The translations under genes and the position numbers were made by a program. From assembly GCF_000143415.4 (NCBI RefSeq), contig NW_003314315.1:1177514-1241513 (forward strand): DNA of 64,000 nt. The letters run 5' to 3'. Origin of the DNA: Selaginella moellendorffii (Eukaryota > Plantae > Lycopodiophyta). Shown here one piece after another: positions 1 to 64,000 of this stretch (the first letter of the stretch is position 1; each line of letters begins with the position of its first letter). The notes under the pieces were generated by a model. The model had not been told where the DNA came from. It made no database searches and saw nothing but the letters and a program-made list of their open reading frames with translations.

Positions 1-257
1 AGGCAAAAGGAATATGGCAATAGGCTAGCAGGGGCCAAAGATGGCATGAGGCTTCATGCCATCTTGATATACACACAGCTGCAGGCAAGTAAAAACATAC
101 ATGACAATACGCTAGCCATGAAATTGCAATGGCCCAAGATGGCATGTGGCCTCATGCCATTTCTAAATGTGGTCCTAAACCATTCCATGGTGAACATACC
201 AGGAAGCACAAGTGCCGAATATCAAGAGGAAGCGGTAGCCACACCAAAGACAGTGCC

Positions 258-335
258 GCTTGCAACACCGCAACTACTCGTAGCGCCGCTCGCAACACCG
301 CAACTGCTCGTAGCGCCGCTCGCACAAACTGCCAC
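258..335. repeat. 30-bp tandem repeat (GCAACACCGCAACTRCTCGTAGCGCCGCTC), two full copies plus decayed partial copies
   Basis: Directly visible; translates as repeated ATPQLLVAPL in the ORF track. Confidence 0.85.
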
Positions 336-1183
336 TCGCATAAACTGCCGCTCGCAATGGCGCTCGCAATGCCGCAACCGCTTGTAGACGCATAAACCAC
401 AGCTCACAACGCCGCTTACACAAGCAGCGCTCACTGCGCTCAGCGGAACCAAGAACACGGCGCACAAAAATGATAGACCTAGGAATGAGTTCGAGAATTC
501 AAAAATAACACACGCTTGAACGTCACATCAAATCCTCTGACAAACCAGATCTTATGATTCCTCTGACAAATTTCAAACTGAGTAGCTTCTAGACTTTGCT
601 GTCGGAGGTTGAACTTTGTCACATCATGTCCTTGCCTCGATCCAGCTGTGCCATGTCAGTGATTCGAACTTTGCCATGCCATGTCAGCGATCCGCGCCAA
701 GATTATTCGCCGTGTAAAGGAATAATTATGCTGTGTGTGTACGTCCATTTATGGCAATATAAGGCCACATGCCATTCAAAGAATAATGCTAGTCGAGCAT
801 CTTTTGGTGCATTTTTGGGTTCAAAATTGCATGAGCCCACACGCTATAAAGTTTACCTGTACCAAAAATAGAAACAGCTTTATTTACTTGGGAATTTATA
901 TGGCTGAGGCATTTTTAAACTTACAAACACATGCCCTACTTACATTCCTTTGGTTGCTTAAAATTCAAAAATATTATAAACCTTTCTTTTTGCATTTTCA
1001 ATGTTTTCAATTAGGGTTTTTGATTTTCGCAGGACCAGCCTAGTAATCTATTTGCATCCCGTCATGTTTATAGCTAGCTTTCGTTTGTCCCCTTCGCTAG
1101 CCTGAGATACATCTGCTCGGCATCTGCCTCTTACAGCATTTGCCCAGAAAGGGCATCTTTCTTCACGCAGCATTTGCCACATG

Positions 1184-1208
1184 TTTAGGGTTAGGGTTTA
1201 GGGTTTAG
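1184..1208 (+). repeat. Interstitial telomere-type repeat (TTTAGGG)~3.5
   Basis: tttagggttagggtttagggtttag. Confidence 0.9.
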
Positions 1209-2053
1209 CAATTCAGTAGCTTGATAAACTTGCAAATACAGAACTTGATGCAAAATCCTTTGATATGTCACAATGCCCCTAGGACCATAAACACATTTCA
1301 ATAGAGAGGGTCCTTTCATTTCATAACTCCTTACATAGATCTTGGTGAAACCAGAGTTAGTGAAGTTGGTTTCTTGTGATCCCGCATCTGATTGTGATGT
1401 CCCTTTGCAGTGTCGATGGAAAGGTCAATGCACACCAAACTGTAGAATCTTGGAGCAAAATAACGGTCAGATCTATGGCAAATGCCCCTGAAACATTGTA
1501 AGGCTCGTGTGGTCTCATGTGGTGTCCGATCGAGATGCTTCTTTGCAGGGTCATCAAGAAGGACATTGTATACCATTTTGTAAAATCTGGTTGCGATCTA
1601 ACGGTTGGATCTCCAGGAAACTCAAAACAATCTCGCGCGTGTCAGAATATTCTAGGAATATACTCCTATGTGCTCCAAGATTATTCGCCGTGTAAAGGAA
1701 TAATTATGCTGTGTCATTTATGGCAATATAAGGCCACACCCCATTCAAAGAATAATGCTAGTCGAGCATTTTTTGGTGCATTTTTGGGTTCAAAATTGCA
1801 TGAGCCCACACGCTATAAAGTTTACCTGTACCAAAAATAGAAACAGCTTTATTTACTTGGGAATTTAAGTGGTTGAGGCATTTTTAAACTTACAAACACA
1901 TGCCCTACTTACATTCCTTTGGTTGCTTACATTCCTTTGGTTGCTAGCTTTCGTTTGTCCCCTTCACTAGCCTGAGATACATCTGCTCGGCATCTGCCTC
2001 TTACAGCATTTGCCCAGAAAGGGCATCTTTCTTCACGCAGCATTTGCCACATG

Positions 2054-2079
2054 TTTAGGGTTTAGGGTTTAGGGTTTAG
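2054..2079 (+). repeat. Interstitial telomere-type repeat (TTTAGGG)~3.7
   Basis: tttagggtttagggtttagggtttag. Confidence 0.9.
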
Positions 2080-2807
2080 CAATTCAGTAGCTTGATAAAC
2101 ATGCAAATACAAAACTTGATGCAAAATCCTTGGATATGTCACAATGCCCCTAGGACCATAAACACATTTCAATAGAGAGGGTCCTTTCATTTCATAACTC
2201 CTTACGTAGATCTTGGTGAAACTAGAGTTAGTGAAGTTAGTTTCTTGTGATCCCGCATCTGATTGTGATGTCCCTTTGCAGTGTCGATGGAAAGGTCAAT
2301 GCACACCAAACTGTAGAATCTTAGAGCAAAATAACGGTCGGATCTATGGCAAATGCCCCTAAAACATTGTAAGGCTCGTGTGGTCTCATGTGGTGTCCGA
2401 TCGAGATGCTTCTTTGCAGGGTCATCAAGAAGGACATTGTATACCATTCTGTAAAATCTAGTTGCGATCTAACGGTTGGATCTCCAGGAAACTCAAAACA
2501 ATCTCGCGCGTGTCAGAATATTCTAGGAATATACTCCTATGTGCTCCTGAAAATGGCATGCGGCCCCACGCCATTCAAGAGATAATGCCAGATGACGCCG
2601 AGCATTTTTTGGTGCATTTTTTGGGATCAAAATTGCATGAGCCCACATGCTTGAACGTCATCCTCTGACAATTTATTTAGCTGAACATCTGGCATTTTTG
2701 GAAATACAAGATGCTTTGGAATATCCAATCATGCATGGTATAAATATAGCGAGGGTATTAAATGATATCTCAATCATGATCTTTCTTTTGGATTTCGCGT
2801 GCATGCA

Positions 2808-3183
2808 GTCCGAGGAATGATGACGTTGCGGATTTCTTTTGGATTTCACACATGCGCGCGGCGATCCAGAAATTAATGGTGGCGCCCAAGTCCGAGAAAT
2901 GATGACGTGGCGGGATTACCAACCGTCGTGACATTTCGCGCGTGTGAGGTTAGGTTTTGCATTTTGCTTCGTACTCGCGCTCGCATCGCGCTCCCACTTC
3001 TCTACAGGTTTCTCGTGTGCATCGGCGTCCACTCGCGCTTGCATCACACTCGCGCTCGCATCGCGCTCGTGTGCATCGGCGTCCACTTCAAGACACACCC
3101 AGTTTGTAACTTCGCCGCCAACTCCGCCGCCCACTCCGCCACCCACACGCAGCCCTAAACCCTAAACCCTAAACCCTAAACCC
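2808..3183 (+). promoter_or_regulatory. Putative CpG-rich promoter of the ParB-like gene: two TGACGT hexamers, an E2F-type site and a telo-box array
   Basis: Duplicated GTCCGAG.AATGATGACGT (TGACGT at 2821 and 2903), TTTCGCGC at 2934-2941, (CCCTAAA)4 at 3153-3180, all just upstream of the first GTAAGT donor sites. Confidence 0.45.
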
Positions 3184-3525
3184 GGGAGATTTCAGCGCCA
3201 CTCTCCAACTGTAAGTGGCAGAGTAGCCTTGCTGCTACGATCCGCTGCACACACAGTGCACATTCGCCAGCGAGTCCGGTTGTCACGCCTCCATTCGGCT
3301 TCAAATGGTAAGTCTTTTAGGCCAAGTAGAAAATGGCATGAGGCCACATGCCATTCAGTAGCAACATTGGCATGCACCGATTGGGCTCTCGAGTGCAGTC
3401 CGGTTACAGATGGCGTGTAGCCTCACGCCATCTTAGGATGCAGCCTCAAGACATCTGATGCAGTGGTGAATGGCGTGTGGCCTCACGTTATTTCCAGCTA
3501 CTAGCTTTTCATCTGTCAGCTCTAA

Positions 3526-6500
3526 TTGTTGTGCATTTCTGAACAGGCGAGGAATTGCGTTCTTCTTCCAGCCACTGTCAATGTGGATGCAGAGAAGGGG
3601 GAGGAGCTCACCAGTTGGACTTTCGGGATGGAAGGCGAGGATCTGAGGCTGTACAACACAGATGGTGGGAGAAAAGAATGCATGGGGATCCTCATCCAAG
3701 TGACAGACACTCCATGCAGTTCCATGCAAGAATATGGACTGGCACTTGTGGTAGAGACAGCGTCTGCCTTCAAGATCCACCTTGCACATCCTAGTGGCTT
3801 CCCGGAGGGGGGCAGCGGCTATGAGGAATTCCTAAAGGGAGCTAGGGAGAGGTTGTCCAGGAGGCCCACAATTTCAAAGACGCTGCGGGTCTATGAAGAT
3901 CACATGGAATCCACGGACCTCACCTACGGCGATGTTCAAAAACTATATTCCAACATTGAGCCGTTGAGAGTGACTCCAGTTCGCGAAGCAAAGGGGAAGG
4001 GGGTCGATCTGGAAACTACCTCGAAGCAGAAAAGGGTGGTCAAGCTCAAGCCGACGTCCGACTCTCCTGCTCCAAAAAAGAAGCTACTCAGTGATGCCAT
4101 TGCCTCGGGTTCGAACACTACACCCACCAAAAAGAAGAGCCGCAAAGAGCAGAAAGAGCAAGAAGAGGCAGCAAAAATCGTCGCAGATAATAGTACTTGT
4201 TACTATTCCAACAAAGTATATACAATCGACGTGAGCCGTATCGACATCCAAAGCAAATACAACCACAGGCTAGTATCTGATGAGTGGGTGGAGAAATTGA
4301 AGCAGAAGATGCTGGCAAGTCCAGTAACACCCGACATCGCAGACGTGATCCCCTACTACCAAAAAATGAAGGGCGAGATGAGGTTTCCAGACTTGATCAA
4401 TAGGAAGGTGTTGGACGATCAGAACATCCGGTTCTATGCCGTCTCCGGGCAGCATTCTAGCTTAGCGATGCAAGAGATAGTTGTGGATATTATGGTGGGC
4501 GAGGAGGTGAAGAAAGTCTTCAAGACAAGAGTTGTCCGCCTGATAAAAGGCAACTCGCCCCTCCGATCTATCATATACATCTCCCACGCGCAGAATGTCA
4601 AGCAAGAAACGTGCTACAAATCGGGTCTGCACGAGACATTGGCACGAACACGGAAGCTCTGGGTTCAACTGAAGAAGCCACAAAAACCAGGACAAGGACG
4701 TGCACTAGCAACTAGCGCCTGGCAGGTAAGCCTCGTTGTATGTGGCATAGCATGTGGCCTCACGCCATTTCCATTGCAGGAATTCTCGAGTCTTCTCTCG
4801 AAAACACTGGGGGTCAATGACACACTCAGCATCCATAACATTCTACTCGCGACAAAAGTTGTTTTTGACAAATGGGTAGATGTGCTGAGGAGGTACCATG
4901 ACGGGGAGTTGCCAAACTCAATGGGTGTGGAGGACGGCCGGAAGCCCAATGATTTGAAGCTCAACGCCTTGCGTTTCTCGCGGTCTCTAGACAACGATGA
5001 CCTTCTGACAGTGGCTAATGCTCTTCTACATGGTGAGGTTGTCTTCAACAAGACCAAAATGACTCTCGGCCATATTGTGACATACGAGGACTTGTGCACG
5101 ACTCTGAGAGCTCGTGCGCTATTAAAGGATTGGATCTTCGAGCAAGTGGCCGTGGAGAGGGTGAGCATCGACACCACGCAAGAGATGATGGAAGCGCTGG
5201 AGTTGTCAAATGAAGACATCGACGAGTACGTGAAGGGGGCCCCCAAGTTCATCGATCTGCTGCGGGATGCCACGAAAAGTAAAGCTGAGAAGTTGGATCA
5301 GTATCCAAATTTCATTAAGATTGATGTCAACCGCCGGCTTCAGAAACAGCTCGACCCCGCAGCAGAGGCCTATCGAGAACCTTACCGGGTATACTTGAAT
5401 TCGGATGAGGATCAAAGGTGGAGGAGCATCGTTTCCCGCGGAGATGAGCAGGTCAAGAACATCTTTTGTGTGATGGACTTCACAAACGAGGAGATCACTC
5501 ATGCAGACGAAGTCAGCTCCATCATTGACTTAATGGTGGGACTTGCGGAGGTGGAATCTTCAGTCCACTATATGATCTACGACTCCGAATCCTATCACAA
5601 GTTCTGGAAGGCCTTGAACGAGGTGAAGGCTCGGTTGAAAGGCAAGGAGATGCGGGAGATCCATGGGATAATGGCTAAGAAGAAGATACCGATGAATGTC
5701 CGCATCTTCACACTCGCCCTTGTTATTGGTCCTGCAGCAGAGTGGGACTGGAGTGACTTCCCAGCTTCGTTCGACAAGGCCAATCGAATTGATCTGAGGG
5801 AGGTCAATTTACCCGTGCCTGAGGAACTGAAGACGGCTATGGAGCTTTCGAATCCAAAGAAAGCTCCAGGTGCAGCATGGGAAATGCTCAGCTGGGTCTT
5901 CAACGCAATAGCGGGTGGGTCACCTGCTTCCGACTCCAAGGGCAAATGCGTTGTCGAGTACAACTGCGGCGGACTATTCTTTCGAGCCGCACTACTCAAG
6001 GGTGTCCCGTGTGTTGCGGTGACAAACTCCATTGAAGAGGTGACTTCAATGGAGCATATAATTACAGTTGCCAAAGAAAAACAGTATCTTCTCTGCGAAC
6101 CTGGTGAGTACGCACTTTAAGTTTAAATGTTATCTCACAAGCTCTGTATGCAGGAGCGTGGCCACCCCCAGATGCTGAAACGGCGTTAACAGCTACTGTT
6201 GAAGATACCCATGTTGGGCCGAGCTCACAACCTGCACAAGGTAAGGTCACGTGAGGCCTCACGCCATTTTGATTATAGATCGTTGTGAATATTCAGACAC
6301 GAGGACTGAAAAGCGCACTGGTGGCGCATCGAAGAAGGACAAACAGAAAAGCAATAGGAAAAAAGGAGGTACAAATTATATTTGCAATGGCGTGTGGTCT
6401 CATGCCATTCCTTGCAGGAGAAACTTCTTCAAAGGCAAAACAAGCAAGCACCAGCCAAGCTCAAACTGACAGTGGTCATAAAAAGCGAAAGCACGTTGGA

Positions 6501-8927
6501 CAGTCGTCGAGATCAGAGGCGTTTGATTCGAAAAGGAAGAAGGGCAACGAAAAGATGATAGGTAATGCCTCGCGGTTATGGCGTGTGTGCTCATGCCATT
6601 CATTGCAGATCAAGGGCTGAGTGAAAGCAGGCAATCACCACCTCATGACTCAGATTCCTATGGCGGACTCCCCTTCCCCAATCTCAATGGAGAGGTACAA
6701 TGGATGAGGGAAGCTTTTCAAGGCAGGGCCACGTTTTTCTCATCTCGTCGTCTTCGAAGGGTGCAAGAACGTGCAGAAACCATGTTAAGACAGTCAGGTG
6801 AGGATACGGTCCTAGGTCACGCACTAAAACAGGCTATGGATGTCTTGTATTTTGAGATGGAGACTCGGCCAGATGATTTTCCCAAGATGGTCCTGGAAGA
6901 ACAAGCCATCCAGCTTGAGCAGCCTATGGAAGAAATGCAGGAGGGGGATGAGGAGCCAGAGAAAGATAATGAGCAGGAAGAGCAGAAGGACGAAGAGGAG
7001 GACAAAGAAGAGGAGGACGAAGAAGAGGAGGACGAAGAGGACTTAGATGGTCCTCACAATGGTGACGATCACAATAACGACGATGACGATGATGACGACG
7101 ATGGCCAGCCTGAGGTGGCCAAAGAGCGGCGGAGGAAGGTCATACAAGACAAACCATCAGGTAAATAATAATACATCCATTCCTAACCTTTTACCATTTC
7201 TAACATTGTCCATGTAGGTCGCAGAGCAAATGGTAAGTAGAGATTATTCAGTTGAATTTACAAACTCTAGCCTTTAGTGTCGAGGAAGGATAGTGCCAAG
7301 CAAGGGTCGAAACGTATGTCCAATCCTTCAGAATCAGCAGTGCGCTCAAGTGATATCGGTCCTAGTTCCTCAATAGCAGTTGATGGTAAATACAGTATAG
7401 TCGATTCAATGTGCTAATGAGTTTGTTTTTAGTAGCACGGGAGGATACCATCTCAATCGAAGGGAGATATTTGGACATGCATATGGATCCGCCAGTGGAC
7501 TCTACTTGGCTGCAAGAGTCATCAGAGCTGGTGGAGGCTACTATCCATATCAACGCCAAGCAAGCTGACCACGCTCCACTTGATGCTGCCCATACCACTG
7601 AGTCAATCTTGTCCACGTATCCAACTGACGGTGACCAGGCGCCATTGGACCCACATGAGGCCGCCCCAGCCGCCGAGCCGGTCGTATCCTCATTTCCAAC
7701 GGACTCAACGTGTGCCCAATCGTCTGACTACGCGCCGTTGGAACCTCCCTACACCGCCCCTGCTGCCTATTCGGTCATGTCCACTTTGCCAACGGAGGCA
7801 CCAGCTGAAATGGCGTGTGATCACACGCCATCGGAACCACCCCATGCCACTGTTGAGCCAGTTGTACCAGAGTCTACAGTTGAAATGGCATGTGCCCACA
7901 CGCCATCGGATGCGATTGACCCCACATTGCAGAGGAGAGTATTTCCGCCCTTCACGTTTCCTCGACCAAAACCCTCTCAACGACCATCGGGAGCAACATT
8001 CGCTAATATTGTAGATGGTAAAATTGACTTGTACCATTTTTTATGCTGACGCATTTCATTTCAGAGTCACGGCGAAGGTACTGTATCGTTTTTGATCTGA
8101 ACGGTGTCCTTTTCTCCCATGAGCGTGGCTCGTCCTCGAATGTCATTGCACCCTCTAAAGCCTGCGGTCGCAAGTTGGTCAAAAGAGACAGATTCACATT
8201 AATCACACGGGAGAAACTGCAGGATCTAATAATGACCATGCGACACTTAAAACAGAGGGCCGGGTTCAATTTGCAATTGGGAGTTTGGACATCCATGATG
8301 CGCCACAATGCATTAACGTTGCTACAGATGATGCACGATCAGACGCGAGTAATATTACCATTTGACTTTCTCCTAACGCAGGAGGATTGCTTGACTATGG
8401 TCCATGTGAGGGGTAGCAAGCCCATCTTCGTCAAGCCAGAGGCTGTAGTGATGAACCGGACTGCTAGCTCAAGTGAAATCCTCATCATCGATGACTCGCC
8501 GATTAAAACTGCAGCGAACACGTACACATATGCAGTGCACCCCATCTCTTGCAGTATGGAAACTAGGGAGAAGAAACCGTATGTTCTGGGGGACCTTGCA
8601 AAACGGCTTGGAGCGATGGTGATAGAGAACCGGCCAGTCCAGGAGGTGGCTGCAGAAATCAACCAAATGGCAGATGGAACGGTATATCAGAAGCCATTTG
8701 ATCGGACAGACACCAGTCATCATTTATGGCATGTATATTGTCTAGCCAAACATTATTCGCATCTCCATAATCTGCTCAACCGGATGGGTTCTTCAACCAC
8801 TGAACATGAGCGTGGACGTATTAGAGAAGAGATGGCATTACTATTGGGTTTAAATCCTGATAGTGTGGAGAGTGATGAAATTCCAAGATTATTGTATAGG
8901 CGTTGGAGGCAAAAAATAACAGTCTGA
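3526..8927 (+). CDS. Large multi-exon protein (~1,600 aa): ParB/Srx-like domain + degenerate DNA N6A/N4C methyltransferase-like fold + acidic/low-complexity region + C-terminal FCP1/NIF-type HAD phosphatase domain; true start unresolved (short exons at ~3.2-3.55 kb)
   Basis: The 864-aa ORF joins in frame to downstream ORFs through GT-AG introns at 4726-4779, 6104-6153, 6241-6296 (or 6278), 6369-6417, 6562-6608, 7161-7217, 7233-7277, 7386-7432 and 8018-8064. Motifs: IDVSRID...YNHR.VS.EWVEKLKQKM...FYAVSGQHSSLA (ParB-like); NPKKAP...VVEYNCGG...AALLKGVPCVAV (MTase-like); IVFDLNGVL...VWTS...KP...IIDDSPIK (FCP1-like). Confidence 0.7.
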
Positions 8928-9671
8928 GATGGCATGTATTTATTTAAAAATGTAACTTATTATGGCATGGGGTTCCATGCCATTGTATTAATATTAAAAG
9001 ACAATTCTTTGAGAGGATTTGCATTATACTAGAAGTGTTACAGCATGTTATTGGAAGTTTACGAAGTTGTTTTATTAATAATGGGAAAGTAAAGATTGAA
9101 TGGGGACTTGGGCTCCACCTAGACTCGGAGCAATTGAGCCAATATTAAAAGGATGGAAAGAAATTGGACGACGATGACAAGGAGAAGAGAGAGGTGAAGC
9201 AGTGGCAGGGGGAGGAGAAGTGATTGAGTAGACATTTCCTTGTTTAAAATAAAATGGCATGTGCCTCAATGCAGTTGAATTTTGTTATATTTATATACTA
9301 TATAAAGGTTTGGAAACCTTATTTTACAAGTGGGATAATGACAATTCCCACTTTAACGAAATAGAGCTTAGTAGAGATTATTCAGTTGAATTTACAAACT
9401 CTAGCCTTTAGTGTCGAGGAAGGATAGTGCCAAGCAAGGGTCGAAACGTATGTCCAATCCTTCAGAATCAGCAGTGCGCCCAAGTGATATCAATCCTAGT
9501 TCCTCAATAGCAGTTGATGGTAAATATAGTATAGTCGATTCAATGTGCTAATGAGTTTGTTTTTAGTAGCACGGGAGGATACCATCTCAATCGAAGGGAG
9601 ATATTTGGATATGCATATGGATCCGCCAGTGGACTCTACTTGGCTGCAAGAGTCTGTAAACTCCTGAATTT

Positions 9672-9727
9672 GGACTTCCCGGGAGGTCACCCAGCCCAGT
9701 ACTATTCAAACCCAAGGACGCTTAACT
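9672..9727 (-). ncRNA. 5S rRNA-derived segment (A-box to C-box region) within the 3' LTR
   Basis: Minus strand AGTTAAGCGTCCTTGGGTTTGAATAGTACTGGGCTGGGTGACCTCCCGGGAAGTCC matches the plant 5S internal control region; not a full 5S gene. Confidence 0.88.
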
Positions 9728-10072
9728 CCAAAATATCCCAAGACCCTTAACCGATTGGAAAAGGGGGTGCACTCTTATTCATGGGCCCTTTCTCTCTATA
9801 TTTGAACCCCATGGATCGTCTCTCAAGTCGTTCCCTTTGGTTGCTTACAATCCATCACGCTTCCCTGCAAGTTCACGCCCTCGTGAACGGAAGCTGAGAG
9901 CCGCAGCTCTCCCGAGAGTCCTGCTCTCTTGACACCCTACCCCTCGGGTCGAGCCCAGCGGGAGCAAACTGGACCAGCCAGATGTCAATCAACATGTGGT
10001 GTGATTCCCTTAGCCAACCAACAGAGTCGGACTCGAGACCCGCTCTGATACCAAATGTAAACTCCTGAATTT

Positions 10073-10128
10073 GGACTTCCCGGGAGGTCACCCAGCCCAG
10101 TACTATTCAAACCCAAGGACGCTTAACT
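10073..10128 (-). ncRNA. 5S rRNA-derived segment within the 5' LTR
   Basis: Same sequence as 9672-9727. Confidence 0.88.
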
Positions 10129-10181
10129 CCAAAATATCCCAAGACCCTTAACCGATTGGAAAAGGGGGTGCACTCTTATTC

Positions 10182-11650
10182 ATGGGCCCTTTCCCTCTAT
10201 ATTTGAACCCCATGGATCGTCTCTCAAGTCGTTCCCTTTGGTTGCTTACAAAGTCATCAGAGCTGGTGGAGGCTACTATCCATATCAACGCCAAGCAAGC
10301 TGACCACGCTCCACTTGATGCTGCCCATACCACTGAGTCAATCTTGTCCACGTATCCAACTGACGGTGACCAGGCGCCATTGGACCCACATGAGGCCGCC
10401 CCAGCCGCCGAGCCGGTCGTATCCTCATTTCCAACGGACTCAACGTGTGCCCAATCGTCTGACTACGCGCCGTTGGAACCTCCCTACACCGCCCCTGCTG
10501 CCTGTTCGGTCATGTTCACTTTGCCAGCTGAAATGGCGTGTGATCACACGCCATCGGAACCACCCCATGCCACTGTTGAGCCAGTTGTACCAGAGTCTAC
10601 AGTTGAAATGGCATGTGCCCACACGCCATCGGATGCGATTGACCCCACATTGCAGAGGAGAGTATTTCCGCCCTTCACGTTTCCTCAACCAAAACCCTCT
10701 CAACGACCATCGGGAGCAACATTCGCTAATATTGTAGATGGTAAAATTGACTTGTACCATTTTTTATGCTGACGCATTTCATTTCAGAGTCACGGCGAAG
10801 GTATTGTATCGTTTTTGATCTGAACGGTGTCCTTTTCTCCCATGAGCGTGGCTCGTCCTCGAATGTCATTGCACCCTCCAAAGCCTGCGGTCGCAAGTTG
10901 GTCAAAAGAGACAGATTCACATTAATCACACGGGAGAAACTGCAGGATCTAATAATGACCATGCGACACTTAAAACAGAGGGCCGGGTTCAATTTGCAAT
11001 TGGGAGTTTGGACATCCATGATGCGCCACAATGCATTAACGTTGCTACAGATGATGCACGATCAGACGCGAGTAATATTACCATTTGACTTTCTCCTAAC
11101 GCAGGAGGATTGCTTGACTATGGTCCATGTGAGGGGTAGCAAGCCCATCTTCGTCAAGCCAGAGGCTGTAGTGATGAACCGGACTGCTAGCTCAAGTGAA
11201 ATCCTCATCATCGATGACTCGCCGATTAAAACTGCAGCGAACACGCACACATATGCAGTGCATCCCATCTCTTGCAGTATGGAAACTAGGGAGAAGAAAC
11301 CGTATGTTCTGGGGGACCTTGCAAAACGGCTTGGAGCGATGGTGATAGAGAACCGGCCAGTCCAGGAGGTGGCTGCAGAAATCAACCAAATGGCAGATGG
11401 AACGGTATATCAGAAGCCATTTGATCGGACAGACACCAGTCATCATTTATGGCATGTATATTGTCTAGCCAAGCACTATCCGCATCTCCATAATCTACTC
11501 AACCGGATGGGTTCTTCGACCACTGAACATGAGCATGGACGTATTAGAGAAGAGATGGCATTACTATTGGGTTTAAATCCTGATAGTGTGGAGAGTGATG
11601 AAATTCCAAGATTATTGTATAGGCGTTGGAGGCAAAAAATAACAGTCTGA
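10182..11650 (+). CDS. Duplicated 3' exons encoding the FCP1/NIF-type HAD domain (5'-truncated copy, interrupted upstream by the TRIM)
   Basis: The 294-aa ORF 10766-11650 differs from 8043-8927 at only 3 residues; the same intron is retained near 10741-10787. Confidence 0.55.
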
Positions 11651-12537
11651 GATGGCATGTATTTATTTAAAAATGTAACTTATTATGGCATGGGGTTCCA
11701 TGCCATTGTATTAATATTAAAAGACAATTCTTTGAGAGGATTTGCATTATACTAGAAGTGTTACAGCATGTTATTGGAAGTCTACGAAGTTGTTTTATTA
11801 ATAATGGGAAAGTAAAGATTGAATGGGGACTTGGGCTCCACCTAGACTCGGAGCAATTGAGCCAATATTAAAAGGATAGAAAGAAATTGGACGACAATAA
11901 CAAGGAGAAGAGAGAGGTGAAGCAGTGGCAGGGGGAGGAGAAGTGATTGAGTAGACATTTCCTTGTTTAAAATAAAATGGCATGTGCCTCAATGCAGTTG
12001 AATTTTGTTATATTTATATACTATATAAAGGTTTGGAAACCTTATTTTACAAGTGGGATAATGACAATTCCCACTTTAACGAAATAGAGCTTTATTGGGA
12101 TGATGCTCGACACTTACGTGAGTTTCCTACATGTCTTCAAGGGACGGCACTGTAGTGGTACAATGGTTTGAGCACAGCCACTCGTGGGGATTGGAGTGTT
12201 ATTTCAGATGTCTTTAAACGCACATTTGGACATGCTATCGATTGTGACGATGCCTTCTAACAATTACATAGTTTTCTTCAAGGGTCATTTGAGTTAGAGA
12301 TGCAATTTGGCATTTGTTTCCAAAGCCTTTTACTTCATGCGAAGCCAAATATGTTAGAGAAGATCAAGTTAGGAATGTTATGGCCAACACTTCATTAAGA
12401 TTTTGTCAAACTTATGCATACACTTGCTCCAACCACCCTTGATAATGCTCTTCATTTGGCACAACGTTATGAAATGTCACATCTTTCAATTCTCACTACA
12501 CATCCTTTAGCTCTACTTCCTGTGGGTAATGGTCTTA

Positions 12538-14375
12538 TGTGAGACACAAAATCCCTAGGCCCCAAAGTGGAGCCGAAAGGGTGCCACGTGGTAGTGGCCA
12601 AAGCAAAAACCAAATGAGCATAACACGTTTGGACCAAAAGCTCCGACTTGGAAAGGTCAAGAGCGAGAGTGGAACTCCCAACAAAGTGCCCGAGGAACGA
12701 GCATGAAGCGAGCAATAAGCGAGGCTCCAAAAAGGGACCCAAAAGGACCCAAGATGGAGTCCAATATGGAGTCCGAGATGGAGTCCGAGATGGGACCCGA
12801 TATGGAGTCCGGTATGGAGTCCGAGATGGAGTCCGAGATGGGACCCAAGATGGAGTCCGAGATGGGACCTGAGATGGAGTCCGAGATGGAGTCCGAGATG
12901 GGACCCAAGATGGAGTCCAAGATGGGACCCGAGATGGAGTCCGAGGTGGACCCGAGTTGGAGTCCAAGGTGGACCCGAAATGGACCCGAGATGGAGTCCG
13001 ATATGGAGTCCGAGATGGAGTCCGAGATGGGACCTGAGATGGAGTTCGAGATGGAGTCCGAGGTGGACCCGAGATGAAGCCCGAGATGAACCCGAGATGG
13101 AGTCCAAGATGGAGCCCGAGATGGACCTGAGATGGAGTCTAAGATGGAGTCCGAGATGGACCCGAGATGGAGTCCAAGATGGAGTCCGAGATGGACCCGA
13201 GATGGAGCCTGAAGTTGAGACCGAGACCGGGACCGAGACCAGGACCAAGACCGAGATTGGGACTGAGACCGAGACTGAGGCCAAGACCGAGCCTGAGACC
13301 GAGCCCGAGACCGAGCCTGAGACCGAGCCTGAGACCGAGCCCGGTCCGAGTCTGAGTCCGAGTCCGAGTCCAAGTTTGAAAGGGTGAAAGCCCAAAGCAT
13401 TTGTCTCCTAGACCCTAGGGGGTTTGGTGAGCTCCAAAAGTATAGTAGGGGGAGGACTGCAGTGGAGCCAGTTTGGCCAGGAAAGGCCAGTTTGGCCCAG
13501 GAAGGCCGGACCCAGTGTTGGGTGATGAGCTGCCCACTGGGAAGTCCAAGACTAGAGTGAACACGGACCGACAAACGGGGTAGCTTGGTGAAGTGTTCAA
13601 GAGCCAGCTCTAGTTCCCCCGGGAGATCGACTGGCCGATGCTCCCAGTCCAAGTGTGGGTGGCACTACCTACTTGGATACCTGGTGTGGCTCAACGGAAC
13701 CTCGCTCTAAGCCCATGGCTAGAGCACCCAAGGGCAGAAGGTGAGGAGAGTACCCACGAGGCCCGTGTAGGGCCACGGTGTTCCGAAATGTTGCCCCAAA
13801 GTCCCAGACTATAGAAAGGAAGAGGAGTAGCCCTCTGGTGTGGTAACCAAAGACACAGTCACACAGTGAGGAAGTCCCAGAGGACAGTTGGACTGAGTGG
13901 TCGGGCCTGTGGGCCTTGATCCAGTGGCAGTGTTGGCGAACACGGCCACGAACAGAAAGGGACTTGGTGGGGACTGGAAAAGAGATATTAGGGAAGGCTA
14001 TTCCCCATGTCTGTGAGCATCCTAAGGATGCGGAGGAGTGGATATAGGATGATCACTCATGGACGGATGGCCCAGTTTTTGAGAGATGGGACTGTGATGT
14101 AGGTGGCGTTAAACCACTGGTGTGACCAAGGTGAATAGGCATGGCCTTAGCGTAACGGGCCGATATGTCAGTGGTACCTTGGGGTGTCGGTCATGGGATC
14201 GGACACGTGGAGCACTTGGACCAAGTGCTAAGGTTGTGTGGCATGGATGCCATTCTTGGGCTATCAAGCCCCAAGTCCCGAATTGGACTTTCGGAGGTCG
14301 TGAAAGAGACTCCTCCAAGTGGTTGGAGATGTGGTTAAGTGACTAAAATAGAATGGAAAAAATTAGTCGCTTACA
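12538..14375. mobile_element. Solo LTR (~1.84 kb) nested in the gypsy gag, containing a minisatellite
   Basis: TGTGAGAC...GCTTACA termini, TSD TCTTA/TCCTA; homologous inverted copy at 24102-25541. Confidence 0.8.
12752..13372. repeat. Minisatellite: 12-bp GATGGAGTCCGA/GATGGGACCCGA units grading into 6-bp GAGACC/GAGCCT/GAGTCC units
   Basis: Directly visible; produces low-complexity ORFs in all frames. Confidence 0.95.
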
Positions 14376-16457
14376 TCCTATTTTAATGGAGGTTGATGTT
14401 GCTACTGCTTGAGTCCAAGGATAAGGCCAAGGACATGGTTGTGGCCATGATGTTCGCTGTTATGTGTGTGATGAAGTTGGTCACACTTATCGGTATTGTT
14501 GGCATTTTCCGGATTGGCAACCTCCATTTCCTAGATGGAAACTTTGGGATCAACGACATGATGTTATCTAGTATGTGCATAGCTATGTTTGGTGCCAAGC
14601 TTGTAATACTCCCCCTCGTGCCACAAAAGGACAATTAGAATCAATTGCAATTTCCCGTCCGTTTGAATTAGTGGTGTTTGATTTTATGGGACTTTTTCCA
14701 CGATTAACTATTGGCAGTGAATATGTTATTATTGCTTCTAACTATTTGACTCATTTGGTGGAAGTTAGTGCTTTTGCTAGTGCCTTTGCAACTGCTATTG
14801 GATACTTCCTCCTCAATCAAGTGGTGTTCCAACATTCTTGTCTAGAGCGGATTCTTTCAGATAATGGTCCTGCATTTATGGCAAAGGTATTTCATGTTTT
14901 GATGTCTTGGTTGGGGATATGCCACACTTTCACGAGTGTTTATCATCCACAATCAGATAGTTTGGTGGAATAGCTCATTCGGACATTCAAAGGAATTATC
15001 GCAAAGTATGTGAACTTTCAACATTTGGATTAGGATGGTTATTTGCCGTATCTTCGGTATGCATATGTCATAGAGATGCAAAATTCTGTTGGTGCTTCAT
15101 TATATAAACTCCTATACAATCATGATTTAATATTACCAATAGAGTTGGGTTTACTTTCACAATTATTACGAGTTGCTGATGTTAGGTTGTGGGATCAATA
15201 TTTGATAAGCATTCTTCCACTTGTCTGAACAATGTTTGCTGAACACTTAAACCGCATACAAGTAAGACAACAATGGCACTATAACTCCCATCATCATCCA
15301 CCTGCAAAGTATAAAATAGATTACTTAGTGTTAGTTTGTTTTCCTTATTTTACTATATGTGGTTTATCTAAAGGGCTTCTTGCTCAGTAGAAAGACCATA
15401 TTAGGTGTTGTAGCAAGTTAGACCACAAGTTTATGAGATTCGGCATAATGTCCAGCAAGTCAATCCTCCAAAAATTGTGCATGTGCAACAATTAAAACAC
15501 TTCATATAAAGGAATAAAAAATAACTGATACCACCTACAAATCCACCAATGCCTCCTTTTAATGTTCCTCCAGATCTCGGTCCATTTACAAGAGAATCCT
15601 AATGGTTTTCTATTATTCCAAAAAGAGGGGATGATATGATTTCCAATTGTACAACTATAATGCCATATACTAATATTAGTGTAGTAAGATTTTGGTAGTT
15701 GTTAGATTAGTTTCAATATGAACCACTCACTTTTGTATATAAGCTAGGGTTTTTGGGTTAATTTATATACATATTTTCTGTATTCCCTTTCCATATTCCA
15801 TGCACTCATAATGATACTTATAAATTGTTAGTAAAATTGTATGTGAACCAAATAATTTAATTAAGTTTGAGCATTATAAAAATTTATAAAGTAGTCTAAT
15901 CATTTAATCCATCTATTATTTTACTACTCAGACTAAAATATGAAAAACTCAAAAGTATCAAGTAAATATTTCTAATTCTTTGCCAAAGTTGTTAATAATT
16001 TCTCAGAACTTTGAATGTAATGGATCTCCTTTGAATTCTGTACTAATATGATCCTAAGATTTAAAATTTAATATAAGAGGTGCTTCATCAGTCATCATCA
16101 ACACAACAACAAGAACCCAGAAAGTTTTGTATTTATCTATCTCTAATGCCAAAGCTAGTAACTTTGACACCTGGATTTTTCTGAAGAAGAGTAGTGCACC
16201 TTCTTGCGATGAATAGAGCATTTGATTTTACACTGCTTGCAGCTGGATCTGGGCACTTGCAACAAGAGAAATCCATCCAAGCCACAAGAAAAAAAGGGAA
16301 TTAATTGTGTCGTTCCTGATTGCGACTGCCTCCGGCATTTGGAGTGAGGCTGCGCGATGGGGGAAGAGTTTTCGCCGCGGAAAATTTCGTGGCTGGAAGC
16401 TAGAACCTGCCAGGACTTGAACCTCGGACGTCCCCATCATCCAACGGCCATGATGTG

Positions 16458-18152
16458 ATGCGCGTTCTTGGCGTCCAAGAGCTTGCCGCCCTCGTCAGAT
16501 CTTGTGACAATCCCAGCGATGGCCGCCAGATCCACGCCCAGATCCTTCACAGCGACCACAAGAACAGCGTCTTCCTGCGAAATCTCCTGGTCCAGATGTA
16601 TGGTCGCTGCGGCTGCCTGGAGGAAGCGCGATCGGTCTTCGATTCCACCTCGGATCGCAATCTCTTCTCTTGGAATCTCATCCTCCAGGCCTACATTCGC
16701 AACCACGACCTGGAGCAGGCGCGATCGGTCCTGGAAAGCATGCCGCAGCAGGAGATTGTGTCCAGCAACGCCATGATCTCGGCATACGCCGCGGCCGGAG
16801 ACGTGCAGCGCGCCAAGCAGCTCTTCGATCACATCCCTGCCAAGAATGCCATCACCTGGAACGCGATGATCGAGATGTACTCGCAGAGTGGCAACCTCAG
16901 CGAGGCGGAGGCGGTATTCCACTCCATGCCGGAGCAAACCCTCGTTTCTAGCACCGCTATGATTGTGGCATATGCCCATAACGGGCATCTCTCACGCGCG
17001 CGTGAGGTGTTCGATTCCCTGCCCCAAAAGGACGTGGTGGCGTGGACGGCCATGATCCAAGGCCACTGCCAGAACCAGCGGCTGGATGAAGCTAAGGATC
17101 TCTTCGATAGAATGCCCACAAGGAATGTAGTAACATGGACGACCATGATCACAGCATATGCCCAGGCAGGGCATATGGAGCAAGCAAAGAGTCTCTTTGA
17201 GGATGCCCCGGATCTTAATGAGGTGGCATTTACGGCTATGATCGACGGTTATGCATCTAACGGCTGCGTGGAAGAGGCTAAAGCTTTGTTTGAGAGGCTG
17301 CCAAACAAAGACGTGGTGGCTTGGAACTCCATGCTTTGCGCATATGCCGAGAATGGGCATTTGGACGAGGCATTAGATTGTTTCCAAAAGATGGCTCACC
17401 GCGACGAGATCTCTTGGACGACAATGATCCATATGCTTGCCTCTAGAAACCATCTTGAAAATGCAAAGTTTATTTTCGATCAAATGCCTTACGATAGCAA
17501 GACAGCGAGCACGGCACTCCTTTCGGCCTATCTCTGGAACGGCCACCTCCAAGAAGGGATAAGCCTCTTCCAGGCAATCGAGGAGCGCGATGCGATCTCC
17601 TGGATGGCAATGGTGGCTGGCTTTGCTCGCAAGGGACTCCTCTTGGAAGCTCGAGTTTGGTTTGAGAGAATGCCAGAGCGAGACTTGGTCTCATGGACTG
17701 CACTGGTGGCCATGTATGCTTCCACTGGGCATGTAATTGAGGCCCTGGAAACCTTCCATAGGATCATCCAGGAGAGCACAATGCCTGATCACATTGTATT
17801 TACAAGTGTACTTGCGGCATGCCGCCACTCGGGTGTTGTGAAGATCTCTCGGGACTACTTCCAATCAATGATCCAGGATTATGGAGTCGAACCCATAGGA
17901 GAACACTACTGTGGGCTTGTTGATGCGTTTGCAAGGGCTGGAGAGCTAGAGAAGGCCGAGGAGCTCATCCACAGCATGCCATTCGAGCCTGAGAGCGTTG
18001 CTTGGGTCTCGCTGCTGGCTGCTTGCCAAAAGATCCACAAGGATCCCAAGCGTGGAGTTCGAGCTGCCCAGAAACTCTTGGTGCTAGGGTTGGCCTCACG
18101 GTCGAATTTATATGTGCTGCTCGGCCAGAATTATGGAAGTGTATTAACTTGA
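16458..18152 (+). CDS. PLS-class pentatricopeptide repeat protein with E domain, no DYW
   Basis: Intronless 564-aa ORF with repeated ..VFD.MP..DVV.W.AMI..Y motifs; ends HYCGLVDAFARAG.LE.A..LI.SMPFEP..VAW.SLLAAC. Confidence 0.92.
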   Translation: MRVLGVQELAALVRSCDNPSDGRQIHAQILHSDHKNSVFLRNLLVQMYGRCGCLEEARSVFDSTSDRNLFSWNLILQAYIRNHDLEQARSVLESMPQQEIVSSNAMISAYAAAGDVQRAKQLFDHIPAKNAITWNAMIEMYSQSGNLSEAEAVFHSMPEQTLVSSTAMIVAYAHNGHLSRAREVFDSLPQKDVVAWTAMIQGHCQNQRLDEAKDLFDRMPTRNVVTWTTMITAYAQAGHMEQAKSLFEDAPDLNEVAFTAMIDGYASNGCVEEAKALFERLPNKDVVAWNSMLCAYAENGHLDEALDCFQKMAHRDEISWTTMIHMLASRNHLENAKFIFDQMPYDSKTASTALLSAYLWNGHLQEGISLFQAIEERDAISWMAMVAGFARKGLLLEARVWFERMPERDLVSWTALVAMYASTGHVIEALETFHRIIQESTMPDHIVFTSVLAACRHSGVVKISRDYFQSMIQDYGVEPIGEHYCGLVDAFARAGELEKAEELIHSMPFEPESVAWVSLLAACQKIHKDPKRGVRAAQKLLVLGLASRSNLYVLLGQNYGSVLT

Positions 18153-18199
18153 TATATAAAGATTCATTATGATTAAGCTAGGGCTCACATTATTTCTAT

Positions 18200-18855
18200 T
18201 AACTATGAAAAAGCCATGGGAGTATGTGACACTTGACATTACCACCAAAGAGAAAAAGAAAAAAATGACGTTGTCAGACCATTCTTTGCTACTGCCCTTA
18301 GCTTTGGAGAAGAAACTGAAGTTATCAAACCATTCTTTGCTACTGCCTTTACCTTTGGAGAAGAAACTCTTCTGTTGAAGATGGACAAGACATTAATCGA
18401 TGCTCACAAGGCCTTCAAGTTCTTTAGTGGGAAAACTATTCCCTTGTAACACTACTTTCTGGCAAAGAGGCTAGGTGTGAATAACTTTCTAAAAAAGATG
18501 AGTAAAATATATAAGATTGTGGTTTTTACTCGAGCAATAAAGCCATACAAAGCTCAACCCAATTGGGAATCTTTTTGCCCATCGTTTCTACAAAGATTTG
18601 TGCTCAACCAAGGAAATCAGAGGGAAAAAGGTTGTGAAAAATCTCTCAAAATTAGGGTGGGACCTCAAACATATGGTGATTGTGGATGACAAACAAGAAT
18701 CTTTTTGCTTGCAGCCCAATAATGAAATTGTCATTTGCACATTCAAGAATAGGAAAGGGCATAAATATTATGAATTGAACATGATAAGCAATCTGCTCAA
18801 GAAAATCACAAGCATTGAAAATGTAAGACAAGCATTGGAGAAGTTAAATAGTTAG
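18200..18855 (+). pseudogene. NIF/SCP-type CTD phosphatase-like pseudogene
   Basis: Broken frames give MDKTLI, KRLGVNNFLKKMSKIYKIVVFT and KNLSKLGWDLKHMVIVDDKQESFCLQPNN, with stops and frameshifts. Confidence 0.75.
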
Positions 18856-19102
18856 ACAATAAAGAAACTCATGTAAACACTCTGACTGTTTATGCTGTAA
18901 CACTGCTCACTCTAAATTGATTCTGGCATTGTTTCTGTCAATCATAATCAGAAAGCATCTCATGCTGGAAGAGTTTGCTCCACACTTTTATGGAAGAGAA
19001 GAATTGGTTGGAGACTTTTGTGTCGCTGGATGAAAGTTTCTGGATCTCACATTCCTGAAACAGTATCGTATATCAAGTATTCGTGCTTCTTTCCCTGTCA
19101 GC

Positions 19103-20150
19103 TATGCCGATGACCTCAGCTCCTTTGCTTGAAGCTCTCAAGAGAACCGGCAAGGAGCGTGCCACTGAGTTTCACTTCCCAGGCCACCCCTTCAATTTTC
19201 CAAGCTTCTCGGAGCTCAACTCTTCCAGTTTCATGTCCCGGAGATGCCAGGCCTGGATAACTTGCACTCGCCACAAGAAGCGCAGCAAATGGCTGGGTGT
19301 CGTGGTTCTTGGTTAACGGCTCTACGTGTGGAATGAGCTGCTGCAAGCCCGGAGACGTTTTGATCCTCCCCAGGAACGCCCACGTCTCGGCATTCTCTGC
19401 CATGGTATGTTCTTCCTTGTTATGAAGAGCTCTGGGAGATTTCTCACGGTGTCTCTGCCGAGAGCATCGAGTTGGCCATCTTGGATTTGCAGAAAAGAAA
19501 AGACGTAGGAATTGGAGTTGTTCTGATTGTCTTGCCAACTTACTTTGGAGTGTGTAGCCCAGTGGACGAGATTGCAAAGGTGTGTCACGACCATGGTATC
19601 CTGATCATAGTTGACAAGGCTCATGGAGCTCACTGCAAGTTCCACTCGAGGTTTCCTGTAACGGCACTCGAGCAGGGAGCCGACGTTGCTGTCCAATTCA
19701 CACATAAGGTACTCTCATCTCTTACTCAGTCTGGGATGCTCCATCTTGCGAGAGGCTGCAATATTGTAAAGCACGAGAGAATTAGCAAGTTCCTTGGAGC
19801 CTTGCAAAGCTCCAGTCCGAGTTACTTTCTCTTGGCCGCTCTCGATGCCGCAAGGGACCAGATGAGTTGTGCAGAAAGCAATGACCATCCACTGCTTGAT
19901 ACAGCTCTGGAGCTGGCTTCCACAGCTCGATGACGCCTGAAACAAATCCCACAAGTTTTAGTCCTTGATAGAGAAAATGTGAGCTTGGCAGCCAAACCTG
20001 ATACTCATGTTTGATGAGCTTAGGATCACCATTGGTTTGTGGGAGCTCAGTGTCACAGAAACTCTTGCTGATGACTTTCTGTGCGATAAATGCAAGGTGG
20101 CGGCCGAGCTTCCTCTTCTGAACTCCATAACTTTTGCTATGGGAGCCAAC
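19103..20150 (+). pseudogene. Orn/Lys/Arg decarboxylase (PLP-dependent, AAT-fold) pseudogene
   Basis: APLLEAL...FHFPGH, FLVNGST, PRNAH.S, PTYFG, IIVDKAHGAH, QFTHKVLSSLTQSGMLH, LQSSSPSY motifs spread over shifted frames; premature stop at 19933. Confidence 0.85.
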
Positions 20151-20346
20151 ACTAGCCACCCCTTGTCGACCAAACCAGTGTGGCAGCCATGGTTAGTCCC
20201 GACCATTCCGAATGCCGACCGGCCGACTGTGGTTATTGACCGGCTGTGAAAATGCCGAACGGCCGAACGGTTCACAAAATTTTTTTGAAAAAAAAAAAAA
20301 CATTTTTAGTAAAACCACATTAATAAAAGTAGGAAAACCAAAGCAT

Positions 20347-20402
20347 TAAACCAAACCAAACCAAACCAAACCAAACCAAAGCATTAGACCAAACCAAACC
20401 AA
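20347..20402. repeat. (AAACC)n microsatellite inside the hAT element
   Basis: Directly visible. Confidence 0.9.
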
Positions 20403-20405
20403 CTA

Positions 20406-22535
20406 CTACTCATCTTCTTCAACATCTTCGGCAAGTCCCTCGACATCTCCGGCATCTTCCTCAACAATCACATCTTCATTTGGAAGATCTTCTTCGGCTA
20501 AATCTTCTATACCAAGAGATTCAAGCCTAGCTTGCATCTCTACAATCCTCATCCATTGTGGTTTGATTGCAATTGTGTCGAGATCGATCTCTAGGAACTT
20601 CATTCCTTCACTTTCAATACGATCCACCACTCTAGTGTTACTGTGTACATAAACCAACTTCTTCAAGTTCTCTGGAAGCAAGCGATTGCGTCGTTTGGTT
20701 TGGATCAAGTTCCAGCTACTCCAATTTCACTCACATGGAGAAGAGCACACTCCTTGGCTCAACACACGAAGTGCTAACTTCCTGAGCTTAGGCATCTCAT
20801 ATCCATAGGATTCCCACCAAGACACTGGGAATTTCCTTTTTGCTTTGCTCTTCGGCAAATCTCGATTGATAGCTCTTCCAATTCCTCGTCGAAACATATT
20901 GAATTGCTCATCTAACTTCTCTTCCAACTGAGTGTCCCCACAGCAATAGAGTGATAAATAATCCATCCAATCACTTCTTACCTCAGCATCCAAGTCTTGC
21001 TCAAGGTATGAAGGATTCAAAGCATGTGCAGCACTGTGCATAAAGCTATGCATCATAAACCATCGAGCTCTCCATCTATGTTGGTCTTCAACCAAGACAC
21101 ACTTAATTGCATCAATTTTATATGCATCAAGCTTGCCATCTTGAGTTGCAAGCTCCAATCCTTCAATCATACGATACATTGCTTCATAAATTAATCTTGT
21201 TGTTGCGCCCTCACGATCGGCAAGACGTAACACCTTCAAAATAGGAGCTACCATAACCAATAAAGTAGAAACATTCTTCCAAAATTCATCATTGAAAATT
21301 GTTGTACGAACATCTTTGGCATCCTTTGTGTTATACCACTTCGACGATTCAAATTCTGCACTCACTATGAATCGTCAAAGGCACGGGAAAACATCTTCAT
21401 GCTGGAGCTGGCTGACCATAAGAAAGATGTAAGCGAATCGAGTCTTCGCAGGCTTCATGAGTTCTCTAGAGCAGAACTTTCGAAATAAAGCAAGTAACAT
21501 CGGCTTCTCAGTTATGAACTTCACGATCTTCTCACAGTCATTTACGATCTTAGACACCCAATCAAACTTCCCAATATCCTCCAATAATAAGTCCAAAACA
21601 TGGCACACGCATTGATTGTGTAAGATAAAGGGGAATTCTTCTCTCATATGTTCCCCCATCGATACACAATTCGAAGCATTATCAATGATGACTTGAACAA
21701 CATTTTCAACCAAAATGATGGGTCTAAGTTGCTCCCAAAGCCAAAGACCAGTCTTCTCTTCTCCTTTGGTGTCAATACCCTGCCAAAATATTGAGCCATG
21801 GATAGAGGTAACCATGAAATTTATGAATGATCTACTCTTTATATCAGACCATCCATCAGTCACTATTGTACATCCAAACCGAGCCCATCCATCACGAAAG
21901 AGAGCTAACTTCTCCTTGATTAAAGTATAGTGACGAGTGAGCTGAGTAGTACGAAGCTTCTTGTAACCAAGAATCCTCAATGCAGCACTAGGTCCAGCAC
22001 TACAAGCGGCTGCGATCATCGCATGAAAATATAGGCTTTTCACAACATTAAATGGTATAGCATTCAAGAAAATGAACTTTGATATCGCATCATCTAAGTT
22101 CATGTTTCTTGCATCATCAAGCATTTCCTCAATATTGCCATCTCGCATTCGCTTTCGACCAACAGATGATCCCTCATGGCCTATAGAAGCACTCATAGGC
22201 TGAGATTGACTAGCACTTTGTGTACCAGCTCTAGAAGCAAATGCCCCATCAAAATGCCTACTCTATAGATTTGCTGTAGAAGGTAAAGACAAAGGGGCAT
22301 TTGCAATTTGCTCCACAAACATTCGGTGAGCTTGGTTCTGAATATGAAGAGGAACGTTTGAAGCACTACATGCTTCAATATCATGCCCAGAAACTTTAGC
22401 AAGATGCGCCTTGATGCGTTTCGGCGGACCGCCATACATTTTACCACAATAATTACATTTCCAACGCCCAGCTCCTTTGCTGGAAGCATAAGGAGTGAGC
22501 TTGGTAACATGGGACCATGCCCAATCGGGCGCCAT
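20406..22535 (-). pseudogene. hAT transposase (BED zinc finger, DUF659-like region, dimerisation domain), disrupted
   Basis: WKCNYC...HLA...H...C; GCTIVTDGWSD; CVCHVLDLLLEDIGK; WWESYG...LALRVLSQ..SSPCE; KRRNRL...KLVYVHSN; split over four ORFs by stops and frameshifts. Confidence 0.92.
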
Positions 22536-22879
22536 CGCTCAATTGTGCCAGAATCGCTATGAATCTCTACAATCAAATCTCTAGAATCACTGAATTTCCA
22601 TTTTAGGGCAAAAACTTCAAGTGTCGCGGACTGGGCGATTTGATTTGTGAGGCCTCAGTGCTGCTCCACGCTCAATCGAAAGCAGAGGCAGGTACGCACG
22701 CAGCTCCTATGCCCTCCCCTCCTCGCCGCAGCAGCATCAGAAATCTAGCGCGAAGCGCGATCACTATTTTTTTTTTCCCCGACATTTTTTTTTTTCCCGA
22801 ACGGAATCACGAACGGACCTGTCCGAACGCGGTCGGCGGCAGTCGGGGTGTAGGCCGACCGCGGTCGGGACCAACAATG

Positions 22880-23500
22880 GTGGCAGCAGACCGATAGAAC
22901 TGAAGAGAATGTCACAGCATCCGGCTTGGCGAACTCTTGCATTCTCTGAAACAGATCAAACATTGCATCACTGTCCCCTTGATGGCTGTATCCTGCGATC
23001 AGTGCTCTCCAAGACACTGCGTCCTTGTCTCGAAACCCATCAAACACTCAGCGATGCCATAGAAACTTATGAGGGAGTTTGCCACCGCTGGAGAGTTCTC
23101 TGCCCAGCTTCTTCCATCAGACCAGCCTGTAGTTCTCCAAGACCTCCACAAGCCTTAAGTACCGCAGCAAAAGTCTGCAAGTTGGGGTTCAATCCTTGGA
23201 GTATCATCCTTAAAAATCTCCTGCAGGGCAAGCTCATGGTTGCCACTCTCGGTGTATGCTTCGATCATGGTGTTCCACGAACGACGTCTTTGATCACCAT
23301 CTTGTCAAAAACCCGAGCCGCATCATTCAAACTTCCACACAGAAAGTAGAGACTGATCAAGTTGTTTGCAGTGTAAGCATCTTCCAGCCCGTCGAGAAAG
23401 TCAATGCCTTTTCCAGCGATGCCACTCTCAAGGACTTTCCATCCACAAGCCGAGCCTCTTCCTTCTCGGCCATATCCAGCTACATGTGGTGCGGCCAGCC
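22880..23500 (-). pseudogene. PPR pseudogene split by the hAT; resumes at ~20150-20187
   Basis: FDGFRDKDAVSWRALIAGYSHQG...PDAVTFSSVLSVCCH on one side of the hAT and HTGLVDKG on the other. Confidence 0.8.
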
Positions 23501-24101
23501 GGATCTCGCGCTGATTTTAGGGTTCTTGAGGTTTAGAGATGAAGAACAAATATCTGGCGGTGGAAGAGCGGCGCTGTGGAAAATGTTCAAAGCATAGAGA
23601 ACTTATACAACTCATGACCATTTTTCTGTTCGTTTTCTTTCTTTACAGGATAGAAAAAGACTAAGAAGGAGGATAATCAAAATGCAAAACTGTGCTTGAT
23701 CTATGCAAACTCACTGGATGCGAGATTTGATCAGGGCTCCCAAAACTTGGCCAGGTCTTTGGTATAGACAGTCCGGTCCTGGATCTGCCAATCTACGATC
23801 CTTGCCTGGGTACATTTACAGATGAGCAGAGCGAGAAACAAATCCTCCCTGCTTCATTTATAGAAACAGCAGTGAGCGACAAAATCTCGAACAAAACTTT
23901 CCTGTCAATTTTCCTTGGTTGAGTGAGGTTTTTTTGTAGAGGTGGATTTGTAGAAGTTTAGGTCTTTAGCAAAGTCAATCAATTCTACATTTAAGGCCAT
24001 AATTAATTTTAAGATATTCCAATTATAGGATAATGTCATCTTTATGTTGTTGAAACCTTCTAGAGGTGCAAAGAGATTAACTACACTAACAATTTGTTAG
24101 T

Positions 24102-25541
24102 TGTAAGTGATTAATTTTTTTCATTATACTTTAATCATTTAACTACACTTTAGATTAGTTGAAGTCTTACTTATAACCTTCATGAGTCTTATTCCTAACT
24201 TGAGGACTTGATAGCCTTATAGATGACATTTATACTATTTTATTTTTGCACTTGGTCCAAGTGCTTTATGTATTTGATCCTAACACAAACACCCAAAGGT
24301 ATTACTAACATATCAACCTGTTATGCTAAGGCATGTCCATTCACTTTTGTTTTATTAATAATCTAAGACTATCCATACCATAAACCCATTTCCCATATCC
24401 ACACTTTAGCACCTTTAGAATGATATAAAGAATACCCAATATCCCTTCTTTAATCCCCACTAAATCCCACTCCATTCACAGTAGAGTTTGCTTATACTGC
24501 CACTGAGTCAAAGCTTAAAGGTGTGACCATTAAGTTCTATTGACCTCTAAGACTTCCTTACCACATGATTATTCCTTTGGTCACTACACAAGAAGATTGT
24601 TTTTTTTCCTTTTCATAATTTGAAACCTTATGACAACATTTCAAAACACCATGACCCTATATGAGCGTTGTGAGTGCTCTCCCCACCCTCCGCCCTTAAA
24701 TGCGTTAGCCATGTGGCTAAAGTGAGGTTTTGATGAGCCACACTAAATATCCAAACAAGTAATGCTATCCATACTTGAATTGGGAGCATTAACCATTTGA
24801 TCTCTTAGGGCAGCTAGAGCTAGCTCTTAAGTTACCCCATTTGTTTGTTTATGTTCATTTTAGCCTTGAACTCTTTATTGGTTATATTATCACCTACTAT
24901 ATGGATATAACCTTCCTTGCTCACATTGTTTTTCCTAGCCAAATTGGTTCCACTAGAGTCCTCCCTTTATTATCCTTTTGGAGCTCACCAAACCCTTCAA
25001 GGTCTAAGAGATGATTACTTTGGGCTTTTACTCTCGGACTTAGACTTGGACTTAGTCGTGGTCTTGGTTTTGGTCTCAGTCTCGGTCTCGGTCTCGGTCT
25101 CGGTCTCAGTCTTGGTCTGAGTCTCAGTCCCAGTTTCAATCTTAGTCTTGGTCTCGGTCCTAGTCTTGGACTCTATAATGGACTCTATCTCGGACTCTTT
25201 AGACTGTATCTTGGATTCCTGCTTGAACTTCATTTTAAACTTCTTCTCAAACTCTATTTCGGACTTCATCTTGGACTTCATATTAGACTCGGTCCCATCA
25301 CTTCCATATGTCAAGACACTTGCCATTTGTTAGTTCTTCTTGTATCCTTTTTTAGAGATTCATTCACTAATTGTTTCTTGCTTATTCCTCGAGCACTTTA
25401 TTCAAAATTTCACTCACACTTTTGACTTTCCAAATTAGAGTTTTTAATCCAAACATATTATATTTATTGAACTTCCGCTTCGACCACTGCCATGTGGCAC
25501 ACTTTAACTCCACTTTGGGGCTTAGGGATTTGTGTCTCACA
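24102..25541. mobile_element. Older solo LTR of the same family as 12538-14375, opposite orientation
   Basis: TGTAAG...GTCTCACA termini, perfect TSD TTAGT/TTAGT, shorter decayed minisatellite at ~25030-25290, many C-to-T/G-to-A changes. Confidence 0.85.
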
Positions 25542-25899
25542 TTAGTATAGAATGTAATTATCTTAGCATAAGCCTTAAGCATATTAGGCAACATTTTATG
25601 GCTAAAGATGTAAGTTAAAGTCATTGGTGTTGGTGTTAGCTTCATATATTGCATTTGAAAACAGTTCAAAAAATATAAAATATAATAAGTTGATGACAGC
25701 TCCATGACTAAGGCAATACTTGATTGGTCTAATATTGACCATATTAAACCTTGAGGACGATTGCTCTTGAACAACAATTGAAATGATTATATTATCCACA
25801 ATGATGATTATGAGCACTCCTAATTTTCATCTAGTTCTTTTATTGAGAGTTGTAGAAAATGATCTCGTTGTACTTCATGGTGGGCACACATCATGACAT

Positions 25900-28220
25900 C
25901 ACATTTGCTATGGGAATTGTCTCTTTGTTCATGGAGAATCCATAGTCACCATAAAAAGAATAATTTAATATCTTAAAAGTACAGTCAATTATTATGTTGT
26001 ATATGAGGAAGTTTTAGAAGCAAGATTTGACTTGACTGAATATGTTAATGTTAACTTTGTTAGACAGCCAAACTTCTACAAATCAACCATAGGTTATCGC
26101 TATAATAGTGATTACATGTTACATTAAGAGGAGCATATTAAGCCCTTTCTAGTGCTAAGACAAAGTATGTGGCATTAATAATGGTGACGCATGAAGCTAT
26201 TTGGCTATGTTAAAATCTTTATATTACTCTTTTACAACAATTAGAGTGTTATTATGATATCATAGAAGGATGAAGTTTATTCAAACCAATGAGAACATGT
26301 TTGTGAGAGAACTCTTAAAGTTTATTTCCTTCTAAATCACAATTAAACATTAAATATTTTCATCAAAGCTTTAGTAGAAGCAACATTCACTAATCAATAC
26401 CACAATCTAAGAGTTGCTTCTGTTGACTACATCTCAAAAGGGATGTTATATTATAGAAGAGTCCACCACCTCTAATTAGCTTTAGTTCTTCATTCTTAAT
26501 TAGCTCTGGATAGCTATCAATTACTAGTTAGCTATATATCTAGAGTTAATTGGGAGTGAAGAATTGAAGTTCATTGGAGGCAATGGACTCTATAATGTTG
26601 CAAAACTCCCTCTCTGAAGCATCACTAATAAAAAGAAATTTTAGATTATATTTGGGAATGTTCTCTTTAGTAAAGGGATATTATTCATGATTTAGAAGGA
26701 AATAAACCTAAATCCCGTTGAGAATATGTTCTCAAATGAAATGAAACTGGTTTTAATATGCTCTATCTTGCCATGATATCTCACATCCTTCATGAGCGCA
26801 ATAACACTTGGTATATGCTTTGTGGGAATAAAGTTAATATACAAAAGATTTTATGTAGTAAAAGAGCCTCACATGTCATTGTTATTAATACCACATACTT
26901 TGCCTCAATACTAGAAAATGTTTCTTGGTCTACTATGTAATGCCATGTGGATGAAGGTGGAGTCTTCTCCAACCAACATTGTCTCAACAAAGTTTGTCTT
27001 CAAGATCAAGACAAATGGTGATGGCAATATCACATGGTACAAGGCTTGGCTTTAATCATATTAAGGCCATCAATTTCACTGAGATGTCCTCACCCATTGT
27101 CAGAATCTAATCAATTCATATGCTTCTAAAATATTTACGTTCACCTCCTTCTTGTCTGGGTATGGCCAACACCATACCTACAATCTGAATAAGGTGATTT
27201 ATTGCCTTAAAAAAGTGTCAAGAGAGGTATGAAAAGATGGACAACTTTATACTATTAATTGGCTTCACTAAAACTGATGCAAATCCAAGAGTCTACCTTC
27301 ATATAGAGTGCAACTGGATGCTACTCTTGATTGGGCTTTATGTCAATGACATACCCATCATCATGGAGAACACAGCCTGTTAAGGAGTAGTTGTCTTCAA
27401 GGTTTGATATAGTCAACATTCGACCAATCAACCATTGTCTCAGCATCCAAATTTGTTATTGTGATTTTGTCATGGAGCTATCTCAAATTCATTAAGATGC
27501 AAAATGTGAAGCCCATATCAAATCATGTTGCCTAGCACACCAAAGAACTATTCTAAGATAATTACTGTTCTGTATTGACAAGCTATTCGCAAGGTACTAT
27601 ACTTGATGTTTTGTACACATCCATACATAGTGCTTGCTATGGGCATTGTCTCCCAATCCAAGTTGGGAACACTTTAGTAGATATGTTGATACTGACTTTG
27701 TTGGAGATCCAGATTTCACAAATCCATTAATATATATATTTTGTTTTAAAATGGGTTTTGGAGTGATCACATTGTCTAGCAAGAAGCACCATGAAGCAAA
27801 GTGCATGGTATTGACAAAAACACTCTTTGGCTACCCAAAAATCTTGTCTACATGAACTTTATTCCTACAAAGTTTATATTAATTTTCTGTGACAATTAGA
27901 GTGCTATTACTCTCACCAAGGATGTAAGATGTCATCATGGAAGGATGAATTCAAATGCTATTTCAGTTTATCCAAGAACATATTTACAAGGGAACTTTCA
28001 AAGTTTATTCCCTTCCAGGTTGTGAATAAATGGCAGGTATCTTCACCAAGCCTTTCCTAGAGGCAACATTCATTGATTATCACCACACTCTAAGAGTTCT
28101 TCCTATCAATAGCACCTCTAAGGGGGAGTATTGGAGCATAATGGAGTCCACCACCTCCAATTAGCTCTAGTTATTCCCCATTAACTCATGAAGTAGCTAG
28201 TAGTTAGCTCTAGTATTTAG
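25900..28220. mobile_element. Ty1/copia remnants (RT/RNaseH, PPT, LTR start), three fragments in both orientations
   Basis: YVDTDFVGD, SS.EAKYV.L....EA.WL, CDN.SAI and IFTKP-like motifs with many stops; AAGGGGGAG PPT at ~28119 before an LTR-like end that also occurs at ~26450 and inverted at ~26590. Confidence 0.75.
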
Positions 28221-29111
28221 AGCATGTTTTTTTGACTAGATCCATATCTTGTTAGGGGTTTTTTTGCTCTGTTATTTCTCTTTTCTTCTTCAACCACAAC
28301 TTGTGTTATGGTAAACCTGCTTGGAAAACACTAGATAGATTGCTACAGAGATTTTCTTTATGATACGAAGTGTATGTAGCAACTAGTGCTGCCATTTTAA
28401 GAAGGATCTATAAAACTTGGGGAAGCCACCACAGTCTACATTTGTAATTGGCAACTGAATGAAAAACACAGCTCAGAAGGGCATTTGTTGTATACAAAAG
28501 ATTGGAGTGGGACATTTTGTGTACAATTCAAGAGAAACCATTGAGACTAGCTTTTTGGCATGTTCTCAGCACTAATCGCAGAATACATTGAGCACAGTGT
28601 CGCTACCCACTAAGGATTTCCAAAGAAGTGCACGCAACTTGATAGTATTCCCGCTGTGTTGTGCGCGAAAACTGTTACCAAAGTAAGCAAACGTAAGCAA
28701 GAATGGTTTGCAAATACATTGAGAATCCACAGCCCAAATAAAAACTCACATCGCCTGTCACCCTATCTAGGGAAGTCTTCTTTGCACAAGCCATGAATCT
28801 CTGAAAGTTTCTATTCGGGTTGGAACAGAACAGTATCTATCCATATCTAGGAACTCCTGCATCTTTCCATCACCCTAGCCATATCATCCACCAGACCAAA
28901 CGACTTAAAGCATTCTAGCCCGATAGTCATCATAAAATTCCAAGAGAGCTGTTAGTTTTCTTGCTAAATTCTCAGAGGAAAATGGCAGGAAGTTAGTCCT
29001 CAAGAGCCTTGTTAAGAAGTCCTGCTCGGAGCCAAGCCTCCATCTTCCACGACGTGAACAATGCTGCACAGCTTCCCCAGTAAAATGGATTAAAGACCCT
29101 GAGCGGCCGGT

Positions 29112-29138
29112 ACGAGGGTTCGAATCCCATTCTTGACA
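29112..29138 (+). pseudogene. tRNA 3'-half remnant (T-arm plus acceptor strand, Leu-like)
   Basis: GGGTTCGAATCCC stem-loop followed by ATTCTTGACA; no matching 5' acceptor strand or D-arm found upstream. Confidence 0.45.
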
Positions 29139-29186
29139 AATTCTTTACATTTTTGCTATTTTGCTAGGGTTTTGGAAAGAGCCGCC

Positions 29187-31554
29187 ATGGATGTGGATTT
29201 GGAGGCGGCAGTGGTGCGCCAAGGCGATCTTGTGCGGGCGCTCAAGGAGCAGAGTGCTCCCAAGCAGGAAATCGATGCGGCTGTGACGGTGCTCAAGGAT
29301 CTCAAGGTAAAGCTGGCCGCCAAGGAAGCAGCGAGCGCGCAGGTGAAGAATTTCCGCGAGACCGTCACCAATGTGCTCAAGAGGAGGCTCTTCTTCGTCA
29401 AGTCTTTCAAGATCTACGGTGGCGTCGCGGGATTGTTCGATTATGGCCCTCCAGGCTCGGCCGTCAAGGATAACGTCTTGAGCTTTTGGCACCAGGTAAA
29501 ATATCGAGCTTTAAAAAACCATGGATAATCTTCTTACGGTGTTCTTTCTCGCAGCATTTTGTAGTGTATGACGATCTCCTCAAAGTGGATTGCCCATGCT
29601 TGACACCCGAGGCTGTTCTCAAGGCCTCCGGGCACGTCGACCGATTTACGGACTTGATGGTCAAGGACGTGAAGCTGGGCGATTGCTACCGAGCCGACCA
29701 CGTCGTCAAGGATTTTGTCAAGGATGCTCTGGAGAAAGACCCACGCATGCCAGCGGCTCAGAAAGAAGACTATGCTCGAACTCTGGCGTCGCTGGATGAC
29801 TTTACTGCCGATGAACTTGGTGCAAAGATAAAGGAGTATGGCATCAAGGCTCCAGACAGCAAGAACGACTTGTCCGAGCCATTCCCGTTCAATCTCATGT
29901 TCGCAACGCCGATTGGTCCCGCGGGACTTCTTCAGGGGTACGCATGCATTCTTTCATTCTTTACGTGCTGTCACTCATCCCGCTCTCCTCAGGTACTTGA
30001 GACCGGAGACTGCTCAGGGAATGTTTGTCAATTTCAACGAGCTGCTGCTTTATAACGGTGGCAAACTACCTTTTGGTGCAGCTCAAGTCGGCCAGGCATT
30101 TCGAAACGAGGTAGAGATTTGCTTTTGCTCTCCTTTCTCTTTTGTGTTTAGAAGCTGAGTTTGGATGCTTCAGATTTCTCCACGACAAGGTTTGCTGAGG
30201 GTGCGCGAGTTTACGCTCGCGGAGATAGAGTTTTTTGTCGACCCGGTCGACAAATCTCACCCAAGGTTCGGCAGCGTTGCAGACCTTGAGTTTTTCCTCT
30301 TCCCAAGGTCGCAGCAAGTGAACATGAGTGCTCCCCTCAAAGTACGTCTCGGGGATGCAGTCGCACAGAAGATCATCGACAACGAGACGCTTGGCTACTA
30401 CATCGGACGGACATACCTGTTCCTCACTACTCTCGGCATCAACAAGGAGCGGCTGCGGTTTAGACAACATCTTGCCAACGAGATGGCGCATTATGCTGCA
30501 GATTGCTGGGATGCTGAGATCGAGTGCTCATACGGATGGATAGAATGTGTTGGCCTCGCTGATCGCTCTGCGTACGACTTGGAGGCACACTCGGTAAGCT
30601 AGATCGCTTGCATCCTTTCTGAGTTCTTTCCTTTCCTTTGCTCGTGCAGGCAGCCAGCAACACCAAACTTGTGGCTTCACGAAATTTACCCGAGCCCATC
30701 CTTGTAGAGGTACCTAGGATTGAGGAACAGCGTCGTTTCTCATGCCTTCTTGTTGTTTCAGGAATTTAGACCGGTTCCAAACAGGAAGCAGATTGGCATT
30801 TGTTTCAAGGCGGACCAGAAGTTGGTGTTAGAATCCCTGGAGGTAGAGTATTTTCTACATTTCGTGAACATATTTCTCAAAGCCTCTTTTGCAGAAACTT
30901 AGCAGTGAAGAGGTAGTAGAAATGGTGGCAAAGTTGGAATCCGCAGGCGAGGCACCGCTCCATTCCGACAGCACGGACAAGACGTTCACCATCAAGAAGG
31001 GCATGGTCGACAAGCAGGTGACCAAGAAGACGAAGGACAAGGAGAGCTTCACACCGTCAGTGATCGAGCCGTCGTTTGGCATCGGCCGCATCATCTACTG
31101 CCTGTTCGAGCACTGCTTCGACACCCGCGAGGGAGCGGACTCAGTGGAGCAGCTCAACTTCTTCCGCTTCCCCCCCGTGGTGGCTCCCGTCAAGTGCTCG
31201 GTCTTCTCCCTGGTGCAAAACGCGGGGCTGGACGAGCTAGCACAAAGCATCTCGGTGGAGCTTCGAAGAGCAGGACTGGCGGTCAAGACAGACATCACGG
31301 GCAGGTCCATTGGCAAGAGATATGCTCGGACGGACGAGATCGGTATCCCATTTGCGATCACTGTGGATTCCTCCGAGGGAGGGGTGACGGTGAGGGACCG
31401 GGACTCCAAGGAACAGATTAGAGTTCCGGTGGAACAGGTGACGCAGCTCCTCGCGGACCTGTCCGCCGGTAACAAGAAGTGGAAGGACGCTCGGTGTGCG
31501 TATCCTGCTCACACCTCCTCGGACAAGACCGACGAGGACAAGACCGATGAGTAG
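29187..31554 (+). CDS. GARS: Glycine--tRNA ligase (eukaryotic dimeric type, N-terminal WHEP domain), multi-exon
   Basis: QGDLVRALK...LKDLK WHEP; [15 protein letters not shown]; [11 protein letters not shown]; [20 protein letters not shown]; [13 protein letters not shown]; [11 protein letters not shown]; [13 protein letters not shown]. Confidence 0.97.
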
Positions 31555-31685
31555 AACTCCATATCCTTTCAACAAAGTTTCTCTACTACTTGTTCTTAAA
31601 GATCGCGACCACTGTCCCAAGGAACTCATAGCTCGCCGTGAGTGATCCAAACCAAGAACTCGTCAAACTATCAACTTTGCACACA

Positions 31686-33983
31686 CTAGCTTCGTAGCCG
31701 TGCGCGTTTGCGAATCCTCGGTTTCGTCTCTGTTAGTTCTTCGATTCGATTGTGATGCTTCTTGTCTTGATTTTGTGGCGGTGGTCTCGTCATCTCGCGG
31801 TCGAGCAAACTTGCGGCTTCTTCACCACTGGCTTCCAGGGAGGTTGTACAAGTAATCTCTTGTTTGCCGTTGCTACAAGGCGGTCTTGTCACCTCCTCCT
31901 CGAGGAAACCGGGCTCGGCTTTGCCTTGTTGCTCCACGCCACCGGTCACGCACGTTACTAGCGCATACTCGACTGCGGTGCCATACTCGGACGACTTTCT
32001 CACGTCCAACAGGACCACACGCCCGCACTGCACCTTTTCTCGTTGCAAGGCGGACAGATCGACTGGGCCTTGAGGCAGCTGTTTCTGTTTCTCGGCTTCA
32101 CCCTGCATTTCCTTGTCACGTCCAGAACTTCCAGAAAGCAAAAAAGAAAAGACGAGTACCTCGAAGCTGAGAGGATGCAAAATTTCGACCTCTTCGCACA
32201 TACACCCGTCGGACATGTGGAGCTTAAGCAGCACGTCGAGAGCCTTCAGTTCTACCGCCTTCCTGAGCGCACGCAGCATAAGAAACAGGCTCAAAGTTTT
32301 CATGCGGCGGATATGGATACCTTCGGACGACGTAAGGCCGCTCCTTGAGCAAAGCCGGCTTAAAGTCGGGCCTGTCAGGAAACTCTACCTGCAAATTACA
32401 CTGCTCATTCGTCACGCACAACCAACGGAAGACTTACCTCGACGTGTTTGATAAATTGCAAAGGTGCCTTGTTTCCGTGTGGACTTTCTATGCGCAGCGT
32501 CCACTTGACACAGTTATTCACTTCACAGGAAGAAACAGAAGGAACAAAGAGTTAGCATTGTTCAACAATGAACGCTTCTCTGCTTACACCATGAGTAGGA
32601 ACAACAGACTAGAAGGTGGTCAAGGCGTATAAAAGGAGGGATGTTCCTGTTTAGCAATCTCATGACACCAAGAATCACCTGTCATGCGAAAGTCGTGTAA
32701 GAAACTAGAAAGCTTCATGAGCACCTGATCGACTCGAGCATGGATAACTAGCGTTGCCTTCTTATCCTTTGGTGTCGCCTGCAATGCAAGTAACTCAGCA
32801 CTCACACAATGTTGTTAAAAGAAAAGGACCAGCCTGAAGGTTGACAATCACGAGCTTCCCTCCTGCTCGCACCGTTTTCAGAGGCAGATTGCACGCTGGA
32901 GTGATCTGCAAGCTGCCAGAAAGTTTGAGCAGCGTGTGAGGGGATGGAAACCAAAATAAAAAACTCACCTGGTTCCCAAGCAGACAATGAGGTCGGCCTC
33001 CTTGCAATGCTTCTCAGCTGCACGTAGTTCTTTAGGAGGTAATGCTCCCTGATCAAAGCCACAAGAGAAACGTTCACTAGACAGATAGTCTGCTGTACCT
33101 CCCAATCGACAATCGTATCTACAAGCCTTCCCACGCAGCCGGGAACAGAACATCGCCTTCCCGTGCGCTTGATGCCTATGGTTTCCATCTCGAAATCACG
33201 TAGATACCTGGTTAAAGAGTATGTAAGACTCTCAGAGGGAAGCAAAACTTTGGAAGAGGAAACAACACTCACTCTCGTCCACATGAAGGGCATGTTTCCA
33301 TGAAACTATTCCCATGCAGCTCCGAGAGCTTGTCTCTGGGAATGCCCGACCGCAGATGCAAACCATCAATGTTCTGCGTGAGACAAAGAAAAAAAAACAC
33401 AAGTTTTGCCATGCTTGAGACTTGGGAGAGAAAAAATGAAAGGAACCTGGCTGATGATAAACTTGAGAATCCCAGCACAAACAAGCTCCACCAGCGCCAT
33501 ATGAGTGGTTCCAGGTCTTGCCTGGTGGAACTGGACATCGGCCTTTGGTAACGGCTTGCCTTCATGCTGCAAAGCAAGATGAGAGTTGCTACTAGAAAAC
33601 CATAAGAAGAAAGAGGTAAAATCATTCACCTGGAGCGTCCAAATTCCTTTGGGGCCACGAAAGTCTGGAATGCCACACGATGTCGATATCCCAGCGCCTG
33701 TGAAAGCCACCAGATGCTTGCTCTAGGCAGAGAGAAGAATGAGGAGATCCATCAATCAATCGATTGCTATGATCGCGAACAAAAGGATCGGTCGTTACCT
33801 CTTGTATGAGTTGAGCAAGCTGCGCTATCTGGAGGAATCAACAGGGCAAACCCTAAGCAAAGGAGCGATCGAAGTGACACACACCTTGCGGTCGACGTCT
33901 TGCGCGGGGTCGAAGAGCTCTGGCATGCCCAGCTTGCCGACATCCGCCTTGAACGAGAGCTTCTCGGCATACCCGAGAGCCAT
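31686..33983 (-). CDS. SRT1: NAD-dependent deacetylase, class IV sirtuin (SIRT6/7-like), multi-exon; 3' exons approximate
   Basis: [19 protein letters not shown]; [24 protein letters not shown]; [12 protein letters not shown]...ELHGN; [12 protein letters not shown]; IVNLQ. Confidence 0.92.
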
Positions 33984-34246
33984 TGTTAACAAGGAAAGTA
34001 TATAGGTTACCTCCACCTTATAAAGTTTTGCCAGCCTTCTCCACTCCAAAGTTCTTCCCAAATGAACTCTTTCTTCCAACTTTCTTCTTCATCTTCCTTG
34101 AGATTTTTGAAATGCTCCACTACTTCTAGCACTGATTTTTGAGGAACACGAAGAACAAAGTTGATCTTAGCAAGCATTGTTACAGGTATCAGCGAAAAAT
34201 TCCAAGCTTTTTATTCCAGAGAAGGAGAAGAAGAGTTTCTACATCT

Positions 34247-36115
34247 CTACGATGCCAAGCTCCATCCACGCTCTGCCAATGCGGCACGAACTCTCTCCGC
34301 CGCAGCGGCATTGTCACTCAAAGGAGGATAGCTCCAGCTCTCAGATATCTGATCAAGATCATCACAAACAACAAAGAGAATCAATCACTCTGGAGCGTAA
34401 AAACATTTGCACTCACATCTTCTAGTCCGGTGAAGTTCCTCGCCACTCCTTTGTGTCTCAAGCTCTTGTGGAAACTTCGAAACTTCCACGTACATCTCTC
34501 GGCTCCAAGAACATACACGGGCTTCCTGCAGAAGTTGAAAGAACAAATCAATGAAGAAATATAGCATGGATACGAACAGTTCACACGCTCACCCTGTGCT
34601 ACACGCCTCGCTCAACATGCTGATTGAGTCTGCTGTGACGACAAAGGCATCCCCCCACGCAAGGTGTCCCAAGTGTGGATTTGGACCTGCTAGACAGCAA
34701 CTGCTAGATTATCAACGTAAAGAGCTTCGCAAATGGGACAGTGCTACCAGTGCCGTCGAAGATGTGAACGTTTGGGAGATCGCCGAGCTCTCTCTGGATA
34801 ACATCACACACCTGTCAAGTCCAGCAAAAGCTTAGCATTTCTTCAATCTAGAATCGAAAACAACCTTAGCCGGTGTTCGTCGTGAATATGAGATGCGAAC
34901 ACTTCCGCACGAGGATAGCACGCGTTTCAGCTTGGACGCAAGTTCCTGGGCAAGGTCCTGGCCATAGTGACAACATCCTGGATCAGAGTAGAGAGGAAGA
35001 GCGAGTAAAACGAAAGACCGATGAGAACAAACGACTCACGCATAGGCCCGCCGATGTTCACAATCAGCAATGGCTTTGGAAGCGGCGCGAGCAGTGAATG
35101 CCAGGTTTCTGCAGCTGAGCGCAACATGGAAGGATCCGCAAGATGTAGAGCTCCCACTGTAAGCACCTGCCAAGCGGAGCAACACAACACGTAAGAAACC
35201 AAACAATGAAAGCGAGAGAGAGGAGAAAACTTACGACGCGTTTATCAGGAGGTTGGTGTGGAGTAAGAAACGGTATCAAGAATCTGGGAGCTTCCTGTCG
35301 CGCAGCCGGGCTGAGCGTGTAATAGTCGTGAACGGGTGTGATGACCATGTCGAAGTTATCCAAGCAGCGCCTGGGGTGTTGTATCTAAGCACCAAAAAAA
35401 TGCAAACTAAAGGAAAAGAGAAGGTAAAGAAAGTGTGTAGAGAACCCACACATACCTGAACAACAAAGGTAGCGCCAGGAGCCAGCTTCTTCACACTCTC
35501 GGCAATGGAAACCGTGTCACGCCCGGCCGCAAGAACAAGCAAAGGTCCATTCCTAGAAGCAAGCAAGAATCTCCGTAAGTTACTCGATCCCAAAACGCAA
35601 TTTTGCAAGGAAGTCCAAAGTAGTACCTTGCACTCTCCAGGTTTGCCAGATCGGCTAGTTTCCTCGCATCGGCTGCTTCGATGCCACTCAAACCCGCGCT
35701 ACTGATGCCAATGGTTTTCTGGCTTTGGAGCCGGAATCCCAGCGAAGTAGCAAAGCGTTGCCACCATACAAGATGCAAGTGCCGCACCAAGCAGTCGATC
35801 TTCTTGTGAATTCCAAGCGGCAGCCATCGGAGCCAACGATTGAATTCACCCTTTGGCCGATCCACACGCTGGAAATTCCCACATAACACACTGCAAGAAA
35901 ACAAGCAAACAAGCAAAAGAGCTCACATAGATGGTGTAGCTGCTGGCAAGGCCGAGCGCCCGGACCAAACCAATGGATTGATGCTCAGCTCCAGCGGCGC
36001 CATTGCCGATGATGACCGCGCGGCGCACCACAGTCGACAATCCCCGATCGAAAATCTCTGGCGTCGCATGGCTCACGCTCACGCCCGGGGGATCGGGCAA
36101 TCTGATCGCTCTCAT
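34247..36115 (-). CDS. ELM1: Mitochondrial fission protein ELM1-like, multi-exon
   Basis: RRAVIIGNGAAGAEHQSIGLVRALGL; AAGRDT; VVQ..HP; LLIVNIGGP; HLAWGDAFVVTADSISMLSEACSTGKPVYV. Confidence 0.9.
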
Positions 36116-36428
36116 ACCAGCTCCTTAAACCCTAGCTTGTTAGGTCTTTAGCCAATGTGGCACCATGTTATTCGACCACGTCGATTTTAAATTTTCATGT
36201 GGCAGGAGGCTATTGGCAAAGTCCAGCCACATCAGCTCCCAAGTAAGTTTATAAAGGTAGCACTTTTATAACTTCAATTACCATGAGATCTTCTCTCTCC
36301 TCTTCCAAAAATCCACAAATGGTGTGTGATAAGAATCTCTCTCTCGCTCGCCTTCTCTCGATAGCTAGCTAGCTCGATAGAATTACACGCGCGTCGCGTC
36401 GATCCCCATCTTTCTTCCTCGCTCGAGA

Positions 36429-38542
36429 TCACAGCCCAGCCTTCTTCTTGAGGTGCTGCTTGAAATCGATGATATCTCCCTCCCACCGCGTCACCGTCTT
36501 GTTCTCGCACACCCAGATCTCCTTGGCCACCTGGTTGATGAGCCGGAAGTCGTGACTCACCAGCACCAATCCACCGTCCCAATCGTTGAGTGCATCCGCC
36601 AGCGAGTCGATGGTCTCGATATCCAAGTGGTTCGTCGGCTCGTCCAGGAGAAGTAAGTGAGGCTGCCTCCACGCCAGCCACGCGAAGATCACTCGGCTCC
36701 TCTGCCCGTCCGAGAGGTTCCCCATCGGCATGATCTGTGCCTTGCCGGTCAGCCCGAATCGTCCCACCGCCGCTCTCATCTTCTCCTCCTCCAGCCCCGG
36801 GTACTCGGCCATCATGTACTGGAGAGCCGAGACCTCCAAGTTGAGCTTGTCCGCCAAGTGCTGGTGGAACTGGGCGATCCGGAGATGGTTGTGCCGTCGA
36901 ACCATGCCGTCCAGAGGCACCAGCTCGCCCGTCATCAGCTTGAGCAGCGTGCTCTTCCCTGCTCCATTCGGCCCGACCAAAGCGATCCGCGAGTCGAGAT
37001 CCACTCCAAAGTCGATCTTTTTGTAGATGAGGTTGTCCGGGGTGTAGCCAAAGTCGACCTCCACGAACTGGAGGACTGGCGGCGGGAGCTTGCCGACGTC
37101 CGTGAACCGGAAGACGAGCACCTTGTCCTTGACGATCTTCTCCGTCAAGCCACCTCTCTCCATCTTGGCCAGCGTCTTCTCTTTGCTCTGGGCCTGGCGT
37201 GCCAGCTTCGCAGAGCCGTGCCCGAATCTCGCGATGTATTCCTTCATCGACGAGATTTGCTCCTGCTCCCACTTGTACTGTTTCATCTGGTTCTCCTCCA
37301 GCTCCGAGCGGGTTTGGATGTACTGGTCGTAGTTTCCCGTGTAGAACTTGAGCTTCTTGTTCTGCATGTGGATGATGTTGGTGCACACGCCGTTCAAGAA
37401 GTCCTGCGAGTGCGATATGACCATCAGGATCCGGCTGAATTTCTTCAGCGTCTCCTCCAGCCAGACGCATGCCTCGAGATCTACAAACACGACAGCGAAG
37501 AAACCCATTAGAACACGCTAGAACACGCACGAGAAAGAAACAAGCGAGAAAACTGGACTCACCAAGGTGATTAGTGGGTTCGTCGAGTAAAAGAATGGTG
37601 GGATTCATAAATAGTGCCCTGGCAAGAGCAATTCTCATTCTCCATCCTCCCGAAAAATCACGAGTACTTTTAGCTTGCATCTTCTTAGTAAATCCAAGAC
37701 CATGCAAGATCTCGGCCGCTCGCTTCTCAGCAGTGGCCGAGTCCATGGCTTCTAATCGCTCATAAATCCGATCAAGTGGTTCTCCACCGCCAGCGTCCTG
37801 TGAAAGAAACGAAAGGCATGTTCACGCGGGGGAACGAAAAAAAATTGAAACTCTTTTTTGCTACACACCTGAGCAGCAAGCTTCTCGGCCTCCTGCTCCA
37901 GTTTCAAGCGCTCGTCATCGACATTCACAACAGCCTCCAGTGCAGTGAGGTCGGTTGCTTCGATTTCTCGAGTCAAGTGATAGATATCCATGTGTTCTGG
38001 GATCGGAACTTCACGGGAACCAATCGCGCTGAGAAGTGTGGACTTCCCGCAACCATTGAGCCCGAGAAGCCCATACCGTCTGCCAAGATAGCAAAGCAAA
38101 ACAATCACTGGTTTAGAAAAGAAAACCAAGCCAAAAAGAAAAGTCTTCGCTGTCAATCTAGTTCACCTTCCATAGTTGAGCTCGAGAGTGGAATCAGAGA
38201 CGAGCTCGTGTCCATGGAATGTCACGCTCAAAGATTCAATCTAGAGGAAGAAAAAATTTCCAGATTTGGGGTAAGAAAAAAAATCGAGCTGGAACAAAGA
38301 TCTCATCACCGACTTACATGAATATCTCGCGATTGAGGATGCGATGCCAACACTCCCGTACAGGTCCGATCCGTGATGCTCATCCCTTGCATTTCTTCGT
38401 TGAGGGCGGCGGCGGCGGCGCCATTCTGATTTTGCTCGTCGGCGACCTTGGACGAAGTGGCGGCAGCTGATTTAGATCCTCTCTTGGCGACGGCGGCCGC
38501 TTTCTTGGCGGCGGCTTTCTTCTTACTCGCATCCGACACCAT
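36429..38542 (-). CDS. ABCF1: ABC transporter F family protein (soluble, two ABC domains)
   Basis: [11 protein letters not shown]; GLNGCGKST; [16 protein letters not shown]...[10 protein letters not shown]; GPNGAGKST; LSDGQRSR. Confidence 0.95.
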
Positions 38543-38746
38543 CGCTCCTCCCTTTCCTCTCGATCGACCCTTGGGACGAAGAACACACCAAATATGCGCG
38601 CCTGCCCTAATCTCACTCTGGTGGTCTCTAGCATATTCTATTAGGTCGTGTAGATTCGTTTACATGGAAAATGCGGGGGCATTGCCGCGCCGAGGACGCC
38701 GAGCGCTCCTCGCTCGATCGGCATCGCTCCTCGCGCTGGATCGATC

Positions 38747-40661
38747 CTAGATGAAGTGGAAGAAGGGGATGTTCGTGGATGGGAGCCAGGAATCGCCCTG
38801 GATGAAGCTCTGGACGGTGTAGCCTAGGGCATCGGCGATGCTGAGCTGCGTCGACCAGGGCACGCGCGAGAAGGCGCTGGCGCCGGGGCCGCAGCTGAGG
38901 TACTCCGCGAAGTAGAGCGTGGCGAGGGCGAAATTTCCATCCCAGGGCAGCCATCCCTCGGGCCGGACGAGCGATTCCATGTAAGTGTGGAGGAAGATCG
39001 TCCGCGAGTAGAGTTTCCAGGGGCGGCCCAGGTAGGCGAGGTGCTTGCGCGGCTCGGCGAGGAGGCCGCGCATGTACTCCTCGGTGCCATTGACGGTACA
39101 GTTTTGGAAGACGAGGCCGGTGGGCTGGGCCGGATCGAGGCGGCCTTGCGCGGTGACGGTGCTGAGGATCACGCCCGGGTTGCCAGGGCGGACGCGGATG
39201 AGACAGTTCTGCAACACAGCCGCGGCATTGCCAAAGATGAAATCGATGGTACCTTCGATCCGGCAGTCCCTGTAGAACTGGCGGAAGGTGTGAGCGTAGA
39301 GGGTGTCCTGGTAGCCTAGGATCGAGCAGCTGTGGAAGGCCGACATATCACTGTCCACGCGAAGAGCTACTGCCTGGTGGCCCTCGGGTCCCGCGGTGTT
39401 CTCCACTGTTAAGTCACGGGCCAGGAAGCCTTTGCCGTTCACAGCTGAGAGCCACAGGACAACAACACGCAAAGGTATGTGTCAGTTCTTCTTCTTCGTT
39501 TCTTTCTCTTTTCTTTCGTGCTCGAACAAGCAAAACCATGACTTCTAACTTATGATCATTCAGGTAGTACCGACCGAGTGTTGCCGACGCGAACGTCGTG
39601 GTGCCGCCTTTGGACACGCTCATACTCCCCCGGATGATGGTCTTGTCCATCCCGTCGCCCACGAACATGAGCATCGACTTTTGGAGCGGGATCCTCACGT
39701 TCTCGGCGTAGACACCGGCTTTGATGTAAATCACGTAGCGAGCGGTGCAGTGGTTTGGCGCGTGGTCGACGGCCGCTTGGATGCTGGTGAAGATGGTGAG
39801 CTGCGGCTGGTCCGGCGTGCGGGAGACAATTGCCGAGGGAGAGATCAGTGAAGCGGGGGCTTCGAGAAGGCGACGATCGTGCATTCCCAGCCAGGACGGG
39901 GCTGAATTGCTCGTGGTATCGACCGAGAAGGAAGAAGAAGTCAAAGAAGCTTGCAGCTTTCGCTTGTGGAGAGTCGGGCGCTTCCAGTGCTGTGGATTGG
40001 AACCGTAAGAGGCGAAGGCATCAACCATGGACAAGGCATTGCTGATGAGACGGGCGACAGACTCGAGCTTGTGCATCATCTTCTTGATGAATTTGGTCTT
40101 TTTTACGACGGACAGCGACGAGGTACAGTCGGTCTGATATGTGAGAACCCCGCTGAGCCATTGCTGCATGTCTTGGACTTGCTTGTCCAGGTCGGAGGCG
40201 ACGCATTCCTGGAGCCAGAACTTGGAGGACGTGAGAAGGTCCTTGCAGTCCCGAGCGATGCCCTTGACACTTACGTCGGAGGTGGACTCCTGGATGAGCT
40301 GGTCGGCGAAGGCGTCGCTCTCGTTCACGCCTTGGTAGGCGATGGTGATTGAGATGCCGACGAGCTGCTGGGAATACTTGGCATTGGCTGCTCCAGGACT
40401 TGTCACCAGCGACGAGTAGCAAACGTCGGGGAACTGGGTTGCCTGGCAAACTAGGCTGATATTCCCGGTGGTGTTCATTGCTCGCAAGTTCCTGCCGCGA
40501 TCATCATCACCACTGGCAGTCACAACATTAGCTGCACAGAGGAGGAAGAGGAGGAAGACTAGATTTCTTAAGCAGTAGCGGGAGCAGCAGGAAGAGGAGG
40601 AGGAAACAACGTTGTGGTTGCGTAGAGACGACGAGAAAGAAGGAGAAGAAGAAGAAGCCAT
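38747..40661 (-). CDS. Pectin methylesterase with PMEI pro-domain, one intron
   Basis: C.ATQFPDVC...QWLSGVLTYQTDC; YIKAGVYAE; QAVALRV; YQDTLY; GTIDFIFG; YLGRPWK. Confidence 0.95.
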
Positions 40662-42141
40662 CACCTCACCAGCGAGCAATGCATCACCAAGGCACACACA
40701 CTCATACAACTGAAAAACAGCCGGCCCCTGGTTTTAAGAATGGAAGTGTGCCAAGGGAGAGAAAGAGAAAAGAAAGCAGGGGCATAGAAGGACAGGAATC
40801 CGGTCACATAGCTCGCCGCCAGCCTGCGAGAAGGAAAAGAAAACTCGCTCGCTCGCTCTTTCCCTCGACTGGACGGAGCGAGAATAAACTATTCTGGAAA
40901 ATCTAGAAAGAATGCGGCTGGGAAAGAAGAGGTACATATTTGCCAGTGGGAGCCCCGTGATTTTTTCTGCGACTCGTGCTACTGCAAGCACTGCTCTCCC
41001 ATGAGCGTGGTCACCGATGACAAAACGGAAAAAATTCTCTGAGCGACTACAGGTATTCACCTCCCTTTTTTCTCTCCTCCCCTCTCTCTTGATTGGTTCT
41101 TCTCGATTTCTTGAGCTGGTTTGGATTGTTGTTGCCTGGATTCTTGTCTGGCTTATTTTTTGTTTGTTTGATCCATCTGATCTTGATCTGACTGATTAAG
41201 TGTAAGACTGGTAAGTAAGTTAACGAACTGACAGTCCTGGAAATGCTCAGGCACTCCTACCCTGCGTCGTTCTCATCTCGGCATACCCCGACGAAGCAGT
41301 GGAAGCGATGAGCTCGGAGTCGTCGCGTGGTTGATAAAGTCCAAAACAAAACTCTGGAAAGCTTTAGCCCCAGCAGTGGCAGCAGCGGCAGCAGTAGCAG
41401 TAGCAGCAGCTCTATAGGTGCGTGGCTCTGGCTTCGGCTTGGTATGGTATAACTCGCGAGCTTAACTTTGCAGGAAGTGAGTGGCTGCCAACGGTGGCAA
41501 TGCAAAAAACACCAAGTGCTAAATACAATTCACTGCGGCAGTGCCGCAAATAGTGCGACGTCCCAATCCACCACAGCTTTCTTTCTCGCAAGCACATGGA
41601 AACGTTATAACTTGGCTGGGTGGCTCGCTGGGACGTGTGGGAATTGTCTTATGTGCTGGTGCTGGTGCTGCTGCTGCTACTGCGAGCAAGAATTCAAGGC
41701 AAGTAAACGATTCAACCCAACTATATGATATAGCAGATGATAAAGCTATCATGTATTGCAGGAGGGCGGTGTACATCACGGACGAAAGCCGACACAAACT
41801 ATTTCGTCTTGCGTGCGAGCTATATATCTATACGATAATTCATGTGAGCCAAGAAGCCTCGTAAGTGCCTACCAGCGCTTGCTGCAGCAGCTATATTCAA
41901 GAGTCCCACGGACAGTTCCAGGGCTACATCAAACTTATAAAGCTTCGCTAGTCTCCTCGCCCTCTGGAAAAAGTGACATGGATGCGAGAAATTATATCGC
42001 CTCTCAGGAGAGGATGACACTTCGCGATACAAAATGCTTTCTTCGGAATGGGACAGTACATGGGAGCTGTCAGGTAAATCTTTGCTTCGCAAGAAACGGG
42101 GAAAAGAATACTTATATAAGTTCCTCCTTTTGTGCAGCCGT

Positions 42142-44082
42142 TCAGAGATTATTGGCGAAGACGACTCCACTGTAAGGCAGCCAGTCGAGACCAGATATGA
42201 GCTTCCCGACAGTAAACTCCCGGGCCTGGTCCATGGTGAGGCTTGGAACGCTCCAGTACACTCGGCCTGATTGAGACGCGCCTGCTCCGGTGTTGAGGTA
42301 CTCGCCAAAGAAGACGGTCTTGTATCTGTGAAGCGGTGCTCCTTCCCACTCGCTCCAGCCAGCCGGATAGATTATCCCGCCGATGTCCGACTGCATGAAG
42401 ACGGTGGTAGCGTAGTCCTTCCAGGGGCGCCCCAGGTACGCAGGGAATCTGTGACTCTGCGCCACCAGCCGACCGGAGCCTTCCACTCGACAGCCATGGA
42501 AGCTAAAGCCCGTGTTTTGGAGATCGGTGACGCGGCCGTGCGCCGTGATCATGATGTTCTGGCCAGGATCCGGGAGCAGTGCCTGGATGTTACACCGTTG
42601 GAAGACTGCTGCAGCGTTTCCAAAGATGAAGTCGACGGTCCCGGAGACAACGCATTCTCTGTAGAAGTGCCGGCTCGAGTGAGCGTACAGGGTGTCCTGG
42701 TAGCCATTGAAGGAGCACCGGTAGAAGGCTGCTTGATCGCCACTCACCCGGACGGCCACTGCTTGGCGACCTTTGGGTCCGGCCAGGTTTCGTACGCTCA
42801 AGTGGCTGGCAACGAATCCTCGCCCATTGATCGCTGCGAATCAAGAGTTATATCATCAGTCAGGGAAGAGTTCTAGCTGAGTTCTAGCTATGGTGGTGAT
42901 ATAAAGGGAAGTGTTCTAGCGATGGTGGTGATATAAAGAAGAGTTCTGATATAAATAAAGAGTTTTTCTCTTACCGAGGGTGGCAGAGCCAAAGGTGGTG
43001 GAGCCTCCAGCGACGCTTCTTTGGCCCTGGATGATCGTCTTGTCAATTCCATCGCCCAGGAAGGCGAGATTAGTCACTGCCTTGGGTACTACCACTGCCT
43101 CGTCATAAATCCCCTGCTTTATGTATATCACATGCATTGTGCGGCTCTTGAGCGGTGCCGCGTCAATCGCCTCTTGAATGGACACGAACTGACCACTGCC
43201 ATCTTTCGCGACAATGGCATTTGCGGGCGCCATCTCGCTGGATCCCCCTTGTTGCAGCAAATGCCGCCTCTGGGCATCTGTGATCCACTCTGGGAGAGAG
43301 CCCAGTGGCGGCGAGCTGAGCAATCTCCTTCTTGTTGGAGTTCCCGGGAAGGTCTTGTCCAAGAGGGCCTTGAACGCGACGAAGAAGCTGAGAGCGTTCG
43401 TGAGGATCTCCTGGACGTACTCGGATCTTGCTTGCAGTGGCAACAGCTTCTCCTGCTGCCGCTCGCTTTCGATCGCGTCGGCGCAGGTGGTGTGGAATGT
43501 GAGCGCCGAGCTGAGCCAGGTATGGATGTTCTCCATGGACGGCGAGAAGCCCCGAAAGGATTTGAGGTCGAGGGTGTCGAGCTCCGACATGGAGTGATCC
43601 AGGTGGTCGAGTGAGTCGAGAAGATTGTCGGAGCAGTCGCCCAGTGCGTCCATGGTGGTGAGGTTGACGAGATTGGTCTGGGTTTCCAGCTCGCTGGAGA
43701 TGTTGTGGACGAGAGCCAGGGATCTCTTCACTTCCTCCACCGCGGCTGTGATTCCAAGCAGAGCTAGCTTCTTGGGATTGGCGCCTGGAGCGTCGGGATA
43801 GGCAGAGAGAGAGGAAATGCAGGATGGGGGAAATGCCGTCCTGTTGCAAAGCGCGAGCAGTGAGTTGGATGATCCAGCGTTTGCCCCCTGGCGATTGGAA
43901 GAGCTCTCCGACCTCTGGTGGGATCTGGTGACCGAGACTCCAATCCCTATGCCTAGAACCAAGACGAGCAGCAGCAATGTGGCTATGGCGGAGATGATAA
44001 CGCAGCGCTTTCTTCGCGCCTTGGCCTCTTCTAGTCTGGCTGCGTATGGATCGAAGCTATTGACGAAGTTTAAGGGCTTCAT
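42142..44082 (-). CDS. Pectin methylesterase with N-terminal TM helix and PMEI pro-domain, one intron
   Basis: TM IISAIATLLLLVLVLGIGIGV; TWLSSALT..TTC; VAKDGSGQF; QAVAVRV; YQDTLY; GTVDFIFG; YLGRPWK. Confidence 0.95.
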
Positions 44083-45960
44083 GGTTTTTAAAGCCCCCTT
44101 CTACGAGATCTATGAGAACCTGGATTGATGCTTGTTTCCCCCAGAGAGAGAAATAGACGACCGCTTTTCGTTTCCAAAACCTGTGACAAGGGAGACCACA
44201 TGATGAACAACGTGCAGCTTCTTGACATTCGTTCTTTCTTACCAACTTTGGCAATATATATTAAATGATGCATGTGCAATTTCACAGAAATATTGGATGT
44301 AAAAGAATACTCTTAAAGTTCACAGCTTGTTTATTGTAAAAAAAATGGAATGATCTAAAAATTATGTATCTAAAAGAGACACGAATGAGCGATGCCTATC
44401 ACCCACTGCTCCTCCCCAGTGTTGGAATCACACATCCATAGCTTGGATTCTTGGGCCGGGCAATGAGAAACCTTAATCCGCCGCCGTAGGCGAGCTGCCA
44501 GCGACGCTACAGTACCGTGCCAGATCCCGCCGACCTAGATTTGTGACGATTATAGCTACCAGCTCTTCGCACCATCGCCCATGGCTTCCTCGCCATTCCG
44601 AAAATGCGAAGTTTAAATCAATTGGACAAAACTGGGACACGAAAGGAGAATTTCGATCGGTCGTGGAATGAATGCCACAAAGAACTTGCTGTGCCGGGGA
44701 CTATGGAAACCGGCTGTATATACACATGCACGTTGGAATACAAGGTCATCGCAGTCGCGAAAAAAAGAATCGTAACAAGATTGAAATGGAAACGCGATCC
44801 GGTCGCAAACTTTGGTCAAACTAGTGAACTCTGAATAAGAACACTGCATTTTCGTTGGGCTTTCCGCGTCATTTCCGTACGAGGAATGATATCGCCACAA
44901 CGGTTTCCCTGTTTCCAGAAGCAATGCAAAACAAGCATGAGATTATTAACCAATCACGACAAGAAATATTGGTCAGTCGCATATGACCAGCTACGTCTCG
45001 TTCCAGGTTGACCATCCTAGGCGAGCGTTCAAGAAGAAAATGGGGATTATGATCCTTACCATGGGCTGGGGCTCTGGACCGGCCCCGATCTGCCAGTCCT
45101 TCGTCACTCGCACCACACCATCGGGAGTTCCATCCTCGCCTGCTGGATCGAGATCACCGTGTTCTACCATGGCACGCCCTTGGCAGTGGATAGCATTGAC
45201 AACATCCTGCATCCCGGGTGGTCTCGTGTTTCGGCACCCGATCTGCCGGTCACTCTCCACACATTCAGCTGCCCAACACAGATGAAGCAATTGGATATTA
45301 CTTTTCTCTTTTCCCACACTTATGCTAGTTGGTTTCTTTCATACAGGATTTGAGATCATCTTCCAGTCGGAGCTGTTGCTGCTCAAGGGCCTGCTGCCGC
45401 TGCCATTTTCATGGCGGTGCCGGTGTTTCATAGACGAGTTTGAGGGATTTGAGCGCCACTGCATTGACGCGAAGTGGCGTCCGCGAGAGCACTTGAAGTA
45501 CTATCGTCGGTCGTGTTGGCCCAGGGATGACTTGGGTATGTTTTCTGTAGAATCCTTTTTCTCGATCTCTTCAGCGTGACTTATGGCGTCGGAGTCAGCG
45601 AGGCAAGAGCAAGGTGTCAGCGGTATCAGCGACGAGGACTCTTTGTGGGTAAGAGATCATCTTGGTAATCCTGACGAGTTTTATGATCCCGCGTACAATG
45701 ACTTTGCTTGGCCCAAAGGGGGTCCCTCGATACTACTACTACTATACTAGATATGAGATTCCAACACCACGACAAGATAGAATTCCACCAGTGACGAGAT
45801 ATATTATCATTTGTACGTGAAACTTATCATCTGGTGAATGTATATCCTTTTGCATGTAATCAAAGCTTCACAATGCAAAGTGATGTGAGATGGTTCAAGC
45901 GCTTTCATCACGATCTTTGTCTTAGTGATCGAATCATATAGAAGCCAGCTTGATCTTTAG

Positions 45961-47397
45961 TTAGTCGTCGCTGTCGTCTTCACTGTCTGCATTGCACGTG
46001 AATAGCAGTTAGAATCTCTTCACTTCCACTTTCTATGCAAGCGAGCATATAAATGAAAGAGAGAGAGAGAGAAGAAAAAGAGAGATTTTGAGTACTAGTT
46101 TACCTGATCTTACATCCTTTTCGATCTTTCCCTTGTCCTCAATTTGCTTGAGAAGGACCCTCACGATCAGGATCCACCAGTAGATGTGCATTACCAAGAG
46201 CGTGATCAAAAAGGTGTTGAATCCATAGTACATGACCGGGCCGTAAGTTTTGTGTGCATTCTTATCCAAGGTGCCGACAATCTCGCGGCTACAGAAGAGC
46301 GTTGTTTTCAATTGTCATTAAAAGATTGGAAACCTTGCGGCGTCCCACGTACCAGGTGCTCCAGATGATCCAGAAAGGGAAGTAAATCAGTCGAAGCAAC
46401 ACCCAGGCGATCGCAAACATGACGAAGAAAACGCTGGAGAAGATGTCCGAGCCAGCATACCTCGACATCTTTGCCATCTCTAGAAAAATGTCGCCTGCAT
46501 CGTGTAGCGCGAGCACCATGGAGCCAACTCGAGCAAATCTGGCAAAAGACAAAGCGATCGATACGGGTTGGGTTTGGAGGAAAAAAAAAACGAACGAAAT
46601 CGAAGCCTCTACCTGCTGGGATAGGAACCAGCAATGAGCAAGAAAGTTACGACGTGGTGTGTCATGCTAACACCGAAATCTTTGCGTCGGGTTTCCCAGA
46701 ACACGAGAGCCAGCATACTGTAGATGTAGAATCCCGCGGAGAAAGTGTAGAGGAGCTTGAGCTTGAGCCTGGCAGTAAGGGGTTGATCTCTAGGCGATCA
46801 AGTAATTGCTTCAAGAGTGAAACGTGCTTACTTGATCTTCTGGTCGGGCCAGACTTGATCTCCCGGCCCGATCCAAAAGTACTTCGTGTTGTGGAACCAC
46901 GGCTCCCTGTACGTGATGAGCAACGCAAACAAATCCGCGGACGTGAAGTAGACCGCCTTCCATGCCGACTCTTTGAACTTGATCAAAGTCTTGGCAAACT
47001 GTTGATCATCGCCTTTGGCTCGAGCGATGAATCGCCTCCCAAGAACCTGGAACAAGAAAGCAAAGATTATGATGGCAGTCAAGCGCGCAATGAATGAAAG
47101 AGTGACTGGATTGGAGTGAGGACAGGGCGCGCTCACGAGTGCGCATTGAATGCACCATTCCATTCCAGCCAATCAAAGCTCGAGTTTGAGAGATAAATAG
47201 CGAGAGATTTGCCGAGAAAAGGATGGAGATGGAGGAAGCTAGAGAGATTTGGCGCTTACCTCGAATACAAAGCGGTCTAGCACGAAGCGCACTGCTGGGA
47301 AGAAGAGGCCAAAGAGTGGAACCATTGCCAAATCTGTGAGCTTGGGGTAGCTCTCCACTTCCCACCCGGGCCACCTCCACACGCCTGCCATTGCCAT
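45961..47397 (-). CDS. LAG1: LAG1-family ceramide synthase (LOH-like), multi-exon
   Basis: WEVESYP...[16 protein letters not shown]; KFKESAWK; [16 protein letters not shown]; [17 protein letters not shown]; HIYWW; ends [12 protein letters not shown]. Confidence 0.93.
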
Positions 47398-47736
47398 GGC
47401 AAACCCTAGCGAGCTCTACAAGAATTTGAGCTCCAAGGAGCTCAAATCCTCCAAAGGTAGCTCTCTTTGTTCGATTGATCGTCCAATTCCTCGAGATCTA
47501 GCTCCTCGAGATCTAGCCTATTGCGCTCGTCTGGATCTACCAGACAAGGAAGAAGTCAATCATTTGCGCTATTTGCGCGAAGCAAAGGTTTTGACTTCTT
47601 CCTTCTTCCAGTGTGGGTGGCAATTCCAGTCCAATTCGATCGAGAGAGTGGAACTCATTGGAATTTGGAATGCGCGAGCAATGAATGAAGAAAGAGATGG
47701 CTAGGGCTACTTAGGGCTCTTCGCATTCTTTCAAGA

Positions 47737-50271
47737 ATGTGGCAGGGGCTATGGCGGAGTCGAGGTTTGTAGTCTCTCTTTCTCTCTGTTTCGTGGATGA
47801 TTTGCTTGCTTGCTCAGCTGGATCGCGCCGCGCATTCAGCACCACAGCGCGGAAGATCCTTCTCGAGCTCACCGATATGACGTAAGTGATTTTTTGGAGT
47901 TCTTGCGAGGAAAGGAATGATAAGAGTGTGTGGCAGTGTTCCTCACACTTGGTATCCTTACGCGCGGACAATGAGGAGGCGGATCATTCTCTACGTTGGC
48001 CCGACTAACAGCGGCAAAACCTTCACTGCCTTGCAAAGTCTCCAGCGAGCTTCATCAGGTTTGCTTCTTCTTCCAAAGGAAAACAAAATTTCATACACTC
48101 GAAGAGGAAGAAAGAACTGTTTTGTTTCTTTTGCTACCTAATGCTTGGCTTCTCTCATCCAGGAATTTACTGCGGTCCCTTGCGTCTCCTCGCCTGGGAA
48201 GTGGCAGAGAAGCTCAACTCTCACAATGTACCATGCAGTCTTCTCACTGGACAGGAGCGCAACGAGATCGAGGGAGCACAGCACAAAGCGATGACTGTAG
48301 AGATGGCGGACATCACTCGCGAGTATGAGTGTGCCGTCATTGACGAAATCCAGGCAAGAACAAGAGTTTTTCTCGTTTTATTTTCTCATGTTTGCTTGCT
48401 TTGTGGATTTTCTCAGATGATAGGATGCTCCAAAAGAGGATACGCCTTCACTCGGGCTTTGTTTGGTCTCGCTGCCAAAGAGATACACTTGTGTGGAGAT
48501 CCGTGTGTAGTGACTCTTATTCAGAACCTGCTGGAACGCACTCAGGACACACTTGAGGTATCATTCGATCCTTCAATGGATGGTTTCCTAAACTTTCTTC
48601 CCAGGTCAGGTGCTACACCCGCTTGTCTCCGCTTGTACCTCTTAAAGAACCGCTACGTGATATTAGACGAATTCGGGGCGGGGATTGCATTGTAAGCTTC
48701 TCGCGTGACGAGATACACACCTACAAGGTAATATATACATCGCATTTGGTTCGTAAGACGATAGTCGTTTTCTATTTCATTTCAGCGAGACATTGAGAAA
48801 TTGCATCCGGCAATCAACTGCTCAGTCGTGTATGGGTCTCTTCCACCAGAGACTCGCACCAAGCAGGTAATGCTGTCATGGATTTATACGAAAGAGCACA
48901 AGTTCTTTCATTTTTGTTTTTTTCTGCTCTGTGCTTGAAAAACGGTTCTGTACTTCTCGGCTTTCAGTGTGCAGGCTGAACGATTCAACAAGGCCGACGA
49001 GGACTTTAGTATACTTGTCGCCAGCGACGCGATCGGGATGGGTCTAAATCTTAATATCCAACGCATCATCTTCACGAAGCTGGACAAGTTCGATGGCATC
49101 GCTCGCTGCTACCTCAGTGTCATGCAAGTGAAGCAAATAGCAGGTTTGGATGGTCTCAGATTTGTCAAACGACTTCATGCCTATCACTTGTGTGACAGGC
49201 CGAGCTGGAAGATTCAAGTCCAAATATCCTGTAGGCGAGGTAACATGTCTCAAAGGTTCCGATATAGCTCACCTGCATCGAGCACTTGCAACACCAACAC
49301 CTGCTGTAGTGGTAATGAACTGTTGGTTGGATTTCCTATTTTTCTTTTGTTATTTCAGGCAGCAGGAGTTTTCCCAACTTTTGATCAAATAGGCCTGTAC
49401 TGCACCTTTTATCCGAACTTCCCATTTTCGGCTATACTGGTGTGTGCTCATGTTTTCCGCTTGATTCGCTTTCTAACTTGTAAACCTTTGCAGGAAAAGT
49501 TCATTGCCACCGTGACTTTGTCTTCAATGTTCTTTCTGTGTGACTCTTCAAATCTCTTGGCGATAGCCAGGATGCTTGACGACATTCCACTGCCCATGGA
49601 TTCCCGTTTCCTTTTCTGTACATGGTAACACTCGTGGTTTTGTTGCCTTTAACTCGATACAATGGTTGCGTTTGTGCAGCCCCGTGGACAAAGATAACCG
49701 TATAATCATGGGAGCTTTACTCGAGGTATAGTTGTTCCACACCATATGTTTGTTTTCTAGCAATGTTTTATGTTTTTCATAGTTTGCTAGGAACTATGCG
49801 GTCAATAGGAATGTGCCACTGAAGAGGCTTCTAACACCTGCAACAATGCGAGTCCCAAGCACACAAAAGGATCTAGCGGAACTGGAGTCCCTACACAAGG
49901 TTCGCTTGTCTGGCTTTGTAACCTGTTTAACTTGCGTTGTGTGAGCTCCAGGTTCTTGATATGTATATTTGGCTCAGCTATCGACTAGAGGATGCCTTCG
50001 TGGATCGTGAGTCTGCCATCACACAGAAACACCTGTGCAGCACGTAAGATCTCTTTTTCATCTTGCCTTCCAACTGATCTGTGTCCGCTCCAGATTGATC
50101 GAGCAGGCACTAAACTACTGGAACACGGAGCTGTCGAGCCGTAAGGCTGCCAAGCGTGAACTGATCCAGAATCTAATCGAGGAGGGGCGTTTACCAGAGG
50201 ATGAAACGCCTGGAGCTCAGCGCGCGAGTATGTACAACCTCAACATGGACAGGGAAGTGAGGATAAGTTGA
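47737..50271 (+). CDS. SUV3: SUV3-like mitochondrial DExH RNA helicase, many short introns
   Basis: PHTWYPYAR...VGPTNSGKT; GIYCGPLRLLAWE; AVIDEIQ; VYGSLPPETR; VASDAIGMGLNLNI; KQIAGRAGR; LDMYIWLSYR. Confidence 0.93.
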
Positions 50272-50464
50272 GCAAGCTGGATCAAAGGCGGACAAGATGA
50301 ACAGAATCCGAGGAGTGTCCCTGGATAAAATGTGGTAGAATGCGCTTAAGCTGTTTGCAAGGAGGGGGGCGAGAAAGGGATTCGACAATGCAATGGGCTG
50401 ACAAGGGAGAGGTGCTGGGACGCAGCCAAGATGGTGCGGCATGACTTACCAAAGGGAGATGGTC

Positions 50465-51720
50465 TTTTATTTGCATAATTAAGTTTTTAGTTAATTATTT
50501 ATAGTTATTCATAAAAATATTTTAAAAATATTTTTATTGATCTTATTTTTATTACTATATAGATATTTTTAGAATATATATATCACTAATATTTAATAAA
50601 TTTCTAAATATTTATAAAAAAATTAATGAACCATTATGAAACTTTAAGCTAAAATTCACTGTTTATTTTATTTTTCCAAATAACTATTATTAAATGTGTC
50701 AAATATATTGTGATACAAGGATATACTACTATTTAGGTAATGCAGTTATTGGATGAAAAAAAATTAAATATAATAATTCAAGTTTTAATTATTCAAATAT
50801 TTATATTATATTTTAGAAAAAAACATTTGTTTATAAAAATAAAAAAATAACTATAGTTTCTATAATATGAGTTAAAAATTTTGAAGCTTGAAGCGACAAA
50901 ATTTGAGCTAAATTTTTACTATATAATTTTATTATTTTCCATGAATAAATAAAAAGATGCACAAGTTACTTAAACTTTGTAACAACCATCTTCTTAATTT
51001 TTGATCTCTTCCTAAAACCCTTATGCAAAAATACATATAGTATGTTTAAATAAATAAATATTAGGTTTATTGCTTATTTATTTTCTACCATATGATGGCT
51101 ATTTAGGCAGAGCATATATTGAAAAAAATATTAAATATAATAATTTATGTTTTAGTCATCCAAAAACTTATACTGTATTTTAGAAAAGTTTTTTGTTTGT
51201 TAATTTTATGATGGTTACAAAAATTAATAAATAACTATAGTTTTTACAATATAAGTTAAAGATTTTGATGCAACAATTTTTATTTATTTAAGTTATATTT
51301 TTTACTATATAATTTTATTGTTTTCCAAGAATGAATAGAAAAATGCACAAGTTACTTAAACTTTATAACAAATTTCTGATATCTTTTTAAAATCTTTGTT
51401 TTTTTCTTACCTTGCCAATACAAGCAGTAATCATATCAAGTCCAAACTTATTAATATTTCCACTATAAAGAAAATGCCAAAAGGATTCTTATAACAAAAC
51501 AAAAACTCATTTCACCTTTATAAAATCAGTAATGCATATATATTGTATGTTTAAATAAATAAATAATAAGTTTATTTTTTATTTATTTTTTACCATTGGA
51601 TGACTGTTTAGGCAAAGTAGTTATTGAATGAAAAAAAAAATTAAATATAATAATTCACGTTTTAGTCATCCAAAAATTTATACCATATTTTAGAAAAGTT
51701 TTTTGTTTGTTAATTTTATA
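50465..51720. repeat. Very AT-rich insert with internal diverged direct repeats (probable non-autonomous TE remnant)
   Basis: Sharp composition shift; the block ...AAAAATTAAATATA(A)TAATT...TTTTAGAAAA recurs near 50760, 51125 and 51635. Confidence 0.6.
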
Positions 51721-51726
51721 TTGGTG

Positions 51727-51940
51727 ATCGCACAGAAACACCTGTGCAGCGTGTAAGATCTCTTTGTGTCAGCTTGCATTCCAACTGATCCTGTCCACTC
51801 CAGATTGATCGAGCATGCACTGAGCTGTCGAGCCGGAAGGCTGCCAAGCGCGAACTGATCCAGAATCTCATCGAGGAAGGGCGTTTGCCAGAGGATGAAA
51901 CCCCCGGAGCTCAGCGCGCGAGTATGTACAACCTCAACAT
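51727..51940 (+). pseudogene. Duplicated fragment of the SUV3 3' end (last intron and exon)
   Basis: Matches ~50018-50246 (CACAGAAACACCTGTGCAGC...ATGTACAACCTCAACAT) with a small deletion. Confidence 0.88.
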
Positions 51941-52025
51941 AGGACAAGTTGATAACTTTTGTTTAACGGTGGAATACATTTTAAAAACCATCGCCACATT
52001 TTTAGGTTTGTGGAAGGCATGGGCG

Positions 52026-53084
52026 ATGGTGATGTGCTGCGAAGAGCTGGTAGCTCTGATCGTCACGTATCTGGGTCGGCGGGATCTGGCACGGTGCTGC
52101 AGCGTCTCCAAGCTGTGGAACCAGTGCTGCCGCTGGCAGCTCGCCCACGGCCGCGGATTAGGGTTTCTCATCGCCCCTACCGAAGGATCCAAGCTATGGA
52201 TGTGCGATTCCAACACTGGGGAGGAGCAGTGGGTGCCACTAGGTCTCTCTGATTCGGCTGTGCTGGGAACTTGCCAAGGATTGGTGCTTATAGAATCGGA
52301 TGGGGTGCTGGCGATTGGCGAGCCCAGCGTGAAGCGGTGGAAGCTCTTGTGGAGGCCGCGGATTGATGCAATATCGGCTTGGCTGGGTCGTGTGCAAGGC
52401 CAGCTTCTCATCCTCATCATCGACAAGTCCGGCGCCGTGCAAAAGTACGATTTCGCCAACGATTCTTGGATAGATGTTTGCCGCCCGTCGAGGAGGATCG
52501 CTCTAATGGAGGAATGCGTCTTAATCAGGGGCGGCTGCTACAGGCTCTTCGAAAAGTTGACGCATGGCCATGACTACGTGTTTGATGATATTTACAAGCT
52601 GGATCTGAGGCGTGGAGTGTGGGACAAGATGAACATGAGACGTGAATCTGTTCGCAAATTCGAGTGCCTCCGGATAGAGAAAAAGGTGGTAGAATGGCGA
52701 GGCAAGGCCCTCATGTATACTCTTAAGGTGTTTGACCAGGAGGAGGAGCTACGAGAGGGCAGGGGATTCGACACTCCAAGACTGTATGAGCTACTGGTTG
52801 ATAAGGGAAAGGTGGTGGAGCTTCCGACGCGGCTGGACGCAGCCATCCTGAACCCTTACAAGTACGAGGTGGTGTCTGATGACTATGACCTCTTTTGGAT
52901 AACTGGAGACAGAAATGTGTTCAAGTATTCGGTGGCCGATTTGTCCTTCAACAAGCTGGTTCTGGACTCTGATTCTGCGCCGAATTTATACCTCCCGAGA
53001 GCTTTCTTCTATATTCCTGACGGTGGGGAGGCCTTGTCTCGCAACATTTTGTCACATTTGCCTGATGTACCACATGATTATTAG
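52026..53084 (+). CDS. F-box protein (putative beta-propeller C-terminus), paralogue 1
   Basis: EELVALIVTYLGRRDLARCCSVSKLWN F-box motif; intronless. Confidence 0.85.
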   Translation: MVMCCEELVALIVTYLGRRDLARCCSVSKLWNQCCRWQLAHGRGLGFLIAPTEGSKLWMCDSNTGEEQWVPLGLSDSAVLGTCQGLVLIESDGVLAIGEPSVKRWKLLWRPRIDAISAWLGRVQGQLLILIIDKSGAVQKYDFANDSWIDVCRPSRRIALMEECVLIRGGCYRLFEKLTHGHDYVFDDIYKLDLRRGVWDKMNMRRESVRKFECLRIEKKVVEWRGKALMYTLKVFDQEEELREGRGFDTPRLYELLVDKGKVVELPTRLDAAILNPYKYEVVSDDYDLFWITGDRNVFKYSVADLSFNKLVLDSDSAPNLYLPRAFFYIPDGGEALSRNILSHLPDVPHDY

Positions 53085-53129
53085 AGCATTGTGTCGTAGT
53101 GTCACCCGGATGTGCAGTTCATTTTCTCA

Positions 53130-54900
53130 TTCGTGGAAATACACTTCCCAAGGTGACCGTTCTTTACTTGGACTTCATCAAGTCGAGTGTGATTTACTGT
53201 GATGGGGTTGTGGGTTCTGGGAACTGCTGCCACCGCGGACGCCAAGTGACGAATGGCTCCGGGTGCTAGACGTCGAATTTCTTTTGCAGATGAGAGACCT
53301 GCATCCATGGTTACCGAGTAGCATGGTTTTTCTTCGATACAGATGGTCAAGGTTAGTCAATCGTGGTAAACGGCGGCCATGAGCGCGTAGGCCGAGGAAC
53401 ACGTTCTTTCTCTTGGACATTGAGGAGCTCCTCAAACGCGGCCCTCGCTACACCCACGTGCCCATATCTCCTGCTCGCGTCGATCACACTGCCCCTCTGC
53501 GTCGCATTAGCGGCTAAATCCCGCGACGAGAGCGCTCCAGGAGATGAGACCTCCCGACGACGAGGAAGAGGCGAAGAATCTCTCGGGCTCGGTCCATGCT
53601 GCCGCACCGCCCATACGCATCCACCAGGCAGCTCGTCACGACCGGGTCGATGAGATCTCGCCCCAATTCATGGCTCGCGCGGTCGATCTCGGCGTGGAGC
53701 TTGCGAATTCCTTCCAGATTCATCGCAATGGCATAGTCCATGACGATCGAGCGAGATGATCGCATCGCCGCGAGCAGTGCCAGGAACTCCTGGGGCTGGC
53801 CCGTTCCAAGGCGCCGGGTCTTCGTCCCGGAGCATGGCGAAGATCCTGTGCCCGTCGATCGTGCTCCACACTTGGAGTACATATTGAGGCCACGAATCGA
53901 TCCAGCTTCACGCTCAGACCGCGAGATCTCGCGTGGATCGTCTCCACTTTGATCACACAAACACCTCCATCGCTATCGATGGATTCGGGGATTCGGGATG
54001 ATTGCTCGCTGGCAGCCATGCTCGTGCACGCATTGGCGGCCGCGACGATCGTCCTCGCATCGCCAAAAATCTCTCTTTTCGATCTATCCAGCATCATCAT
54101 CTGCGAGAAGAGATCCAGCGCCATCGCTGCCTGGCCGAGCTCCCCCAACTGGATTGGCGATGATCAAGCTTGTCAAACACCGCTCGAGCTAGATCCACGC
54201 TTCCACACTTTGCGTAGAGATCCACCAGCGTGCTCGCGACGAACACGTCCAGATCAAAACCTCTCTTTGCTGCCTCGCTGTGGAGAAATATAGCTCGCAC
54301 CATCTTGATCGCCGCCAACTTTCCAGAAAAATTTCTTCTCCCGTTCTTCCCTCGCGGCCAGCCCAGAAAACGACTTGAGCGCCGCCACAAAACTCCTGGC
54401 ACTGGATCGATTGGTGCTGCTCGCCATGAATTCTTGGAAGAGTCCTAATCCCGAGATCATGGAAGTCCACGAGACAACGTCGTGAGTTTCCATTCTCTCG
54501 AAGATCATCCGAGCGGCAGGATTTCCCATACGCGTCGATCAAAGCGCTGGCGACGAGCATGTCTGTGTGCCATCCGGCTTGCTCGCACCAAGAGTGGACC
54601 AGCCGAGGCTCTTGATCTTGACGAACTTGGAGCTCCCGCGATCAAGAAAATCTGTTTTCTCGATCGCTGCTAGCTTGCTGCAAGCTTTGAGAGCCTGCCA
54701 GAAACGTCGCGCGGTCTGGAGCGATCATGGAGAGGTTTGCGATTCGTGCGAAAAGTTCCAGTGCCTGGAAAGCTTCTCCATTGTCAAGCGTAGCCGAGGA
54801 TGAGAGAGTTCCATGAAACAACGGTTGGAGCTGTGTCGAAGACACGGCGAGCTTCGGCCATCCTGCCACATTTTGCATACACCGATCAGAGAGTTCGCGA
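53130..54900 (-). pseudogene. PPR pseudogene, heavily frameshifted
   Basis: Fragments LVDAYGRCGSMDRAR, DVFVASTLVDLYAKCGSVDLARAVFDK and ARMIFERMETHDVVSWTSMISG in different frames. Confidence 0.8.
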
Positions 54901-55632
54901 CATAGATGTGCTTCTCCTGAAGTTTTCATGGCAAGATGGCTTGTGATCTGCCAAGCAAGAAGAAGAGCTTATTACCATCTTATAGAGCAGTGAAAACGGA
55001 AGCTCAAGAGAAGAGAAATATTTTACCTCGAAAGTCCATGGTAGCCGCTAACACATTTCTTGCAAAACGGATCTTTCTAATATTAGATCTTTGCTGTTTG
55101 AGCAATTGTAAAGCCATTTAAATGGCTTGCTTACCTTCGAAAATCCATGGCGCCCCACAGCGCACGCGCCATAGCTATGAAAGACAAATATCTAGCGGTA
55201 AGGAGTGCCAAAGAATGTCTCTCCGTCTTCGACAAACATACTACATTCCATTGTCCAAATCGTGGAAGAGTTTCGGACCTGGAGACGCTCTTCTTTGAGA
55301 TCGACATCTCCTCAAGCAAACATAGTGGCTCTTGGCAGAGATTTGGAAGACGATGCTACTGGAGGGATGGCGGCCCGATAGCATTGCGTCCCCCTTTCTC
55401 TGTCGAGCGACTCCACGGATTATCGCTGAGATGAATTCAGTGCCCTGGGACTACTACGATCGCAGCATTTCCGGAATAGGCATCCCTCAATCTCCACAAG
55501 ACAATGCTGCACGAAGAAACCACGGCACCTTTGTCCTTCCTTAAACTCCGACCTTTGTTGACCTGTGTCCTTTTAAACCGCTCAAGAGTGTCCAGAATCT
55601 CAGCAACTCGAAACATTTTGGGTTTAAACGGA

Positions 55633-56682
55633 ATGGCGAGGAAGGCATTGGTGTGCTGCGAAGAGCTGGTAGCTTTGATCGTCACAAATCTGGGTCGGCG
55701 GGATCTGGCACGCTACTGCAGCGTCTCCAAGTTATGGAACCAATGCTGCCGCTGGCAGCTCGCCCACGGTCGCGGATTAGGGTTTCTCATCGCCCCTGCC
55801 GAAGGATCCAAGCTATGGATGTGCGATTCCAACTCTGGGGAGGAGCAGTGGGTGCCACTAGGTATCTCTGATTCAGCTGTGCTGGGAACTTGCGAGGGAT
55901 TGGTGCTTATAGAATCGGGTGGGGTGCTGGCGATTGGCGAGCCCAGCGTGAAGCGGTGGAAGCTCTTGTGGAGGCCGCGGATTGATGCAATATCGGCTTG
56001 GCTGGGTCGTGTGGAAGGCCAGCTTCTCATCCTCATCATCGACAAGTCCGGCGCCGTGCAAAAGTACGATTTCGCCAACGATTCTTGGATAGATGTTTGC
56101 CGCCCGTCGAGGAGGATCGCTCTAATGGAGGAATGCGTCTTAATCAGGGGCGGCTGCTACAGGCTCTTTCGAAAGCATCGCACGTTTGATGGCATTTACA
56201 AGTTGGATCTGAGGCGTGGAGTGTGGGACAAGATGCACCTGAGCCGTGAATCTGCCCGCAAATTCGAGTTCGGGACAGAAAAAAAGGTGGTGGAATGGCG
56301 AGGCAAGGCCCTCATGTACAGCCTTAAGGTGTTTGACCAGGAGGAAGAGCTACGAGAGGGCAGGGGATTCGATACTCCAAGACTGTATGAGCTACTGGTT
56401 GATGAGGGAAAGGTGGTGGAGCTTCCGACGCGGCTGGATGCAGCCAATATCCTGAGCCCTGAGTTGGCCGAGGTGGTGTCTGATGACTATGACCTCTTTT
56501 GGATAACTGGAGACAGAGATGTGTTCAAGTATTCGGTGGTGGACTCGTTCTTTAACAAGCTGGTACAGGGCTCTGATACTGCGCCAATCGATGCGGGAGC
56601 TTACTTCTATATTCCTGACGGTGGGGAAGCCTTGTCTCGCAACATTTTGTCACATTTGCCCGATGTACCACATGATTATTAG
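55633..56682 (+). CDS. F-box protein, paralogue 2
   Basis: Highly similar to 52026-53084; intact ORF ending HLPDVPHDY. Confidence 0.85.
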   Translation: MARKALVCCEELVALIVTNLGRRDLARYCSVSKLWNQCCRWQLAHGRGLGFLIAPAEGSKLWMCDSNSGEEQWVPLGISDSAVLGTCEGLVLIESGGVLAIGEPSVKRWKLLWRPRIDAISAWLGRVEGQLLILIIDKSGAVQKYDFANDSWIDVCRPSRRIALMEECVLIRGGCYRLFRKHRTFDGIYKLDLRRGVWDKMHLSRESARKFEFGTEKKVVEWRGKALMYSLKVFDQEEELREGRGFDTPRLYELLVDEGKVVELPTRLDAANILSPELAEVVSDDYDLFWITGDRDVFKYSVVDSFFNKLVQGSDTAPIDAGAYFYIPDGGEALSRNILSHLPDVPHDY

Positions 56683-56759
56683 AGCTCCGCGCGAGTGGTC
56701 GTAATCACAACTCTGAGCTTCTCGATCTGGAGTTGCCGAGAAGGTGAAAACTAGGAGTG

Positions 56760-57335
56760 GTTCCTTATATAGAAGTACAGAAGACTGATTCTACATCACC
56801 TCCACCATCGCGTTCCAATCAATCTCCGGGAACCAATCCATTTGCTCCACGACTTGCAGGTTTCTCCGAAGCAGCCATGGCGGCCACCACCGGAGGTGAA
56901 GAAGAATAGGACAGCCTTGTCCTCTTCTCAGCCCGGAGCAAAGCTCTCGAAATCGATCTTTGTAGACGTGAGGCAGCCTGTTTGCAAACGATGGAGACGT
57001 TTGAAAACAATTTGGCGTGCGGGAATGTTATACTCAGATTAGTGATCATGGATCTTTGTGGCAGTAGCGCATCAGCGTGATGAAGGCGGATGCAATTTCA
57101 GTGCCTCCTTCATGCAGCGGCGTCCATCTCGCTCACGATATCATAGTCAAGCTTTTAGCCATCCTCGGTGGTGGAGCGCCCAGTGGCACAGTACTTGGAA
57201 TCAATGAAAACCTGGGGCATGCCCGTAAATCACTCCGTCCGGAACTCTTCCGGGTGATTGAAGACGCTGTCCGGCTCCTTTCGAGCTCGGTCTCTCCGTC
57301 GGTGAGCAAGACCCTGATCAATCCATGGTCCCAGC
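56760..57335 (-). pseudogene. Deletion-riddled copy of the CYP51 3' half
   Basis: Collinear blocks matching ~59030-59970 with many internal deletions; followed by a PPR scrap (NIYVANSLIGMYAKC, + strand, ~57380-57470). Confidence 0.85.
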
Positions 57336-57844
57336 TGGAAAGCTTATTGTCAGCGCAGCCGGCCACCGAGAGTGGCAAAGACACCAACATCTATGTCGCG
57401 AACTCTCTGATCGGTATGTACGCAAAATGTGACAGGATGGCCGAAGCTCGCCGTGCTTTCGATAACCGTGAACTCTCTCATCCTACGAGCGTGAATCTCC
57501 AAGTCTTTAAATCTAGCAGCGGACTTGAGATCGAAGATCACTGATGAGACCAGAGGATCTGATGAAAGAATGTGTGTTCCAGGCAGCACTGATGCTGCTT
57601 CTCTTGAAGTTTTCATGTGTGATCTGCCAAGAAAGAAGAAGAGCTTATTAACATCTTATAGAGAAAATATCCTACCTCGAAAATCTATGGTAGCCGCTTC
57701 CACATTTCTTGCAAATCGGAGAGTAGATCTTCTCACGCTCATGTTGTGTTTGAGCAATTTTAAACCTTCGAAAATCCATAGCGCATCCTTCGTAATCGCG
57801 AGATGGATTCAGTGCCCTATCGAGCAGGCACTAGTCGGCCTATA

Positions 57845-58912
57845 ATGGCGAGAAAGGCATGGGCGATGGTGGTGTGCTGCGAAGAGCTGGTAGCTCTGAT
57901 CGTCACAAATTTGGGTCGGCGGGATCTGGCACGGTGCTGCAGCGTCTCCAAGCTATGGAACCGATGCTGCCGCTGGCAGCTCGCCCATGGGCGCGGATTA
58001 GGGTTTCTCATCGCCGCGGCCAAAGGATCCAAACTATGGATGTGCGATTCCAACACTGGGGAGGAGCAGTGGGCGCCGCTAGGCATCGCTCATTCGGAGG
58101 TGGTGGGAACTTGCGAAGGATTGGTGCTTCTAGAATCGGGTGGGGTGCTGGCGATTGGCGAGCCCAGCGTCAAGCGATGGAAGCTCTTGTGGAGGCCGCG
58201 GATCGACACAAAATCGGCTTGGCTGGGTCATGTGCAAGGCCAGCTTCTCATCCTCATCATCGATAAGTCGGGCGCCGTCCAGAAGTACGATTGTGCCACA
58301 GATTCCTGGATAGATGTTTGCTGCGGGTCCAGGAGGATTTCCCTGATGGAGGCTGGTGTCTTAATCAGGGGCGGCTGCTATAGGCTCTTTCGAAGGCATC
58401 GCATGTTTGATGACATTTACAAGCTGGATCCGAGGCGTGGAGTGTGGGACAAGATGCACATGAGCCGTCAATCTACCCACAAATTCGAGTACCTCATGGT
58501 AAGCCAAAAGGTGGTGGAATGGCGAGGCAAGGCCCTCATGTATACTCTTAAGCTGTTTGACCGGGAGGAGGAGCTCCGAGAGGGCAGGGCATTTGACACT
58601 CCAAGACTGTATGAGCTACTGGCTGACGAGGGAAAGGTGGTGGAGCTTCCGACGCGGCTGGACGCAGCCATGCTGAACCCTTACCAGTACGAGCTGGTGT
58701 CTGATGACTATGACCTCTTTTGGATAACTCGAAAGAGAGACGTGGTCAAGTATTCGGTGGTGGATTCGTCTTTCGACAAGCTGGCACAGGGCTTTGATAC
58801 TGCGCCAAATTTGTTACTCGAGGCGGGAGCTTACTACTATATTCCTGACGGTGGGGAAGCTCTGTCTCGCAACATTTTGTCACATTTGCCCGATTTACCA
58901 CATGATTATTAG
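57845..58912 (+). CDS. F-box protein, paralogue 3
   Basis: Same family; intact ORF ending HLPDLPHDY. Confidence 0.85.
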   Translation: MARKAWAMVVCCEELVALIVTNLGRRDLARCCSVSKLWNRCCRWQLAHGRGLGFLIAAAKGSKLWMCDSNTGEEQWAPLGIAHSEVVGTCEGLVLLESGGVLAIGEPSVKRWKLLWRPRIDTKSAWLGHVQGQLLILIIDKSGAVQKYDCATDSWIDVCCGSRRISLMEAGVLIRGGCYRLFRRHRMFDDIYKLDPRRGVWDKMHMSRQSTHKFEYLMVSQKVVEWRGKALMYTLKLFDREEELREGRAFDTPRLYELLADEGKVVELPTRLDAAMLNPYQYELVSDDYDLFWITRKRDVVKYSVVDSSFDKLAQGFDTAPNLLLEAGAYYYIPDGGEALSRNILSHLPDLPHDY

Positions 58913-59069
58913 AGCTTTGCACGAGTGTTCGTAGTTTCCTCTCTAAAGCTCGAGCTTCTTGAGCATGAAATGTGTCCTCTTTTGTTTTGTAACGATAGAA
59001 AAAGTGAAAAACAAAGAACCAAGACTGGTTCCTTATATAAAAATACAAAAGGTTGATTCTTCAGAATGA

Positions 59070-60694
59070 TCAGGCAAGCAGCTTTCTCTTGTAGCGAACC
59101 ATCACCTTGCCTTTTGGTCCGACCACCATTGCGTTCCAATCAATCTCCGGGAACGGAGAAACCAGCTCCATCTCAAAGTTTCGGAGAAGAATGCTCCACA
59201 CCGTCTTTACCTGCATGTATCCAAAGGTTTCTCCGAGGCAGCCATGGCGACCGCCACCGAAGGAGGTGTAGGAGAATGGGACAGCCTTGTCCTCCTCCCG
59301 GCCGGGAGCAAAGCGCTCGGGATCGAAGCTGTCGGGATCCTTGAAGACGTGAGGCAGCCTGTTGGCAAACGCTGGAGACGTCGCAACAATGTGGCCCGCG
59401 GGAATGTTATACTCGACGCCGTCTCGAGTGGTGACCGAGAAATCTTTGTGGCAGTAGCGCATCAGCATGATGAGAGGCGGATGCAATCTCAGTGCCTCCT
59501 TCATGCAGCGGTGCAACACGTCCATCTCGCTCACGATATCATAGTCGAGCTTGTCCCCGATTTTAGCCATCACGTTTCTCTGTTCTTCGACGGCAGAGTC
59601 CCAGTAGTTTTTATAGCTGGAAGTGCAAAAGTGAGAAATCGGTCACGCAAGAAAGAGAACTTACGTAAGAAGATAAGCCCCAGTCCATGTCGAGGTGATG
59701 GAGCTCGTGTGCTGCCCGGCAAAGAGCGCTGCGATGAGCAAACCGGTGATCTCATCCTCGGTGGTGGAGCGCCCAGTGGCGCGGTACTTGGAATCGATGA
59801 AAACCTGGAGCATGTCCATTTCACTTCGCCCGGAAATCTTCCGGTTGCCGATGATCTTGGCGAAGACGCTGGCCAGTTCCTTCCGAGCTCGGTCTCTCCG
59901 TCGGTGAGCGGGGATCGGCAAGTATGGGAACAAGACGCTTATCGGCTGCATTCCATTGTCCAAGTCGTGGAAGAGATTGCTCACGTCCTCAAAGAGCTGG
60001 TTTCGGACCTCGCTCCCAAGCAAGCAACGGCTGGCCGTAAGGATGATGAGACGCTCCAGCTCTTCTTTGAGATCAACCTCTCCTTCGTCACCCCACTTGG
60101 AGAAGAAAAGCTGCAAGCAAGCAAGCAAAGTGGTTCTAGCTCAGCAAGAAAAAAGAATCTCTGTAGAAGAGAGAAAGAAAAGCGAGATTTTGATTTGCAT
60201 ACCTGAGCTTCTTCCACCATGTAGTCCACGTACGTCTTCAATCGGCTCACCTTGAGCGCCTCGGTGAAGAAGCGAAACTGTTCCATCCGGACAGAGTAAT
60301 CCACGTCGAAGACCACTCCGGGGCCGAAAGTGGGGACATTGAATTGGTAGACCTCCTTTTGGCTCAGCTCGGACTCCTGGGCCTTATAGAAATGGGAAGA
60401 AACGTCGGGACCGATCAAGAATGTGATCTTGCGCGTGACAATGTTGACGGTGAAGACGCTGCCCAGGCGCTGGTACTCCTGCCGCAGCATCACAATCGGC
60501 CCCTTGACGAACTTGAGAAGCCCTCCCACGATTGGGACAGAATCCACCACTGGAGGAAGGCGATTTCGGTTCCTGCTTCCGCCGCTGCTGCTCCTCCACC
60601 ATGATAACAGCCACAGGCAGCAAGTAGTTCCCACTAGCAGCAGCAGCGCGGCCGCCACGGTCGATCGATCCGCCTCCATGGCCTTTACCTCCAT
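59070..60694 (-). CDS. CYP51: Obtusifoliol 14-alpha-demethylase (cytochrome P450 CYP51G), two introns
   Basis: YQFNVPTFGPGVVFDV; LIAALFAGQHTSSIT; KEALRLHPP; FGGGRHGCLGE heme motif. Confidence 0.97.
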
Positions 60695-60929
60695 CTCTAG
60701 ATCTTGCCCTAAATCCGAGATGAGAACGTTAACTCCGGACCGTCCAATTATCAGTGACGCCAGCCGTTGGATAAACTAAAATATCGCTGGCATCAAGTTT
60801 GTAATATAACGATTTCTATGGGTATCTCTTACAGGTAGCAAAACGGTGAGAGTGTTCATCCACACACGCAAAAGCGATGTTTCCAGATTATGCTTTTGAA
60901 ACTTTCCAACTTCCAGTCATATTGACTTG

Positions 60930-62786
60930 TCAAAGTTGCTGCCTGTATAAGCTGGCCAGCTGGACATAAGCCGACGAAGAAGATGCTCCAGCTGCCGCGA
61001 GAGATGCCGTGAGGGAATCGCCGTGGATTCCACAAGATCCCAGCAATGCCCCCCAGCCATCCGCTCTAGCACCAACTGGAATGCTTTCGATCAACTCCCT
61101 GGCCTCCGGCACTCCTCCCGATCGCCCTAGAACATCCAGCATACTCACGAAGAGCTCTGGGCTCGCGGTGATGCCATAGTCGCGATCGATAGATGCGAAG
61201 CAGCTGCGCGCCTGATCGATCATCCCTGCGTGGCTGCACGCCAGGAAATTGATGCCCAGAGCGACGAGATCGGGCTGGAATCCCTCTTGCCCCATTCTCT
61301 GGAACAAGTTCACGGCTTCTCCGTGCTGACCACCAGAGGCAAGAGCAGCCATCATGGCCGTCCACGTGTACGTATTCCAGTTCTCCCGGGCTGCGATCGT
61401 GCGGCCGGCGAAGACGCTCCAGGCGTCGGCCACGTGTCCACATCTGCCGTACAGTGTGATGAGCGCCGTGGCCAGTTTGACGGGCGAGTGGACCGCCACG
61501 GAAATGGCCACTGCGTGCTCGTGAATGGTACGGCCTTCGTCCAGGGCTAGCAGGCGAGCACAGGCGTCGAGAGCTATGAGAAGAGAGATGGAATTGGGCG
61601 AGATACCCTCCAAATCCATTTGCTTGAAAAGATCAAGGGCTCTTCTTTCTTTGCGATTGCTCAAAAACGCTGCCATCAGCGCGTTCCAAGACACCACATT
61701 GTTGATGCCGCGGTCGTGGTCGCCATCAAAGAACAAGAGCTCTGCAGTTTCTAGGCTGCCACATTCGCCACATTTGGCAATCAGCGCGTTCCGGAGCTTG
61801 AATCCCCTCTTCTGGAGGCCTTGGTTATCATCCAGTGCAGTGTGGCGGAGCTGATCGAAGCTAGAGCAAGCTTCTGTAACACTGATCAGCGTGATCTCGT
61901 CCGGTGGAATCCCTGCGAGATCCATGCTAGCAAACAGCCTCACCGCCTCGGATTTGAGCTGTGATTGGCGGCTAAACGCCGAGATGATGGAATTCCAGGT
62001 CCCAATTGTGGCAATCCCTGTAGCGCAGCAGCGATAAAAAATCCTCCTCGCCTCGGACAAGCACCCACATTTGCTGTACATGGCGATGAGCGCATTGTCA
62101 ATGTGGCCGTCTCTTCGATTGATGGTGGCGTTGTCAAGCAGCCTGTGAATCGCTCGCCCTTTCGCTAAATTCCCTTCATCTCCACAAGCGCCAAGAACAC
62201 TCACGAACGCGATCCCATCAGCCTTGATTCCTTCCAAGCATGCAATTTGAAAGACCAGCAATGCCTCCCTTGGCTCGTTACACTGGCCGTGGGCTGTGAT
62301 CATGGCCGTCCATGTCACGAGCCCTCGAGAAACGGACGGCATCGACTCGAACACATCCCTGGCGTTTCCCATGGCACCACATCTCGCAAACATGGTGATG
62401 GCCGCGTTAGATACCTTGAAAGATTCGCAACCAGATTCTTTGACCAACCTATAGGCTTGGACTCCCTGCGCCAAGCCTGCCAGCTTCCCACACGCATCCA
62501 GCGCGCATATCCACGTCACCTCCGTGGCACGAATGCCTTCCTGCCACATGGCACGGAGCAGAGTGAGGGCCTCCCTGGCATGCCCGTTCTGCGAGTATGC
62601 CGCCAGCATGGCGTTCCACGTCACCACATTCTTCGCGGGCATCCGGTCAAACATCTCTTTGGTCTCTTGCAAATGCCCATTGCGGGCATATGCCGCGAGC
62701 ATGATGTTCCACGAGAAGGAATTCCTCTCGTGGATAGCCTCAAACGCTGCATGGGCGTCCTCCACGCATCCACACTCCCCATACAT
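60930..62786 (-). CDS. PLS-class PPR protein with truncated E domain; frame stays open upstream to ~62960
   Basis: 618-aa intronless ORF of PPR motifs ending FLACSHAG...MLDVLGRSG...WGALLGSCGIHGD. Confidence 0.9.
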   Translation of the reverse strand: MYGECGCVEDAHAAFEAIHERNSFSWNIMLAAYARNGHLQETKEMFDRMPAKNVVTWNAMLAAYSQNGHAREALTLLRAMWQEGIRATEVTWICALDACGKLAGLAQGVQAYRLVKESGCESFKVSNAAITMFARCGAMGNARDVFESMPSVSRGLVTWTAMITAHGQCNEPREALLVFQIACLEGIKADGIAFVSVLGACGDEGNLAKGRAIHRLLDNATINRRDGHIDNALIAMYSKCGCLSEARRIFYRCCATGIATIGTWNSIISAFSRQSQLKSEAVRLFASMDLAGIPPDEITLISVTEACSSFDQLRHTALDDNQGLQKRGFKLRNALIAKCGECGSLETAELLFFDGDHDRGINNVVSWNALMAAFLSNRKERRALDLFKQMDLEGISPNSISLLIALDACARLLALDEGRTIHEHAVAISVAVHSPVKLATALITLYGRCGHVADAWSVFAGRTIAARENWNTYTWTAMMAALASGGQHGEAVNLFQRMGQEGFQPDLVALGINFLACSHAGMIDQARSCFASIDRDYGITASPELFVSMLDVLGRSGGVPEARELIESIPVGARADGWGALLGSCGIHGDSLTASLAAAGASSSSAYVQLASLYRQQL

Positions 62787-64000
62787 CTGGACGAGAAGAT
62801 TCCCTAGATACCTGTCGCCGCCATAGCCAGAGGTGTGGAGCTGGGCGTGGATCTCCCTGCCACGTTCGATCTCCCGCCGCCGCCCACATCCCCGCAGCTC
62901 GCTCGCAAACCAGTCCTGGACTGCCGCCAGTTCTATTACAGGAAGCTTGATGCTGAGCCACAGCTAACTAGAATGTGTAGATTTGAACTTTCAAGATTTC
63001 ATAATTCCAAATGGAACTGCAATGGAATTGCCCAATTGATGTGCGTACGGATCAGGTGGTGCGGGAGGCTCTTGCACGGATCTTATCGTCGAAAACCACG
63101 GCAATGTTCAACGCACTGGTGACTATGTGAAGCAAGTGTGGCGACCTCGTACGGGCGCCATGGTAGAAGCGTATGCTCAGTTTGGGCATATGCCCAGTGC
63201 TTTGGAAGCTCTTGAGGGAAATTGGAGCTTCTCCGACCACTGTGACTTTCACAAGTTCTCTAGTGGGTTATAGCTGGAAAGGATTCTTTGAAGGATCATG
63301 CCCCCTCTCTTACGTGGTCTACCTAAAATGTTTTATGATTAACTCTAAATTAGGAACGTTAAATATTATTAACAGATATATTAATGACTATAATTTTATA
63401 ATTAGCCAGTGACTGAACGGCTATAATTTATAAGTATATAACTTACATTTGGGTTTATGTTTTTCCTCTTTGTGTTTCTTATCTTATTCATTTTCTTTAG
63501 TATTATGGTTAGATTGGAATATAAAAATCATACTTAAGACAATATTCTTTCCTTTTCCTAATCTTATTGAGAGAACAAATAATAAAGTAAATTCTTTTAC
63601 TTTTTGTATTATGATTTGTCTTCTTCTAGAAGAGAGAGAATGTGAAAGATGTCATTGACCAATGAGATCTCAATCTGATAATCAAAGTTGTAAAGAAGGT
63701 TTGAAGTGGAATTGTAAAAATTGCAATACCACAAGATTTTTTAAAACTAATATTTTTTGTGTAAATAATAATCTCACATTTGCTCAAATGTTTAAAGTGA
63801 TGTATTGTTAGTGCATTAAAATGCCATAAGTTAAAACTTAGATTGAGTGTAATATTAAAAAATAGCACATGACAACTTTTGTCATGATAATTTTGAGGTA
63901 ATTTAAGTATAACTTTGATATAATCGATTAAAATGGTAGAAGTTAATTTCCTTAGACTTTTATTATGATAAGAAAGAAGTTTAAAATATCCCTCGAGGGA

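Follow-up and report, generated by a model that had tools for sequence, protein, structure and literature searches.

A 22-bp palindrome confined to a multi-copy element of Selaginella moellendorffii, and a predicted ParB-fold fusion protein as its putative reader

The first 12 kb of the Selaginella moellendorffii DNA analysed here (a stretch of 64 kb, called the window below) is dotted with copies of one palindrome, ATGGCRTG-N6-CAYGCCAT, which raises the question of what these sites are and which protein would read them. The window holds 13 exact matches (41, 139, 2553, 3333, 3410, 6387, 6578, 7810, 7885, 8962, 10533, 10608 and 11685), and all 13 coordinates of the first-pass annotation were reproduced. 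Allowing up to three mismatches gave 21 matches, 20 within 41-11998 and one at 62608, against a mean of 0.86 and a maximum of 4 in 100 shuffles, so that the claimed cluster of about 20 copies is real. Exact half-sites number 37 in 1-12092 and one in the remaining 51.9 kb. Both the motif and its confinement to the element described below are direct observations. The near copies proposed earlier were recovered at 3470 (two mismatches), 4747 (one) and 6246 (three), and decayed ones at 826, 1795, 9254, 11977 and 2632. Two further decayed copies are present too, although the one at 751 has a 9-nt spacer and that at 1720 is its more decayed duplicate. Five of the 20 (1795, 10533, 10608, 11685 and 11977) lie inside local duplications, which leaves 15 non-duplicate sites, or 16 counting 2632. 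Their places are as follows (no strand assigned).

41..160: palindromes 41 and 139; both fall in a candidate intron, with its donor at 199 on the minus strand, of a divergent gene extending beyond the window, its splice-like signals read by eye
751..847: palindromes 751 (9-nt spacer) and 826 (two mismatches), intergenic
1720..1816: palindromes 1720 and 1795, duplicates of 751/826 (694-960 against 1672-1929, 94% identity)
2553..2653: palindromes 2553 (exact) and 2632 (four mismatches), upstream of the gene
3333..3491: palindromes 3333, 3410 and 3470, in predicted intron 1
4747..4768: palindrome in predicted intron 2 (54 nt)
6246..6267: palindrome in predicted intron 4
6387..6408: palindrome in predicted intron 5 (49 nt)
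6578..6599: palindrome in predicted intron 6 (47 nt)
7810..7906: palindromes 7810 and 7885, in frame with each other at a distance of 75 nt, in a coding low-complexity linker
8962..9275: palindromes 8962 (exact) and 9254 (three mismatches), between stop codon and terminus

The island belongs to a multi-copy element, likely a large DNA transposon: contig depth in the skim run is ~75-137 across it, as directly observed, versus 0-3 over the host genes at 16.3-20 kb. The window copy lies ~1% from the majority form, with changes mostly A>G/T>C.

1..9369, no strand assigned: right part of the multi-copy element, its left end outside the window
9328..9369, plus strand: right terminus, an 8-bp stem with a 10-nt loop (9328-9353), then 16 nt and the end ...ATAGAGCTT
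9370..12092, plus strand: partial copy of 7236-9369 in tandem, closed by the terminus also seen at 9369

The terminus is sharp and shared. Four differing continuations follow it (window 9370, window 12093 and the contigs X6 and X13), with ...GAGCTT common to all; the boundary T is either the element's or the target's, the left end lying outside the window. The terminal hairpin has a folding z of -2.9 for an 86-nt stretch, and the terminal 12-14 nt have no reverse-complement match within the 64-kb window. The tandem copy differs from 7236-9369 at 22 of 2126 aligned bases, all transitions, and carries the duplicate palindromes 10533, 10608, 11685 and 11977 together with a Cassandra-like TRIM. 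A shared end of this kind is in keeping with rolling-circle behaviour. The element evidently still undergoes methylation-type decay. We found no description of it or of its protein in the open-access literature (Repbase being outside the search).

The gene at the centre of the element and the folds of its product are predictions, set out here.

3305..8927, plus strand: predicted 11-exon gene, ~1,645 aa (GT-AG model, single stop-free frame)
3308-3546, 4726-4779, 6104-6153, 6241-6296 (or -6278) and 6369-6417: predicted introns 1-5
6562-6608, 7161-7217, 7233-7277, 7386-7435 (or -7432) and 8018-8064: predicted introns 6-10
4186..4623, plus strand: ParB/Sulfiredoxin-fold domain with SGQHS replacing GERR (predicted structure, pLDDT 79)
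4780..5370, plus strand: helical region conserved in homologs, candidate DNA-binding part
5371..6103, plus strand: degenerate N4C/N6A DNA-methyltransferase-like domain (Atlas 0.80, homolog alignment)
8065..8927, plus strand: NIF/FCP1-like HAD domain in the last exon (PF03031, E 3.5e-6)

The introns were picked by eye, with outside support for intron 2 only, whose junction agrees with RefSeq paralog P0024 and with the point at which 10 genomic read-through homologs stop. Predicted introns contain seven of the nine in-gene palindromes on 8.6% of start positions (binomial p ~1e-6; three of the seven share intron 1). Because the sites have common ancestry, the p-values given here overstate independence. 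The intronic palindromes, the pseudo-methyltransferase/NIF fusion and the element terminus were absent from the first-pass annotation.

The predicted protein has, in this order, a ParB/Srx fold, a helical region, a degenerate methyltransferase, an acidic linker and a NIF phosphatase-like domain. The ParB-like protein proposed earlier is borne out at the level of predicted fold: the model matches Noc in Foldseek (E 4.9e-4; 27 of the 27 matches listed are ParB/Srx-fold entries) and, in VIA, PadC (Z 9.5, rmsd 2.9 over 100 residues) and KorB (Z 8.9, rmsd 2.7 over 94 residues). Atlas scores are 0.97 for DUF3723 and 0.92 for ParB_N; neither DUF3723 nor the VANC-type domain (DUF1985) gave a sequence-level Pfam match in four element ORFs or 20 homologs. 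A weak profile alignment (E 0.09) sets the GQHS motif against GERR, and across 16 family sequences the G and H of the motif are invariant and its S nearly so. The arginine patch of GxxR binds CTP in ParB, and with these arginines replaced by His/Ser ParB-type spreading is doubtful. A literal parS/ParB system is not supported: GERR has become GQHS, no HTH is demonstrated, and no ParA ATPase was seen by eye among the ORFs of 1-12092, the left part of the element lying outside the window. Only the post-HTH helices of ParB align with the helical region, in a weak profile match (probability 3.5%, E 0.012) that scored 19.4 versus at most 11.3 in 20 shuffles. The methyltransferase-like domain has no visible DPPY/SPPY catalytic motif ((D/S/N)PPY), nor does the 864-aa ORF contain PPY/PPF, which rules against an active N4C/N6A DNA methyltransferase; at the expected strand, the homolog alignment and the Riccia homolog P0041 read DFTN / DLTH (by eye). 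This liverwort homolog, which matches PF01555 below cut-off (E 5.8e-4), has the same ParB, methyltransferase and NIF architecture, and four Riccia gene models sit on contigs that have four different lengths. In the NIF-like domain, DLNGV replaces DxDx[T/V].

The geometry of the palindrome, read directly, is fixed. A spacer of six gives 14 matches at up to two mismatches, whereas each of the other lengths between 0 and 14 gives two at most. The first-pass annotation had called the spacer conserved in length and variable in sequence; the length is indeed six, but the sequence is mostly WGGCCW (at least four of six positions in 14 of the 16 non-duplicate sites, fully in 5 of 16), which makes the consensus palindromic over all 22 bp, though less strictly in the middle. 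Changes in the arms concentrate at a CpG/TpG switch and on one strand per arm, with 18 tolerated versus none at C5/G18, in contrast to the symmetric neutral decay of the tandem copies (11 A/G, 11 C/T). The two arms vary independently, the R6/Y17 pairs of the 16 sites being A-T in six, A-C in four, G-C in four and G-T in two (Fisher p 0.61), so that covariation of the hairpin kind is absent. No target-site duplication flanks 14 of 15 sites (one has 3 nt), so the MITE with its own duplications that had been named as a refutation was not seen. A hairpin or MITE identity is disfavoured by the non-covarying arms, the missing duplications and the CpG/TpG switch. The fixed spacer, the non-covarying arms and the lack of MITE-type duplications agree with the dimeric-protein site first proposed, and the sequence pattern fits a double-stranded site whose dimeric reader would tolerate methylation.

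Which protein this is can be answered only tentatively. At a little under even chances, we take the putative binder to be the element's own ParB-fold/pseudo-methyltransferase/NIF-like fusion. It would load on every copy of the element and keep each transcribed or less methylated. Each arm would be read as CA(T or C)GCCAT; the acceptance of T or C, and never of the opposite-strand change, suggests that the protein may read TpG and methyl-CpG alike, and in that case it could bind a silenced copy. Selection would have placed palindromes wherever the element has non-coding DNA, even in introns of 47-56 nt, because the density of sites along the whole element would matter, as for VANC21. The degenerate methyltransferase, phosphatase and ParB modules are likely binding or decoy scaffolds rather than enzymes, with possible roles in DNA or base contact, Pol II CTD contact and dimerisation. 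Against this reading stand the lack of a demonstrated HTH, the replaced CTP-clamp arginines and the methylation-type decay that the element evidently still undergoes; moreover, some phage ParBs serve as activators of enzymes and have no obvious DNA-binding domain (PMC13229309).

The binder could also be the product of a second element gene or any transposase, both beyond the window, with the sites bound for transposition and the ParB fusion an unrelated accessory. The sites would then coat or loop the element, or give control like that of CACTA TnpA. We consider this unlikely. In its favour, two palindromes lie in the candidate intron of the divergent gene leaving the window and two at most 410 nt from the terminus, the window shows no transposase (the left part of the element being outside it), and the DNA-binding assignment of the helical region is weak. 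Against it, most palindromes sit 1.5-9 kb away from the single end in view, with no gradient towards it, and the ParB fold is the sole visible module with known dimeric palindrome-binding relatives (Noc, ParB, KorB). It is improbable that a host transcription factor is drawn to the sites and that these serve the element as germline enhancers. The flanks are A-rich 5' of ATGGC and T-rich 3' of GCCAT; arm and A-rich flank together resemble a YY1-type AANATGGC consensus, and the arm contains an RY/CATG core. The telomere-repeat arrays in the same promoter also suggest use of host signals.

3153..3183, plus strand: telomere-repeat (telo-box-like) array upstream of the ATG
1183-1208 and 2053-2079, minus strand: opposite-strand telomere-repeat arrays

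However, 51.9 kb of host-gene-rich DNA holds a single exact half-site, and a monomeric zinc-finger factor would not be expected to keep so rigid an inverted spacing of 6 bp. Neutral spread by short tandem duplication and gene conversion, with survival where tolerated (introns, linker), has a slightly smaller chance still; the WGGCCW consensus does show common descent, introns 2, 5 and 6 are alike near their ends and the window copy has several local duplications, but the arms are nearly invariant beside diverged flanks, the 18:0 asymmetry is not neutral and the position of intron 2 is common to distant homologs. Least probable of all, RNA or single-stranded DNA hairpins (splicing aids, rolling-circle signals) or introner/MITE introns, suggested by three palindromes ending 9-11 nt upstream of a predicted 3' splice site and by a terminus resembling rolling-circle ends, are opposed, besides the arm and duplication data above, by A-C mismatches in 4 of 16 sites, by palindromes in intergenic and coding DNA, by at least 4 of 10 introns without one (though all except intron 1 are similar in length) and, for intron 2 only, by the ancient position shared with P0024 and the 10 read-through homologs.

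A self-recognition (anti-silencing) system of the VANDAL/VANC kind, built on an unrelated ParB-fold protein, is our best reading. According to PMC5735166, VANC21 binds a motif that has built up within its own element, in introns and non-coding regions, and the parallel drawn earlier is supported by the density of palindromes in introns and non-coding DNA: in both cases a dense, element-specific short motif lies beside a non-transposase protein. VANC motifs, however, are 8-9 bp, in one orientation and in tandem repeats as given there, versus a mostly non-tandem 22-bp palindrome here; binding was shown for VANC and is a proposal for our palindrome, and the terminus, as far as seen, is not Mutator-like. 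VANDALs are Mutator elements of Arabidopsis, marked by a Mutator transposase, a 9-bp TSD and loss of methylation at specific sequences. With ParB/parS, Noc/NBS and KorB/OB the element has in common a ParB/Srx N-terminal fold and several palindromes in and around the gene. It differs from ParB/parS in the points given above and in being an intron-containing plant gene fused to pseudo-methyltransferase and NIF domains, and its 22-bp site with a 6-bp centre is longer than known parS/NBS sites. The stem-loop near the end and the TT at the boundary recall HLE2 (Helitron2/Helentron), reported from land plants (PMC11417382), although the window shows neither RepHel nor a left end with which to pair the short terminal inverted repeats of that group; that study reports 20 captured domains, and 'ParB' and 'NIF' are absent from one of its supplements. 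The partial tandem copy sharing one end is also a rolling-circle likeness (a general link, PMC12001565). Furthermore, fungal Starship DUF3723 genes are conserved ParB-like accessories of giant eukaryotic transposons, and the accessible text of bioRxiv 10.1101/2021.12.13.472469 makes no mention of a cognate palindrome for them; here, in contrast, the element sits in a plant, and the window shows no tyrosine-recombinase captain (DUF3435). Phage loci in which a ParB-type module adjoins or is fused to an N6A/N4C methyltransferase are described in the available sections of PMC4738411, as are inactive methyltransferase domains of DIRS1 transposons and eukaryotic derivatives in algal and chytrid clades, with Selaginella not mentioned there; in our protein the methyltransferase is degenerate, and a NIF domain comes after it. 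It is possible, though rather doubtful, that giant rolling-circle-type transposons of non-seed plants domesticated such a phage or plasmid ParB-methyltransferase module, whose dimer would load on parS-like 22-bp palindromes in the element's introns, CpG-methylated or not, and shield or activate its copies. Such a case would be a eukaryotic anti-silencing system derived from ParB/parS.

Transposon proteins that counter silencing in a sequence-specific way are documented best for the Arabidopsis VANDALs. If our reading is right, lycophytes would have a second, unrelated solution, based on a bacterial chromosome-segregation fold, and the same architecture in liverworts would make this strategy both convergent with VANC and old. 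The defined 22-bp site and its candidate reader might then serve targeted epigenome editing, and the uncharacterised DUF3723 genes of fungal Starships would gain a testable function, through cognate palindromes.

The palindrome ATGGCRTG-N6-CAYGCCAT is a real feature of this region. Thirteen exact copies lie where the first-pass annotation had placed them, and the proposed confinement to the island held, since 20 of the 21 matches with up to three mismatches fall within 41-11998, against 0.86 expected over the whole window. Exact half-sites numbered 37 in 1-12092 versus one in the other 51.9 kb. Self-comparison of the window detected local duplications in the island (694-960/1672-1929, 1073-1814/1943-2651 and 7236-9369/9370-12092), so that five of the 20 matches are duplicates; the non-duplicate set with a 6-nt spacer comprises 16 sites, counting the one at 2632 (four mismatches). 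The motif was also found in 62 viral loci, once in each, which looks like chance. Rfam gave no match at gathering level over 1-16000 and only chance matches in the DNA near the motif sites. Four pairs of adjacent sites (751/826, 2553/2632, 3333/3410 and 7810/7885) are separated by 75-79 nt, in three contexts unrelated to one another (promoter, intron 1 and coding linker), a spacing that may reflect cooperative binding at these candidate sites.

The spacer length was confirmed as fixed, with 14 matches at 6 nt (up to two mismatches) and no more than two for each of the other lengths between 0 and 14. The idea that its sequence varies freely had to be abandoned: 14 of the 16 non-duplicate sites agree with WGGCCW at four or more of the six positions. 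The two degenerate arm positions are those of the CpG, one per arm: A stands at position 6 in 10 of the 16 sites and T at position 17 in 8 of them, with C5 and G18 invariant (18 to 0 over the non-duplicate sites, an asymmetry whose formal p-value is inflated by their shared ancestry). Neutral decay between the tandem copies is strand-symmetric (11 A/G and 11 C/T). TpG and methyl-CpG are equivalent, and the pattern at the CpG positions fits a protein that would require C5:G and, in reading the opposite strand, would accept both TpG and (methyl-)CpG. A contig from run X12 covering 4380-4858 shows just two differences from the window, at 4464 and 4739; the site at 4747, with its A-C mismatch, is therefore the family form and not private decay.

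Removal of ten GT-AG introns from the predicted gene (3305-8927, plus strand) leaves a single frame without internal stops, 1,643-1,649 codons long plus a stop. The introns were picked by eye from splice signals and all but intron 2 are predictions. Intron 2 is externally supported by sequence comparison, because the genomic translations of ten homolog clusters cease to be similar and run into a stop soon after the same W/F-x-V position, and because the RefSeq paralog P0024 has a WQ|EF junction identical to the one at this intron. Contigs from two runs guessed to be RNA are unspliced, so these reads are silent on splicing and expression of the predicted gene. Seven of the nine in-gene sites are within predicted introns, which make up 8.6% of the possible positions (p ~1e-6), three of them in intron 1 alone; the other two are in frame in the coding linker. 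Sites outside the gene are intergenic, 3' of the stop, or in the candidate intron of a divergent gene, whose candidate first exon and intron occupy 1-520 on the minus strand and which runs out of the window. A derivation of the linker from motif-bearing repeats was unsupported, since the degenerate copies of the motif in its other repeats do not reach background scores.

Depth was taken from three small runs of one sample (X6, X12 and X13). The island is covered by kilobase contigs at depths of about 75-137 and the host genes at 16.3-20 kb at 0-3, suggesting tens of copies of the element, although read depth is not equal to copy number. The window copy is ~1% off the majority form (22 of 2052 letters in one X13 contig). 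Most differences from the majority are A>G or T>C changes (121 of 198 sites in run X1), an excess that is the pattern of methyl-C decay in the window copy. Four different continuations were found after the same terminus in the window and in X6 and X13 contigs:

Continuations after ...AATAGAGCTT
Continuation 1: 9370, window, internal restart
Continuation 2: 12093, window, retroelement-like DNA
Continuations 3 and 4: two unrelated loose ends, one in an X6 contig and one in an X13 contig

An X12 contig ends at 12086. In the X13 contig with the loose end the element makes up 872 of 1213 letters, and the mean depth of 86 is what a nearly unique flank in the remaining letters would give. End-sharing arrays are a trait of rolling-circle elements. 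A stem-loop of 8 bp ends 16 nt short of the element's right end. HLE2 elements, reported from land plants, are described as having a stem-loop plus TT at their ends (PMC11417382), a combination also seen at this right end, and a partial tandem copy with a common end is compatible with rolling-circle elements (PMC12001565). The element may belong to a rolling-circle-like class, as judged from its right end, the transposase and left end being outside the window; a Replitron (PMC10288648) is another candidate class, no Rep gene or left end being visible in the window.

Within the tandem copy, 9655-10251 is a Cassandra-like TRIM insertion with two 196-bp LTRs differing at one position and a 5-bp TSD with one transition; each LTR has a 5S rRNA-like stretch (Rfam E 8e-5, under gathering). 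Letters of an X6 contig differ from the window before position 42, which may mean a rearrangement of the window copy at the first palindrome. The 38 nt at 3210-3247, downstream of the telomere-repeat array and upstream of the ATG, match abundant contigs in the two guessed-RNA runs, the flanks of which we take to be the 3' end of 25S rRNA; Rfam gave no call for 3210-3247. Beyond the island the window has genes with short introns, PPR genes among them. The DNA at 12093-15500 resembles a decayed LTR retrotransposon and includes an integrase (rve) fragment as well as a tandem repeat of very high depth; a related inverted copy is at 24100-25550. A broken hAT transposase (DUF659 plus dimerisation domain) is inserted between host sequences at 20160-22880, and an F-box-like gene (family named by eye) is present in three copies, 87-91% similar, at 52014-58933, with a fragment at 44.4 kb.

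The predicted structure of the protein's N-terminal core (pLDDT 79) matches Noc, sulfiredoxin, ParB, PadC and KorB, and in the ESM Atlas it is nearest to DUF3723 (0.97), then ParB_N (0.92). By sequence, no ParB domain was detected in Pfam, PHROGs, NCBIfam or PDB. Starships carry DUF3723 as a conserved gene (bioRxiv 10.1101/2021.12.13.472469). Single-sequence structure prediction of 4198-5370 gave a pLDDT of 33, and the helical region aligns weakly with the post-HTH helices of ParB (score 19.4, probability 3.5%; 20 column shuffles reached at most 11.3). It is followed by a degenerate N4C/N6A methyltransferase domain that lacks the PPY motif, for which reason an active methyltransferase was rejected, then by a low-complexity linker of acidic character and a NIF domain whose motif reads DLNGV.

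We tentatively read the element as a self-recognition system, a possibility a little short of even though the likeliest of those weighed, in which its predicted ParB-fold fusion protein would act on the palindromes. The protein would form a dimer on these sites, set in almost every non-coding niche of the element, and would bind the copies even if methylated; once bound it would promote demethylation of the copies or their expression, and its degenerate enzyme domains would act as decoys or scaffolds. VANC21 sets a precedent, for it binds a motif of 9 bp that has accumulated in the non-coding regions and introns of VANDAL21 (PMC5735166). Against self-recognition stand the lack of a demonstrated HTH in the fusion protein, the loss of the CTP arginines, and the ParB homologs without an obvious DNA-binding domain that function as enzyme activators (PMC13229309). 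Binding of the palindromes for transposition by an element-encoded protein outside our view appears rather unlikely, binding by a host factor improbable, and neutral spread of the motif slightly more so. Least probable is a hairpin function or introner origin: the variable positions of the arms show no covariation (A-T 6, A-C 4, G-C 4, G-T 2; Fisher p 0.61), which counts against a hairpin, a function that was rejected, and TSDs are absent at 14 of 15 motif sites, on which basis a MITE or introner identity was rejected, including the independent MITE with its own TSDs envisaged by the first-pass annotation.

The self-recognition system would work like VANDAL/VANC but its protein lacks a VANC-type domain, and it looks like ParB/parS but lacks GxxR; it was therefore filed under neither. 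Literal ParABS membership was rejected, since the protein family has GQHS at the position of the ParB GERR. ParB-associated methyltransferases and transposon-borne inactive methyltransferases are treated in PMC4738411, the available text of which does not mention Selaginella. Searches of the open-access literature found no description of the element or protein; Repbase was outside this scope, and the domain tables of PMC11417382 may bear on novelty.

Shared-word searches gave no homologs, and relatives were found only by a full HMMER scan, with 23 matches, from which P0005, P0006 and P0012 were left out as apparently repetitive or compositional. No loci of relatives were found in metagenomes or viral contigs. 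The best relative is an annotated S. moellendorffii protein, which together with the gene content of the rest of the window makes Selaginella the likely host. The annotated Selaginella paralog (P0001/P0024/P0025/P0026, ~25% identity) is confined to the last portion of the ParB core plus the helical and pseudo-methyltransferase regions, and may be a domesticated or truncated relative. A Riccia sorocarpa protein, P0041, independently combines the ParB core, PF01555 (E 5.8e-4, below cut-off) and NIF; four Riccia gene models are on four contigs differing in size, and a further relative is found in Calypogeia. The relatives in these two genera indicate an old ParB/methyltransferase/NIF architecture with a dispersed occurrence among non-seed plants.
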